From a virus (lineage: Duplodnaviria > Caudoviricetes), in IMG/VR virus record IMGVR_UViG_3300036766_002286: a stretch of DNA of 64,000 nucleotides. One strand, written 5' to 3'. Every line of letters begins with the position of its first letter. The first letter of the stretch is position 1. The notes below the pieces were generated by a model. The model searched no databases. It was not told the origin of the DNA and saw nothing but the letters and a program-made list of their open reading frames with translations. The position numbers were made by a program, and so were the translations under genes. Positions 1 through 64,000 of the stretch are shown here, one piece after another.

Positions 1-651
1 AGGTTCACAGCATACTCACAAAACACATACAGGCATAAATAGTCTCAATCTCACATTTGAAGACACAAACCATTCACAACATAACATCCGAATCAGCTCT
101 ATAAAACTTCTCAATAACGCTTAGATCTCGGCAAGTTACTTTCAAAACCACCAGCAAATCTCTTTAATTAACTTGCCGACCATTGCTACTTCAGAACATA
201 TAATACAAAGCAAGCCTCGGCAAGCTAATATAGAATACCAAACACCACAAACTCTATATAAAATATAAATAAAACCCACAACAACATTATGAACAAAATA
301 GAGCAACCGACTCTAAATATTATCCTCAACAAAGAGGGTAACTACTATACATCTATCTACTTAACTCACTCTCTAATTAAGCTAGTAACAAACTTTCAAT
401 CTCTAATCTAAGCATCATTTCTTACTATAATACTAGTCTTTAATATGCGGAAACTCACAAAATAATAACACAGCATCAAGCCTCTTTTATCATAATTCTT
501 CTATCTCTCTTCTCTCTTGGTCCACACATCCTACTAGTTTCGTTCGTTTCAAAGCTACCTGGGTTTGCTTAAATCTCGGGCCACCGGTACCTCTTATTCG
601 GATTTTAGGCGCGTCGCCAATCTCACAGGCGCCCGTTCAATAAGTTTCTAG

Positions 652-1356
652 CTAGCGGGTATTCGCGTCATTGTAGTTCACATTGTCTAAATTGGCGCCC
701 ATAAACTTCGTACCCTCACAAATTGTGCTACCAAGATCTGCGCCACTTAGATTCGCGCTTGTCAGGTCTGCTCCACTCAAATCCGCCCACCTCAGGTCAG
801 CGCCCCGCAGATCCGTATTACATAATACAGCTCGACTGAAGTTCGCGCTCGCAAAATCAGCGTACGACAGATTAGCATTTTTTAGTGCTGCATCGCTGAA
901 ATCAGCCATCACCGCCCTTCCAAATGACATGTTGGCTTTTTCTAGTAATGCTCCAGAAAAATCAGCCTGGAGCGCGTTAGTGTTTATAAGTATTGCTCCT
1001 CGCAGGTCCGCGCCTACAAATGTTACATTCATAAGCAAAGCTTGCAACAAATTTACATTTAGCATTGTCACTTTCGTGAGGTCCGAACCCCACAGGTTTA
1101 CTCCTGCCATGTTGGCGCCTGTAAAATTTGCTCCTCGCGCATCAACAGCGTCCAAAGTTGCCATACTTAGATTAGCATTGCTCAAATCTGCCCCACATAA
1201 ATTAGTGTCATCCATGTCGGCTCTGCTCAGATCCGCTCCAAGAAGCTTCGCTCCTTTTAAGTTCGCACCCTGCAGATCTTTACCTATCCATGATTCACTC
1301 CAAACAAGTTTCATAGTGTCCGCGTTTCTGTCTATATATGTAACGTCCGCTTTCAT
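652..1356 (-). CDS. Pentapeptide repeat protein
   Basis: A(D/N)Lxx repeats throughout; likely start at MKADVTYIDR (Y-I-D-R N-cap). Confidence 0.9.
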   Translation of the reverse strand: MKADVTYIDRNADTMKLVWSESWIGKDLQGANLKGAKLLGADLSRADMDDTNLCGADLSNANLSMATLDAVDARGANFTGANMAGVNLWGSDLTKVTMLNVNLLQALLMNVTFVGADLRGAILINTNALQADFSGALLEKANMSFGRAVMADFSDAALKNANLSYADFASANFSRAVLCNTDLRGADLRWADLSGADLTSANLSGADLGSTICEGTKFMGANLDNVNYNDANTR

Positions 1357-1372
1357 AGGCTTTCTAGCTCTA

Positions 1373-1759
1373 TTAGCCACGCGCAGCATCGTCTGCTGGC
1401 GCATCACACCATTTTCCGTCAGTTCCGACAAGTTGTGTTGTACTTACCCCATTAACGTCCTTGGTATGCCACGCCCACTTACAACATGGAACGTTCATTT
1501 CATCTGAAACAGGGTGACCGCCTTTTAAAATTGTTTCACCCAGCTTAGGAAACAGTTCAAGAAATTTTACGATACAGTCATGGCATAGGTTCCACTCCAC
1601 GCCGGATTCTTCCATATGATCATCAAATCCTCCATAGTAACCAAAAATTTCAGGTCTTAAGTACCAGCCATTATCACAAAGATTTTTCTGCTGCGTACTC
1701 GCTTGTTTGTTTCCACAAGCAGAACATTCTACTAGTTCGGGGTTTGTTGTTGTATACAT
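1373..1759 (-). CDS. Hypothetical Cys-rich (Zn-finger-like) protein, phage-like
   Basis: CSACG and LCHDC motifs; AGGAG upstream of MYTTT start. Confidence 0.6.
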   Translation of the reverse strand: MYTTTNPELVECSACGNKQASTQQKNLCDNGWYLRPEIFGYYGGFDDHMEESGVEWNLCHDCIVKFLELFPKLGETILKGGHPVSDEMNVPCCKWAWHTKDVNGVSTTQLVGTDGKWCDAPADDAARG

Positions 1760-1850
1760 GTTTAATTCTACGCTCCTACTACAGTATTTATATAAAATCT
1801 TAAGATGCTTATCGTGCCAAATAGTTTCAAGTAAGCATGTATATGTGATA

Positions 1851-2489
1851 CTATTTTTGTACCTCAAAGGTCAATTCTGTGCGGTCAATTTCTTGTTGCT
1901 GTCCAGTATTCATTTGACGCAGTATAACAGTGCCCTTATCAACCTCTTGCTCTCCTATGATTACTACTAAATTGGCCCCGCTGCGTCCAGCGGCTTTCAT
2001 TTGTGCTTTCATACTGCGATTATCATAGGCTCGGTCAGTTCTGATTCCAGCGTCTCTAAGTTCTTGACATATCTGGGCTGCGTTCATTCCGCCAGTAGTG
2101 TCTACAACAAACACGTCCACTGCCACACTCGGCGCACAAAATACTCCCTCAGCATTACATGCAAGCAGTGTTCGATCCAATCCCAAAGCAAATCCAACCC
2201 CAGGAGTACGGGGGCCGCCCAAAGTTTCTACAAGTTCATCATAGCGGCCACCGCCTCCAATTGCTGTGTTAGCTGATTTCAGAGCTGTCGAAACGAATTC
2301 AAAAGTGGTTCTCTGGTAATAATCAAGGCCACGCACCAGTCTGTCGTCTATACTAAATTTCACGCCTAAAGTATCAAGTATATTTATGATTGTCTCAAAT
2401 TGCCGTTTGGCGTTAATAGAAAGAAAATCGCGCATGTAGGGGGCTTCTGCGATAATTAGCTGGTCTGCCTCTCGTTTAGAGTCAAGCAT
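1851..2489 (-). pseudogene. hisS: 5'-truncated histidyl-tRNA synthetase (C-terminal catalytic part plus anticodon-binding domain)
   Basis: LVRGLDYY, GGGGRYD, GFALGLDR and KAQMKAA motifs; begins at the internal LDSK motif, so the N-terminal half is absent. Confidence 0.85.
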
Positions 2490-2618
2490 AAAAAGAAGTA
2501 GGAATTTCAGTCATGTCGCATACAAGGTCATCGTTTTGTTCATAATAATGAGTTTCCGAGATTTTGCAAATAGGTCAGATAATTCCATACACCTAGTATC
2601 GGCACTAGACGCCCTTCG

Positions 2619-2834
2619 ATGGAACTCGATGCTACTAAACCTTGTACTGCTCGCAGCCCCATAACTGGAAAAGTGGCCAGATTCACAACAACTTCCCCTG
2701 AGTTCTATACTCTATTAAAAGAGATTAGTGCCACGAAATTTAATAAAAAGCTTGGTCGAGAGCTCAACGCCTTAGCCCGCGCCGACGCTAAATGGCTCCC
2801 GGTATATGATGCTTGGCAAGTATCTAAAATGTAG
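2619..2834 (+). CDS. Hypothetical protein, truncated paralogue of 41390..41746
   Basis: TTSPEFYTLLKE...ELNALARADAKWLPVYDAW aligns with TNSPRFHEILNE...ELKALSLSDPKWLPIFEEW. Confidence 0.55.
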   Translation: MELDATKPCTARSPITGKVARFTTTSPEFYTLLKEISATKFNKKLGRELNALARADAKWLPVYDAWQVSKM

Positions 2835-2866
2835 TTACGTATTAACTCAAGTATTAATTCTCATAC

Positions 2867-4060
2867 TCAAGATATTTTATGAAAATAAGGCTTGAGACGG
2901 GCAACAGTTTCTACTATGAGCTGTCTGTCTATTTCTGTTTCGCTAATGTTGCTCCATTCCCCGCGCTCCGGGGCATCTAGAAGCTCTGCTACAATTAAGC
3001 GCATATATTGCCCGGGCGCTGGAGGATTTTTACATATCATTGTCTTGCCGTTCGGTGTTGTCCAAAAAAGATAAGGTTCTTGCCCTTTGCTGTAAATTTC
3101 GCACAGCTGTGTCGCCGCTTGGAGTTCTTCGTGTTCGGACTTCGGAAAGTCTGCTTTAATTTTTGCAGTCAAATTAACTGCTACTGGTAAAATATGAAGA
3201 TGCGCGTGTTTGACCGTCTGCCCAACAACACCGTGCTCAAACATTGTAATAGGGCACGGAATCGTTGCGTTATTAGGCAGGTATTCTAGGCAAAGAGCGT
3301 GCGATACTTCTTTAGTTATATTAGACATTGATTTTGATTGCTTACTTGTAAGTGCCCCCATACATGAAACATGATCTTTTGGAATTATAAGCACATAACC
3401 GCCAACTATCTGGCCAAGAGTGGCAATTACATACCAGTCGCTATTTTCAGTAATAATGCGATCTACAAACTTTGTCCGGTCACAGAAAACACAATTATTA
3501 TTCATTATAAAAGTACAACCTGTTTTCGTTCGCTTTACTGATTCCTGTTTTGGCGCATTTCTCTCAATGCGTGTCCAAATTGGCCGATACCCCGGCAAGG
3601 CCAGCTGCCAGTTAGAACTTCCAGCCAGAAGTTTACCACCTCCCGCTGACCAAATATCAGCACATACTTTTCCTGCAACTTGTTCATTGAGTGCTTTCCA
3701 TACGGTGCGTCCGATGTTTTGTCGTTGAAATGCCGTCTCCACAGCAATCGCTCCAACCCACCAACATATTCCAGTAGGCTCCGCATCAGATATTTTAAGT
3801 AGGTCGCTGGTGATTGTGCCATTCACTAATAATCTATAGGCGTCCTCACTGATCGCAAACGCGTCTGCAAATCCTAATAAGGTTCCTTGCCGCCGCGCTG
3901 TAACTGCTTTTACTGCCCCAACTTCCCACCATTTCATGAATTCTGCTGTTGGCCATGCGTCCTCTCCAAATAGCTGTCGATCGAGTGCTAGAATCTCGGG
4001 CAGATCTTCCTTTACAGCTATTTTGATTTGCAGGGGTTCAGTTTTGGCCTTTTGTACCAT
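2867..4060 (-). CDS. GNAT acetyltransferase-like domain fused to HIT-family nucleotide hydrolase
   Basis: N-terminal IAVETAFQRQNIG (acetyl-CoA motif A-like); C-terminal CVFC, IIPKDHV, FEHG and HAHLH histidine triad. Confidence 0.75.
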   Translation of the reverse strand: MVQKAKTEPLQIKIAVKEDLPEILALDRQLFGEDAWPTAEFMKWWEVGAVKAVTARRQGTLLGFADAFAISEDAYRLLVNGTITSDLLKISDAEPTGICWWVGAIAVETAFQRQNIGRTVWKALNEQVAGKVCADIWSAGGGKLLAGSSNWQLALPGYRPIWTRIERNAPKQESVKRTKTGCTFIMNNNCVFCDRTKFVDRIITENSDWYVIATLGQIVGGYVLIIPKDHVSCMGALTSKQSKSMSNITKEVSHALCLEYLPNNATIPCPITMFEHGVVGQTVKHAHLHILPVAVNLTAKIKADFPKSEHEELQAATQLCEIYSKGQEPYLFWTTPNGKTMICKNPPAPGQYMRLIVAELLDAPERGEWSNISETEIDRQLIVETVARLKPYFHKIS

Positions 4061-4062
4061 TT

Positions 4063-5235
4063 TTAAGACTCTAGCGGCAAGCTGTCTACCAGTACTCCTA
4101 AAATCTCACGTGCAATTCCACAAGCATAGCGATCTGTCATAGAGTCCACATAACGCACTGCAAGAAAAGCCGGATCCTCTAATTCGTCCGGTGTACTAAT
4201 ATTATAAGTTCCGCTGCTTGTCGGCTTTTGATCTAGTATAAACTTTGTATTTTCTATATAATAGTCAACCAAGCTTGTTAGTGTTCCTATAGCTCTTTTT
4301 GCCTGCTGTAGAGATGCCTCTCTTAGATATATATTTTCAAAATTGTATGTACGAAACAAATTTAATATGTCAGCTGCTTCTTTATCCATACTTATAAAAC
4401 CGTTCTTACGTGTAGATTCTAATAGTCTTTTCATGAAAAAATCTAATTGTGTTTTTTGAGTGACGCCGGTGGCCGCAGAGATAGCCGCAGGCAAGTCATC
4501 CACTGTGATAACGTTTGTACGTACCGCATCGTCCCAGTCATGACAAACATATGATATACGGTCACTCCATGCTACTAACACACCCTCAGGAGTCGCTGGA
4601 CACGGTCTTTTCCATGAATGATTACGTACTCCATCAAGTGTTTGTGTACATAAGTTTAAAGATCTAAGTACTACGCCTGCTCCCCACACAGCATGATCAA
4701 ACCCGCCTTTAATGTACGGCGCAAAGGCCTCCTCTGCTGGATGTCCAAAAGGCCCATGTCCGCAGTCGTGGCTTAATGCTATAGCTTCACATAATGATCT
4801 ATTTAATCCTAACATAGAGGCCATATGTTTTGCTAAATGCGAAACTTCTAATACGTGGGTAAGTCGTGTGCGTATCATGTCGTTTCTGGGGGCAATAAAA
4901 ACCTGACATTTTCCCGCCATTCTTCGAAACACCGAGGACGCTTGTATCTTTTCTACGTCTTTTTCAAAACATAGAAAAAAATCGTCCGGAGTCTCGCTCG
5001 AAAGTCTATCTCCAGTAATACTAGACATTGTAGCCCCCAAGGCTAAAGTCTGGGTTTTTGCAGCACACCTTTGTTCTTGGGTAGCTCTATACGGCTCAAT
5101 TCGTAATTTCTGTGCTCCCTCATGGGACACCGCAGCCCCCTCTGTCATTACGCCAACAGAGGTGAGTGTAGAAATCACTGTTTCATGAAAATTGTCTAGA
5201 TCATCCATTTCATATAATATTGTGCCGAGGTACAC
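4063..5235 (-). CDS. dgt: HD-domain deoxyguanosinetriphosphate triphosphohydrolase (dGTPase)
   Basis: FRRMAGKCQVF, RTRLTH, HDCGHGPFGH, DRISYVCHD and SMTDRYA motifs; start may be further downstream. Confidence 0.85.
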   Translation of the reverse strand: MYLGTILYEMDDLDNFHETVISTLTSVGVMTEGAAVSHEGAQKLRIEPYRATQEQRCAAKTQTLALGATMSSITGDRLSSETPDDFFLCFEKDVEKIQASSVFRRMAGKCQVFIAPRNDMIRTRLTHVLEVSHLAKHMASMLGLNRSLCEAIALSHDCGHGPFGHPAEEAFAPYIKGGFDHAVWGAGVVLRSLNLCTQTLDGVRNHSWKRPCPATPEGVLVAWSDRISYVCHDWDDAVRTNVITVDDLPAAISAATGVTQKTQLDFFMKRLLESTRKNGFISMDKEAADILNLFRTYNFENIYLREASLQQAKRAIGTLTSLVDYYIENTKFILDQKPTSSGTYNISTPDELEDPAFLAVRYVDSMTDRYACGIAREILGVLVDSLPLES

Positions 5236-5292
5236 AATTAAGTCATATATGTTTTTATTTTACTATATTCAGACTTTATATATGAACAGTAA

Positions 5293-6936
5293 CTAAAAAC
5301 ATAGATCAACGTACCCTTTTAAGGCGGCGTTGTTTATGCTAATTTTGATGAGGCACTCATTGTCTGGAGTCTCACCTAGCCCGTCTGCATTTGGGCGTGT
5401 GGGTGTTATCGCAGCAAATACACGGCGATCGAGAGCGCGTAGCGTCTTCGGGTCAGTTCCCCATCTCTGGGTAAACTGTTCGTCAATAACTTGCAGGACT
5501 CGGGATTTACCGAACCGCAAACTCACACTCGGACGCGTTCGTCGTGACTTCACTGTGCGAGCAGCTTCGATATCGGCGTGCCCTTTTCGTCCACAAAATT
5601 TGCAACGAAAATCTTCTTTAACTCTATTTCGGTCATCTACGAAACCACAACCGACACATTCCTGTGACGAATATGGTGCGGGGACAACCACAACCTCAAG
5701 ACCTACGTCTTGACTAAGGTCTTGAAGTTTTTGTTTCACCTGGCTGCGACCAGTACGGCTAATGATTCTGTTCAAACGTTTTGAGAGTCCGCCGTGACGA
5801 AAATCTAGTTCCTCGACAACAAGCATGCTCGGATCATAGAGGTCTACGATACGGTTCAAAGTCCGGTTGATCTCATTTTTCGCATACGCCCTGATCCGTG
5901 ACTGCATTGCTCGGTAGCGGTGTGAATTGCTAGGTTTAATTCCTTGACGCTGTAAGGCAGCAGTCAAGGCTGTGAGTTCACTATCAATGTTCAAAAGCCA
6001 GGTATAAAACGACTGTCCCATAAGATCGCCTTCGGAGGCGGCAAACAAGGTTTTCATGCCCCAATCAAGTCCTACTACTCCACCAGTAGGTATTGGGCGG
6101 GTTTCGGGGGTAACATCTTTCACCATACGGATGATCACAGGCCCAGTTTTAGGGACCGTGATTTGAGTCGCGTTAGTCCACACCCCGGTGCGTGCCTGTT
6201 CGTGAAATGTGGAACGTACCGGTAAGAGTATTGGTTTACCTTTAGTTAAAGTAGAGAACAGGAGCCAGTAGTCAAACCTATCAGCAGATTTGGATGCTTC
6301 CCATTGGCATACGATCCCGTCAAGTTTCATGGTGCGCGAATGCCGTAAGTTCGGGAGCCTCACTCGATGTTTACGGACGTGTTTCACAATTGAGCGCAAC
6401 AACTTCATGTCCTTGACACTAACCACATCAAACCTATCAGCAACTTTCACATACTTTCCTGTAGTCTCGTTGAGAACCGAACTTGGCACAAGGTAAGTAC
6501 CGTCAGATTCTGTGTGATACCAATGCTGAGCAGCATTCACATAGAGCAGCCGGCTTTTATCTTGGTGAGACAAGTGTGTAAGACTTTTGATAATCTTACG
6601 CACCTCAACACCAACAAGAGCAGCCCAGGAAGACAATGTTTCGCAGGCTTGATTATTCGCACTGCGTTTGTAACGTTCCGATAGGGTGGTTTCCAGAAGT
6701 TTTGGATTAGCACAGTTATATATCTTCTCCCCTGATAATACTCGTTGATACTGCATCGCGCAAGCCTTGACAAGTAGCGGCACATAAGCATGATAGACAG
6801 CACGAACTTGTTCCTCTTTACCGGCATTCATCGCGTGCACCATCTCAAAAGTACGTAAGACCCGGCCTTTAGGTTTTGCTTTACGAGACGGCTTCTTAGC
6901 CACAGCTACGGTCACGGACGCTACATTGACGGTCAT
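5293..6936 (-). CDS. tnpB: RNA-guided endonuclease TnpB family protein
   Basis: RuvC-I GLDWG, RuvC-II VEEL, Zn finger CVGC..CKFC, RuvC-III HADIEAA. Confidence 0.9.
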   Translation of the reverse strand: MTVNVASVTVAVAKKPSRKAKPKGRVLRTFEMVHAMNAGKEEQVRAVYHAYVPLLVKACAMQYQRVLSGEKIYNCANPKLLETTLSERYKRSANNQACETLSSWAALVGVEVRKIIKSLTHLSHQDKSRLLYVNAAQHWYHTESDGTYLVPSSVLNETTGKYVKVADRFDVVSVKDMKLLRSIVKHVRKHRVRLPNLRHSRTMKLDGIVCQWEASKSADRFDYWLLFSTLTKGKPILLPVRSTFHEQARTGVWTNATQITVPKTGPVIIRMVKDVTPETRPIPTGGVVGLDWGMKTLFAASEGDLMGQSFYTWLLNIDSELTALTAALQRQGIKPSNSHRYRAMQSRIRAYAKNEINRTLNRIVDLYDPSMLVVEELDFRHGGLSKRLNRIISRTGRSQVKQKLQDLSQDVGLEVVVVPAPYSSQECVGCGFVDDRNRVKEDFRCKFCGRKGHADIEAARTVKSRRTRPSVSLRFGKSRVLQVIDEQFTQRWGTDPKTLRALDRRVFAAITPTRPNADGLGETPDNECLIKISINNAALKGYVDLCF

Positions 6937-7031
6937 GGAGTGACCGGTAAAGCATTCACGAAAGTTTGTGCATAGACACCTGCGGAACGACAGTCGACTC
7001 GAACCGAAACCGGGTACTCGAACAACTTCAT
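6933..7031 (-). pseudogene. Possible internally deleted IS607-type tnpA remnant
   Basis: MKLFEY start resembles IS607 resolvase N-terminus (MKLSEYA); ATGA overlap with tnpB. Confidence 0.35.
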
Positions 7032-7093
7032 ACCTATACTATGCCTTACCTAGTAGATTATGCAACTATATAACACAATAAAGTTCCATAAAA

Positions 7094-7846
7094 CTAGGAA
7101 CTAGTACTAACACTTCCATCAGGCATAGTAGCACCTCTTAACTTGGCGTCTTTTAAGTTTGCTACACCCATATTAGCCTTATACAAGTTAGCCCCCTCCA
7201 GATTAGCTCCATGGAACTCGTTCTTATACAAAAGCGAAACAAAGTAAGCACCCTCGAGGTTAGCGCCACGCATGTCTGCGTCATTAAAATTAGCTCCGTG
7301 TATCTGGCTTCTTCGTAGATCAACACAGCCAAGGTCTGTGTTCTTAAAGTCAACATTAAACATATGGGTATCTATCATATTTGCTCCAAACATATCTGCA
7401 CCCTTAAAATAACAATTCTGCATAGATGCCCCTTGTAAATCCATCCGTCTCATTTTTGCATCTATAAAAGCACAAGTTTTTAATGTTGCTATTCTTGTCT
7501 TGCTTCCTCCTAAGACGGCGTCTGTCAAATCTGCGTTTTCAAATGACATATCTATCATAGTTACTTGTGTTAAATTAGCACCTCTGAGGTCTGCTTCTAT
7601 TAAACGCCCGTTGCCCAGTTGTGCCCCAGCAAGGTTAGCGTGTTGTAAATTCACTTTTGATAGTATAAAGTATTCTAGTCTAATTCTGGTCAAATCTTCT
7701 CCACTCAGGTCAATCTCTCACACATCACGCGTTATTTTCATATTCAAAAGTTCTGGTTTCAAAGCTTTTAATAACTGTCCTTATATATGTTGACGCCAGT
7801 CAGCAAGCTTTTCTAATAGTAGTTCTCGATTACATTTTTCCAACAT
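7094..7846 (-). pseudogene. Pentapeptide repeat protein with two in-frame stops near the 5' end
   Basis: GGAG-ATG at 7846 (MLEKCNRELLL) is in frame with 7094..7693 but interrupted by TAA and TGA; ends GATMPDGS. Confidence 0.75.
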
Positions 7847-7910
7847 AGTAGCTCCAATAACGACCACTGCCCACTATCAGCGCCAAGTGTATACTCTAAA
7901 AGGAGCATTC

Positions 7911-8348
7911 ATGGACGTAAATGATTTTATACAGCAGGAGTGCATTATGCAGCAAGCAGACACTCCAGAAGACTTTTGCCGTATGCGTGAGCTATACACT
8001 CTTGTACAGACCTATTCACCTATTCAAATATTAGAAAATCTTATTGAACTGGGAAATATTTTAGATCCCACAATCACTTCTTTTCGTGTGTTCCAAGCTT
8101 CATTTTCAAGTGGTCGTACTGCAATCGCTCCTGAGAATATTAGCCGCCAAATAACTTTGCTCAGTGAGCATATAAATGGTCTTACTATTCCGATAGCAGC
8201 TGACGCGGCTTTGTATATTTACCATCGTTTCGAAGATATACACCCGCTTCGCGACGGCAACGGCAGAATAGGTGCGGTTTTATATAATGCACTTTGCGGA
8301 ACTCTAAGTGATCCTACTTTTCCAGCAGAATCTATATACTGGCAATAA
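7911..8348 (+). CDS. Fic/Doc family protein
   Basis: HPLRDGNGRIG motif; AAGGAG RBS before MDVNDF. Confidence 0.8.
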   Translation: MDVNDFIQQECIMQQADTPEDFCRMRELYTLVQTYSPIQILENLIELGNILDPTITSFRVFQASFSSGRTAIAPENISRQITLLSEHINGLTIPIAADAALYIYHRFEDIHPLRDGNGRIGAVLYNALCGTLSDPTFPAESIYWQ

Positions 8349-8376
8349 CACCACAGTAATTATTCTTCCGCCACCA

Positions 8377-9567
8377 TTAACAATAAGTAGTTGCAAAGCT
8401 TTTTGCATCCTCGGTAAGCTGCCCAATACCTGCAAATAATTTTCTATTATTCTGGATAGATAGACACGCAGTTTTATACCAGGCAGGTGCCGCTCTATAA
8501 GCCGCCACCACTTTCCATGTTCCTGGTATAACAATAGTAGGCTGAACTGTAATGTTCGTGGCCCAGACATTTCCGGACTCAACTTGAAATTTTATCGTTA
8601 CTACTGTTCCTAAATTTCCTGCCCGCATATCACTCCAAGGCCCTTGTCCGCTCCATAAGTTCCCTAGACCATAAAATACGGGTTTCCCATTTACAAGTTC
8701 AGCTGATTGCAGTACGTGTGCATGATGTCCTATTATAGCATCAACAGCCCCGCTTGCGGTAATACTCTTTGCTAACTCTTTTTGTTGGCTATTCGGTGTT
8801 TGCGAATACTCGGTCCCCCAGTGTATCGATACAATTACTATATCAGCGATTTTTTTCGCAGCCAAAGCATCCTTAATTATGGCACGCGCTTCTAGAAGAT
8901 TTATTATCCATGACTTATCTTTTGGTAGCATTATGCCGTTTGTAGAAAAAGTGTACGCTAAATGTGCCACAGTGATGCCATTAATTTCAAACATGCCTCT
9001 TCCGGCGTCTTCAGCATTTGTCCGCGTCCCAGCAGTCTGCATTCCCAGTTTTCTAAAAGTGTTTATGGTAGAAAATACTCCAGCACTACCCATATCTAAA
9101 GAATGATTAGATGCTGTGCTGCATCCATCAAAACCTACTTTTTTCAAGGACGTCGCAAGTTCACTTGGAATAGAAAATATAGGGTATCCTTGTGGCGCAA
9201 GATCCGTAAGAGGTGTTTCCATGTGACAAATATTTATATCAGCAGTAAGTATCTCAGTAAGTCCACTAAGTTCTTCATTAAAATCATAGCCTTTTTGAAC
9301 ACTTGCTCGTTTTACTAATGATGGGTGCGCTAGTATGTCACCACTAAAACCTATAATAACCTCTTTAGTGTCTATAGGTATCATTTTTATTTTTGCTATA
9401 AACTCATCATGCTTAGACATTTCTTTTTTGAAAAAAGCTGTATTTGTGACACCGCCAGAGTCATAGGCAAGCAGGCCTACCAGCAATACCCACGCATATT
9501 TTATTCGCATAGCTATATTATGCTTCACAAGCTTCTTGCGCCTATTGCTTATAAAAGATCTAAGCAA
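8377..9567 (-). CDS. CapA-family (poly-gamma-glutamate synthesis, metallophosphatase-like) protein
   Basis: GDIL, HMETP, ASNHSLD, HWGTEY, GHHAH and YGLGN motifs; N-terminal hydrophobic segment. Confidence 0.85.
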   Translation of the reverse strand: MLRSFISNRRKKLVKHNIAMRIKYAWVLLVGLLAYDSGGVTNTAFFKKEMSKHDEFIAKIKMIPIDTKEVIIGFSGDILAHPSLVKRASVQKGYDFNEELSGLTEILTADINICHMETPLTDLAPQGYPIFSIPSELATSLKKVGFDGCSTASNHSLDMGSAGVFSTINTFRKLGMQTAGTRTNAEDAGRGMFEINGITVAHLAYTFSTNGIMLPKDKSWIINLLEARAIIKDALAAKKIADIVIVSIHWGTEYSQTPNSQQKELAKSITASGAVDAIIGHHAHVLQSAELVNGKPVFYGLGNLWSGQGPWSDMRAGNLGTVVTIKFQVESGNVWATNITVQPTIVIPGTWKVVAAYRAAPAWYKTACLSIQNNRKLFAGIGQLTEDAKSFATTYC

Positions 9568-9609
9568 GCTTGTTGTTTTTCGTCATAATAGGGCACTGTA
9601 TTATATTAT

Positions 9610-9993
9610 ATGAAAAATAAGGATAAAAAAGATATAAAAAGCACCCACCCCTCCGCCTGGCACAGACATACTATACAGCATGTTAACACACTAATGTATT
9701 ATGATGGAGTTCAGCTTTTTGATGCTCAAGATTCTTCTGGTAAGTACTATGTAGCTATCAATAATACTAGCAACGATCTTATAACTCAACATGATGAATA
9801 TATTGTAATCGAGGTAGTTTTAGAAGATCTGGAAAAATTTCGCGAAGGACTTATAGATTCAGGCACTCTTCTAGACTCTCGTCCTAGTAGTGTATGGTTT
9901 CTTGCTCGTTTTGTAAACGATCTTGCCGCACCTATAGTTATAGAAGCTCAAACTTCGCCACTACCCGCATTCCCTAGAGGCGTTATTTTATGA
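9610..9993 (+). CDS. Hypothetical protein
   Basis: 127-aa ORF with LMYYDGVQLF motif. Confidence 0.6.
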   Translation: MKNKDKKDIKSTHPSAWHRHTIQHVNTLMYYDGVQLFDAQDSSGKYYVAINNTSNDLITQHDEYIVIEVVLEDLEKFREGLIDSGTLLDSRPSSVWFLARFVNDLAAPIVIEAQTSPLPAFPRGVIL

Positions 9994-10014
9994 GTCAGTA
10001 AAAGGAGATATTTT

Positions 10015-10446
10015 ATGGGAAAATACGCTAAAGACCTGCCGATAGATATAGCTGTTGGCGATGTGCTTCGTGTGCGTACTTATGAAGGGCTCTATAGAAA
10101 TCCAGAAACACGCCACTACACACCCACACCAAAATTTGAAGGCAACACTACGGTTCTTTCAACTATACCAATGCCGTGGGTTGTTCGTCTAGGGCCTCGT
10201 TGGGAAGTAGTATTAGCTTGTTTTCCTAGAACAGTTTTTTACTGCAAGCTGCGCAGATGTGAACACAGACTATATGATAGGAGGGCCTCTTTTTCTAACG
10301 AAGATGAACTTGTGCTATTATTAGATCGCGCCGATCCTCTACGGCCTTATGGATCATCCGGGCCTACTTTTAAAGAAGCTTTAGAAATGTCTTTAGACGT
10401 TTTTGCTCTTAGTGAAGGTATTGACGATATTACTTGGGAATGGTAA
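10015..10446 (+). CDS. Hypothetical protein
   Basis: AAGGAG RBS, 143 aa. Confidence 0.6.
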   Translation: MGKYAKDLPIDIAVGDVLRVRTYEGLYRNPETRHYTPTPKFEGNTTVLSTIPMPWVVRLGPRWEVVLACFPRTVFYCKLRRCEHRLYDRRASFSNEDELVLLLDRADPLRPYGSSGPTFKEALEMSLDVFALSEGIDDITWEW

Positions 10447-10641
10447 AAAATAGCTGCCTCTTAATATTATTATCCTAGAGGACGCTGAACATATGCTGTG
10501 GTTCATAGAACACTCAAGAAGTAAGTAAGCCTAAATATCTTAAAACTCTTCCAACAGGTTTATCTCCTAACCTCCATGCATATACTAATATATTATGTAT
10601 AGTACATTATTATGAGACTAACTATCTAGGAGAATAACAGT

Positions 10642-10872
10642 ATGGATACTAATGATTTATACAGACAACTACAGCGTCTCTCAGAAGAGTTTCGCGAATT
10701 CCAAGATAAACTTGGAGGCGAGCGCCTCACCAGAATCAAAAGCCTGGAAGAGCAGGTTGAAAATCTACAACGTGAAAATAAGCAAAAAACCCAAGCGATA
10801 TCAGATCTATCAGCCAAAGTAGAAAACCTTTCTATACGCGCAGCTGGAGTCCTTCGTCCCTCCCAACAGTAA
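10642..10872 (+). CDS. Small coiled-coil protein
   Basis: AGGAG RBS; heptad-like Q/E/L pattern. Confidence 0.6.
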   Translation: MDTNDLYRQLQRLSEEFREFQDKLGGERLTRIKSLEEQVENLQRENKQKTQAISDLSAKVENLSIRAAGVLRPSQQ

Positions 10873-10986
10873 TATTATATGAAGATTTCCAGCAGAAACT
10901 GTGTCCCAGTATAGCTTATAAACCGCATAACACTATGCATTTATATCGCTATTGCATAAAATATAGTCTCGGTAACTATATTATAT

Positions 10987-11775
10987 ATGTTCAACACTTT
11001 ATTTCACAAATTATTAAGTTCTCTCGGTGCTCTTCTTATCAGCGGTCTAGCTATATTAATCTTCTTCAGTTCCACGGTTTTAGCCGAACCAATTTCTAAG
11101 CCGCCCATTCAAGAAATTCTCGTAATAGGGTACTCCACAAAAGGCGTGCCTGTTATCGCCAAACGCTACGGCAATCTCGGTGGTAAAGTTGTTGTTGCTA
11201 TTGGTTCTATTCATGGTAACGAAAAATCTGGATTAAGTATTACAAAAGCATTAGCAGCTCTTGGCGAAAAACAAGGATACACTTTATGGATTATTGATCG
11301 CGCCAATCCTGATGGGACTGCTTTAGACCAAAGGGGGAATGCACGCGGAGTAGATCTTAATCGTAATTTTAATGTAGGTTGGAAAAAAATTCCATGTATA
11401 AGTTCTGCAAAAAACTGCTCCGGTCCCTATTCAATGTCCGAGCCAGAGACCACAGCCCTAGCTGCTTTTATGCTTCAGGTTCAGCCTCGTATGGTGATTT
11501 TTTACCACTCAGTCGGTAATACTATAGATACTTATACAGCTGCTGTTGCCTCGCCTAAAGCTCTGGCTGTCTACAGCAAAGTATCAGGTATACCAAGAGG
11601 CACAGTATCTTGCGGCCCAGCCGGATGTACAGGCACCGCAACTAAGTATATTTTTACAAACATTCCAACATCAACACCATTTGTTATTGAACTTCCTTGT
11701 GATTCTAAATGTCTAACTCCAACAGACATTCAACGCCACGTTCGCGCCTTTTGGGCCGCAGCCGCACAGGCGTAG
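10987..11775 (+). CDS. M14 zinc carboxypeptidase (MpaA-like), secreted
   Basis: IHGNE, NPDG, RGNARGVDLNRNF, SEPET and YHS motifs; signal peptide. Confidence 0.85.
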   Translation: MFNTLFHKLLSSLGALLISGLAILIFFSSTVLAEPISKPPIQEILVIGYSTKGVPVIAKRYGNLGGKVVVAIGSIHGNEKSGLSITKALAALGEKQGYTLWIIDRANPDGTALDQRGNARGVDLNRNFNVGWKKIPCISSAKNCSGPYSMSEPETTALAAFMLQVQPRMVIFYHSVGNTIDTYTAAVASPKALAVYSKVSGIPRGTVSCGPAGCTGTATKYIFTNIPTSTPFVIELPCDSKCLTPTDIQRHVRAFWAAAAQA

Positions 11776-11878
11776 TTACTTTCCATTCTAGATTTCGTTC
11801 TTTATTTAAGTATATAAAGTTCTTGGCTCTTATATTGCCAGATTAACATAAATAAGTACAGACTGTCTTACAAGTTCA

Positions 11879-12646
11879 TTATTTACGAGGGTTTCTGCTA
11901 TCATCCGGCATAGTAGTGCCTTCCGTGGCCGCTTTACTAAAATCAGTATAACTTGTTATTGCTTTTAGTAGATTAGCCCCGCGTAGGTTAGTGTTTTCCA
12001 GGTTTGTTCTTATCAGCTTTGCTTTAAACATGTTTGACCGCTCTAAGTCAGCATTTGTCAGATCTGCTTCTATAAATACCGCTTTTTGTAGGTCGCCTAA
12101 ACTAAGATTCGCATATGTGAGATTTGCACCTGTAAAATCTGCGTGTCGAGCTCTTATTCCTACCATAACTGCCGCAGTTAGGTCCGCTCTCGCCAGGGTT
12201 GCCTCACACATCTCTGCTTCATTAAAGTGCGCTTGGATTAAGGTAGCTTTATTCATATTTGCTCCAGTAAAGCGCGCATGGCGTGCTGATATATTAGAAA
12301 GGTTTGCAGAAAGTAGAGTTGTCCTACAAAAGTCTGCAGAATGTGTATTAGCATGAAAAAGATTTACACATGATAAGTCAGCTTCTGATAAAGATGTCAT
12401 ATACATCTGTGCTCCTGACAAGTCAGCATTAGTTAGATTGGCACCACGCATGCTTGCATGACTCAAATCAGCCCCCGCCAGGTTCGCTCCCATCAACTTA
12501 GTTTTCTCCAGATTGGTGCGCGATAGGTCCATATCATGCATATCTATATCAGGTAAGTTTAATCCAGACAGATCCGCGCCTGCTAAGCTTTTTCCTGCTT
12601 TTATATATTCCATAACATCATTTCTGTCTAATCTAAAAATATTCAT
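11879..12646 (-). CDS. Pentapeptide repeat protein
   Basis: Repeats; helical N-cap RLDRNDVM; C-cap TTMPDDS. Confidence 0.9.
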   Translation of the reverse strand: MNIFRLDRNDVMEYIKAGKSLAGADLSGLNLPDIDMHDMDLSRTNLEKTKLMGANLAGADLSHASMRGANLTNADLSGAQMYMTSLSEADLSCVNLFHANTHSADFCRTTLLSANLSNISARHARFTGANMNKATLIQAHFNEAEMCEATLARADLTAAVMVGIRARHADFTGANLTYANLSLGDLQKAVFIEADLTNADLERSNMFKAKLIRTNLENTNLRGANLLKAITSYTDFSKAATEGTTMPDDSRNPRK

Positions 12647-12880
12647 ACGTATCCACTGTCTGTTTATTTATAATAAATCATAATAGCATATTACTATGTG
12701 CCAACTAGTAAAAATAGCTTTTATACACAAACAACGCAATAACCACTATATAATTAATATTTCGTGTATTTCATCATAATATTTAATTTTTTATCATAAA
12801 ATATATGTTAAAGATCCGTGCATTTTCAGTTATTTCCAGTACAATATATAATATAATATATCATAGACACGGAGTATTTT

Positions 12881-13177
12881 ATGAGTAATGAAGTGATTTG
12901 GACCTGGATTCTATTAGGCTGCGAGCTAGTAGGTGTTGTAGGCATGCTTCTTATAGGTGCTCGTAGGGCCTCAGGCTGGGGCTGGCTGCTCGTTGTGGCC
13001 CATTCTATACCCTGGCTCGTTTATTCTATTGCTTTCAACAAGCCCGGCTTCATTGCTATGAGCGCTATGTGGATTATTGTCCATACCCGCAACATGCACC
13101 TGTGGCACCGCCACACAAAGTTATCTACTTCTAATTCTTCAGTCTTGTGTGAAGCATGCAGTACTGAGCTTGTCTAA
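12881..13177 (+). CDS. Small membrane protein
   Basis: Several hydrophobic Trp-rich segments; GGAG RBS. Confidence 0.65.
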   Translation: MSNEVIWTWILLGCELVGVVGMLLIGARRASGWGWLLVVAHSIPWLVYSIAFNKPGFIAMSAMWIIVHTRNMHLWHRHTKLSTSNSSVLCEACSTELV

Positions 13178-13216
13178 AGGCTATCCAAGTACCATAAATG
13201 GTATAAATATTATCAA

Positions 13217-14521
13217 CTATTCGTAGCGCAGGGCCTCTACCGGGTCCAGGTTAGCAGCTCTGCGCGCCGGCAACAGCCCCGCTAACATGCCTATCAGCGT
13301 GGTGACTATAATTACTATGAGGCTAATTCCTACGGGCACGCTTACCACATTGCGTGCACTCACTCCGCTGTCTATAAGTTGGTTATCGAGTATCTTGTTT
13401 ACTAGCAGAACTACGCCGAAAGATAGAGTTACCCCTATTACGCCGCCTATAAAACCTAAGATACTAGCTTCAATAGTAAATAAGCGTCTTATAGTCTTTT
13501 TGGTAGCTCCGATTGCGCGCATTATACCAATTTCTCGTGTGCGCTCTAGGATGGACATTACCAGTGTATTTATTACTCCTACGGCTGCAACTAATAGTGC
13601 TATGGCGCCAATTCCGCCCAGGACTGCTCCAATAATAGTGAATGCTGTTTGTTGAGCCTTTATCTCGTCTCGTCCGTTTGCTGCTCCTACTTTCAGGGCT
13701 TTTATATCAAGCATTACTTGGGTGATGTTTTTCTTGTTGTCAACACTTACATAAATGCTCGGATACCCGTTACGAGATAAGTTATTTTCTGTTACACATA
13801 TGGGTTACGTATTTGGACCGCCCCCGCTGCAGCGTTCAAAGCTTGGATCTAGAGTTTCGGCTAAGGCCGAAGTCATTTCTATTGATTTTTCACCATCTGT
13901 GTTAGCAATTCCAATAATAGTTAAAGTAATGGACGCTATAGTTATGCCCATATCTTTTCTTGGGTTCAAGGTAATTATTAAACCTATTGCTGAGTCGTAA
14001 GCTTTCTTGTATCCAAGTTCATCGGCTAGTCCTGTTGAAATAATTATCCCATTTGAATTATCAGAGTCTGCTAACGGCCGCCCGGCCGCCATTTCTCTGA
14101 TGCTTGTACCATTAGGCTTGTATCCTACAATCTGTATGTTTTTTAGGGAAAGCTCAGCATTACCAGCGACAAGCGATTCAAAGTTTTGTACACTTAAATA
14201 TGGGGTAACGCTATTAATGTGTGCAATTTTTTCTAACTCAGCCACTAAAGTTTCAGTTAATTTGGTTCCTGTTCCGTCACTCCAGTTACTGTAGCTAGCT
14301 TCCCGGTAGCTAACGCCCGTGTTTGGGGTAACTATTATGCGTCGGTCTTCTCCAGTTTTTTCAAAAGAGGTAGTTAGAAAGCTTTTTGCACTCGTAACTA
14401 ATGATAGCATTACTGTTACTGATACTGATCCTATAACTATTGCAAATATGGTCAGAATGGTACGCATTTTCTGGCGTCTCAGGTTGCGTCCTCCAGTCTT
14501 AATTTGATCGCTTATTTTCAT
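13217..14521 (-). pseudogene. MacB/FtsX-type ABC permease with internal nonsense codon
   Basis: The two ORFs are in the same frame, separated by one TAA at 13805-13807; ERTREIGIMRAIGA and PARRAANLDPVEALRYE motifs. Confidence 0.85.
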
Positions 14522-15269
14522 AGTGCTGTCCCGTTTTCTGTAAGTTTTCCGTCTCTAATTGTGAGTACTCGCGTAGCTTTATTAGCTATTGTAAAGTCAT
14601 GGGTGATTATAATTAAGGTAATACCGTATTCAGCATTCAAGCGTATTAGCTCTCCCAGAACCTCTTTTCCTCGAGCCGAATCCAGGTTCCCAGTCGGTTC
14701 GTCAGCAATTATTATTGCAGGGTTTTTAATCAGCGCGCGTGCAATGGCTACTCGTTGGCGTTGTCCGCCTGATAGTTCTGTTGGTTTATGTTTTGCTCTG
14801 TCTGCTATACCTATTTTTGTTAAAGCCGCCATACCAAGTTCGCGCCACTGTTTTTTGTTTCCTTTTCCTCCTATTATTAAAGGCGCTATAACGTTTTCTA
14901 ATGCCGTTTCATGTGTTTGTAGGTTGAAAGACTGAAACACAAAGCCTATATAAGAATTGCGGTAGTTGGACAGTTTCTTGTCCCGCGCACTAGTCAAGTC
15001 CAAGCCATCTACTATTACTCCGCCAGCGTCTGGTTTATCCAAACCCCTATCACGTTTGCCAGTGTAGATTTCCCAGATCCAGACGGCCCTGTAATAGCTA
15101 TAAAGTCACCCCGATTTATGGTTAAAGATATACCATCTAAGGCAGCTATGGTTTCACCGCCTAGTTTATATTTTTTTACCAAATTTAGGCATTCTATGAA
15201 AGGTTTTTCGCTGCTCTCCGTTGTTTTATTAAGTATATAATCACGTATAGTATCATTTTTTTCTAACAT
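14518..15269 (-). pseudogene. ABC ATP-binding subunit (LolD/MacB type), frameshifted
   Basis: Walker A GPSGSGKS in one frame, LSGGQ and IIIADEPTG in another; 1-nt deficit in a G-run near 15044. Confidence 0.8.
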
Positions 15270-15357
15270 TCAGCCCGTCCTCGCCAAGATTGTATTGTGG
15301 GCTCCAAGCTATATTTAGCAAGTAGGTGTTTTTCTAGTGTTTAGTAGCCGTCTTCTG

Positions 15358-15908
15358 CTATACGATATTTTTCAATAGATGTCTACCAAGCGTCCCGTCC
15401 GGCATTATTGTGTCTTCTAAATTTGCTTCCATTATATTTGCAGAATAAGGTTTGCTTTTAAAAATATGGCATCCCAAAGCTGAGCGCCTTTCAAGTTTGC
15501 GCCTATTAGATTAGCCCCCACGAAATTGGCATCCGGGCAAAAAGCGTTTTCAAGGTTCACATAAGATAAATCGGCGCCTTCCAAATCAGCATTAAGGAGT
15601 CTCACCCCGATCATATTAGTTGCACTCAGATCTGCTCCGTGTAAATTAGTCCTTTCCAGCAAAGACATACATAGGTTAGCACCTTTTAACCTGCTGAAAG
15701 ATAAATTCGCGTTTCTAATAGCACAATAAGACAAGTTTGCGTAAGTAAAGTCAGTGTCTGAGAGGTTCGCGCCATACAAGTTACAGCGGGAAAAATCACT
15801 TCCAGCCAAGTCCACACCAGTAAGACAAACTCTGCCATTTTGTATAGTTTGGGCGAGCGTCATAACTTCCCCATCTCTAGTTACATATTCGATAGCTGAT
15901 TTAGTCAT
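15358..15908 (-). pseudogene. Pentapeptide repeat protein, frameshifted near 3' end
   Basis: Restoring one T (CTT-TAT) near 15447 continues the frame into DTIMPDGT...TAG. Confidence 0.7.
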
Positions 15909-15921
15909 TTTACTCTTGATT

Positions 15922-16539
15922 TCATGGTAAGTTATAATAGTTTAATAATCTTGTTTGCACCAAACCATCTGGCATTATTACAATTTCTAAGTTAGCTTCT
16001 TCAATGTTTGTATTTCGAAGGTTCGCTTTGAAAAATGTCACCAGCTTAAAACTAGCATACTTGAAGTTAGCTCCTCTAAAGTCTACTCCCCCAAATAAAG
16101 CTCCCTCACAGGTAACATTTTCCAGATTCACTCCTACCATCGTAGCTCCATCTAAATTGGTACTATCAAGATTTGCATTAGTCAAATTCGCACCCGTCAA
16201 GTCCGATCCGCGCATGTCAGCACAACTAAGGTTTGTGCCAGTTAAGTTCGCATCTAAGAAAGTAGCACCTCTTACGCTAGCATGTCTTAAACTAGCATAA
16301 CTAAGGTCTGCTCTATTTAATGTAGCCCCTGTTAAATTAGCATATCTTAAAAGAGCTTGATTAAGATTCGCCTCGGATAGCTTGCTATTTGCCAGATTAA
16401 CGTTGAATAGGTCAGCATTACTAAAATCAGCTCCGACTAGGTCCATATCAGCTAAACATATATTATCATCAAAGGTGTGGCGTTCTAGTACTATTATTTC
16501 CCCATCTCTGCTCAAGTATCGAACGTCTGGATTTTTCAT
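15922..16539 (-). CDS. Pentapeptide repeat protein
   Basis: YLSRDG N-cap, repeats, IMPDG C-cap. Confidence 0.9.
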   Translation of the reverse strand: MKNPDVRYLSRDGEIIVLERHTFDDNICLADMDLVGADFSNADLFNVNLANSKLSEANLNQALLRYANLTGATLNRADLSYASLRHASVRGATFLDANLTGTNLSCADMRGSDLTGANLTNANLDSTNLDGATMVGVNLENVTCEGALFGGVDFRGANFKYASFKLVTFFKANLRNTNIEEANLEIVIMPDGLVQTRLLNYYNLP

Positions 16540-16544
16540 TTTAT

Positions 16545-17084
16545 TTAACTGTGATTTGTCCCAGTCGGCATACTAGCACCTTCAAGTATTACGCCACGCA
16601 GGTCTGTCTGAAAAAGGTTCGCCTTAAATAATGTCGCCCAAGTCAGATTAGCATTTTGAAGAGTAGCTCCCTTAAGATCCGCCCCCACAAATTTTGTCAT
16701 CCAGCACCCAGCCCCAGTCAAATTAGCGCCTCTAAGATTCGCACCTTCAAAATTAGCGTTGTGAAGCACCGCATATTTCAAGCTAGTCGAAGTTAGGTCA
16801 GCATTTTTAAGGTCGGCTCCGTATAAATCAGCAAAATCAAGATTTGCATCAGTTAAGTTACTGTTGGTGAGCTTACTAAATTTCAAATTAACTTTACTAA
16901 AGTTAGCCCCGGTCAGATCCGACCCTTGCAAATAAGCCCCATCTAGGTTGATGTTTCTAAAATCCGCACCTTTCAGATCCATATAAGGCATACACACGTC
17001 ATCAGGGTATGGATATGATGAACCACAGAGTACTAGTTTTACTTTTAGACCGTCTCTGCTCAAATATTCATCTTTGTTTTTCAT
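16545..17084 (-). CDS. Pentapeptide repeat protein
   Basis: YLSRDG N-cap, repeats, SMPTG C-cap. Confidence 0.9.
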   Translation of the reverse strand: MKNKDEYLSRDGLKVKLVLCGSSYPYPDDVCMPYMDLKGADFRNINLDGAYLQGSDLTGANFSKVNLKFSKLTNSNLTDANLDFADLYGADLKNADLTSTSLKYAVLHNANFEGANLRGANLTGAGCWMTKFVGADLKGATLQNANLTWATLFKANLFQTDLRGVILEGASMPTGTNHS

Positions 17085-17130
17085 TCCACTCCCTCCTAAT
17101 ACTATTACCGCTTTTACATGTTTTAGTATA

Positions 17131-17664
17131 TTATATATGTACAGTTCCGTCTGGCATTATGCATCCCATCATTCGAGCGCCTGTAAAATCAGTTCCAATA
17201 ATATTGGCTCCACGCAAGTCAGCATATTCTAGGTTCACGTCGCGCAACGTTGCTTTAAATAAATTTGCTTTGTGAAACTCTGCTTTGTATAAATTTGCGC
17301 CACGCAGCGTTGCGTGTCTTAGGTCACAACCAGTCCAGTTGCTATGGTCACATGCAGCTTTCTCTAAGTTCGCGTAGCTCAAGTTTGCTCCCTCTAAGCA
17401 GGAACGTGCAAGCCGTGCTTCTTTCAAAGTTCCTTCAGTTAAATTGGCAGATGTTAAATTAGCACGCGCTAGCTTGGCCCCATTGAAATTAGTTTTCCTA
17501 GGGTCTCTGTCTACAAGACAAATATTATACACGTCTGTAAAACTTAAATTAGCCCCTGCTAGATCTACCCCCACTAAATGCGCACAGACTCCTCTTTCAT
17601 CTAGCTCTGAGCTTATTATTTTCCCAGTTGCGCTCGCAAACTCTGATCTAAGTTCTCTAGGCAT
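17131..17664 (-). CDS. Pentapeptide repeat protein
   Basis: Start MPRELR overlaps upstream gene by 8 nt; IMPDG C-cap. Confidence 0.9.
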   Translation of the reverse strand: MPRELRSEFASATGKIISSELDERGVCAHLVGVDLAGANLSFTDVYNICLVDRDPRKTNFNGAKLARANLTSANLTEGTLKEARLARSCLEGANLSYANLEKAACDHSNWTGCDLRHATLRGANLYKAEFHKANLFKATLRDVNLEYADLRGANIIGTDFTGARMMGCIMPDGTVHI

Positions 17665-18196
17665 GTATAACACCATCTGGCATTATACATCCCGCCATAT
17701 AAGCACCCTTAAAGTCAGTTTCGATAATGTTGGCTCCAATCAAATTAGCCTTCTCTATGCTAGCGTACCTTAAGGTTGCTTTAAACAGATTTGCTTTAAC
17801 CAGGCTTGCCCCCTGAAGATGTGCATTTTTAAAGTTTGTATAACTCAAGTCAGCTCCTCTGAAATTACTATCATAGCACCAAGCGTACTCTAAATTTGCA
17901 CGAGCAAAATTTGCACCCTCTAAATTAGCATGTGCTATATTTGTACACCACAAATCAGCTCCCCGTAAGTCAGCATTACTTAAATTGGCATGGGGAAGAT
18001 AAGCATTTTTAAAGTTCGCATCGCAAAGGTTGCTGTGCGACAGGTCTGCTACCATCAAGTAACAATCAGTAAAATCACAACCACTCAGATCCATGTTCGC
18101 AAGTCCATGGCACACCCCAAATTCATTCACCTCTAAGCTAATCACTATACCTTCTCTGGTTGTGTACTGCGTTCTTAGTTTTTGAGATTTAGTCAT
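17657..18196 (-). CDS. Pentapeptide repeat protein
   Basis: YTTREG N-cap, repeats, IMPDG C-cap. Confidence 0.9.
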   Translation of the reverse strand: MTKSQKLRTQYTTREGIVISLEVNEFGVCHGLANMDLSGCDFTDCYLMVADLSHSNLCDANFKNAYLPHANLSNADLRGADLWCTNIAHANLEGANFARANLEYAWCYDSNFRGADLSYTNFKNAHLQGASLVKANLFKATLRYASIEKANLIGANIIETDFKGAYMAGCIMPDGVIHA

Positions 18197-18704
18197 GTAT
18201 GCTCCCGTCTGGCATTATGCATCCCCGCAAGTCAGCATCCATGAAATCAGCTCCAATAATATTTGCACCCGTCAAATCACTTCCCCGCATATCAGCATAT
18301 ACAAAACTACACTTAAATAAGTTTGCTTTACGAAAGTCTGTATTAGAAATAAGTGCCCAAGTAAAGCTCGCATATTTTAAGTCTGCTCCTCGAAAATTAG
18401 TATGTGAGCACCAAGCCTTATCTAAGGCTGCATAAGCTAAAGTCGCACCCTCTAAATTAGCCCCAAGAAGATGTGCGTGCGTCAAGTTGCATTTAGTCAA
18501 ATCTGCGCCAACCATAATAGTGTGGTTAAGAGACGCCTGGGATAGACCACTAGCTGTTAAGTCTGCTCCTGTTAGATTTATATAATCGAAATTTGTTCCC
18601 ACTAAATCCTTGTTCGCTAATCCTATGCAGATTCCGGCCTCATTACGATCTAGAGCAACCCTGGCCCCGGCACGAGTAGTATATTCCGCCCCCATGTTAG
18701 CCAT
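18189..18704 (-). CDS. Pentapeptide repeat protein
   Basis: YTTRAG N-cap, repeats, IMPDGSIHD. Confidence 0.9.
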   Translation of the reverse strand: MANMGAEYTTRAGARVALDRNEAGICIGLANKDLVGTNFDYINLTGADLTASGLSQASLNHTIMVGADLTKCNLTHAHLLGANLEGATLAYAALDKAWCSHTNFRGADLKYASFTWALISNTDFRKANLFKCSFVYADMRGSDLTGANIIGADFMDADLRGCIMPDGSIHD

Positions 18705-19155
18705 GTATGCTCCCGTCTGGCATTATACATCCATGCATTACTGTCTCATCAAAAATGCAGTTTATAATGTTTGCACCAGTTAAAACAGCCAAACTAAGAT
18801 CTGTTCTGCACATAGTTACTCCCAGCAGGTTTGCTTTCGTAAATATAGCCCCTCTACATGAAGCGTAGCTTAAATCACATCCAGCCATGTTAGCGCCAGA
18901 AAAATTCGCTCCCACCAAACTAGCCCTTTTTAAGCTCGTGTTACACATTTCTGCACCCTCAAAATTGGCATACGGCATCTTAATGTCCGCCAGCATCATA
19001 TTAGACAAGTTCACACCACGCACATTAATGTCACTCGATAAACCCACTTCAGCCCCAGACAACACCCGCACACCCTCTCTGCCTGCAACTGCGTAAGCTA
19101 AGACTTCCTCACGGGTAAACAAAATCGTATGGCGGCCAATTTTATATTTGCTCAA
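18697..19155 (-). CDS. Pentapeptide repeat protein
   Basis: FTREEVL N-cap, repeats, IMPDGSIHG. Confidence 0.88.
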   Translation of the reverse strand: MSKYKIGRHTILFTREEVLAYAVAGREGVRVLSGAEVGLSSDINVRGVNLSNMMLADIKMPYANFEGAEMCNTSLKRASLVGANFSGANMAGCDLSYASCRGAIFTKANLLGVTMCRTDLSLAVLTGANIINCIFDETVMHGCIMPDGSIHG

Positions 19156-19186
19156 TTTGCTCTCCTTTTAGACTCACTACTCATCT

Positions 19187-19215
19187 ATACTATTGCCGGC
19201 TAACCTGCAAGACAA
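19187..19215 (-). promoter_or_regulatory. Putative sigma70-type promoter with repeated TTAGCC(G/C)GCAATAGTATA motif
   Basis: TTGTCT-17nt-TAGTAT; near-identical copies at 19994-20011 and 21072-21089. Confidence 0.55.
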
Positions 19216-19252
19216 AGCATCTTACGCAACTGCAACACGCTCCACCACCAGC

Positions 19253-19963
19253 TTATTTATGTAAGCTCCCATCTGGCATGGTAGCACCACTAAGGTCAGC
19301 ATTTTTTAACTGTGATTTTCTTATCTCAGCCGAAGTCAAGTTTGCTCCTCTAAATACTACGTCTTCAAAAATTGCATTATGAAAATCAGCGTATTCTAGA
19401 TTAGCGTTGCTCATGTTTGTTCTAGTTAACCTACTATCCCGGAAACTGACACCAGACATGTAAGCACCTCGCACGTCTGCATCAGTTAAATTACAATTAT
19501 CTAAAGTGGAGCCCTCTAGATCCGTTATATACTTTTTTCCATCACCCGCCATATTGGCATTGGTCAAGTTAGCGCCCGTAAGGTTTGTATTTATAAGCGT
19601 AGCCCTGGTCAAATTGACGTTAATCAGGCTTGCATTTTCTAAATATGCTCCGTCTAAATCACAACCACTTAAAACACAATTGTCTAGTAATGCACCAGAC
19701 AAATTAGCATAATATAAACGTGCTTGTGTCAGATCACAGTTTGATAGATTAGCACCCCCCAACTTTGTCTCAACCAGATTGGCTTGCGACAGATTTGAGC
19801 CTAAAAAATTTACTCCTTGTAATTTCATTTCGCTCAAATCCATACCACTTAAACTCATACCAGCTGTGATCATATCCAGCACATCAGTACGGCTAGGCTG
19901 TTTTGCCTCGAAGCTCTTATTTTTGTCCAAAATTTCTTCCCGATTAAGTTTCCTATATATCAC
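19253..19963 (-). CDS. Pentapeptide repeat protein
   Basis: Duplicated helical N-cap, GDGKKYIT loop, ATMPDGSLHK. Confidence 0.9.
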   Translation of the reverse strand: MIYRKLNREEILDKNKSFEAKQPSRTDVLDMITAGMSLSGMDLSEMKLQGVNFLGSNLSQANLVETKLGGANLSNCDLTQARLYYANLSGALLDNCVLSGCDLDGAYLENASLINVNLTRATLINTNLTGANLTNANMAGDGKKYITDLEGSTLDNCNLTDADVRGAYMSGVSFRDSRLTRTNMSNANLEYADFHNAIFEDVVFRGANLTSAEIRKSQLKNADLSGATMPDGSLHK

Positions 19964-19993
19964 TATGCTCTCCTTTTAATCCCTCTAGTTACA

Positions 19994-20011
19994 TATACTA
20001 TTGCGGGCTAA
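19994..20011 (-). promoter_or_regulatory. Copy of the GCAATAGTATA promoter-like motif
   Basis: TTAGCCCGCAATAGTATA upstream of 19963 start. Confidence 0.5.
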
Positions 20012-20059
20012 TCTACAAGAGAAACTGTTTTATATAGTAATAAATCATAGACCATCGTC

Positions 20060-20602
20060 TTACCTACAGATACTCCCATCTGGCATGGTGCATCCTCTCA
20101 AAAGAAAAGCCACAGTTAGGTCAGCACCTACAATATTAGCGCCGATCATGCTACTGTATTTCAAATCAGCTTTAGTTAGATTTGCACCATTTAGGTTTGC
20201 TTTATTGAAATTTGCTTTGTAAAAACTCGCTTTAGATAAATTGGCTCTCCTGAGGTCAGCTCCTTGAAAGTTGCAAGCTACACACCAAGCATCCTCTAAA
20301 TTTGCAGCACTTAAATCCGCTCCCTCAAAATTAGCATTCGCAAGGTCGGTGTACATTAAATTAGCACCAATTAAAGTAGCACCATGCAGGTCAGCCTGAT
20401 TCAAATTAGCATAGGTAAAATTAGCCCCCGTCAGGCCAGAGTGCGATAAATCTGCTCCAAATAAGGCTGTTTCACTAAAGTCGCAGCCCACTAAATCCAT
20501 GTTTGCTAACAATATATGACCTGATGTTTTATCTTTATATAAGTCAACTAAAACACCATCTCTGGTTTTATACTGCATCCCAGCCCCACCTCCTCTACGC
20601 AT
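20060..20602 (-). CDS. Pentapeptide repeat protein
   Basis: YKTRDG N-cap (start may be 20578), TMPDGS C-cap. Confidence 0.9.
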   Translation of the reverse strand: MRRGGGAGMQYKTRDGVLVDLYKDKTSGHILLANMDLVGCDFSETALFGADLSHSGLTGANFTYANLNQADLHGATLIGANLMYTDLANANFEGADLSAANLEDAWCVACNFQGADLRRANLSKASFYKANFNKANLNGANLTKADLKYSSMIGANIVGADLTVAFLLRGCTMPDGSICR

Positions 20603-21035
20603 ATTTGCGCACCATTGTTTCTATCCACGCCCTCTGTTCCTGAATTCCCCCATTCGGCATTATACACCCAAGCGCCTCAACTCCATCAAAATTACAATCT
20701 ATTACATTGGCTCTAAAAAAGTTTGCCTTCACTATATTCGCACCTTCAAAACTACACCTGAATAAGTTAGCTTTTTCAAACTCAGTCCCACAGCATCGTG
20801 AATAACTACAATCAGCAGAGCGCAAGTCAACCCCACTCAAATCGCTTCCGTTTAGTCTAGCTCCCTTTAAGTTAGCAAAACTTAAATTAGCCCCCGTAAA
20901 ATCGCAATAAGACATTTTAACATTTTCTAAATTACAATAAGATAAGTCTATCCCACGCACGTTTATCCCCATAAGGTCGCCCGCATCATCGACTATAAAC
21001 GACAAAATTTCTTCTCTACTGTATTTTCGAAACAC
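20595..21035 (-). CDS. Pentapeptide repeat protein
   Basis: YSREEIL N-cap, IMPNG C-cap. Confidence 0.88.
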   Translation of the reverse strand: MFRKYSREEILSFIVDDAGDLMGINVRGIDLSYCNLENVKMSYCDFTGANLSFANLKGARLNGSDLSGVDLRSADCSYSRCCGTEFEKANLFRCSFEGANIVKANFFRANVIDCNFDGVEALGCIMPNGGIQEQRAWIETMVRKYA

Positions 21036-21071
21036 TATTCACCTCCAGGTCTCCCACTCGTCTATATCGAA

Positions 21072-21089
21072 TATACTATTGCGGGTTAA
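21072..21089 (-). promoter_or_regulatory. Copy of the GCAATAGTATA promoter-like motif
   Basis: TTAACCCGCAATAGTATA upstream of 21035 start. Confidence 0.5.
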
Positions 21090-21118
21090 TTAAAACTAGT
21101 AGCTTATATCCAGCTATT

Positions 21119-21910
21119 TTACTCGAATTTACTTCCATCAGGCATAATCGCGCCCGCCACCTCAGCGAATTCGAAGTCACAATCGGTCATTATCGCACCT
21201 GTAAAATCAGCGTCTCTTAAGTCCGTCCGTCGAAAATCTATCTTGTCCAGATTAGCATAAATAAAGTTTGCCTTCACAAGTCTTGCATTATTGAATCTTG
21301 CCGAAGTAATCGTGGATTTAGTAAAACTACAATACTCGCACCTACCCCCAGCAAAAGTTACCTCTAACATGCGCGCGCCATCAAGTTGCCCATAAGACAC
21401 GTCTGCTTGCATTAAATTACTTCTAATAAGTTCCGCACCCCGTAAATCAGCCTTATGTAAAACTGCTGCCACAAAACTACAATCTATAATAGTTATTTTG
21501 GATAAGTCAGCTTCCGACAGCACGCTACCTGTAAAGTCTGTCTTGTTAAGATTTGCTTTACTAAATTTTGTTTTAACAAGGTTTGCATTACTGAATCTTG
21601 TTTCAGCTAGAGTAGTTCCTGTAAAATTAGCACTATGACCCTTAGTCGAATCAAAACTTGCACCCCGCAGGTCCGCTCCTTCAAAATTAGCACTAGATAA
21701 AATTAATTCTTTCAAATTTACACAACTAAGATTAGCCGACCTAAAATTAACACCAGTAAAGTTAACTTTATTTTCACTTAAAGCAACCCCACGGAAGTCG
21801 CAATGAGACAAGTCAAGATTAGCAGCACTGAATCCCCACACACCACAAGATAAAAAAGCAAAACCCCCATGTCTGTCAATATATTTTATATCAGTTCTCG
21901 TAGCTTTCAT
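21119..21910 (-). CDS. Pentapeptide repeat protein
   Basis: Start MKATRTDIKYIDRHG; AIMPDGS C-cap. Confidence 0.9.
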   Translation of the reverse strand: MKATRTDIKYIDRHGGFAFLSCGVWGFSAANLDLSHCDFRGVALSENKVNFTGVNFRSANLSCVNLKELILSSANFEGADLRGASFDSTKGHSANFTGTTLAETRFSNANLVKTKFSKANLNKTDFTGSVLSEADLSKITIIDCSFVAAVLHKADLRGAELIRSNLMQADVSYGQLDGARMLEVTFAGGRCEYCSFTKSTITSARFNNARLVKANFIYANLDKIDFRRTDLRDADFTGAIMTDCDFEFAEVAGAIMPDGSKFE

Positions 21911-21911
21911 G

Positions 21912-22415
21912 TTAGTTCCCCTGATCAAAATAATAAAAAGGATAGACAGTGCCGTCGGGCATAATAGCACCTCTCATATGGCAATTAATAAAGGTGGTGC
22001 CAAGAATGTTTGCGCCTTTCAAATTGGCATACTCCAAGACCGCAGAACCAGCCAAAGTAGCACCATATAAATTCACTTTAAATAGGTTTGCCCGTCTAAA
22101 ACTTACGGTATCAAGCACAGCGAAAGCAAGGTTAGCTCCTTGAAGTACTATATCTTCGCAACGCACCCTCTCAAGGGTTGCGCCTGTCAAATCCGCACCC
22201 TCTAAATCAGCTCTGTACATGGCAGCCCCGACCAACTTAGCCCCGTGTAGATTGGCGCCCTGTAGTTTTAGATAGCTAAGGTTAGTAAAACTTAAATCAG
22301 CATAGCTGAGGTCACAATCACGCAGGTCTTTACCTAGCCAAGGTCCACCCCACGGCAGTTCACATGAAGTACCTTCTCGGTCAATATATTTTATGTTTCC
22401 TCTTATATATTTCAT
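21912..22415 (-). CDS. Pentapeptide repeat protein
   Basis: IKYIDREG N-cap, AIMPDGT. Confidence 0.9.
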   Translation of the reverse strand: MKYIRGNIKYIDREGTSCELPWGGPWLGKDLRDCDLSYADLSFTNLSYLKLQGANLHGAKLVGAAMYRADLEGADLTGATLERVRCEDIVLQGANLAFAVLDTVSFRRANLFKVNLYGATLAGSAVLEYANLKGANILGTTFINCHMRGAIMPDGTVYPFYYFDQGN

Positions 22416-22473
22416 GTTCTCTCCCTTATATTATTCTCCATTTTCACAGTTGTGTAATGCAGTCATTATAATT

Positions 22474-22971
22474 CTATTTATGTACGCTACCATCCGGCAT
22501 AACCATATCTGCCATGTTTGCCCTTGTAAAATCAGCGCCCATAATATTTGCACCCAGCATTGATGCTTCCCGCAAGTCAGCTCCTATAAAACTAGCTTTG
22601 AATAAGTTTGCTTTGGTTAAATCTGCAGCATATAAAGTTGCACCCAAAAAGTTACAATAACTAAGGTCCGCTCCTTCAAATATTGTGCGTTTGCACCCAG
22701 CATGGCTGAAGTCAGCCCCATGACAGTTTGCCCCGACTAGAATCGCACCCTTGAGATTGGCACGAGCAAAACAGCCATCTATAAGACAAGATCCTGTCAA
22801 ATCAACTTTCAGCATGACGGCGCGAGAAAAGTTAGCCCCGCGCAACGCGCAACGACTTAGGTCAGAAAAAGGAAGATTACACTCAGTAAGATTAATATTT
22901 TCTAAGTTTTCATCCATTCTTACATATGCAGGCTTCATATTTTTATCATAATAGAAAACGTCTGATTTCAC
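22474..22971 (-). CDS. Pentapeptide repeat protein
   Basis: Repeats, VMPDGSVHK. Confidence 0.9.
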   Translation of the reverse strand: MKSDVFYYDKNMKPAYVRMDENLENINLTECNLPFSDLSRCALRGANFSRAVMLKVDLTGSCLIDGCFARANLKGAILVGANCHGADFSHAGCKRTIFEGADLSYCNFLGATLYAADLTKANLFKASFIGADLREASMLGANIMGADFTRANMADMVMPDGSVHK

Positions 22972-23019
22972 TGGGTTTTCTCCAGTAATTTATCATCATT
23001 CAATGCAATCTCTAAAATA

Positions 23020-23439
23020 TTACACATGCTTACTCCCGTCCACCATGATAGCACCTCTAAGTTCAATAGCGCGCTCGAAATCACAGTTTACTACATTAGC
23101 GCCAGTTAAGTCGGCATTCTGAAAATACGCCCCGCCTACTTCTGTTTCAAGCATATTAGCACCCTTTAGATTAGCGCTGCTCAAGTTACTGCTAGTAAAG
23201 TTTGTTTTAAATAAATTTGCTTTTTCAAATATTCCACCATTAAGATATCCACCTGTAAAATCGGCACTAGTCAGGTCTGCTCCACTAAAGTTTGTAAACA
23301 TACAACTTGCAAAAATAAAGCCAGCACCGCACAACACCGCCCCCCGCATGCTACAATAGGAGAAATCAACTCCTGCAAAGCCAGTATTCGCTAAAACACC
23401 CGGGTTTCCTTCCCTCTCAATATAGTTGATATTTTTCAT
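23020..23439 (-). CDS. Pentapeptide repeat protein
   Basis: YIEREG N-cap, IMVDGSKHV. Confidence 0.88.
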   Translation of the reverse strand: MKNINYIEREGNPGVLANTGFAGVDFSYCSMRGAVLCGAGFIFASCMFTNFSGADLTSADFTGGYLNGGIFEKANLFKTNFTSSNLSSANLKGANMLETEVGGAYFQNADLTGANVVNCDFERAIELRGAIMVDGSKHV

Positions 23440-23984
23440 AAGGTTTTGTCGCCGCGCTGAAACACACTATAACGGCTAAAGAAATCAAAAGTATAAATAC
23501 TGCCATCCGGCATTGTTGCTCTTTCCAAGCTAGCGCCTGTAAAATCAGCGCACCCGATGTTCGCGCCCTCTAAATTAGCACGGCTTAGATCCGCGCAACG
23601 TAGATCTGTTTTATAAAGGTTTGCTTTAAAAAAGTTTACATTATATAAGTGTGCATTTTCAAATATAGCACCCTCAAGATTTGCTCCTTCAAAGCTAGCG
23701 CTTCCACACACAGCCCCACTGAGGTTTGCGCCCCGCAAGTTCACGCCGCACAAATCAGCACCGGTCAGGTCTGTTTCCCTTAAGTTAGCAGCGCTAAGAT
23801 TTGCACCCCGAAGTATACTTCTAAACATGTTTGCTTTACAAAAATTTACTTCACTTAAATCAGCCCTGGTCAGCTCAGCTCCTTGAAAATCAGCACCCCG
23901 CAGATCTTCGTCCGACCGGGCTCGTCCCCACACCAGTTCCCGCAAAACACCCTCACGGTCTATATATTTGACATTAGTTTGCAT
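23436..23984 (-). CDS. Pentapeptide repeat protein
   Basis: Start MQTNVKYIDREG after GGAG; ATMPDGS. Confidence 0.9.
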   Translation of the reverse strand: MQTNVKYIDREGVLRELVWGRARSDEDLRGADFQGAELTRADLSEVNFCKANMFRSILRGANLSAANLRETDLTGADLCGVNLRGANLSGAVCGSASFEGANLEGAIFENAHLYNVNFFKANLYKTDLRCADLSRANLEGANIGCADFTGASLERATMPDGSIYTFDFFSRYSVFQRGDKTL

Positions 23985-24001
23985 TGCTGTGCTCTCCAAA
24001 C

Positions 24002-24511
24002 CTACTCATGTCTGCTCCCATCTGGCATTATAGCTCCCAAAAGGTTGCAACCAGTAAAGTTTGTGCCCGCTATATCTGCACCAAAAAAACTAGCTCCCGT
24101 ACAATTGGCATTTGTAAAATCGCTACCCTTAAGGTTAGCCTTCGTAAAGACACAATTTTCTAAATTTGCCTTAAACAAGTTAGCCCCTTGTAAATGAGCG
24201 CCCAATAAGCTTGCATCAAACATAGACACCCCACTAAGATCACAGTGAGCAAGATTTGCCTTATCAAGCAATATGAAAGGCATGTCGGCCCCATGAAAGT
24301 TAGCTCCGACCAAATTAGCTCCTTCAAGATTAGCATTCTCTAAATTAGCACAGGTGAAGTTAGCACCTCTAAGGTCTCTTCCATTAAGAGTCACACTAAA
24401 TAAGTAAGCCCAAGATAAATCAATTCCAACAAGGTTAGTACCCTTTTTTACCATAACAGTTTTCCCTGCCTTATCAAGATATATAAAATCATACTTTGCC
24501 CCATTATACAT
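24002..24511 (-). CDS. Pentapeptide repeat protein
   Basis: YLDKAG N-cap, IMPDGSRHE. Confidence 0.9.
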   Translation of the reverse strand: MYNGAKYDFIYLDKAGKTVMVKKGTNLVGIDLSWAYLFSVTLNGRDLRGANFTCANLENANLEGANLVGANFHGADMPFILLDKANLAHCDLSGVSMFDASLLGAHLQGANLFKANLENCVFTKANLKGSDFTNANCTGASFFGADIAGTNFTGCNLLGAIMPDGSRHE

Positions 24512-25178
24512 GTATACTCCCGTTTGGCATGATGGTTTCAGTTAGAATTGCATCATGTAGCCTCGAGATTTTCAAGCTCGCACCGAAAAGATTTGCATGA
24601 GAAAAATTTGTGCAAGTAAAAGTCCCTTTAGTCAAGTTAGCTTTCTCCAAGTCAGCATTCGAGAAATCAGCATTTGTTGAATCAGCGCCCTCTAAATCAG
24701 CTCCCCGCATGTCTGCAAAACTAAAATCTGCTTCAGCTAAGACTGCCTCGCACAAGAATGTTCGATGCTTATCATCCGCACCACACATAATAGCATTGCT
24801 AAAACAGGCCTGGTATAAATAAGCCTTACTAAAACTTGCTTTAGTTAAATTAGCATAAGTGAAACTACAACCGATGGCTTGTACTTTATATAAGACAGCT
24901 CCAGCTAAGTGAGCATTCGAGAAATTAGCAGACATTAGATTTGTCTCAGAAAGATTGGCTTTAGTTAGATCACAGTTTGACATATCAGCATTTTTACAAT
25001 TAGCACCCGCCAAGTCCGCTCCCGCCAAAGATAAACCTTTAAAATCTATGTCATGTAAATCAAGATCCCATAATACAGCATCTGCCAAGCTTTCTTTGTT
25101 TTCTATAGCATCAAGCACTTCAGATCTAGTAAATATCCGATCGTCAGGATGTCTAAAGTCGTAGCTACCTTCAGGCAT
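24504..25178 (-). CDS. Pentapeptide repeat protein
   Basis: Start MPEGSY coupled to upstream gene; GADDKHRT loop; IMPNGSIHV. Confidence 0.9.
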   Translation of the reverse strand: MPEGSYDFRHPDDRIFTRSEVLDAIENKESLADAVLWDLDLHDIDFKGLSLAGADLAGANCKNADMSNCDLTKANLSETNLMSANFSNAHLAGAVLYKVQAIGCSFTYANLTKASFSKAYLYQACFSNAIMCGADDKHRTFLCEAVLAEADFSFADMRGADLEGADSTNADFSNADLEKANLTKGTFTCTNFSHANLFGASLKISRLHDAILTETIMPNGSIHV

Positions 25179-25671
25179 GTATACTCCCATCTGGCATAAC
25201 TGCACCCCTAAGGTTAGTATTAGTAAAGTTACAACCCTCTATATATGCACCAAAAAAATTAGCATACCTACAATCGGCAGATGAAAAATCAGCGCCCTTA
25301 AGGTTAGCCTCCGTAAAATCAGCCTCGTCCGCACGTACGCCTCTTAACGTAGCTCCTTGTAAATTAGCGCCCCGCAAATCTGCTCGCTGCATATCAGCAT
25401 CCGTTAGATCACAATTATGTAGATCTGCTCTATTAAATGAAGTGTCCATCAAGACAGCCGCAATCATACTTGATCCACTAAGGTCAGCGCCGCTCAGGTC
25501 AGCGGCTATAAAGTCAGCACGCGCCAAACGGGCGCCCATAATATCTCTTCCACTGAGATCACAACCAGATAACTCACAACCAGATAAATCAATTCCCACC
25601 AAACTAACACCCTTTTTTAAAACAGCAGCCTTATCATTACTATCAATATAGTCAATATCTTGATTTTTCAT
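25171..25671 (-). CDS. Pentapeptide repeat protein
   Basis: IDYID N-cap, VMPDGSIHA. Confidence 0.9.
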   Translation of the reverse strand: MKNQDIDYIDSNDKAAVLKKGVSLVGIDLSGCELSGCDLSGRDIMGARLARADFIAADLSGADLSGSSMIAAVLMDTSFNRADLHNCDLTDADMQRADLRGANLQGATLRGVRADEADFTEANLKGADFSSADCRYANFFGAYIEGCNFTNTNLRGAVMPDGSIHA

Positions 25672-25841
25672 ATTAGGTAAACACTCCCATCTAGCATAAT
25701 AGCGTCTTTAAGGTTTCTTCCCTCGAAGTTTACTTCAGTAAAACTAGTATAAGATAAATCAATTCCCTCAAGACTTTCGTTTTTTCTCAAAACATGTGGG
25801 TTATCATCCTCATCAGTATATTCAATATCATGATCATTCAT
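25668..25841 (-). CDS. Collapsed mini pentapeptide repeat protein (57 aa)
   Basis: N-cap IEYTD, about 4 repeats, C-cap IMLDGS; coupled at both ends. Confidence 0.7.
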   Translation of the reverse strand: MNDHDIEYTDEDDNPHVLRKNESLEGIDLSYTSFTEVNFEGRNLKDAIMLDGSVYLI

Positions 25842-26607
25842 AGATACTCCCATCGGGCATAGTAGCCCCACTCAAGTTAGCACCCTTAAATACTATACCC
25901 GCAAATTGGTCCATACTTAAACTAACTCCCCTAAAAACCCCGCCAATTAAATTAGCATAGCTAGAATGACACTTGGTTAAATTTGCCCCTCTTAGCTTTG
26001 CACCCTCAAACCTGGTATTTGCAAGGTCTGTTTTAGATAGGTTCGCTTCGCATAAAGTAGCATACTTAAAATTTGCATTGCTTAAATTACAGTCTTCTAG
26101 GTCCGCTAGAGTTAGGTTCGCGCGGGTGAAATCAGCCCCTGCTAGGTGTCTTTCTCGTATATCTGCCCTTGTTAAATTGGCATCGCGAAAATTAGTGTAA
26201 GTAAATATCTTCTTCCAACTCGCGTCGTTTTTGTCCCCAATCATAATTGCACCAACTAAGATAGCTTTTTGGAAATTGGCATCTCTGATGTCTGTTTTAG
26301 TCATATTGGCTTCAAAAAAATTAGCATTTTTTGCAACGCATTCTCGCATATTAGCTCCAGCTAAACTACAATTAGACATGTTAGCCGAATCGAGACTAGC
26401 TCTTAGTAGCTGCGCACGAGTCAAGTCACACCTAACCAGATTAGCATTTTGTAGTTGAGTTGCCCCCAACATAGCCCCGGACAGGCTAATCCCAGAAAAA
26501 TCAATACCATTTAAATCAAGTCCCGTCAAATTACAATCCGCCAAAGTACCTCTGTTAGCTATAATTTCTAAAACCTGTTCACGAGATAAGCTCTTGCCGT
26601 TTTTCAT
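25834..26607 (-). CDS. Pentapeptide repeat protein
   Basis: LSREQVL N-cap, GDKNDASWKK loop, ATMPDGSIYE. Confidence 0.9.
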   Translation of the reverse strand: MKNGKSLSREQVLEIIANRGTLADCNLTGLDLNGIDFSGISLSGAMLGATQLQNANLVRCDLTRAQLLRASLDSANMSNCSLAGANMRECVAKNANFFEANMTKTDIRDANFQKAILVGAIMIGDKNDASWKKIFTYTNFRDANLTRADIRERHLAGADFTRANLTLADLEDCNLSNANFKYATLCEANLSKTDLANTRFEGAKLRGANLTKCHSSYANLIGGVFRGVSLSMDQFAGIVFKGANLSGATMPDGSIYE

Positions 26608-26743
26608 ATAAATATTCTCCCTTTAGTGTTTGTAAAGCCCAGTTTAACTAAATTTACCATATGAACACTTGCTGCTAGCACGTGATAAACAATCATTATT
26701 AGTATGTTTTTATGATTTAAGACCATACAATGCTCAAAGCGAA

Positions 26744-27243
26744 CTATTTATGAATACTCCCATCTGGCATAATAGCGCCAAAAAGTTTACAACCAGTAAA
26801 GTCGCATCCCTCTATATCTGCTCCTTTAAAATTAGCACCACACAAGTCAGCACCTGTGAAATCAACTTTTTTAAGATTGGCACCAGTTAAGTCAACATAA
26901 TCTAGAATTGCATAAACTAATTTCGCACTATACATACTAGCCCCAATCAAAGTAGTCCCGTACAGCTCAGCTTCAGTTAAATTTGCGTAATTAAGGTTTG
27001 CTTTATTTAAGGTTACTTGCGACAGGTTTGTTTTAATCATGGTAGCAAAAGTTAAATCAGCACCTTCAAGGTCTGTGTGTGCTAAGTCACTCGCATCAAA
27101 GTTACAACCTCTAAGATCTCTACCCACAAGCTTTGCATTGTGTATCAGACAATACGATAAATCAATTCCTACAAGATTAGCATCCCCCGCAAAATAGCAA
27201 ACTTTCCATCTATATCCATATACTTAACATCAAATTTTGTCAT
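26744..27243 (-). pseudogene. Pentapeptide repeat protein, frameshifted near 5' end
   Basis: AAGGAGG-ATG MTKFDVKYMDIDG; one more G in the G5 run near 27186 would join it to 26744..27127. Confidence 0.75.
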
Positions 27244-27405
27244 TACACCTCCTTTTCTAGCTATTTTATTCTAGCTCGATTTTTCTGTATTCACCCGGCC
27301 CTTTCGTCCTACTTGTTTTCCGTATATAGAGGTACTATAAGGGCAAATCTTCGTTTATATATTCTATAAAATATATAACAGCCCTACCCAAATATTTCAA
27401 GATAC

Positions 27406-27435
27406 TTGCGTCTGACATCCTCGCCCCAATAGTAC
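27406..27435 (+). promoter_or_regulatory. Putative promoter of the rightward small-gene operon
   Basis: TTGCGT-18nt-TAGTAC containing CCCCAATAGTA. Confidence 0.45.
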
Positions 27436-27470
27436 AGCTATACTACAAAAATTATAAACGGAGGTTTGTC

Positions 27471-27824
27471 ATGAGTGATCGAAAAGCCCGCAACGCAGCT
27501 AGCGCTTCAGCCCTGGAAGTATACAAAGCAGCTGAGCTTCTAGCTTCTGTAGAATATCAGGCTGTATTGAAACCCGCTGAAGCCATTTATCAAGCTGTCA
27601 GTAGAGCCGCACATCGCGCCTATCAGGAGACCCATTATTCAATTGGCAACAGCGAATCCAGAGCAGCCCAGGAAGCCGCTTTTAACACTCTTTTATGCGA
27701 CGCCGCCAAGTCTAGAGATACTATTGTTGCTCCAGCAAAAGCTAGGTACCATGCAGTTGTTGCCGCCGCATTCGCTGTATATATTGAAACCACAGCCAAA
27801 ATCGCGAGTGGAGATTTATCATGA
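27471..27824 (+). CDS. Ala-rich helical hypothetical protein, paralogue 1
   Basis: GGAGG RBS; ends YIETTAKIASGDLS. Confidence 0.75.
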   Translation: MSDRKARNAASASALEVYKAAELLASVEYQAVLKPAEAIYQAVSRAAHRAYQETHYSIGNSESRAAQEAAFNTLLCDAAKSRDTIVAPAKARYHAVVAAAFAVYIETTAKIASGDLS

Positions 27825-28186
27825 ATGATCGTAAAGACCGTAGAGCAGCAATCGTTGCCGCCCAAGCTATATATCAAACCATCCAAAGTCAAGCATTTGA
27901 AGAGTATAGAGCCGTAGAACTCCCAGCCACCGCCGCATATGAAGTTTGTCGGAACACAGCTGTCCCAGGCGCAAACGATCTAGGGGCTGTGCATCCTAGA
28001 GACTTCATGCAACACGAAATCGCCCAAGCACTCGCAGCCGGACGTCAAATGTTCCTAGCTGATGCTCTAGCAGCTAGAGACGCCACAATCGCTCCCGCCA
28101 AAGCCAAATATCAAGCAACTGTGGCCACCGCATTTGCTGCGTATATCGAAGCTTGTGCAAAAATCGAAAGCGGAGACTTATCATGA
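27821..28186 (+). CDS. Ala-rich helical hypothetical protein, paralogue 2
   Basis: Ends YIEACAKIESGDLS; ATGA overlaps. Confidence 0.75.
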   Translation: MNDRKDRRAAIVAAQAIYQTIQSQAFEEYRAVELPATAAYEVCRNTAVPGANDLGAVHPRDFMQHEIAQALAAGRQMFLADALAARDATIAPAKAKYQATVATAFAAYIEACAKIESGDLS

Positions 28187-28524
28187 GCTCCCGCGGCACA
28201 ATTCGACCTGGCCTCGAGCCCGCCAAAAGCATATTGAAAGCCGCCCAAGATCAAACTTCTGCAAGATATAAGCCCATACTACAAGCAGCTCAAACTAAAT
28301 ATTTCGCGGGCTGTGCTGCAGCTAAGCAAGCCCTTATGGAAACCCTTGATGCTGATCACACTTATGCTCAAAAGTTAGCCTATGAAACTATTATACAAGG
28401 TCTAAAAGACACTAGAAACGCTACTATCCGCGCCGCCGAAGCCGAATATAATACAGCCATGACTAGTGCTCTTGCTATATATATTGAAACCGCAGCCAAA
28501 ATCACCACAGGAGATTTATCATGA
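28183..28524 (+). CDS. Ala-rich helical hypothetical protein, paralogue 3
   Basis: Ends YIETAAKITTGDLS; ATGA overlaps. Confidence 0.75.
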   Translation: MSSRGTIRPGLEPAKSILKAAQDQTSARYKPILQAAQTKYFAGCAAAKQALMETLDADHTYAQKLAYETIIQGLKDTRNATIRAAEAEYNTAMTSALAIYIETAAKITTGDLS

Positions 28525-28730
28525 GCAGTAACGCAAAAGACACTCTAACCGATATCTATACTTTACGTATCGATATTTATGATGCCTTAAAAAAGTTCCA
28601 AGATTCTCAAAATATTAAAGTTAGTGACGAAGATTGGATGATTTTAGTTAAACACGCTGATATTTTAGCAGAGGTTTTAGTTCAAGCAGCCGCATCTGCA
28701 GCCGACATTAGCCGCTATTCAAGATACTAA
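28521..28730 (+). CDS. Small hypothetical protein
   Basis: GGAG RBS, ATGA coupling. Confidence 0.6.
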   Translation: MSSNAKDTLTDIYTLRIDIYDALKKFQDSQNIKVSDEDWMILVKHADILAEVLVQAAASAADISRYSRY

Positions 28731-28752
28731 AGTCAGCTAATAGGAGGCATTA

Positions 28753-28974
28753 ATGAGCATAGACAACCAACCAATAATATTAAACGAAACACAAGTTATT
28801 CAATATCAAGACATATTATGGCCTTTAGCAGATAGTTTTGATGATATTGACTTGTCCGAAGCGACCGCTCCCGGTGTTACGTTAACAACAGAGGATATAG
28901 ACACATTCATCTCTGAATTCATAGAGGCAGTAACAAAACTTTCCGCTCTCAAACTACAAATAGAAATAGGTTAA
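28753..28974 (+). CDS. Small acidic hypothetical protein
   Basis: GGAGG RBS; weak similarity to 31590..31808. Confidence 0.6.
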   Translation: MSIDNQPIILNETQVIQYQDILWPLADSFDDIDLSEATAPGVTLTTEDIDTFISEFIEAVTKLSALKLQIEIG

Positions 28975-28978
28975 TATA

Positions 28979-29176
28979 ATGAGCGATAGTCAATGGCAAC
29001 TGATAGATGAATACGGATGTGATAGATGTGGCCGTACTGTTGAAAATGGCTCAGGACACTATTCAGATGACGAGACTGATGACCGCATCTGCGCTGACTG
29101 TGCGTCACTTGCCGCCCCAATTATATACGAAACAATACATTCCGAAGCTAGTAATCGCCACAATAGTACACTATAA
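28979..29176 (+). CDS. Small Zn-finger-like protein
   Basis: CDRC..CADC. Confidence 0.55.
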   Translation: MSDSQWQLIDEYGCDRCGRTVENGSGHYSDDETDDRICADCASLAAPIIYETIHSEASNRHNSTL

Positions 29177-29191
29177 CCAAAGGAGCTAATC

Positions 29192-29470
29192 ATGAGTAAA
29201 GATAAACTGAAAATTACCATACCAAAAGCAACAAAACGCACTGAGTCTGTGGCTCTCTGGCTCCAGGAGAAGTTTCATTCGAAGATGTTGACGATAACTG
29301 CTGCTTGCGTCGTAATATGTGACCAATGTGGCCGAAGTGATACAACCCAATACAAGACTATTGCCCTCGCTATTGAAGGCACAACGAAAGAAGGCTGGCA
29401 ACACAATGAAGTCAACGGAACAGCCGACGAATCAATTTGTCCTGAATGTCTCACAAAAGGAGCAAAATAA
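29192..29470 (+). CDS. Small Zn-finger-like protein
   Basis: CDQC..GW..CPEC; AAGGAG RBS. Confidence 0.65.
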   Translation: MSKDKLKITIPKATKRTESVALWLQEKFHSKMLTITAACVVICDQCGRSDTTQYKTIALAIEGTTKEGWQHNEVNGTADESICPECLTKGAK

Positions 29471-29883
29471 TGAGCGAAACAAATGAAGTAAACATAATTC
29501 CAGAAGTTTCCAAGCCAGAGATTAAAATAAAAACTAAAGCGGAACTCGCAACAGTTCTTGATGCAACTGAAGCTCTCTTAGATAAAGCCACAGTTGACGC
29601 CAAGTCCACTGATGCTGCTTTTGATAAAGCTAGCAAGCGTTGGAATAAAGTTTGGGAGGCCCGTGTCGCATCTGACGCCACCTGCATTTACCCAGTTGAT
29701 GATTCAGTCCCTGTAAGCTATGAGGCCCTAGATGCCGAATATACTAAAGTTCGAGAAGATTGTGAGAGCGTCAGAACAATCAGAGATCAAGCAAGAATTG
29801 CTCGCAATAAAGCAGCAGCTGGCTTAGAAAAAGCACTCAGTGCCCGGGATCGAGCAAAAGTTGCTTTTGATCAAGCTGTATAG
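29470..29883 (+). CDS. Helical hypothetical protein
   Basis: AAGGAG RBS; Ala/charged-rich. Confidence 0.6.
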   Translation: MSETNEVNIIPEVSKPEIKIKTKAELATVLDATEALLDKATVDAKSTDAAFDKASKRWNKVWEARVASDATCIYPVDDSVPVSYEALDAEYTKVREDCESVRTIRDQARIARNKAAAGLEKALSARDRAKVAFDQAV

Positions 29884-29924
29884 TAGTTTATAAAATATAA
29901 CACACAATAACAGGAGAACACACT

Positions 29925-30491
29925 ATGAATCAAAAAACTGAATACGTAAATACTTACACAACTAAGGACGGTACGACAGTCGAGCTGGTCCGTGACCCGC
30001 ACACCGATATCATATATCTATCTAGAAGGGAGCTGGCTGGCGCAGATTTTAGTAAAGCTAATTTGCGAAATGTCGATATGTCTCATAGTTTTTTGGACGG
30101 CGCTAACTTCACTTGTGCAGATCTCAAGTATGCTAACCTAGAGGGAGCTACTTTAACTAATGCAAACCTATCTCAAGTAGACCTTACTGTGGCAAACTTA
30201 ACCAATACAAACCTGTCAGGTGCAAATCTAAACTCTGCTAATTTATCCGCCAGTAATCTACGTTTCGCATATTTGGTAGGCGCAACCCTAATTAAAGCTA
30301 ATTTAACTGAAGCGAAACTTACTGATACTATGTGTCTTAGCTGTGATTTCACTGCTGCTGATCTGTCTTATGCTAAACTTAAAAGAACGGATTTCACCTG
30401 TGCTAACTTAACAAATGCTGTCTTTGTAGGCGCCCGTCTAATTGAGCCCATTTTTAATGACGCCATTATGGTCAATAATAAATTCAATTAA
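29925..30491 (+). CDS. Pentapeptide repeat protein
   Basis: YTTKDG N-cap; repeats. Confidence 0.9.
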   Translation: MNQKTEYVNTYTTKDGTTVELVRDPHTDIIYLSRRELAGADFSKANLRNVDMSHSFLDGANFTCADLKYANLEGATLTNANLSQVDLTVANLTNTNLSGANLNSANLSASNLRFAYLVGATLIKANLTEAKLTDTMCLSCDFTAADLSYAKLKRTDFTCANLTNAVFVGARLIEPIFNDAIMVNNKFN

Positions 30492-30516
30492 TATAAAACT
30501 ACTAGGAGAACACACC

Positions 30517-31089
30517 ATGGATCAGGAAATTGAGAATATAACTACTTACACAACCAGGCAAGGCGTGGTTGTAGAGCTACAATATGATAACGAATCCCTC
30601 GATGCAGGTCCTCAGCTAGCCAATATGGATCTGGCTGGAGCGAACTTTAATAATACTGATTTACATTTTGCGGACTTGTCACATAGCAATATGGTAGGCT
30701 GCAACCTATCTAATGCTTATATAATGGGCGCCACACTTGTTGGTGTTAATTTGACTAATGCTAATCTAACTAACGCTGATTTAATAGACACTAATTTAAC
30801 CAATGCAATCCTTGAGGGCGCTAATCTAACCGACGCCACCATGTCTGAGAGTAATTTAAAAAACGCTAATTTAACTAAAGCCATCCTAATTAGAGCTAAC
30901 TTAACTGAAGCTAAACTTACTAATACTGTATGCATAGCTTCAGATTGCACTAATGCTAGCTTTGCTTACGCTAAACTTAAAAGAACCGACCTCACCAGAG
31001 CTAATTTAACGGGCGCCGATTTACAAGAAGCTCGTCTAATTGAGCCCATTTTTACTGACACCATTTTAAGTAATACTATATTTAACTAA
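30517..31089 (+). CDS. Pentapeptide repeat protein (close paralogue of 29925)
   Basis: Shared ANLTEAKLT, YAKLKRTD and ARLIEPIF. Confidence 0.9.
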   Translation: MDQEIENITTYTTRQGVVVELQYDNESLDAGPQLANMDLAGANFNNTDLHFADLSHSNMVGCNLSNAYIMGATLVGVNLTNANLTNADLIDTNLTNAILEGANLTDATMSESNLKNANLTKAILIRANLTEAKLTNTVCIASDCTNASFAYAKLKRTDLTRANLTGADLQEARLIEPIFTDTILSNTIFN

Positions 31090-31103
31090 CAGGAGAATAC
31101 ACC

Positions 31104-31568
31104 ATGGGTAGAAAAATCGAGTATACAGACGCCAAAGGGGTATCTCAAACTCTTGACTCAGAAAAATCCCACGCTAACAAGGATTTGACCAAAGCATCAT
31201 TAGCTAGTGCGAATTTAGTTAAATTGGATCTTATTGGAGCTACTCTATCCAGGGCCAATCTATCTAAAGCTCTCCTATTTGGTTCCAACTTGTCTTATGC
31301 TACTCTTATCGCAACAGACCTCTCGAACGCCAATTTATCCGGCCCCTCAAAAAAGGGAGCATTGCTGATTAAGGCCAATCTTAATGAAGCTAATCTAGAG
31401 AACGCTAAATGCGCCGGTTGTGACTTCACTGATGCTGACTTGTCTTATGCTAATCTTAATGGCGCCGATTTTTCCCAAACAAACCTCACTAATGCCAATC
31501 TAGCCGGCGCCAGGTTGCATGAAACTGTTTTCACAGATGCCATATTAACTAACGTCAAATACAGCTAG
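31104..31568 (+). CDS. Pentapeptide repeat protein
   Basis: IEYTDAKG N-cap; GPSKKGA loop. Confidence 0.9.
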   Translation: MGRKIEYTDAKGVSQTLDSEKSHANKDLTKASLASANLVKLDLIGATLSRANLSKALLFGSNLSYATLIATDLSNANLSGPSKKGALLIKANLNEANLENAKCAGCDFTDADLSYANLNGADFSQTNLTNANLAGARLHETVFTDAILTNVKYS

Positions 31569-31589
31569 ACCCCAGCCTAGAAGAACACT

Positions 31590-31808
31590 ATGAACGATAG
31601 TTTACAACCAAAATTAAGCTCAGTGCAACTAGCAAAAGCCCATGCCCTTTTTGATACGTTGTGGATGACAGTAAATGATACTACACTTTGGAATAATGGC
31701 CTCCCAGTCGGTATGACAGCCGAAAGCTTAGATGTGCTCATATCTCAAACCAAAGACACTCTCAACGAGCTGCTACTACTTAAAACAGAAGTCCACACCA
31801 ACCAATAA
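31590..31808 (+). CDS. Small hypothetical protein
   Basis: 72-aa ORF within the operon. Confidence 0.55.
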   Translation: MNDSLQPKLSSVQLAKAHALFDTLWMTVNDTTLWNNGLPVGMTAESLDVLISQTKDTLNELLLLKTEVHTNQ

Positions 31809-31823
31809 CAACGGAGAACCACA

Positions 31824-31949
31824 ATGACTGCTCATCATATCTTCCCCGAAGCTGTATTTGTAGACGCGCGTGACGGCGAGCTTGTCATTCACACTTGTTT
31901 CACTCGCTTCACCCAGTTTACCGGTAGTAGTGGACTTGATCCGCTGTGA
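31824..31949 (+). CDS. Small hypothetical protein (41 aa)
   Basis: GGAG RBS; GTGA overlap with next ORF. Confidence 0.4.
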   Translation: MTAHHIFPEAVFVDARDGELVIHTCFTRFTQFTGSSGLDPL

Positions 31950-32146
31950 CTGTTTTACCTACCGACGCAATCACGCACTTAATTGATTGCTACGACTCAT
32001 CGCCGTGTTCCAATGCGGATGTGGAACAGAGCCGAATCCAGTTGCAGGCTCTAGTGGATGCAAACACGAAACTACAAGAACAGGTTAAAGAATTGGAAGA
32101 AGCAAATGCCTTCCATGTCAAAGTTAGAGAAAACTGGGGAGTGTGA
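31946..32146 (+). CDS. Small coiled-coil hypothetical protein
   Basis: Coupled ORF. Confidence 0.5.
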   Translation: MTVLPTDAITHLIDCYDSSPCSNADVEQSRIQLQALVDANTKLQEQVKELEEANAFHVKVRENWGV

Positions 32147-32147
32147 A

Positions 32148-32579
32148 ATGACTACTAGAACCACCAACCCGACCGGAAAGACCAACCTAGCAAACGCAAC
32201 TCTAGCCGGTGCTGATATAGCGAATGCTATTTTATCCAAGGTCTGTTTAGCGAATGTAAATTTAGCTAATGCACAGCTCTATGGCACAGATTTTTCATAT
32301 TCAGATTTATCCCATGCAGATTTTAGTGGCGCGTGCCTGTCGATTGGGTTTTCCGGTGGTATGTATTCTGATACTAGATTTGTAGGCTGTAATCTCATTG
32401 GAGCCGACCTGGCGCAGATGGATCTCAGTGGGGTAAATTTTACGAATGCTAATCTAACTAATGCGGATCTCAGCGGCGCCCACCTATGGAAAACGAACTT
32501 TACTAATGCCATTTTGACTAATGTTGTTCTATCTGAAGAACAAAAGAAAGGGTGTATTGGTCTTAGCGAGTCCATATAG
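32148..32579 (+). CDS. Pentapeptide repeat protein
   Basis: Repeats; C-cap VVLSEEQKKGCIGL. Confidence 0.88.
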   Translation: MTTRTTNPTGKTNLANATLAGADIANAILSKVCLANVNLANAQLYGTDFSYSDLSHADFSGACLSIGFSGGMYSDTRFVGCNLIGADLAQMDLSGVNFTNANLTNADLSGAHLWKTNFTNAILTNVVLSEEQKKGCIGLSESI

Positions 32580-32814
32580 TAAGAGCAATGCATAATAATA
32601 TAAAATATACTAAAGCACAACAGACTTTCACCATATAAACACAACCATTAATACATCACATTGTTGGCATACCATTTATGGTATATTTGTAACTAATGTC
32701 TTCGTTATGAATTCCCCTTTTATCATAATTTAAGCTTTTTATACAACCTTCTGGCGCATTTATAAAGGTCAGGCACAATATTACAAATGTCCCATACTAC
32801 ACACAGGTATTTTA

Positions 32815-34449
32815 ATGTATCCTTATAAAAAGCAATCTATTTTAAATCTTAAAGCTGTATACTATAAACTAGTCATTTTTATACTCAGTACCTTCATTAT
32901 TATTGGATCCTCTAGTCTTACAGCAGCAAGCGCCTCAGCAAGTTATAGTGGCCACGGCTACACTGCAGTCATTATCACTCGCGGTCGTCCTCAAGTTCGC
33001 ACCGTAGACGCTATTGGCGCTAATATTTTAGCCCATAAGGGATATAATGTAGCAAAAACTAAAATCTATACTCTCACAGATAACGAAATATCTCCTCCAA
33101 GTGAAAATGTCACACCAACCATTCCAGACGTCGCACCATCCGGCACCCTTGTTGCTGTTGTAGATACCGGCATTGATGACACTCATCCATGGCTTGCAAA
33201 TCGTGTAGTTTTAGGGCATTCTTTTGTTGAATATACGGATCCAGAAACTGAATGGCGTGACGAGTATGGACATGGCACACATATAGCCGGAATAATTCGC
33301 CAAGGCTACCCAGCAGTTCAGCTTATGTCCGTTAGAGTTATAAACGCATTTGGCTCTGGTACTGATGACGCTATCGCCGCTGGAATTCTTTGGGCTGTTG
33401 ATAATAATGCCAAGGTTATAAATTTAAGTCTTGGCAGTACTCAAGATTCTTATGCGATATCAAGTGCTATAACTTATGCCAAAGACCACGACATAGTGAT
33501 AGTGGCCGCAGCCGGCAATTCCGCTGAAGACGGTTCTCCAATTATGTATCCGGCTTCTGATATTAATGTACTCGCCGTAGCTGCCGTCGATGAGAATCAC
33601 GAGGTCACCTATTTCTCGAATCGAGGAACCTATGTAGATGTTGCAGCCCTAGGTTGGCAGGTTATTTCAGCTAAAATGGGCGGAGGTTTTATATCTGAAA
33701 GCGGTACTTCCATGGCCGCACCAAAAGTTGCAGCTTTAGCAGCTAATTTACGCGCACTTCACGGAACTTGGAGCGAAGCCACTGTTCGTGCCCATATCGA
33801 AGCTACAAGTACAGATCTAGCCCCCCCGGGTCCAGACTCTTCTTATGGTTTTGGAGAAATCAATTTCGTAACTGCACTAAGTACGACAGATCCTGTATCT
33901 GTCTTCGGTATGGTTCCAGCTCCAGATGAGTTATCTTTAAGTGTTGTTCCTTTTATAGGCGGAGTTACAGTCACACCATCCGTAGACGTATTAAATATGC
34001 AAATCACAGAAGCATCAACCGGCATCCCTCTTTATTCCTTAAGCTACCCTCTAGGCAGCAATGGTGATTATCGAGTGAGTTTGGCAGCTGCAACTGAGGT
34101 ACTAGTTTTCGGATCTGACCCTAGCGGCACTCCATATACCCCAGTTCGACTAATTCTCAACCCTCTTCAAGCCCGCCCGTTACGAATTACAGGAACGCTA
34201 TCAGGTTCAACGGTGAAAATACTAGCCACAGCTTATCCTACCAAAGACATCAAACGCATGGTTGTTTACATAATATATGCTTCAGGTCATTCTAAAGCAC
34301 TATCTTCTCAAAAACTCCAAAGTGTAGGTAAAACAACTATAATTATAAAAACTGTTAAAGACCAATATAAAAGCACCGGTTATCAAGCATGTCTTATCGA
34401 CTTTTCTGGACTACCCTTTAATTGCACAAAAATTATTCACACAAGGTAA
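32815..34449 (+). CDS. S8 subtilisin-like serine protease, secreted
   Basis: Catalytic triad motifs VVDTG, HGTH, GTSMA; AAAGN; signal peptide. Confidence 0.9.
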   Translation: MYPYKKQSILNLKAVYYKLVIFILSTFIIIGSSSLTAASASASYSGHGYTAVIITRGRPQVRTVDAIGANILAHKGYNVAKTKIYTLTDNEISPPSENVTPTIPDVAPSGTLVAVVDTGIDDTHPWLANRVVLGHSFVEYTDPETEWRDEYGHGTHIAGIIRQGYPAVQLMSVRVINAFGSGTDDAIAAGILWAVDNNAKVINLSLGSTQDSYAISSAITYAKDHDIVIVAAAGNSAEDGSPIMYPASDINVLAVAAVDENHEVTYFSNRGTYVDVAALGWQVISAKMGGGFISESGTSMAAPKVAALAANLRALHGTWSEATVRAHIEATSTDLAPPGPDSSYGFGEINFVTALSTTDPVSVFGMVPAPDELSLSVVPFIGGVTVTPSVDVLNMQITEASTGIPLYSLSYPLGSNGDYRVSLAAATEVLVFGSDPSGTPYTPVRLILNPLQARPLRITGTLSGSTVKILATAYPTKDIKRMVVYIIYASGHSKALSSQKLQSVGKTTIIIKTVKDQYKSTGYQACLIDFSGLPFNCTKIIHTR

Positions 34450-34615
34450 CTTTCAATAGCGTTATGTTTGACCCAATATTTATGCATCAAACACAAGCAC
34501 TCATACACGCTTTGGTTAGTTCTGCATCAACCTGTCCCACCTCCCAGCAATAAATCAGCGTCACTGCATTCAGATTCAAGCCCTTACGGTATGTTACTAG
34601 TCCTCTAGGAGATTT

Positions 34616-35218
34616 ATGCCGCCAACTAATTTATCACGTACTGAAGTACTAAAGAAAATAAGTAATCATGAAAGCTTGTCTGGTTATAATCTGTCTGGTA
34701 TAGACCTTAGTCAGCTTCAATTGCCTGTGGTGGATTTTTCTAGAAGTAATCTAACCGGAGCTTTATTTTCTATGACAAATTTTAAGCAAGCTAATTTCGA
34801 AGGCGCAAATCTTAGAAGATCCAATTTCAGTCACACCAGTCTAGAAAGCGCTAATTTTGCCCACGCTGATTTGTATGGTGCTGATTTTGACAAGGCATTT
34901 TTGAACGGGGCGAATCTTAATTATGCTAACCTTAAGGGTGCTAGCATGGACGACGTATCATGCGTGCGAGCAAATTTTAGTTTTGCTAATCTTAGAGGAG
35001 CGTATCTAGTCGGCGCCAACTGCGAAAAAGCTATTTTCATCAAAGCCGATCTAACTACAGCGATGCTCGACCATACTAATCTCACTAATGCCAATCTTTC
35101 TCAAGCTATACTAGAAATAACGAGCTCCGCCAAAACCATCTTCCGCAATACTCTCATGCCAGATAATATTCTATGCAACGGAGATATATCTAGTTATGAC
35201 TATAATCACTTGAAGTGA
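34616..35218 (+). CDS. Pentapeptide repeat protein
   Basis: LSRTEVL N-cap; LMPDN. Confidence 0.9.
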   Translation: MPPTNLSRTEVLKKISNHESLSGYNLSGIDLSQLQLPVVDFSRSNLTGALFSMTNFKQANFEGANLRRSNFSHTSLESANFAHADLYGADFDKAFLNGANLNYANLKGASMDDVSCVRANFSFANLRGAYLVGANCEKAIFIKADLTTAMLDHTNLTNANLSQAILEITSSAKTIFRNTLMPDNILCNGDISSYDYNHLK

Positions 35219-35273
35219 TAGTAGTACACTTTCGCACCTATAGTAAGGTACTCGACCCCCATCTAGGAGACTT

Positions 35274-35879
35274 ATGACCGCAGACAAACTTTCACGTCAC
35301 ACAGTTATAGAGAAACTAGACAACCATGACTGCCTAGCTGGCTATGATTTGACCGGTATTGACCTAAGCGAGCGCTGTATAGACTATGCAGATTTTTCCA
35401 ATTGCACTCTGACTGGAGCTTTATTTTCTATGACAACCTTTAAACATGTAGTTTTTAAAGGTGCAGATTTAACTAATATAAACTTCCGTGGAGCTGTTCT
35501 AGAAGCCGCAGATTTCAGTTTTTCTAAGTTAACATGCACAGATTTTCATGAAGCAAATCTAAACGGAGTTGATTTTAGCCACGCCCGTTTAGATTATGCC
35601 CGTATGGATTATGTAAAACTTAGATATAGTAATTTGAGTTATACTAACCTGACAGATACTAATCTAAAATATGCCGACTTATCACACGCAGTACTGGTTG
35701 GCGCCAATCTGGCAGATACTAATTTCTACAGAGCTAATCTAACAAGAGCTAATCTACGCGATGCACACATAACGCCTAATACAGTTTTTCATATGGTTGA
35801 TTTTACAGGCTGTATTATGCCCAATAATACCATATATAATCAAGCAGACTTCGGCGAGGACATAAATCTCTCTATGTAG
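35274..35879 (+). CDS. Pentapeptide repeat protein (paralogue of 34616)
   Basis: Shared LTGALFSMT; IMPNN. Confidence 0.9.
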   Translation: MTADKLSRHTVIEKLDNHDCLAGYDLTGIDLSERCIDYADFSNCTLTGALFSMTTFKHVVFKGADLTNINFRGAVLEAADFSFSKLTCTDFHEANLNGVDFSHARLDYARMDYVKLRYSNLSYTNLTDTNLKYADLSHAVLVGANLADTNFYRANLTRANLRDAHITPNTVFHMVDFTGCIMPNNTIYNQADFGEDINLSM

Positions 35880-35904
35880 AAGTCAGCCTCACGTATCTCA
35901 ATAT

Positions 35905-36447
35905 TTAGAACAAATGTTTTGTAGCAGCCGTAATTTCATCCACATCGCGCAAAGCGTCTCGCAGTTTATTAAAAGTATCATAACTTTCTCTAAATTTCGG
36001 ACCTAATGTGCCTTTCAGGCTACCAGGATCTAGGGTAAGCGCTTCCATTAATTCTTCCATGTTTATATTCTGTTCCTGATCAGCTCTAGCATTATTAAAG
36101 GCTTCGCTTGCCTTAGCTGCAATGGCTGTGTACCTGTTTATTTCTAACAAAGCTTCATCTGCTGTTCGAATAGTTTTACTTTTTTTCAAAATATCATGGT
36201 TCGTTAAAGGAAATAAATGTATAGTATTTGCTGTATGAATACTAAGAACATCTGCAGCGACCACTGCCGCTGTCATGTCTAATTCGGCCTGCTTTCTTTT
36301 TTCTTCCTCTAAGTCACTTCCCATTGACTTTATAAAAGCAAGTCTGCTAGCTATTGCTATACCACTGACTTTATTACACTCAGCAAGGAGTTCGTCAGTT
36401 TTTTTACTTGCTGCCTCTCTTTCTTTCTGTTTTTTAAACATACCCAT
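35905..36447 (-). CDS. Hypothetical protein, tandem paralogue A
   Basis: HLFP..ILK.SKTIRTA.EALL and DVDEIT.ATKHLF shared with 36533. Confidence 0.75.
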   Translation of the reverse strand: MGMFKKQKEREAASKKTDELLAECNKVSGIAIASRLAFIKSMGSDLEEEKRKQAELDMTAAVVAADVLSIHTANTIHLFPLTNHDILKKSKTIRTADEALLEINRYTAIAAKASEAFNNARADQEQNINMEELMEALTLDPGSLKGTLGPKFRESYDTFNKLRDALRDVDEITAATKHLF

Positions 36448-36532
36448 AATTGATGCTCCTCAGCTGTTTAATTTCTACAATCCTATATCATTATAGCAGT
36501 TTCATAATTTATGTCTTCTAGTAACCAAGTCT

Positions 36533-37051
36533 TTAAAATAAATGTTTGGTGGCTAATGTAATTTCATCCACGTCACACATAGCATAAAGAAATGCTGTTT
36601 TGTCTATTCTAAGTTTCTCAACTTTTTCCACAACTTCAGGCGAGTTTTCGTCTAAACCATCTCTTATCGCAGTCGTTACCGCCACCGCACTTGAAGTAGA
36701 TATTTCAGACAACTCGGCTGCGATTCTTAGATAGGAATTTATCGCGAGCAGGGCTTCCTCAGCTGTTCTAATAGTTTTACTTTCTTTCAAAATATTCAAA
36801 TTTTCTATAGGAAACAAATGTCTCGTTGCATCTACGTGCAGTGACAGAGCATCTACGGCCATACTATATATCTCCCAATTTCGCTCATATTCTATGGCTC
36901 TGGCATACTCGATGTCCGTTCCGACCGATTTTTCCCATTCTAGCTTACTTTTCCGTTCGAGTATAGAAGTGCTATCTATAACATCATTTAATCTCCAAAA
37001 CTCAAGGTCCGCCTCTCTTTTTTCTTTCGTCTTTTTAAATATATTCGCCAT
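36533..37051 (-). CDS. Hypothetical protein, tandem paralogue B
   Basis: Same shared motifs as 35905; GGAGG RBS. Confidence 0.75.
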   Translation of the reverse strand: MANIFKKTKEKREADLEFWRLNDVIDSTSILERKSKLEWEKSVGTDIEYARAIEYERNWEIYSMAVDALSLHVDATRHLFPIENLNILKESKTIRTAEEALLAINSYLRIAAELSEISTSSAVAVTTAIRDGLDENSPEVVEKVEKLRIDKTAFLYAMCDVDEITLATKHLF

Positions 37052-37225
37052 AAAATACCTCCAATTATGCTATAGCTAGGGCATTACTCTTTACTATTAA
37101 GGCGCTTGTTTTATAGCAAACAACTCTTGGTTGCTATTAAATATCTAATGTATCTATAAAACCGACTCGGCTTCCTTGCATGCAGTCTATTCTTCAGTAC
37201 AATTAAACATAACAAAGGAGCTCAA

Positions 37226-37636
37226 ATGAAAAAGGAAACTAAGAAAACCAAGAAAACTAAGTCTACTAAAGTATCCAAACCACACCCCCAAATTCGCTCA
37301 TCAGATGTTATATCCTATGAAGATTGTCTAGGTCTTCCTATGGATCTTGTACGCACCGATTCTCAAAAAGACAAAGATTTTGAAAGCGCAGACCTTTCAG
37401 ACCTAGATTTGTCAGACATCGATTTCAGAGGCGCAAAGTTTATGAATGCCAATCTATACAACTCAGATCTATCTGGTTGCGATTTCACCAAAGCTGATCT
37501 CAGATATGCAGATCTTAACTATACTAATTTGACTGGCGCAAATTTAACTAAAGCTAACTTGTCTTTTGCTGATTTAGAGAATATTACTTTAACTGGGGCT
37601 CTTCTAACCGGCGTAGTAGGGATGAATAAGCAATAA
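37226..37636 (+). CDS. Pentapeptide repeat protein with Lys-rich N-terminal tail
   Basis: [12 protein letters not shown] followed by repeats. Confidence 0.88.
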
Positions 37637-37652
37637 ATTTAAATTCATGATC

Positions 37653-37682
37653 TTGACGTGCCACATCAAGCCTTTATAGTAT
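37653..37682 (+). promoter_or_regulatory. Putative promoter
   Basis: TTGACG-18nt-TAGTAT upstream of 37704. Confidence 0.5.
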
Positions 37683-37703
37683 CCCATATCCAAGGAGCAC
37701 TAA

Positions 37704-38441
37704 ATGGAACCAATAAACTACATCGACAAAAATGGTAATCAGGCAATTTTAGATCCGTCTACGTCCTGGAGAAATATAAATCTCAATGGTGCTGATTTTT
37801 CGAGAGCAGATTTGACCGCCGCAGATTTCACATACGGGGATCTTACTAGTGTAGATTTTTCTAAAGCAAAACTCACCTTCGCCATTTTTACTGAAAGCGA
37901 CCTAACTGGTGCAAATTTATATATGGCTGTTCTTACTAATGCACACATGTTCGGAGCCGATATGTCAAAAGCCAATCTTACGAATGCACTTCTAATAGGA
38001 GCTAATCTACACATGGCCACTCTCTCCCAGGCTGATTTGACTGACGCTAATCTAAGCACAGCAGATCTATCGCAAGCACAGTTGGTTCATGCTAATTTAA
38101 CCAATGCCTGTTTATCTAAAACAATCCTAAATAGGACCATTTTGTATTCAGCAAATCTGACAAACGCGAATTTAAGTTTTGCCGATTTCACTGACGCAGA
38201 ACTTAATTTAGCCAATCTCACGGGGGCAAACCTTAAAAAAACAAACTTTGAAGGAGCCGACCTCACCGGGGCAATCTTTGATGAAAACGCCCTAGTTGGG
38301 CTGAATTTAACAAACGCAACCATGCCTAACGGATCAAAGTATATCAGTGCCCTAACCTCAGAAACCGCTGCCGAAAAATATAATCGGGAAGCAGACGAAC
38401 TTTTAGCAACATTTGGTCTGTCTCCTAAAGATAATAAATGA
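37704..38441 (+). CDS. Pentapeptide repeat protein
   Basis: YIDKNG N-cap; ATMPNGS plus helical tail. Confidence 0.9.
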   Translation: MEPINYIDKNGNQAILDPSTSWRNINLNGADFSRADLTAADFTYGDLTSVDFSKAKLTFAIFTESDLTGANLYMAVLTNAHMFGADMSKANLTNALLIGANLHMATLSQADLTDANLSTADLSQAQLVHANLTNACLSKTILNRTILYSANLTNANLSFADFTDAELNLANLTGANLKKTNFEGADLTGAIFDENALVGLNLTNATMPNGSKYISALTSETAAEKYNREADELLATFGLSPKDNK

Positions 38442-38469
38442 AGTTATAGCTTTAGCCAACTAAGAAATG

Positions 38470-40035
38470 TTACAAACTGACCGCAGCAGTTAGCAAGTCA
38501 CCTAAATTTCCGCTCCAGTTTTCTCCAAGCGTACGAAAACACTCCCAATGCGCTATATTGCTCCCAAGCTGTTCTACTATCAACTCCCCAAGATTTGAAT
38601 TAATTGATTGTTTTTTGTCGTCTAGTAACCATATACTGCGTTCTATGAGATTCCATGGGAGCAGTTTTAACAGGTCATTGCTTAAAGGCGCTCCTATTAT
38701 ACTTGCATCACGGTATTCCCCGCTTACATTTTTACCTTTTAACTGCAATACATGATTATCAACCACTTCACTGACCATTTTTGCAAGTAACTTAGGTGCA
38801 ACGGTAGCGAACCTCCAACATGCTATAGGCATTGTATGATTAGCATCCCATAAACAGGAAATAATATATGCATCCCCTGTTTCAGCAACGCTGCGCACAA
38901 CAGCGTCTCGCCCCATACACCTATATGCTCTAGCTAGTAGTTGCTTGTCTGCTAGTAAGGTCTTATTTTTAAGTAAACCACTTAAAGTATCTTGTACAAA
39001 CCAGCTTTCTTGTGGAAAGCTGCGTCCCTCAATAGAAAATAGTAGTTTTTCTATTTGCTTTTTTGAGGCTTTACTAGCTTCTTTGTTTCGGGAAGAAAGC
39101 GTTAAAGACAGATTATAGTTAGGTATTATTGTAAGTAAACTATACAAGGCATCTGGCATATTCCCATAATGCGCGCTATTAATAAACAAATATTCTTGTG
39201 AGATTTTTACACTCAGCATATCAATAATCTCATCAGAACAGCCGTCTAGTTTAATAATATCTACTAACAAATTAACAATATTTCTAAAAGGGGAGTTGTA
39301 TGAATAGCTATCTACATTTTCACCAGATTCTGCTTTTAGACGTGCGCGATAAATCCATCCCATAATATAATCCACTAACTCAAACAATTCGCTAGGCGCA
39401 ACAGATCTTATATCTATTAACTCAACTACATCAAATATATTATTAGTATCAAGTAATTCCACAAATTCTAGCAAACGCTTATCTGCTTTATTTAAAGCCT
39501 CCACAATCCCCTTTTTCTCTTTCAAGGCTATTCGCGCACTACCGAATAAGATTAGACGCACGGCACTAGCGTCTTCTTTGTTAAGATGCTTTATACAAAC
39601 TGTAATAATATCAATGTCAGATATCTCGCTATTTAGGACAGCTGTTGCAAGTAACTTGGTAGGTTTGTCTTTCATTTGTCGTACTATTGCATCTAAAATA
39701 TTCGCGTCATTTCGACCTAGGTTAGCTAACTGAGCTAACACCGCCGAACGTTTCTCGGTAATTAGAAGCTCAAATTTATCAGGAACATCATGCCTCTGCA
39801 GGTAAGCAATTCTAATTTCGCCCTTGTTCATCGCTCTAGCTTGCTGTAAGCATGTTTCTGGTAGATGGGGCGCTTGTAACATCTTAACTAAAGTAGTTGT
39901 ATCATGCACGGAGCTAGCCATATACCACACTTTTTCAGCCACAGTACAACTATTCTCATTTAGAATATTGCCACTCGCAGCTATAAAAAGTGCTTCTAGC
40001 ACCCCTGTTTTGGTCATTTTTCTAGAGTGGTACAT
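38470..40035 (-). CDS. Large helical hypothetical protein, family member 1
   Basis: C-terminal LGS..WECF..L..NWSGNLGDLL shared with 43392 and 44982. Confidence 0.75.
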   Translation of the reverse strand: MYHSRKMTKTGVLEALFIAASGNILNENSCTVAEKVWYMASSVHDTTTLVKMLQAPHLPETCLQQARAMNKGEIRIAYLQRHDVPDKFELLITEKRSAVLAQLANLGRNDANILDAIVRQMKDKPTKLLATAVLNSEISDIDIITVCIKHLNKEDASAVRLILFGSARIALKEKKGIVEALNKADKRLLEFVELLDTNNIFDVVELIDIRSVAPSELFELVDYIMGWIYRARLKAESGENVDSYSYNSPFRNIVNLLVDIIKLDGCSDEIIDMLSVKISQEYLFINSAHYGNMPDALYSLLTIIPNYNLSLTLSSRNKEASKASKKQIEKLLFSIEGRSFPQESWFVQDTLSGLLKNKTLLADKQLLARAYRCMGRDAVVRSVAETGDAYIISCLWDANHTMPIACWRFATVAPKLLAKMVSEVVDNHVLQLKGKNVSGEYRDASIIGAPLSNDLLKLLPWNLIERSIWLLDDKKQSINSNLGELIVEQLGSNIAHWECFRTLGENWSGNLGDLLTAAVSL

Positions 40036-40188
40036 AAGTTCCTAACTATTTAATCGCCAATCGCTCTACTACTATTGTGCCGAGCTTCTTATATCCCAGC
40101 ATACAAGGTCAGCTTCCTTGGCTACTTTGAACAGCGCCAATAGTAATTTTAAGAAGGTCTATATGACTAGTGTCACAAGGAGTTCTTT

Positions 40189-40653
40189 ATGCAAAAAGAT
40201 ATTGAATATACTACAAAAGCAGGCAGAGTAATTAAGTGTAATTGGCGCGATTCTTTTGAAGGTAAAGATTTAAGTGGTATTACTATAGCCCCAGGTACTG
40301 ATTTAAGTGGTATCTATGCCCCCAATATCAAGCTATCTCAAGCTACTCTAGCCGGTTGTAATTTTCGGGGAGCAGTCTTAATCGGCGCCAGTTTTAATGA
40401 CGCAAATCTTAAAGATACAAATCTTAAAGATGCAAATCTTGCACAAGCCAATCTTCGCGCAGCCGACCTTAGAGGAGCTGATTTACGACACGCCAAGCTG
40501 CGGGACGCAGATCTTTGCGCAGCTCAACTAGCGGGCGCCTGTTTAACCGGCGCCGATCTGTCAGAAGCAAATCTAGCCAATGCCCACGGATTGACATCAA
40601 GTGTTCTTGGCGCTATTCTAAAGGATTTATTCTTCTTTACAAAACGCCACTAA
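40189..40653 (+). CDS. Pentapeptide repeat protein
   Basis: IEYTTKAG N-cap; repeats. Confidence 0.88.
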   Translation: MQKDIEYTTKAGRVIKCNWRDSFEGKDLSGITIAPGTDLSGIYAPNIKLSQATLAGCNFRGAVLIGASFNDANLKDTNLKDANLAQANLRAADLRGADLRHAKLRDADLCAAQLAGACLTGADLSEANLANAHGLTSSVLGAILKDLFFFTKRH

Positions 40654-40782
40654 AGCCGGAATTATAAGAATATAACAGCAATTTTATCCAACAGAATTTT
40701 ATACTCTAAAGCAAGGTTTGTGTCATACTTTTCCGCCCCAACAGTATCTTGTAGTATAAGTCTATTAAAGGAGACCTGTTTT

Positions 40783-40974
40783 ATGACATTTTTGAAATCT
40801 GGAGAGATGGTATGTGATCAGTGTCTGGAAGATGGCACAGTTACACCTACCCCTGTTGTTAGCGGCAATGGCGTCGCAACTTGTGAAAAACATCTACGCG
40901 CAGATATGACAGCTAAAGGATGGCTACTTCCAGACGGATCTCTACCTATAGACGAGCCCAAAGAGGGAGAATAG
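40783..40974 (+). CDS. Small Zn-finger-like protein
   Basis: CDQC..CEKH; AAGGAG RBS. Confidence 0.6.
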   Translation: MTFLKSGEMVCDQCLEDGTVTPTPVVSGNGVATCEKHLRADMTAKGWLLPDGSLPIDEPKEGE

Positions 40975-41392
40975 CTATGAGAGATAATGTAAAATATACA
41001 CGCCACGGCAAGTCTCGCGAACTTGTCTGGGGGAAGTCGTGGAAAGGTATAGATTTGACTTATGCAGATTTTACTAATGCCGATCTTTGCGCTGCTAGTT
41101 TTCACGGTGCTAATCTTTTGGGTATCAACTTGCGTGGCGCCAATTTAAATGCAGCTGATTTGCGTTTTACAGATTTATGCGCAGCCAACTTACGCGAAGC
41201 CCAGCTACGCCACGCCGAGCTAAATGGTGCCGATTTGCGCGCAGCAAGCTTAGATAACGCTGATTTATATGCTGCTGAGTTATTGGGTACTAATCTTACG
41301 AATGCATACGTGACCAACGCGGTATTCTCAGATCAACAGAAACAAGAAAGTATTAATTATAACAAAACAATACCAAGAGGAGAATAGCTATG
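40966..41392 (+). repeat. 14-bp direct repeat GGAGAATAGCTATG flanking a PRP gene
   Basis: Exact copies at 40966-40979 and 41379-41392. Confidence 0.8.
40977..41387 (+). CDS. Pentapeptide repeat protein
   Basis: VKYTRHG N-cap; C-cap VFSDQQK. Confidence 0.88.
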   Translation: MRDNVKYTRHGKSRELVWGKSWKGIDLTYADFTNADLCAASFHGANLLGINLRGANLNAADLRFTDLCAANLREAQLRHAELNGADLRAASLDNADLYAAELLGTNLTNAYVTNAVFSDQQKQESINYNKTIPRGE

Positions 41393-41746
41393 CCACCATA
41401 TAAAGCCCCCAGTAAAATTCAACCCAAAGATCATGCTGAGCATAAAATGCAAGAAGCCCTTAATGGGCCATATAGTTTAATTATACCGCTTCAAAATGCC
41501 AGGCATGCTTGGATTCATCATCCAGGTACCGCCAAAACTCTCCATGTTGCAACCAATTCTCCCCGGTTTCATGAAATATTGAATGAACTTACCTCATTAG
41601 GTCTAGGTGTTAGAATAAACCACGAACTTAAAGCTCTTAGTTTATCAGATCCTAAGTGGTTACCTATATTCGAAGAATGGACAGCAACCCAGCCACAAGC
41701 TGACCTCGTCGAAGATGAATTAGCCACTCCCGCAAGTAGCGAATAA
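41390..41746 (+). CDS. Hypothetical protein
   Basis: GGAG RBS; paralogue at 2619. Confidence 0.7.
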   Translation: MPPYKAPSKIQPKDHAEHKMQEALNGPYSLIIPLQNARHAWIHHPGTAKTLHVATNSPRFHEILNELTSLGLGVRINHELKALSLSDPKWLPIFEEWTATQPQADLVEDELATPASSE

Positions 41747-41765
41747 ATCTAAAGGCACGCCCACA

Positions 41766-42029
41766 ATGACCGGTGAGACACTTCCAGATTGTTATAAATG
41801 TATTCATCGCAGAACAATACCCGGCGATGCCCATATACGTTGCAACAACATGGTAGCAACTAATGTTACAGGCAATGCGCACGGCACAAGTCTCGGCTGG
41901 TTTCGCTGGCCGTTAAATTTTGATCCCACGTGGCTCGAGACTTGTGATGGGTTCTCAGATAATCAACTAGACAACCTTCCAGACATAAAAATGAGTCCGC
42001 TCATGGAACTTTGGGGAATGTTACGATGA
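41766..42029 (+). CDS. Conserved phage-type Cys-containing hypothetical protein
   Basis: CYKC..PGDAHIRC..GWFRWPLNFDPTWL..C pattern, recalled from phage hypotheticals. Confidence 0.65.
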   Translation: MTGETLPDCYKCIHRRTIPGDAHIRCNNMVATNVTGNAHGTSLGWFRWPLNFDPTWLETCDGFSDNQLDNLPDIKMSPLMELWGMLR

Positions 42030-42334
42030 CCACTTCTGTAAATTCTACAAAAGAAATAGTTGCCTACAAAACTGACAATTTTCATGTGATGTGCGCAGCC
42101 TGCGCAGCCCCATATATCGGCACGCAACTAGACACGCTTGTGGATGCTAATAAAGAAATTGACGACCCGACCAGGCACTTACATATAGCGAAGGTTGAAC
42201 TTGCTCCAGTAAAAGCAAGCGAATTGCTAGATGGGCAAATATGTTGTGCCTGTGCACAAATCGTTGTTCTAGCTAATATTATAAATGCCCGCCGCCATCA
42301 CCATTCAACAAATCGCCCCAATAATGTACTTTAA
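42026..42334 (+). CDS. Hypothetical protein with two CxxC motifs
   Basis: CAAC..CCAC; ATGA coupling. Confidence 0.55.
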   Translation: MTTSVNSTKEIVAYKTDNFHVMCAACAAPYIGTQLDTLVDANKEIDDPTRHLHIAKVELAPVKASELLDGQICCACAQIVVLANIINARRHHHSTNRPNNVL

Positions 42335-42349
42335 TCAAGGAGACAACTA

Positions 42350-42400
42350 GTGGACATTATTTACATTAATCGCGATGGCAAAAGCGCCACAATTGAGTAA
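42350..42400 (+). pseudogene. Isolated PRP N-cap remnant (VDIIYINRDGKSATIE)
   Basis: AAGGAG RBS plus Y-I-N-R-D-G cap, then stop. Confidence 0.55.
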
Positions 42401-42426
42401 TTAATAAAATAACCAGGAGGTTAAAA

Positions 42427-42717
42427 ATGTCTGAACGAAAAATTCATCCATATTATGATAGAGCGCGAGATTTAGTAGATAAAGCTAATGAGCTGGGTGT
42501 GATAGCAAGAGCGAGTAAACAAGAGGCTAAGGACGCTTACCAGACAGATAAAAAAGGAATGGATAAAAATCGCTTACAAAAAGCTAAAGAAAAAGCTGAA
42601 CAGGACGAAAAGATATTTCTAGAAGCTGTAGGTCTCGCAGATGAGGCCATTGACGACCTGAAATATCTTATTTTTGTAGGCAGGCCAAAAAATGGCAAAT
42701 ATGTGATGGGTACGTGA
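42427..42717 (+). CDS. Helical hypothetical protein
   Basis: GGAGG RBS. Confidence 0.65.
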   Translation: MSERKIHPYYDRARDLVDKANELGVIARASKQEAKDAYQTDKKGMDKNRLQKAKEKAEQDEKIFLEAVGLADEAIDDLKYLIFVGRPKNGKYVMGT

Positions 42718-42881
42718 TGTTTGGGAAAAAGAGAAAAGAAAAATTTAAAGAAACTTTAGCAAATATAGCAGCCGCTGATGCGCAAAGGCATTCTGTAATC
42801 AAGTCATTTAAGATATTAGGACGATGTCATGAAGCTAGAGCTGATTTAGTCAAAGAACGCAGCAACCAAGGAGATAACTAA
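42717..42881 (+). CDS. Small hypothetical protein (54 aa)
   Basis: MFGKKRKEK..., overlaps both neighbours by 1 nt. Confidence 0.45.
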   Translation: MFGKKRKEKFKETLANIAAADAQRHSVIKSFKILGRCHEARADLVKERSNQGDN

Positions 42882-43210
42882 TGGATATTACCTATAAAGA
42901 CTATAATGGAAAAACTCAAACTGTTGATCTTGCTAGTCTCCGTTATAAAGATCTACATAACGCAGACTTACATGGCGCTTTTCTACACAGCGCCGATCTG
43001 CGTGAAGTCGATTTGTCCGGAGCCAACTTGCGTGGAGCTATTCTATGTGCCGCGGAGTTACTCCACGCCAACTTAAGGGAAGCCGATTTGACTAATGCCG
43101 ACTTGCGTGAAGCCGATTTGCGTTACGCCAATTTTATTGGAGCTGACTTATCTAACGCTAGGTTTGTTGATGGGGGGTGTTTACCAGCGGCGGGTAGTAT
43201 AACACAATAG
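42881..43210 (+). CDS. Pentapeptide repeat protein, probably 3'-truncated
   Basis: ITYKDYNG N-cap; repeats end without a C-cap. Confidence 0.8.
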   Translation: MDITYKDYNGKTQTVDLASLRYKDLHNADLHGAFLHSADLREVDLSGANLRGAILCAAELLHANLREADLTNADLREADLRYANFIGADLSNARFVDGGCLPAAGSITQ

Positions 43211-43391
43211 TCAGGAAAGCAGCTAAAAAGTACTCAGAACCGCCAACATCGCCACAGCAAACTGGCGGTCCCGCAGCTCATTTTACCACGTCCAGATTCC
43301 CCACAAGGCTGTCTCGTATGTTAATACATCTGTATCTAAGCACTATGATAAGTAGGATATCTTCTATCAACAACTACAACTTAGGGATTTC

Positions 43392-44909
43392 ATGTCTTTA
43401 GAACAACTTTACACTAATATGCTTAAGTACACCGACCATGAGGAAATCTCTGTTCAAATGCAAGAACATATATATGATTATGCACTTAAACATAAAGATC
43501 ACGCAATCATGGCTAAACTCGCTCACTATCCAAACCTTTCAAAGTCCTTAGATGACCTTATCGGCGCCAACAATACTTTAGAGATTTTGACTGCCTGGCT
43601 AACTAGACAAGGCCGCACACCAGCAGAACAAATGTCCCGGTTAGAAAAAGAGAATCGTGTTACCACATTACTTGTTTTAGCAAAACAGCACAACCTCCCA
43701 AGAGAAGCCTACATGTTAGTAGCAAAACATCAAACTCCTACTTTAGATGAGACTTTAGCTGGTAATTATTCAGTTCCTCTGGACATCAGGTTAACTAAAC
43801 TTCGCGCTTTTGTTAAAAGACCTATAACATCAAGATCTTTAAGTGAACAGGGTCGCCTCTTTATAGATATAGTTGATGGACGCGTATCTGACACTCTACC
43901 TCGTCAAACAGAACCAAGAACGCCGGCCTCTGATTTAGATCTTCTTTATAATGAAGTTGCCAATACCAGCTTTCAGGGTGCTTATTTAGAACAATGTATA
44001 AAATATGGTAAACTCTCATCCCAACAAATTGATCGTATGATTGATAATATTGAAATCATAGATGGTAGCTATGCTGCCTCAAGAAACACTTATTCCTACC
44101 ACATAGGAATTGATATTTTTCTGCTCGCTCTTAGTAACTATAATATCACCTCCAGCCAACACACAAGACTGTTAGAAAACACCCGCGCATTACTAGCTAG
44201 TGTACCTACAAGGAGTACAAATCATATTTCGCAACTCAAAAAAACTATACAAACCTTAGAAGCCGTATCTTTCGCATTTGAAGACGCATTATTTGCATTT
44301 ATACACGGCATCGCCACAGATCCTATACAAGATATGTTTGATACTGCTTTCTCTCTTGTCGACGCCACTCCAGCTTCCGCTCTCAAGTACAGCCGTCTGA
44401 TGACAGCTGTGGCTGTTAATCTTTTCTTATCGGGAGATACGGCTTTAACTATGGTGAAAAATATGGCAGCCGCCGATCATGCAGCCCTCGCACAAAATCT
44501 AGAAAATCGCGGCGACTATGCTTCTCTCGTAGCCATGCTTAAAATACAGACCCGCAATCCTCTTGGGTCCCTAAACTCTTTAAAAGATGAGAAAAAAGTT
44601 ACCATGTTTTTAATAGAAGATTTTTATGCGAACCACAACACTATTCCAGAGTGGCTTACTCGTTCCGACATTGTACGCGCTGATGCCAGTCTGTGTATTA
44701 AACATGTGGCGATGCCTCAACTTGTAAAACTAACAGAGGTTGTTCCTAATCTAAGTTCACTCGTCAGCTCTATGATACTCGAAATTCTTGGCTCGCAGGA
44801 AGTAGCAGTAACAAAGGAAGCTTGGGAAATTTTTGACACTTTAGGAGAATCTTTTAAAGGTACCCTTCCAGATTTGCTAGAGTCTATAAAAATCCTAGCA
44901 GAATCTTGA
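43392..44909 (+). CDS. Large helical hypothetical protein, family member 2
   Basis: C-terminal WEIFDTLGESFKGTLPDLL. Confidence 0.75.
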   Translation: MSLEQLYTNMLKYTDHEEISVQMQEHIYDYALKHKDHAIMAKLAHYPNLSKSLDDLIGANNTLEILTAWLTRQGRTPAEQMSRLEKENRVTTLLVLAKQHNLPREAYMLVAKHQTPTLDETLAGNYSVPLDIRLTKLRAFVKRPITSRSLSEQGRLFIDIVDGRVSDTLPRQTEPRTPASDLDLLYNEVANTSFQGAYLEQCIKYGKLSSQQIDRMIDNIEIIDGSYAASRNTYSYHIGIDIFLLALSNYNITSSQHTRLLENTRALLASVPTRSTNHISQLKKTIQTLEAVSFAFEDALFAFIHGIATDPIQDMFDTAFSLVDATPASALKYSRLMTAVAVNLFLSGDTALTMVKNMAAADHAALAQNLENRGDYASLVAMLKIQTRNPLGSLNSLKDEKKVTMFLIEDFYANHNTIPEWLTRSDIVRADASLCIKHVAMPQLVKLTEVVPNLSSLVSSMILEILGSQEVAVTKEAWEIFDTLGESFKGTLPDLLESIKILAES

Positions 44910-44930
44910 GCGCTCGCCAAGTAGTTAACT

Positions 44931-44979
44931 AAAAAAGACCTAGGTCTCAGATATATAAAATCTGGTCTAGGTCTTTTTT
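44931..44979. terminator. Bidirectional intrinsic terminator
   Basis: AAAAAAGACCTAG...CTAGGTCTTTTTT inverted repeat between convergent genes. Confidence 0.75.
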
Positions 44980-44981
44980 AT

Positions 44982-46457
44982 TTATATGCTACTTGCAGTT
45001 TCAAGTAGTGTTCCAAAGCTTCCGCTCCAGTTATTACTTAACCGGTTATAGGTTTCCCACTTATTATAATCAGATCCAAGAAATCTTTTCTGTAGTTCTG
45101 CTATTTTGTCCTCTGCGACATCAAGTGCTGTATTATTACGATACGCATTGTTTTGCCAGTACCTTGTATGCCCCTGTACATAAAACGTCCAGGGTAGCAT
45201 CAAAATCATCGATTCTGTCGTACACATTGCTAGCAAAGCCATTAATGTATCATTAGACTGTTTTGTCTCGATCGCTTTTGTAGCTAGCTCTAAGACGACT
45301 TCCTCAGTCCCAGTAAAAGCTTCACAGCACGCACTAGGTGTTCCTGCTTTCAAAGTATTCCAAATTGCTTTGAATAGTTCCACATTGTCTGTACGTTTTA
45401 CAGCATCTGCTAGCATATTAGGAGCAGCCTGCATATGAATATGTGCCTGTCTAATTACTTTTTCAAACAATGGATTACTATAAGCTTCTTTGTTTTCTAA
45501 CAGGCCAGCTATTAGTTCGTTCGCTTCCGCCCACTCATAAGATAAAGCAGCCACGCACACGTGTTCGATATCACCTCCGCGTGCATTCGTAGCCACTGCC
45601 TTAAGACTTTCGAGCGTTCCATCCAATATGACAACTTCCCGCCCAGCTAAAATATCAGCAAGTGATTCAAAGTATTGATATGAAGCAGCCCTGCTCTTTT
45701 GCGCAGCCACTCGTACTTTTAGCACTTGTGCAACTTTGCTTGGCAACGTTAGTTGTATAGCGATTTTTCTAAGAGTTTCAGCACACCTAGACCCGTTATT
45801 AATTTGATGCGGCGTAGCCACCTCAGGGTTTACTGCAATCATTTTATCAATTATTGCAGTCAAGTCTGCTTCATCGCACAGTTCAATTGGCATGCTATGT
45901 AAAAAAGTTTCATGTAAACAGCCAATTAGTTCCTTTACAACCACAGGTGTTGTTGCTACTTCTCTTATTGCAGCAAAAATCAAGTGTTTTACAGGCTCTG
46001 GCATTGTATCGCTGTTCGCTATTAGTTTTATGCAGTTAAGCATAGACTTTTTGTCCTGAAAACCCCCACGCAACATAGCTGTAGCAAGTAATTTCGTCGG
46101 TTTTACAACCAACCTGGCCGCCAAAATCGTGGCAAGCTCAACATTATCGTTAGCCCGCCCTACAAGCCCAGCAAATACTTCAGAGCGTCTTTCTTTATCC
46201 AAAAGCTCTTCTCTGGTGGCTTGGCTGCAATCGCGTCTAGCTAAGTAAGCTACCCGCACATCTGGATTACGATGTGCTTTAGCCAAGCTAAGTACACCTG
46301 CTGGCACCTCTGAAATTTTTAAAATATCTAGCATTATTTCAATATTGCTATCTTGTTGTGCTAGTTTCCAAACATTTTCTATAATAATAGGATCCCCCGG
46401 CCCATGATCGGCATTAGAGTATCGTCTTACTGTCGCTTTAAGTAGCGGATTTATCAT
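44982..46457 (-). CDS. Large helical hypothetical protein, family member 3
   Basis: VRVAYLAR, KPTKLLATA (also in 38470), C-terminal WETY..NWSGSFGTLL. Confidence 0.75.
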   Translation of the reverse strand: MINPLLKATVRRYSNADHGPGDPIIIENVWKLAQQDSNIEIMLDILKISEVPAGVLSLAKAHRNPDVRVAYLARRDCSQATREELLDKERRSEVFAGLVGRANDNVELATILAARLVVKPTKLLATAMLRGGFQDKKSMLNCIKLIANSDTMPEPVKHLIFAAIREVATTPVVVKELIGCLHETFLHSMPIELCDEADLTAIIDKMIAVNPEVATPHQINNGSRCAETLRKIAIQLTLPSKVAQVLKVRVAAQKSRAASYQYFESLADILAGREVVILDGTLESLKAVATNARGGDIEHVCVAALSYEWAEANELIAGLLENKEAYSNPLFEKVIRQAHIHMQAAPNMLADAVKRTDNVELFKAIWNTLKAGTPSACCEAFTGTEEVVLELATKAIETKQSNDTLMALLAMCTTESMILMLPWTFYVQGHTRYWQNNAYRNNTALDVAEDKIAELQKRFLGSDYNKWETYNRLSNNWSGSFGTLLETASSI

Positions 46458-46534
46458 ATTACGCCTTCGCAGTAGTAATGGTTAAAGATGATTTTATAGC
46501 TCTAACTATTGGTGCTGATTCCACAAAAACAACT

Positions 46535-47446
46535 CTATTCCAGTAATAAAGCAGTGTTCAGAGCACTCAAAAAGTTCCTGAATTCAGATTTTGGCTTACT
46601 TGGTGTCCATAAACATATCGCAGTTTCTAGCACACTTAAAAGATAAACATCTTCAACCAAAATACATTGAGGTGTCGCTGGGTTTTTAGATAACATTTCA
46701 GCTAACCATCTTGGCACAAGTTTTAGACTCTTTTGACCATGCACAGCTTTTGTGCCTTTAGCGTCTAACATGAATAAAATTCGCGGATCTAAAGTTCGCC
46801 CGGTCACAGCTACCAGCACCGGATCTTGTGGCGCATAAGTCTTTCTAACCCCAGTAGCATACCATTGGCCTATACAATATGATTCCGACTCTTCTAGTAA
46901 AGCAGGACAGCTAGGCGCATTCTTAACTTTAGCTTTAAGGATTTTATGACACTCTTTCAGTTGTTTTCCATTAGCGACATCTTTGCTTGTAGTATCAACC
47001 AAGGATAAAATTCGCGCTAAGCTATCTTTAGCTAACTCTAGAGTTTCTATTCCCTTATAATAGTCTACTGCAGACAAAAAATCTCCAGCCACACCAAGTC
47101 TCTCTAAATTTATAGCCAACTCTCTATCAGAACCATTTATCAAAAAACTAGAAGCCGATATACGAGCAATCGTAGTTGCCGACGACCAGTAAGGCAGCTT
47201 AGTAGAGTATATAGTCGGATTCATGGTGGTTCCAGTGCCCCAAGGCCCGCTCCCCACACTGCTACTACCAGTGCTGGTAGTTCCAGTAGTTATTCCTACA
47301 CTATTTGTCACACTAACACTAGGTATACCGCCACTGACAGCCCCAGCAGTATTTGAAGCGGTATAGACCGTACCATTAACTATAGCATTCTCAAACATCT
47401 GTCCGTGATAGTTTTTGTTGCGAATTTTTCTAAATTTTTTCATCAA
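46535..47446 (-). CDS. Hypothetical protein with Ser/Thr/Gly-rich N-terminal segment
   Basis: 303-aa ORF, GAGGGG RBS. Confidence 0.65.
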   Translation of the reverse strand: MMKKFRKIRNKNYHGQMFENAIVNGTVYTASNTAGAVSGGIPSVSVTNSVGITTGTTSTGSSSVGSGPWGTGTTMNPTIYSTKLPYWSSATTIARISASSFLINGSDRELAINLERLGVAGDFLSAVDYYKGIETLELAKDSLARILSLVDTTSKDVANGKQLKECHKILKAKVKNAPSCPALLEESESYCIGQWYATGVRKTYAPQDPVLVAVTGRTLDPRILFMLDAKGTKAVHGQKSLKLVPRWLAEMLSKNPATPQCILVEDVYLLSVLETAICLWTPSKPKSEFRNFLSALNTALLLE

Positions 47447-47638
47447 AGCCCCTCTTTTATTTGTTTATAATGTCAAAAGACTATATAGCTATTTAATAAA
47501 TATACCTATTATACTATTGTTACCATTTTTAGCATTGTCGCATATACCCACCAAATCGCACGCTATTAACCCACAATATCTAGCCCGAATAGTAGGTATT
47601 TTTAGGCAACCCTTTTATGTAAACGAGCCAATACATCC

Positions 47639-48472
47639 CTATTTATGCAAGCTCCCGTCCGGCATAATTGCAGAAGCAAAATCCGCACTCGAAACATTTG
47701 TAGCTACACCAACTGCCCCAAGCAAATTAGCGCCCCGTAAAATTGCTCCCTTAAAATCTGCATAATCAAGATTAGCACCCCTTAGATCGGCTTCCCGCAG
47801 GTCAGCATGCGAGAAATTTACACCAGCCGAATTTGTTTCACTTAGATTAGCAGCTGTTAGATTTGCATGTTCAAAATTGCTATCTTCTAGAGTGGCGAGC
47901 CGCAAATCAGCAAAACTTAAGTTAGCAGAAGTAAGATTAGAGCTATCTATATGTGCGCCTTTTAAGGTTGCTCTAAATAAGCAGGCTTTTCTTAAATCTG
48001 CGCGACTAACGTTCACTCCATCCATATTAGCGTCAGTTAAATTAGCACCGCACAACATTGCCCCTTGTAAGACAGCACGAAAGTCACCAATCCCGGACAT
48101 ATTCACAAAGCTAAGATTTGCATTATATAAATTAGCACTATATAGGTAACTTCTAGTCAAATTGGCATAGGTGAGATCAGCATTTGCGAGATTAGCACAG
48201 GTAAGACACGCGCCAGCAAGCATAGCAGAACTAAGTTTAATACCTCCCATTTGCACACTATGAAAATTGCTTCCAGTCAAATCAGCGCCATTAAGATTAG
48301 CACCTGTAAGTATAGTTTCTCGAAAATCACAGAAGTAAAGCTGACCATTTTTAAGATCCATGTCACTTAAATCCATAGCCGCAAGTATACTATGCGATAG
48401 ATTAGCACCAACCGCAACGCCAGCTGCAAGTTGTTTACGACCTATTCTAGGTATCGGCGGCATGTTACGCAT
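47639..48472 (-). CDS. Pentapeptide repeat protein
   Basis: Repeats; GIGDFR loop; IMPDGSLHK. Confidence 0.9.
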   Translation of the reverse strand: MRNMPPIPRIGRKQLAAGVAVGANLSHSILAAMDLSDMDLKNGQLYFCDFRETILTGANLNGADLTGSNFHSVQMGGIKLSSAMLAGACLTCANLANADLTYANLTRSYLYSANLYNANLSFVNMSGIGDFRAVLQGAMLCGANLTDANMDGVNVSRADLRKACLFRATLKGAHIDSSNLTSANLSFADLRLATLEDSNFEHANLTAANLSETNSAGVNFSHADLREADLRGANLDYADFKGAILRGANLLGAVGVATNVSSADFASAIMPDGSLHK

Positions 48473-48482
48473 CAGCTTGTAT

Positions 48483-49010
48483 TTATAAATTTATTGTATT
48501 CACAGCAGTTATCCCCGCAATATTGTTAGTTCCTGCTTCCGAGCAATTTTCAGTACTTATTACGATATCCTCTTCATTCCAGGACTCATCCAAGCCCCGG
48601 CACTCTGCTTTCTGTTTTGCGGACAGTACTATATTAGTCATCTTAGCATTCCACAAACTAGTGCCACGCAAGTCACAATTTCGCAAGTTAGCCCCACTCA
48701 AATTAGCACCTCCTAAATTAGTATCTCGCAAATCAGCATTAGTTAGGTCAGCATCTCTGAAATTAGTGATGCTAATACGGGCATCCATCAAATCTGCACC
48801 TATTAGGCATGCCCCGCTAAAATCCGCGCGTCGTAAATCAGTATGACTCAAGTCAGCATTTTCGAGATTAGCACCCCTAAAATCCGCATCACGCAGGTCA
48901 GCACCTGTTAAATTAGCCCCCTGCAAATCCATGTCTGCCCATGATCCACCGTCCGGTAATTCTTGTTTCCCACCGTTGCGGTCAATAAATTTGATATTTG
49001 GTCTACTCAT
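48483..49010 (-). CDS. Pentapeptide repeat protein
   Basis: IKFIDRNG N-cap; C-cap IVLSAKQKAECRGL. Confidence 0.9.
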   Translation of the reverse strand: MSRPNIKFIDRNGGKQELPDGGSWADMDLQGANLTGADLRDADFRGANLENADLSHTDLRRADFSGACLIGADLMDARISITNFRDADLTNADLRDTNLGGANLSGANLRNCDLRGTSLWNAKMTNIVLSAKQKAECRGLDESWNEEDIVISTENCSEAGTNNIAGITAVNTINL

Positions 49011-49200
49011 TTTATTTCTCCTTGATTGTTTTTATACAGTCAGCGCGTTAAGACTAGATACAAGTAAGTCCACCAAATCCTTATAGTTTGTCTATAAAAA
49101 GTCCAGCCCGACCGTATAGTCACGCTTCGCTAACCTAAGTATCAAGTCATAGATTAAAGCATTTTACGTCTTTACACTAGCCACTATAGTATGCACTACA

Positions 49201-49842
49201 ATGACTATTAAAATCACACGAGATCAGGTACTCGCAGCCATTGATCGTAACGTGTCCTTATCTCATATTGATCTCTCTGGCATAGACCTGTCCTATTGTG
49301 ATCTAACAAAAGTACGTTTGGAGTATTCTATGCTCTGTGGCGCCGATTTGTCGCACGCGACTCTATCGGGCGCTAATATTAGTCGTACAGATTTCTCTCA
49401 TGCTAATCTGCAAGGCGCTAATCTGACCAGAGCCGTCGGACCAGACGCCGATTTTTCTTATGCTAATTTAACTAATGTTATGGCAGCAGGTCTTGACTTT
49501 TTTCGCGCCGAGTTCCAATGTGCAACTTTTACTTATGCTAATCTCACTAACGCTTTCTTTCAAGGTACCTATATGCCACAAACCGACTTTAAGTATGCCA
49601 TATTGAAAAATACTGATTTGAGCGCCACAAATCTTCAATATGCTGTTCTTAGTGGTGCTATAGTAGACAATACAAATCTAACAAATACCGATCTTCATGG
49701 TGCAATATCCCCAACCGGTCTCTCGTACCCAGACTGTACTACCTTAAATGTTGTTCCGCTTAGAGTAAAATACTGTACAAGTTTGCACAAACTAACTAGA
49801 ACAGACCCTACGGATTACGGGCTAGGCTCACTACTACCATAA
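49201..49842 (+). CDS. Pentapeptide repeat protein
   Basis: ITRDQVL N-cap; ISPTG C-cap plus tail. Confidence 0.9.
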   Translation: MTIKITRDQVLAAIDRNVSLSHIDLSGIDLSYCDLTKVRLEYSMLCGADLSHATLSGANISRTDFSHANLQGANLTRAVGPDADFSYANLTNVMAAGLDFFRAEFQCATFTYANLTNAFFQGTYMPQTDFKYAILKNTDLSATNLQYAVLSGAIVDNTNLTNTDLHGAISPTGLSYPDCTTLNVVPLRVKYCTSLHKLTRTDPTDYGLGSLLP

Positions 49843-49871
49843 GTAGTTGCGATAAATCTCACATCCCAAAT

Positions 49872-50060
49872 ATGTGTTATATATATCGTTACGGAGTCGC
49901 TCTACGTCAAGCAGACTTAACAAGCGCGGATTTCTATAATTCTAATCTTTCTTATGCCAACTTATGTGGAGCTAATCTAACTGACGCCAGTTTTAGGGTT
50001 ATCAACATGGAACATACCATAAAATTAAATTTTTTGTATATAACGCATAAGCCTCTATAG
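49872..50060 (+). pseudogene. Collapsed PRP remnant
   Basis: YIYRYG cap joined directly to about 7 repeats. Confidence 0.55.
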
Positions 50061-50070
50061 TTAAAGATTA

Positions 50071-50649
50071 ATGACCAATAAACTAGCTCGTAAACAAGTC
50101 CTATATCGTATCGCCCATGGTCTTCCATTGTATAATATGGATTTATCAAGGCTAGACCTGCACGGACTTGACCTGACTAAGGTCAACTTTACACATTCAA
50201 ATCTACGTGGCGCGGATCTATCACACGCCACTCTAGCTGGAGCAATCCTATGTCGTACCAATTTTAATGATGCAAACCTATCTTATGCTAATTTGACAAG
50301 GGTAATTGCTCCCATGGCAACTTTTGATAACGCTAATTTGCAAGGCATAAACGCGCAAGGTCTACTCAAATATAGAGCTGTTATGACCAACTGTTCCATG
50401 CGAGATGTTAATTTAACTGGCGCCCAGATGCAGGGCATCAATCTGTATGGTGTCGATTTAAATGGTGCTGACTCAACAAATGCTAATTTCTCGAACGCCG
50501 ACTTGGAGGATGCCGACCTAACTAAAGGAACTTTCACTGGTACCAATTTCACACGTGCAAATCTTAAAGGCGCGCGACTAAGCCCCTCAAAGCTAGATGG
50601 AGCCATTCTAACCGGAGCTACTATGCCAGATGGGAGTAAACATGTGTAA
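50071..50649 (+). CDS. Pentapeptide repeat protein (apparent chimera)
   Basis: N-half resembles 49201, C-half resembles 24504; ATMPDGSKHV. Confidence 0.9.
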   Translation: MTNKLARKQVLYRIAHGLPLYNMDLSRLDLHGLDLTKVNFTHSNLRGADLSHATLAGAILCRTNFNDANLSYANLTRVIAPMATFDNANLQGINAQGLLKYRAVMTNCSMRDVNLTGAQMQGINLYGVDLNGADSTNANFSNADLEDADLTKGTFTGTNFTRANLKGARLSPSKLDGAILTGATMPDGSKHV

Positions 50650-50743
50650 TATGCAAAATCAAGATATTAATCATATTGATAAAAATTGGGATCTGGCCAG
50701 CATGTCACCACTATGCCGTACGGATCACCCCACAGCAGCATAG
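50642..50743 (+). pseudogene. Collapsed PRP remnant (N-cap fused out of frame to C-cap)
   Basis: MQNQDINHIDK followed in another frame by TTMPYGSPH. Confidence 0.55.
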
Positions 50744-50757
50744 GAGAAAAGTAACTC

Positions 50758-51195
50758 ATGGCAAAACGACACCCTATTTATTATATCACAGGCTATGGTT
50801 ATCCAAGAGTTCTCACAACTCTTGGTGATCTTCAAGATGAGGATTTCGCAGACGCTGATTTTAGGGGTGCCGACCTGTCAAACTGGAATTTCCGAGGTGT
50901 TGACTTATCAAGAGCGAGTTTGTATGGTGTGAATATGACAAATATTAATCTAGAGGGTGCTACCCTAAATAATGCAAATTTTCGTGGAACAAATTTGACT
51001 AGGGCTAACCTCAAAAATACAAGATGTTACGCAACTAATTTTGAAGGTTCCGACCTTAAATATGCGAATCTTGAACACGCTAACTTGGCGCATGCAATTT
51101 TTCTCAAAGCAAACCTCCACGCAACAAATTTAACAGACGCGATAATTCATGACACAAAAATGCCCAACGGGATCATACAGACCGATTGGGTATAG
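50758..51195 (+). CDS. Pentapeptide repeat protein
   Basis: Repeats; KMPNG C-cap. Confidence 0.9.
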   Translation: MAKRHPIYYITGYGYPRVLTTLGDLQDEDFADADFRGADLSNWNFRGVDLSRASLYGVNMTNINLEGATLNNANFRGTNLTRANLKNTRCYATNFEGSDLKYANLEHANLAHAIFLKANLHATNLTDAIIHDTKMPNGIIQTDWV

Positions 51196-51198
51196 TAG

Positions 51199-51444
51199 TT
51201 ATCTAAAAGTAACTCTTGAATGAAACCGCTGCGTATAATGCTCATCTCCGGGTCCAACTCTTTGAACCAAAAATGTTCCAAGTTCGTAGGTTTTGACACA
51301 CTCGGTCACTACCTGCACGTCTTCGCCACCTACTCCTATTACTTCACCATTTTTTACAGCTATTACTTTACCATCATATTTTTCAACTAATGCTGTCTGG
51401 TTGGCTAGGTACCATTCAAATTCTTTTTCCAATGCAATAGTCAT
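51199..51444 (-). CDS. Small hypothetical protein (DUF5678-like)
   Basis: EFEWY..NQ..LVEKYDGKVIAVKNGEVIG pattern. Confidence 0.6.
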   Translation of the reverse strand: MTIALEKEFEWYLANQTALVEKYDGKVIAVKNGEVIGVGGEDVQVVTECVKTYELGTFLVQRVGPGDEHYTQRFHSRVTFR

Positions 51445-51457
51445 AGTAAACTCCGAG

Positions 51458-51976
51458 TTAGCATATCTGAAATCCGCCGCAGTCTGCTAAAAATTCTCCG
51501 AATTCCTGAACATTTTCCACAGAAAATGGATATTCCATAGCCCAGTTTGCTTTTTGTCCTATTCCGCCGCATCCATTACACCAGCCGATCTCACGACCAA
51601 CCTTCACCGCAGTTTTTTCATCTAATACCTTATCTACAAAACCCTCAGTAATACCAACCAAGTCTTTTCTGATTCCGGTACCTTCACACCATTCACACAC
51701 TTCAAGCTCGAGCTCAGACAAGCCTTTATAATAGTTCTCACTATATGTCGCAACCGCCCCGCTTTTCACCTCATCAATCAAACATTTTGCAAGCAATCTG
51801 CTATCATGTTCGTCTAGGCCATCTCCATCATTAGAGTACGCATATTGTACTTTTGAAGCAATCCCAGGATGAGTATCTTCACAATATTTCCACAACGGCC
51901 GCCACCACCATATGTTGTTGCGAAAATAATTGCCTTTTTCCGATGTAGGATTCGTGCCATACACATCCATTCCCAT
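51458..51976 (-). CDS. Conserved phage-type hypothetical protein with DnaJ-like CxxCxGxG motifs
   Basis: MGMDVYG..YFRNNIWWWRPLW..CEWCEGTG..CNGCGGIG..YPFSVENV..CGGFQIC. Confidence 0.7.
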   Translation of the reverse strand: MGMDVYGTNPTSEKGNYFRNNIWWWRPLWKYCEDTHPGIASKVQYAYSNDGDGLDEHDSRLLAKCLIDEVKSGAVATYSENYYKGLSELELEVCEWCEGTGIRKDLVGITEGFVDKVLDEKTAVKVGREIGWCNGCGGIGQKANWAMEYPFSVENVQEFGEFLADCGGFQIC

Positions 51977-52242
51977 ATTTATCCCTTTTTCTCCACCTTA
52001 TTATTATGCACTCTCATTATTTATTGGCATATCATATTTTATATAAATACCTATTGTCAACAGTAAGCCTGTAATGTTTACTATTGGGGCAAATACCTAT
52101 CACACAGATAATAAGTTTAAAATACCTATACAAGCCTTGCCGTCGCACTATTTACCTGTAGTACAATAAGACAAAACCAGAGGAACTAGTACTATAAAAA
52201 AGACCTTATCTATATTGACTATGACAATACGAGGTCACTTGT

Positions 52243-52882
52243 ATGAGGCGCTTAATAACGCTAATCGCAGTAATACTGGCAGCTATTCTAGCTATCGGTG
52301 AGCCCGCTCTCGCCACCAAAGGCACCGCGCAGTGTTCCACCATCGATGCCATTATAGTAAAAAAGACAAGTACCTATAGATGTACAAAAATTGACAACTC
52401 ACTCAAGTGGGTTCTTATTCCCCACCAACTACAAATATCCTACTCATCTCCTACTGCTGACGCTTTAGTTGTTATTAGTGAGCTGATTGCAGCTGTTAAT
52501 TGGGAACGCACTAAAGCAGGACTCAAACCAGTTGCCGAATGTTTCGCACTGCAAAGGTCGCACCGGCGCGCACTCTCAAGACATGACTACAAAGGATTTT
52601 TTCGGCCATGTAAACTTAAGTGGCCAAACCCACGCAGATCGAATCCGTTTGATTGTTTATATGAGTATCACAAACCGACACTGGACCGGAGAGGATGTCG
52701 CCGCAGGATTTGCTGACGTTGCTTATGTTATAATTGCTTGGATGAAATCCCCACATCATCGCGCAAATATCCTAAATCCCATATTCACACACCTAGGCGT
52801 AGGTTTTGCTACCCTCGACCAAGACAGCATCTATGCTGGTTTTGTTTGGACTCAAGATTTCGGATCTGGCGGAATTTGCTAA
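52243..52882 (+). pseudogene. Secreted CAP/SCP-domain protein, frameshifted
   Basis: Signal peptide and VNWERTKAGL in one frame; AHSQDM..FFGH..WMKSPHHRANIL..WTQDFG in another. Confidence 0.75.
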
Positions 52883-52986
52883 TCAAAAACTAGAATCATG
52901 CTAATAACAGACAAACCAAACAAGCTCGCCTCATTGCCGTACCGGCGGGCATCTGCACAATAAAGTAAACCACCCGGGAGCATTTC

Positions 52987-53250
52987 ATGACTAGAAGATT
53001 TGAAGTACCTTCAGACCATATTCCAGTAAGAGTTGAGTCAGACGGTAATATTGGTTTTATCGCCCTCACTTCCGTTTTGCCTATTTACGGAACAGGTGCA
53101 ACGAGACAAGAAGCAATAGCTATGTTGAAATCTGAAATTGAGAGTCTTTTTGAGGAACTACAGTCAGGTGACCTCTTTTCAGCAGAGTGGATTGCTAGAA
53201 AAAAGTTCTTAGAGAGCCTTCCCCGCTCATTTGACGACCATAAGGATTAA
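52987..53250 (+). CDS. HicB-like antitoxin domain protein
   Basis: IYGTGATRQEAIAML matches the HicB G-x-T-x-E-E-A pattern. Confidence 0.5.
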   Translation: MTRRFEVPSDHIPVRVESDGNIGFIALTSVLPIYGTGATRQEAIAMLKSEIESLFEELQSGDLFSAEWIARKKFLESLPRSFDDHKD

Positions 53251-53256
53251 CTACTA

Positions 53257-53871
53257 GTGGGCCAGATCTTTTGTTCATTGGTATTGTTAGTATCGTTTGT
53301 TTTTCCACAAGACGCAAATCAAGCTACAAAGCGCCAACCACCGGCAAAAGAAGCTCTCTTGGTCGGAGACTCTGTACTAGCAAACATAGCTAATTACAAT
53401 GATGCCATGCAGTTACTAGCAGCCCAGCACCCGTTCATTTTCAAAGCAGTAGTCTGTCAACGACTGATCACTTACGGCTGCAAAAAAACAGCCAGGCAAA
53501 GTTCGCTAGATATACTTAAAGACAATTCTGGCAAATTCTCAAAAGTAGTAGTCGTAGCAACCGGATACAACGATTATGATAACAGCTCTTTTTCAAAAGC
53601 AATCGCAGAAGTTTCAACTGAGGCTAGTCGCCAAGGTGTACTTATTCTATGGTTGACATATAGAGAGCAAGGAACCGTCCAAAAAAAGGCAATTTCATTC
53701 AATATACAGCTTAGAAAATTTGCCCAAGTTGTCCCAAATCTTCGCATTCTTGACTGGAACGAAATTAGCTTTAACCATGATTCGTGGTTCGCAAAAGATA
53801 AAATTCATACGTCCCACATAGGTTCACTTGAAATGGCAAAGGCAATTTCGGACATACTCGCCGGTTTTTAA
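53257..53871 (+). CDS. SGNH/GDSL hydrolase-like secreted protein
   Basis: LVGDSV, TGYND and DKIH blocks. Confidence 0.75.
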   Translation: MGQIFCSLVLLVSFVFPQDANQATKRQPPAKEALLVGDSVLANIANYNDAMQLLAAQHPFIFKAVVCQRLITYGCKKTARQSSLDILKDNSGKFSKVVVVATGYNDYDNSSFSKAIAEVSTEASRQGVLILWLTYREQGTVQKKAISFNIQLRKFAQVVPNLRILDWNEISFNHDSWFAKDKIHTSHIGSLEMAKAISDILAGF

Positions 53872-53956
53872 TAGTTAAGTCGCACATACGTACATCTGTA
53901 GGTGTATTGCCGCATAATATACAAACAGTACAATGAATTGGAACCAAGGAGTCATA

Positions 53957-54469
53957 ATGACACAAAATGTTCATGATATCTCGTCCGCTATTTTAAATCT
54001 TAAGTCCCCCATGAGCTTAGAGAGATTACAAAACATCTTGTTTTACGCATGCGGAGAATATGCCGCACTCACCATGGATGCTTTATTCCTTGAAAATATA
54101 TTAATGTCACAATCTGGCCCTAGAGTTCAAGAAATTGATACTTTATATCAACCATACCTCAAAGGAGATTTAATTCCAACTGCCTTTTCTGGAGATTTCA
54201 CTGTTCTTAATGATACACAAGCCGTCACAATCGAATATATTCATGAAAGATATGGATCCTACACAGACGAGCAGTTTTCCAAACTTCTTGGAGAAATTCC
54301 TATCTGGAAAAAGACATATTTGAAGGGTTCCTTCAGCTCAGAAGTTTCTTTAGCTATGCTAATAGCCGTTTTCCGTCAGCACATATCTGATGTCAAGATC
54401 TCGCCCGCCCGCTTAGATTACTTCTTTTCTGACAGCCGTAGCGTGGAACAACTTCTAGACAATTCTTGA
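53957..54469 (+). CDS. SocA/GepA (DUF4065, Panacea)-like antitoxin protein
   Basis: RLQNILFYA..LF.ENI....GPRV..Y pattern; AAGGAG RBS. Confidence 0.6.
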   Translation: MTQNVHDISSAILNLKSPMSLERLQNILFYACGEYAALTMDALFLENILMSQSGPRVQEIDTLYQPYLKGDLIPTAFSGDFTVLNDTQAVTIEYIHERYGSYTDEQFSKLLGEIPIWKKTYLKGSFSSEVSLAMLIAVFRQHISDVKISPARLDYFFSDSRSVEQLLDNS

Positions 54470-54536
54470 TTAGGATTTCACCAACTTTAGTACTATAGGT
54501 TAAATCTTACGTGGGATTCTAAGCAAAAATTACAAT

Positions 54537-54830
54537 TTAGGGTTTAGTTAAAAAATATTTGATTGCCACCGTAATCTCTTTTTCACCCACAAATTGACCT
54601 TCTTTTATCTGCAATATTGGTCGTGCTAGGTTCTCATCTGCCGAGAACAAAAAAGCAATAGAATTATCATCAAGAAGTTTTATAAGGTTTTTGACCCCCT
54701 CACTATTCTGGTCCCCAAAAAGTTGTGCTCGGGTGGTCCCAAAAAAAGCTTCCCGCATCATCGGGTCCTGCAACATTTGTTCGTATAAAGACGGTTTCTT
54801 TATTAAATCACTTGTACTATCTATTGTCAT
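54537..54830 (-). CDS. Hypothetical protein
   Basis: GAGG RBS, 97 aa. Confidence 0.5.
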   Translation of the reverse strand: MTIDSTSDLIKKPSLYEQMLQDPMMREAFFGTTRAQLFGDQNSEGVKNLIKLLDDNSIAFLFSADENLARPILQIKEGQFVGEKEITVAIKYFLTKP

Positions 54831-54980
54831 ATGTAACCTCGATGCTCACTTCTACTATCAAGGCTATACTAGTATCTTAAAGCCATAATTGACTAATTTC
54901 GACACCGCTAGTTTTATTGCTTTATCTCTTTTTATAGGCACAATATATTATAACATATATCACAAGATAAAGGAGCTCAG

Positions 54981-55763
54981 ATGCCAACCCCTAGAATCTA
55001 CAAAAACGAACGTGTCCCGCGAACACAGTACGTCGACTCGACAAAATGGATAGGTGCCTAGTTATATGAGGAAAATTTTGAAAGTGCTGATTTATCTGGA
55101 ATGGATATTTCTCAAGCAAACTTGCATGGAGTCAACCTGTCGCACGCCGACTTGTCAGGCACTCTTTTAGCTCGGACCAACTTGGCTGGCTCTCAGCTGG
55201 TTTATGCGCTTCTTGACGGCACAAACTTCACGTCCGCCAATCTCCGCTCCGCTTTACTAGCAAATGCCCGTATGATGCAAGCCATTTTGGATCAAGCAGA
55301 TTTAACGCTAGCTGATTTACGTGGTGTCTACTTGTATAAAGCATCTATAACACGCGCCAACCTAAAAAGCGCGAATCTTGAAGGTGCAGATCTTCGCATC
55401 GCTGATTTATCTAATTCAATTATGTCTTTTGTAAATTTTCAAACTGCAAATTTAGAAGGAGCTAAACTTATTAGCGTTACAGCAGTAAGGGCGTTTTTTA
55501 ATGGAGCCGATCTCAGTCGTGCTAACCTACATCATGCAGATATGCACAACTCAAGTCTCACGCAAAGTATTCTACAAGATGCCAATCTAACTTCGGCCTC
55601 ATTTGCAGGCGCTGACCTTAGAGAAGCCGATCTTACACACACAATCCTAGCCAATTCCGACCTCAGCGGAGCAGATCTCACCTGGGCCGCAATAAAAGAC
55701 ACTGATCTATCGCAAGCTGTTCTCACAGGTTGCACTATGCCAGATGGTACTATACATGTATAA
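54981..55763 (+). pseudogene. Pentapeptide repeat protein with in-frame TAG at codon 27
   Basis: AAGGAG-ATG at 54981 in frame with 55101..55763; CTMPDGTIHV. Confidence 0.75.
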
Positions 55764-56487
55764 CTTCAGCGATAAACCCCCCAAACTTAAACGTAACGAC
55801 GTACTAGCAATAATTTCCAGCGGTGGTACTTTAGCTGGCACTAATTTATGTGGTGTTGACTTACATGGAATTGATTTTTGTAAGATTAGTTTATCTGATG
55901 TCAACTTCTATCAAGGAAATCTTAGTTGTGCTAATTTATCACACTGTGACATGTCTCGCGCGTACCTAGCCGGAGTTAATGTTAGAAAAGCTGATTTTTC
56001 TTACAGTCTTCTGACAGCGATCATCGCATCTTGTATCGAAGGAAAAGGAGCTAATTTTCATAAAGCCAATTTAACCAGAGCACTTTTTGATGGGGCGATT
56101 TTAACTCAAGCTAATCTTAGTGAGGTAATCGCCGCAGGCTATGGGGAACATAGCGAAGATGACCCTCATCCAGATACCTATACAAGTTTTCTTGATGCAA
56201 ATTTAACAGGCGCAGATTTGTCTAGATCCGATATGCAAGGGGTGTGGTTGGCCCAAGCCAGACTTGTCGGCGCGAACCTAACAGGTACTAATTTAAAGGC
56301 TGCAAGTCTTTATCGTGCTAATTTAACAGATGCAGACTTAACAAATGCAGACCTACAAAAAGCAGATTTAACAGGTTGCCGCCTAGCTGGCGCGATACTT
56401 AAAAGAGCTAATTTTACCGGCGCCACATTAGACACATACCCAGACTGGTCCGGCGCAATTATGCCAGACGGCAGTATTCATACCTAG
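55756..56487 (+). CDS. Pentapeptide repeat protein
   Basis: Coupled start MYNFSD; GYGEHSEDDPHPDTYT loop; IMPDGSIHT. Confidence 0.9.
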   Translation: MYNFSDKPPKLKRNDVLAIISSGGTLAGTNLCGVDLHGIDFCKISLSDVNFYQGNLSCANLSHCDMSRAYLAGVNVRKADFSYSLLTAIIASCIEGKGANFHKANLTRALFDGAILTQANLSEVIAAGYGEHSEDDPHPDTYTSFLDANLTGADLSRSDMQGVWLAQARLVGANLTGTNLKAASLYRANLTDADLTNADLQKADLTGCRLAGAILKRANFTGATLDTYPDWSGAIMPDGSIHT

Positions 56488-56609
56488 CAATTCCAGCAAC
56501 TATTTGTTCGTTCAAATCAGCCTCAATAGTATCACAATACAAAGTGGCTATACTTTAAAACCACATTAAACAAAATATATAGTATTACAATACAAGTTCA
56601 GGAGATATT

Positions 56610-57194
56610 GTGCCCTCAGATCCAAAATATATCGACAAAGATGGAAATCCAGCAACCCTAAAATATCGCGGTCGTGACTACGACCTAGACTCCGCTAATT
56701 TATCAGGCCTTGACCTGAGAGGTCAGGAGCTTATAGCCATCCGTGCTCCTGATGCTGATTTTTCTAACGCCGATTTATCCAATACTAACATGTCTTACAG
56801 TAATCTTGATGACGCTGATTTTACTTCCGCAAACCTCAAGGGAGCTTGCTTAGATAGTACTTTTTGTGATGGTAGTAGTTTTTACAAAGCAGACCTAACT
56901 AATGCAAGTCTAGAATCAGCGGCTATATTTGATTGTACTTTTGATGATGCCCGCTGTGTTAATGCAAACTTCACAAGAGCCAATATGGGTGGTTCTGGTC
57001 TGCATCGTACAGATTTTACTGGGGCAAATCTGTCTTATGCTCGTATGACAAACACCAACGTAAAAGACACAGACTTCACTAATGCTAATTTAACCGGCGC
57101 CATGTTTACAGACGAGTTTGCCGACAAAGCTCCAGACATGTCTACAGCAATTTTTAAAAATACTATTATGCCAGACGGCGCAGTACATCCATAA
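56610..57194 (+). CDS. Acidic pentapeptide repeat protein
   Basis: YIDKDG N-cap; Asp-rich; IMPDGAVHP. Confidence 0.9.
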   Translation: MPSDPKYIDKDGNPATLKYRGRDYDLDSANLSGLDLRGQELIAIRAPDADFSNADLSNTNMSYSNLDDADFTSANLKGACLDSTFCDGSSFYKADLTNASLESAAIFDCTFDDARCVNANFTRANMGGSGLHRTDFTGANLSYARMTNTNVKDTDFTNANLTGAMFTDEFADKAPDMSTAIFKNTIMPDGAVHP

Positions 57195-57204
57195 GGAGGA
57201 TATA

Positions 57205-58107
57205 GTGTTTGCTGATAAAAACTCCCCAAACGAAGTACTCAATAGAGTTGAAACCCATCAAACCATGCGAAATCAAGATCTAAGCAACATGGACTTAAGT
57301 GGCTTTTTGCTTGCCGGCGGCGATTTTAGAGGCTCAAACTTTACGGATGCCAATTTAAGTCGGTCCAGCTTCAAAGGTGCAGATTTGACCGGGGCCAAGT
57401 TGTCCAATGCAAATATTGAAGGCTCTAATTTTAGTTCCGTAAGGCTTAGTAACGCCAATTTAACCAATACCTATTTTCGTGGTGCTAATTTAGCAAAAGC
57501 AGATATGACTCGAGCTACTTTTAATAACACAAATCTGGAAGGCTCCAACCTTGATGAGGCAAATCTTACTTCAGCCCTATTTACAAATGTTATTTTAAGC
57601 AGAACAGCTTTAATTGGCGTACTTTTCTGTAATGTTATACTTGATGGTGTAGTTTTCACCAGCTTAAAGATGCATGATGCAGATTTTACTTCCGCTTCAC
57701 TTAAAGGTACTATTTTCGAGGATACCGAGTGCTATGGTGCTAATTTCGAAGGCCTGAATTTGCAAGAAACGAGGTTCAAAGATGTGTATTTAAATGGTGC
57801 AAATTTCACAAACGCAAATCTCACTTTTGTAAATCTTAGCAATATAGATCTAAACTTAGCGTGTTTTATTAATGCTAAGCTAGGCGGCGCAAACTTAAAG
57901 GGCGCTGATTTATCTGAAGCTAATCTCTCCGGAGCTGAGCTAACCATGGCTGCTCTACAAGGCGCTCGTCTGAATGATGCTAATCTGACGGACGCTGATT
58001 TAGCTAGAGCAAATTTGACCGGGGCTAATTTATCTGGCGTCGTATTGTCTGATAGCCAGATAGCAGAATGTATAGGTTATAGCGAAACTATAAGAGACGC
58101 CGAATGA
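57205..58107 (+). CDS. Long pentapeptide repeat protein
   Basis: TAAGGAGG-GTG start; C-cap VVLSDSQIAECIGY. Confidence 0.9.
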   Translation: MFADKNSPNEVLNRVETHQTMRNQDLSNMDLSGFLLAGGDFRGSNFTDANLSRSSFKGADLTGAKLSNANIEGSNFSSVRLSNANLTNTYFRGANLAKADMTRATFNNTNLEGSNLDEANLTSALFTNVILSRTALIGVLFCNVILDGVVFTSLKMHDADFTSASLKGTIFEDTECYGANFEGLNLQETRFKDVYLNGANFTNANLTFVNLSNIDLNLACFINAKLGGANLKGADLSEANLSGAELTMAALQGARLNDANLTDADLARANLTGANLSGVVLSDSQIAECIGYSETIRDAE

Positions 58108-58580
58108 CAACAAATATCAAATATATTGATCATAACGGCAACTCCCAAGTTCTAGAATGCAGCGAAACTTGGATGGGTGGTAAGGATTTGCGTGGAATTG
58201 ACCTACATGCAGCCGACCTAAGTAATGCTAATCTATGTGTCGCTAATTTATCCGGTGCTAATTTAACAGGTGTAAACTTAAGTGGCGCTTATTTGTATGG
58301 GGTCAATCTGCAGGGCGCGCAGCTATGTAATGCTAATCTACAAGCCGCTATCTGTATATTAGCCGACTTTCGGGAAGCTAATCTAAAAGGAGTTAATCTA
58401 TCTGACGCTAATTTGGATAGCGCTAATTTTAGTAATGCCAATCTAAGTTCAGTAAGTCTTGAGGGTGCTTACTTATATGGAGCAAATCTACGTGACACTG
58501 ATTTGACAGATACGAAAGTGTCTGAAGAGCAGAAAAATTTCCGCCTCGGCTTTGGTGAAACTAGAAGAGATCTAAAATGA
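58104..58580 (+). CDS. Pentapeptide repeat protein
   Basis: IKYIDHNG N-cap; TKVSEEQK. Confidence 0.9.
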   Translation: MTTNIKYIDHNGNSQVLECSETWMGGKDLRGIDLHAADLSNANLCVANLSGANLTGVNLSGAYLYGVNLQGAQLCNANLQAAICILADFREANLKGVNLSDANLDSANFSNANLSSVSLEGAYLYGANLRDTDLTDTKVSEEQKNFRLGFGETRRDLK

Positions 58581-59065
58581 AACTGCCCATCACATATATT
58601 GACCGCAACGGCGTCACTCAACGCCTAGAATGCAGCGAACCATGGAGCCCGCCATGGACAGGTAAGGATCTGCGTGGAGCAGACTTGCGTGGAGCAGATC
58701 TTAGTGACGCTATTTTGATTATTGCTGATCTATATGGCGCCGATTTACGAGGCGCTAATTTAAGCGAAGCTGATTTGCAGGGCGCTGATCTGCGTGGTGT
58801 GCAACTATGTGACGCTAACTTGCATGGTGCTCGTTTAGGGCAAGCCGACTTACGACGCGCTAATCTATATGGAGTTGATTTGAGTGATGCTGATCTGAGG
58901 GGCGCTCATTTCAATAGCGCCTGTTTGGTTGGTGCAAATTTAGCCGGTGCTTATTTATATCTCACTAATTTTTGTGGCGCTGATCTAACAGGCACCAAAG
59001 TGCTGCCAGAACAGAGCAATTTCTGTGTAGCAGGCTTTAATAGAACTAAAAGAGATCCAAAGTGA
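58577..59065 (+). CDS. Pentapeptide repeat protein (paralogue of 58104)
   Basis: Shared LECSE.W and GKDLRG. Confidence 0.9.
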   Translation: MKLPITYIDRNGVTQRLECSEPWSPPWTGKDLRGADLRGADLSDAILIIADLYGADLRGANLSEADLQGADLRGVQLCDANLHGARLGQADLRRANLYGVDLSDADLRGAHFNSACLVGANLAGAYLYLTNFCGADLTGTKVLPEQSNFCVAGFNRTKRDPK

Positions 59066-59085
59066 GACACCAATTATTTTAAGCG

Positions 59086-59547
59086 TTATTGTTTACGTAC
59101 ACGCCCATCAGACATAATAGTATCACAGAAAACTGCACCCGTCAGATCCATTTGTGCCCTGTCTACTCCATAAAAATTAGCTCTAGTCAAATTTGCCTTA
59201 TAAAAAATAGTATTTTGCATAACAGCTTTTGTAAAATTTGCACCACTTAGGTCGGTTTTAGTAAAATCTGTACCATTTAAGTTAGTTGCTCCAAAATTGG
59301 CCTTAAATGCTTTAGTTTCAGTAATTTCGCTCCACGTAAGCTACAACCTTCAAGATTTGTCTCATTTAAATGTGCCCCCAGTCAAATCAGCTTCGCTTAA
59401 ATTAGCGCCACTTAAGTCGTCTCTATAGTCTAACCAGCACCCTATCAACTTTGCCTCATGCAGATCAATATTTCTCCAACTTTCACCTCTGACTAGAACA
59501 GCACTATCCCCAGTACTCGTAAAATATTTTACATCAGGAACTATCAT
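59086..59547 (-). pseudogene. Pentapeptide repeat protein with two frameshifts
   Basis: Extra G in G5 run near 59376 and a later 1-nt deficit; repeats resume and end IMSDGRVRKQ. Confidence 0.7.
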
Positions 59548-59573
59548 AAAGATATTATATACTACTAATCAAA

Positions 59574-60202
59574 CTATAAAGCACAATTATAAATAGAGCC
59601 ATCTGGCATTATAGCGTTAGTTCTATCAGCGTTTTTAAATGTAGCACCCTCAATGTTAGCATCTGTAAAATTGACATATCTCAGATCAGCATCAGTAAAA
59701 TCTGCGCGCCTACAGTCGGCTCCAGCTAAGTTTACGCCTCTAAAAAAGGTCCCTACTAAATCTGCACCAGTCAAATCCGCCTTTTCTAAGTTGGCGCCAA
59801 ATTTAGTATCTTCCTTACCAGGATATTTCCCATCATTTCCCAGGCGCGCCTCTTGCAGGTTAGCTCTCCTCAAATTTGCCCCTCTAACTTCGCAGATTTA
59901 AGTTCAGCTCTTGTAAGATTGGCTCTGTGAAGATTAGCATCGATTAGTTTTGCATAATTTAAATCAGCCTCATACAGGTCAGCTCCTGATAAATTCGCTC
60001 CTGTAAAGTCACAACCATATAAGCTAGTACTATTTAAATTTGCATTCGTAAAATCAGCCCCAGCACAAAGTGACCATGCCATATTCACACCCGGCAACTC
60101 CACATTTTTCAAATCAACACCAGTTAAATCGACATCAGCACAGCACTCTTTTGCTAGGATTTTAGCCAAAAGCTCGTCACGAGTAAGTTTTTTACTAGTC
60201 AT
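59574..60202 (-). pseudogene. Pentapeptide repeat protein, frameshifted
   Basis: One more G in the G4 run near 59880 joins the two ORFs (LEGANLRRANL); IMPDGS. Confidence 0.75.
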
Positions 60203-60246
60203 AATAGGTCTCCTTTATATAATTATATTATATTTTATCTGTCAAA

Positions 60247-60786
60247 CTATATAGTACCAGAGTAAATAGTACCATCCGACATAGTTGTACCCATTAGATT
60301 AGCATCGGTAAAGTTTGTATCTTTTATTATAGCATCAGTCAGATCAGCATCACGAAGGTCTGCGCCAGTAAAATCTACGTTACTTAAATCTGCTTCTATA
60401 AATTTCGCACCATTCAATTTAGCATTACGAAAGGTAGCTTCATTAAGGCTGCACGCAGTTAGTTTGGCATTCTTAAGGTCTGCTCTCATAAAACTAGCTC
60501 CAATCAAAGTTGCTCCTATAAATTTTGTATAGCTCAAATCAGCCCCAGTAAACTCCGCCTCAGTTGCCTTCACATCTGAAAAGTCAGAACCATAAAGTTC
60601 CGAGCCACTTAGGTCAGATCTAGACAAATCGGTACCTGTAAAGCACGCCCACCTCGCATTAAGGTCACGTAAGTCCGTTCCAGATAAATCAATGCCAGAC
60701 ACATCCAAAGCACCAAAAATTTTTCTTGGTGGATGTGCTACTATAAGCTCGTCACGAGTAAGTTTTTCGAGCCTTTCATTATCCAT
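60247..60786 (-). CDS. Pentapeptide repeat protein
   Basis: KLTRDEL N-cap shared with 60202; TMSDGT. Confidence 0.9.
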   Translation of the reverse strand: MDNERLEKLTRDELIVAHPPRKIFGALDVSGIDLSGTDLRDLNARWACFTGTDLSRSDLSGSELYGSDFSDVKATEAEFTGADLSYTKFIGATLIGASFMRADLKNAKLTACSLNEATFRNAKLNGAKFIEADLSNVDFTGADLRDADLTDAIIKDTNFTDANLMGTTMSDGTIYSGTI

Positions 60787-60813
60787 AATAAATCTCCTTT
60801 AAATAATTACACT

Positions 60814-60843
60814 ATACTATCCACGCCTAACTCTGAAAAACAA
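60814..60843 (-). promoter_or_regulatory. Putative promoter
   Basis: TTGTTT-18nt-TAGTAT upstream of 60786. Confidence 0.4.
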
Positions 60844-60847
60844 GACT

Positions 60848-64000: not shown

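What the first reader, a model, noticed from the sequence alone, without database searches (positions are those of the whole stretch)
17657..25860. The conserved C-cap MPDGS-x-H is dual-coded as RBS plus start codon of the next gene
Seen: the cap is encoded ATG CCA GAY GGG AGY ATA CAT GNN stop. GGGAG forms a Shine-Dalgarno and CAT-G supplies the next ATG 5 nt later, giving identical 8-nt overlaps at 18697-18704, 18189-18196, 17657-17664, 24504-24511, 25171-25178, 25834-25841, 50642-50649 and 55756-55763 (SD weaker at 17657 and 55756). At 25834 His is replaced by Tyr (TAT-G), which keeps the ATG. Caps ending HK/HI/HT/HP (19253, 22474, 26744, 17131, 56487, 57194) make no ATG, and there the next gene has its own GGAG. 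Inference: each gene carries the translation start for whatever lands behind it, so duplicated cassettes are expressed at once. This would be a self-coupling array-building mechanism.
Basis: partly seen in the sequence, partly recalled or inferred. Interest (0 to 1): 0.8.

Follow-up and report, generated by a model that had tools for sequence, protein, structure and literature searches.

The report
Protein tail encodes next gene's start
In a tandem array of pentapeptide-repeat genes on a 616-kb uncultured element, the last codons of one gene also carry the ribosome-binding site and ATG of the next; this is a tidy case of ordinary translational coupling, not a new array-building mechanism.

Summary
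All eight 8-nt start/stop overlaps sit at the stated coordinates. Seven open full pentapeptide-repeat protein (PRP) paralogues. The eighth, at 50642, opens only a 33-codon remnant. In five real junctions the Gly-Ser codons read GGGAG 5 nt before the ATG, which is within the 4-9 nt GGAG spacing seen at other predicted gene starts in this window. Junctions 17657 and 55756 lack this site.

The codon choice is not random. GGG-AGY occurs in 13 of 19 Gly-Ser caps, against 5 of 64 Gly-Ser pairs elsewhere in the window. It occurs in 0 of 61 unrelated MPDGSIHx-stop caps from metagenomes. The neighbouring Asp codon sits at background.

The link to coupling is weak. Eight of 14 Gly-Ser caps without a coupled gene also carry GGGAGY. 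By presence of the ATG the split is 8/8 against 5/11 (Fisher p=0.017). By presence of a real downstream gene it is 5/5 against 8/14 (p=0.11).

The -8 overlap with a Shine-Dalgarno site inside the upstream gene is a described class of coupled gene pairs. The junctions most likely spread by tandem duplication, and two relic junctions show decay after gene loss. Nothing supports a dedicated self-coupling, array-building mechanism. First-stage notes on another window of this genome raise the same idea. I found no relatives on other DNA.

The parts
18697..18723 (-). Cap MPDGSIHG-stop of gene 18697-19155. GGGAG lies 5 nt before ATG 18704, which starts gene 18189-18704 (-8 overlap).
18189..18215 (-). 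Cap MPDGSIHD-stop of gene 18189-18704. GGGAG plus ATG 18196 start gene 17657-18196 (-8 overlap).
17657..17683 (-). Cap MPDGVIHA-stop. ATG 17664 starts gene 17131-17664 (-8 overlap). No GGGAG (GGTGT). The local hairpin has z about -2.8.
24504..24530 (-). Cap MPNGSIHV-stop of gene 24504-25178. GGGAG plus ATG 24511 start gene 24002-24511; this is the first start codon of that ORF.
25171..25197 (-). Cap MPDGSIHA-stop of gene 25171-25671. GGGAG plus ATG 25178 start gene 24504-25178. Upstream in-frame ATG 25190 and GTG 25205 have no SD at a usable distance.
25834..25860 (-). Cap MPDGSIYE-stop of gene 25834-26607. GGGAG plus TATG (ATG 25841) start the 57-aa mini-PRP 25668-25841.
55737..55763 (+). Cap MPDGTIHV-stop. 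ATG 55756 starts gene 55756-56487 (-8 overlap). No GGGAG (GGTAC).
50623..50649 (+). Cap MPDGSKHV-stop with GGGAG and CATG. The frame behind it closes after 33 codons, so this is a remnant of a lost PRP gene. The homologous N-terminus begins at the second ATG.
23020..23046 (-). Relic junction. The cap MVDGSKHV-stop with GGGAG, CATG and the following TAATAT is homologous to the 50649 junction. It opens a 19-codon ORF whose TGA overlaps the GTG start of gene 22474-22971.
24002..24028 (-). Relic or relay junction. The cap MPDGSRHE-stop with GGGAG and CATG opens an 11-codon ORF that overlaps the SD-led ATG 23984 of the next gene.
19253..19279 (-). Uncoupled cap MPDGSLHK-stop that still reads GGGAGC. 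A 97-nt spacer with the GCAATAGTATA motif follows, and the next gene has its own GGAG.
20060..20086 (-). Uncoupled cap MPDGSICR-stop reading GGGAGT. A spacer with GCAATAGTATA follows.
26744..26770 (-). Uncoupled cap MPDGSIHK-stop reading GGGAGT. A 136-nt spacer follows, and the next gene has its own GGGAG site.
47639..47665 (-). Uncoupled cap MPDGSLHK-stop reading GGGAGC, outside the main array.
25668..25697 (-). Cap MLDGSVYLI-stop with a -4 (ATGA) overlap onto gene 25171-25671. GGGAG lies 14 nt before that ATG.
15358..27127 (-). Head-to-tail array of about 21 PRP genes. The paralogues are at most 47% identical to each other.

Best explanation
This is a polycistronic array of old PRP paralogues on a 616-kb uncultured element. 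At seven junctions the last three codons of the upstream gene (His or Tyr, a free residue, stop) overlap the first 8 nt of the next gene. At five of those junctions the Gly-Ser codons of the conserved MPDGS cap read GGGAG 5 nt before that ATG.

Inferred mechanism: a ribosome finishing the upstream gene re-initiates at the ATG just behind it (or a new 30S subunit binds there), helped by SD pairing. The genes are thus translationally coupled without any spacer.

The last residue is unconstrained and His CAT/CAC is synonymous, so the ATG costs the protein nothing. Gly GGG is a synonymous choice and appears to be held by selection where an ATG follows. The junction type most likely spread by tandem duplication of cap-to-cap units and decays when the downstream gene is lost or a promoter-bearing spacer is inserted.

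Shown: the geometry, the homology of the downstream N-termini, the codon bias and its restriction to this lineage. Inferred: that the ATGs are used, that the SD matters, and the duplication history.
For: - Coordinates and sequences of all junctions are. Seven of the nine -8 junctions in the window lie at MPDG caps.
- Downstream N-termini opened by cap ATGs align at Met1 with 12 paralogues that start independently. Each has 2-10 residues before the conserved Tyr (Phe in gene 17131).
- GGAG lies upstream of 47 of 101 predicted starts, spaced 4-9 nt (mode 7). The cap spacing is 5 nt, and the pairing energies for the two cap sites scored, about -6.6 and -6.8 kcal/mol, are similar to those of many other predicted starts.
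- Gly is GGG in 17 of 30 caps against an 18% background (p=2e-6). GGGAGY occurs in 13 of 19 Gly-Ser caps against 5 of 64 elsewhere (p=3e-7). Asp GAT/GAC in the same caps sits at background (17:9), so shared ancestry alone does not explain the bias.
- GGGAGY occurs in 0 of 61 unrelated MPDGSIHx-stop caps. Among caps that use AGY for Ser, the count is 13 of 18 here against 0 of 11 there (p=1e-4). No cap ATG in that set opens more than 34 codons.
- Gly-Ser caps with an ATG at +5 are 8 of 8 GGG, against 5 of 11 without one (p=0.017).
- Paralogues are at most 47% identical, so synonymous sites should be saturated.
- The 23020 and 50649 junctions share GSKHV-stop plus TAATAT, and both have lost the gene behind them.
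- The -8 spacing and SD sites inside the upstream gene are described features of coupled gene pairs (PMC12548453; PMC6728339).
Against: - There is no expression or translation data.
- Two real junctions (17657, 55756) have no SD, so the SD is not required for the arrangement.
- Eight of 14 Gly-Ser caps without a coupled gene also read GGGAGY (p=0.001 against background). Scored by real downstream gene, the contrast is not significant (5/5 against 8/14, p=0.11).
- The caps are not phylogenetically independent, so all p-values are optimistic.
- Asp-Gly read as GAT-GGN creates a second in-frame ATG 12 nt upstream at 17657, 25171, 25834 and 55756. That ATG cannot be excluded as a start.
- No orthologous array exists to test conservation.
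Confidence: 0.7

Rival explanations
1. The cap is a selected, portable self-coupling module: every PRP gene carries SD plus ATG for whatever gene comes to lie behind it. The conserved cap DNA also serves as microhomology for cap-to-cap unequal crossover. New cassettes are therefore expressed at once, and the array builds itself.
For: - GGGAG and CAT persist in caps that currently have no coupled gene: 8 of 14 Gly-Ser caps read GGGAGY, and His is CAT in 7 of 8 caps that make no ATG.
- The cap is a recognisable nucleotide repeat family across the array, with 14 copies of 41 nt at 61-90% identity (family D10).
- The design is absent from unrelated PRPs.
- A second paralogue set in the window (27471-28730) has its own C-terminal motif, GDLS, which encodes SD, ATG and stop together.
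Against: - Selection cannot maintain a site for future use.
- The excess of GGG in caps with no ATG is marginal (5 of 11, p=0.03). Ancestry from coupled junctions can explain it, since relic junctions exist at 23020, 24002 and 50649.
- The 8 nt include the downstream gene's own conserved first codons, so a foreign gene would not be served.
- Exact nucleotide matches at caps are short and the flanks are diverged. No recent duplicate or chimeric gene pair was seen (paralogues at most 47% identical).
Confidence: 0.12
2. The overlapping ATGs are incidental. Downstream genes start elsewhere, at the Asp-Gly GATG 12 nt upstream or at a later codon. GGGAG is conserved for another reason, such as ribosome pausing before termination, local RNA structure or short-tract gene conversion.
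For: - GGGAG is enriched in uncoupled caps as well.
- Alternative in-frame ATGs exist at four junctions.
- At 50649 homology favours the second ATG.
- A hairpin covers the ATG at 18697, 18189 and 17657 (probability unpaired 0.07, 0.01 and 0.28).
Against: - At 24504 and 18189 the cap ATG is the first start codon of the ORF, ahead of the conserved N-terminal segment.
- The upstream GATG has no SD at a usable distance.
- Folding shows no structure shared by the junctions; most z-scores lie between -0.7 and +0.6, with -2.8 to -1.1 at five junctions.
- The ATG frequency in caps (9 of 17) far exceeds the expected 19%.
Confidence: 0.1
3. The pattern is pure inheritance. One ancestral gene happened to have GGG-AGY-...-CAT-G, and every copy keeps it by descent, with no selection on the DNA.
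For: Ser AGY cannot change to TCN without passing through a non-Ser codon, so AGY in 18 of 19 caps is expected from descent alone. All GGGAG caps belong to one family.
Against: The adjacent Asp third position is fully randomised (17 GAT to 9 GAC, against a 63% background). Paralogues are at most 47% identical. Gly GGG is still 57% against an 18% background, and 8 of 8 where an ATG follows.
Confidence: 0.08

Closest known systems
Translationally coupled gene pairs with -8 start/stop spacing (NTGNNTGA class) and an SD inside the upstream gene (Huber et al. 2019, PMC6728339; Huber et al. 2023, PMC10666635; Brown & Wade 2025, PMC12548453)
   Same: The genes are co-directional and show the -8 geometry. 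An SD lies in the 3' end of the upstream coding region at a normal distance. The likely mechanism is termination-reinitiation or SD-assisted initiation.
   Different: The same junction recurs seven times in one paralogue array. It is built from the codons of a conserved structural motif (Gly-Ser for the SD, His or Tyr plus a free residue for the ATG). In this array -8 outnumbers -4, whereas -4 is by far the commonest spacing in genomes generally. Coupling itself has not been tested here.
All3740 of Nostoc sp. PCC 7120, a solved pentapeptide-repeat protein (PDB 3DU1)
   Same: It ends in AIMPDGSIHD, matching the cap of gene 18189-18704 (CIMPDGSIHD) over the last nine residues. The cap is therefore an old, widespread PRP C-terminus.
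   Different: In 61 non-redundant unrelated caps of this type from metagenomes (All3740's own DNA was not examined), Ser is mostly TCN. GGGAGY never occurs, and no gene starts in the cap.
The GDLS paralogue set in the same window (27471-28730)
   Same: The C-terminal residues Gly-Asp-Leu-Ser are encoded as GGAGAYTTATCATGA. This holds the SD, the next ATG and the stop together, repeated at three junctions.
   Different: The overlap is -4 and the spacing 7 nt. The proteins are unrelated Ala-rich proteins. This shows the habit is general in this element and not special to PRPs.

Membership tests
Pentapeptide-repeat proteins (Pfam PF00805) | Tandem A(D/N)LXX repeats that match the Pfam model above its cut-off | tested here: met
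   Gene 18189-18704 scores 109 bits against PF00805, E=6.7e-32. PDB hits include designed and natural PRPs.
Pentapeptide-repeat proteins (Pfam PF00805) | C-terminal MPDGSxH cap as seen in solved or annotated PRPs | tested here: met
   3DU1 ends in MPDGSIHD. About nine unrelated database PRPs, such as P0024, P0058 and P0113, end in an (M/L)PDG(S/T)-type cap within 8-16 residues of the C-terminus.
-8 class of translationally coupled gene pairs | Co-directional genes with NTGNNTRR start/stop overlap | tested here: met
   Seven junctions at caps with real ORFs on both sides.
-8 class of translationally coupled gene pairs | The downstream ORF is a real gene that starts at the overlapping ATG | tested here: met
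   The downstream ORFs are PRP paralogues. Five of their N-termini align at Met1 with independently started paralogues. The exception is 50642, which is a remnant.
-8 class of translationally coupled gene pairs | SD motif within about 12 nt upstream of the downstream start | tested here: inconclusive
   GGGAG lies at 5 nt in five of seven real junctions and is absent at 17657 and 55756. The host 16S anti-SD is unknown. GGAG use was inferred from other genes in the window.
-8 class of translationally coupled gene pairs | Translation of the downstream gene depends on translation of the upstream gene | not testable with these tools
   This needs reporter constructs or ribosome profiling. No RNA run is listed for this DNA.

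The most novel reading that the evidence does not exclude
The nucleotide sequence of the C-cap is under selection as a unit, as both ribosome-binding site and recombination microhomology. PRP cassettes would then be duplicated, lost and shuffled cap to cap while staying translationally coupled. That would make it a built-in system for rapid diversification of a decoy-protein repertoire on a giant mobile element.
Probability: 0.12. Interest if true: 0.65.

Novelty: new member of a known kind. Interest (0 to 1): 0.3.

Why it matters
This is a clear natural example of dual coding. Synonymous freedom in a conserved structural motif (Gly third position, His third position, an unconstrained last residue) has been used to place a ribosome-binding site and a start codon inside the motif. 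The arrangement repeats through a paralogue array.

It is useful for annotation. Gene callers may prefer the longest ORF and so mis-start these genes; plain ORF listing did so at 17131, 24504 and 25668.

It also shows how a large uncultured element packs dozens of small genes without spacers. It does not reveal a new mechanism.

Tried and rejected
- Close relatives of the array were sought and not found. Genome contigs gave only 28-37% identical PRPs. Viral contigs gave none. The 5.8-billion-protein search gave a best hit of 46% identity apart from the window's own paralogue. Megablast against phages and plasmids found no match. The scan index held no look-alike.
- The exact dual-coded pattern (cap with GGGAGY and YATG) has no match in viral contigs.
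- No whole genome is held for this window, so genome-wide codon usage and a 16S anti-SD could not be obtained.
- Sequencing runs: one DNA run from a sediment metagenome, probably the source, holds the stretch. No RNA holder is listed.
- RNA folding of 14 junctions showed no shared structure.
- Consensus promoter and terminator scans of the array gave no more sites than shuffled sequence.
- GCAATAGTATA with up to 2 mismatches is no more frequent than chance across the window. Its three exact copies all lie in spacers upstream of genes 18697, 19253 and 20595.
- PHROG searches did not show phage hallmark genes in this window, and no tRNA was found.
- Frameshift fusion of neighbouring PRPs was considered and dropped, because no slippery heptamer is visible in the caps.


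Full report
**Context.** The window is part of a 616,293-bp contig. No whole genome is held for it. It has no close relatives in the genome, viral, phage or plasmid collections. Only one sediment-metagenome DNA run, probably its source, holds it. Pfam finds TnpB, HD, HIT/GNAT, subtilase, CapA and GT2 proteins around the array. The best named CapA relatives are actinobacterial, at about 48% identity. Earlier first-stage notes call it a giant mobile element or jumbo phage linked to Actinomycetota. I did not test that.

**The genes.** On the minus strand between 15358 and 27127 lie about 21 head-to-tail pentapeptide-repeat protein (PRP) genes. More lie elsewhere in the window. Gene 18189-18704 matches PF00805 at E=6.7e-32. 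Thirty genes end in an MPDG-type cap.

The cap is old and widespread. The solved Nostoc PRP All3740 (PDB 3DU1) ends in MPDGSIHD, the same eight residues as gene 18189-18704. Several unrelated database PRPs end the same way. The paralogues here are at most 47% identical to one another, so the duplications are old.

**Check of the observation.** Seven open full PRP genes. At 50642 the frame closes after 33 codons. That remnant's N-terminus, MQNQDINHID, matches MKNQDIDYID of the gene starting at 25671 and begins at the second ATG, just after the stop.

GGGAG lies 5 nt before the ATG at 18697, 18189, 24504, 25171, 25834 and 50642. At 17657 and 55756 the codons are GGT GTT and GGT ACT, and there is no Shine-Dalgarno (SD) site. 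Caps ending HK, HI, HT or HP make no ATG, and the next gene has its own GGAG-type site.

- Two caps with GGGAG and CATG, at 23020 and 24002, open only 19- and 11-codon ORFs.
- Five GGGAGY caps have no ATG 5 nt downstream: 19253, 20060, 26744 and 47639, plus 25668, which uses a -4 ATGA overlap.
- A -8 overlap at 20595 lies outside a cap.

**Are the cap ATGs the real starts?** I aligned the N-termini of 17 paralogues. The five opened by cap ATGs align at Met1 with twelve that start independently. Each has 2-10 residues before the conserved aromatic residue (Tyr; Phe in gene 17131) of the Y-x-D/T-R-x-G segment.

At 24504 and 18189 the cap ATG is the first start codon of the ORF, ahead of that segment. 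Where Asp-Gly is GAT-GGN, a second in-frame ATG lies 12 nt upstream. It has no SD at a usable distance.

GGAG is present upstream of 47 of 101 predicted starts in this window, spaced 4-9 nt with a mode of 7. The cap's 5-nt spacing falls in that range. The two cap sites scored pair at about -6.6 and -6.8 kcal/mol, similar to many other predicted starts.

**Codon choice.**
- Background use of GGG for Gly is 18%, and of AGY for Ser about 50%.
- In caps, Gly is GGG in 17 of 30 (p=2e-6). GGGAGY occurs in 13 of 19 Gly-Ser caps, against 5 of 64 Gly-Ser pairs elsewhere (Fisher p=3e-7).
- The neighbouring Asp codon sits exactly at background (17 GAT to 9 GAC). Descent alone therefore does not explain the GGG bias.
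- His is CAT in 16 of 17 caps (p=0.004).

As an outside control I scanned the metagenome collection for ATGCCNGAYGGNWSNATHCAYNNNTRR. Of 61 non-redundant MPDGSIHx-stop caps, none reads GGGAGY. Ser is mostly TCN. Among the 11 caps that use AGY, none has GGG, against 13 of 18 here (p=1e-4). Seven make CATG, but none opens more than 34 codons. The full dual-coded pattern has no match in viral contigs.

**Does codon choice track coupling?** Only weakly.
- Gly-Ser caps with an ATG at +5 are 8 of 8 GGG, against 5 of 11 without one (one-sided Fisher p=0.017).
- Counting only real downstream genes gives 5 of 5 against 8 of 14 (p=0.11).
- Uncoupled Gly-Ser caps are themselves above background (p=0.001).
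- The caps are related to each other, so these values are optimistic.

The simplest reading is that GGG is held where an ATG follows and is drifting back elsewhere. The 23020 and 50649 junctions support this. They share GSKHV-stop followed by TAATAT, and both have lost the gene behind them, so they are relics of once-coupled junctions.

**What it is.** This is translational coupling of the -8 class. Brown & Wade (2025, PMC12548453) list -8 (NTGNNTGA) with -4 and -1 as the enriched spacings. Huber et al. (2019, PMC6728339) show that downstream genes of overlapping pairs usually have an SD inside the upstream gene, and that its contribution varies from essential to none.

The same window holds a second paralogue set (27471-28730). 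Its C-terminal GDLS is encoded as GGAGAYTTATCATGA, which carries SD, ATG and stop together. Tight coupling through C-terminal codons is therefore a habit of this element and not a property of PRPs.

Uncoupled caps are typically followed by spacers. Three of these spacers carry an exact GCAATAGTATA upstream of the REE(I/V)L-type genes 18697, 19253 and 20595. That fits sub-operons, although consensus promoter scans were uninformative.

**The array-building inference.** I found nothing that requires it.
- The 8 nt include the downstream gene's own first codons. ATGACTAAATC recurs at the start of the frameshifted gene at 15908, where the upstream stop lies elsewhere.
- The module can therefore serve only a homologous unit copied cap to cap. 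That is simply what tandem duplication of an already coupled pair gives.
- No recent duplicates or chimeras were seen.
- The cap is a recognisable 41-nt repeat family (D10), so cap-to-cap crossover is possible. It remains conjecture.

**Verdict.** The dual-coded RBS-plus-start reading is probably right for five junctions and possible for two more. The mechanism is a known one. The evolutionary claim is unsupported.

Noticed in passing
window 5276-7126 (-): A TnpB-type element (ORF 5293-6936, Cas12f1-like TNB domain) sits inside the cap of PRP gene 7094-7693. Joining ...GGAAGTGT at 7110 to TCATATATAA at about 5284-5275 restores MPDGSVHI-stop.
   Followed up: partly
window 15358-15908 (-): This PRP gene is frameshifted. 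The ORF 15432-15908 stops early, and the cap MPDGTLGRHLLKNIV-stop lies in another frame. Its start ATGACTAAATC matches the -8 junction at 18196-18189.
   Followed up: partly
window 27471-28730 (+): Three junctions of an unrelated Ala-rich paralogue set end in GDLS, encoded as GGAGAYTTATCATGA. This holds SD, next ATG and stop in 15 nt (-4 overlap).
   Followed up: partly
window 22971-23046 (-): The cap ATG at 23027 opens a 19-codon ORF whose TGA overlaps the GTG start of gene 22474-22971 (GTGA). It may be a relay ORF or just a relic.
   Followed up: no
window 19186-19196, 19994-20004, 21072-21082 (-): Three exact copies of GCAATAGTATA lie in the spacers upstream of the three REE(I/V)L-type PRP genes. 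They are candidate sub-operon promoters.
   Followed up: partly
A weaker version occurs at 18697 and 18189. It could enforce strict coupling.
   Followed up: partly
window 57205-59065 (+): A second PRP sub-family ends in ET(I/R)RDxx-stop and is joined by -4 ATGA overlaps at 58104 and 58577, with only a weak AAGAG upstream.
   Followed up: no
window 25668-25841 (-) and 59574-59774 (-): Mini-PRPs of 57 and 66 aa keep a C-cap and only a few repeats (the 57-aa one also keeps an N-cap). They are probably internal deletion products.
   Followed up: no
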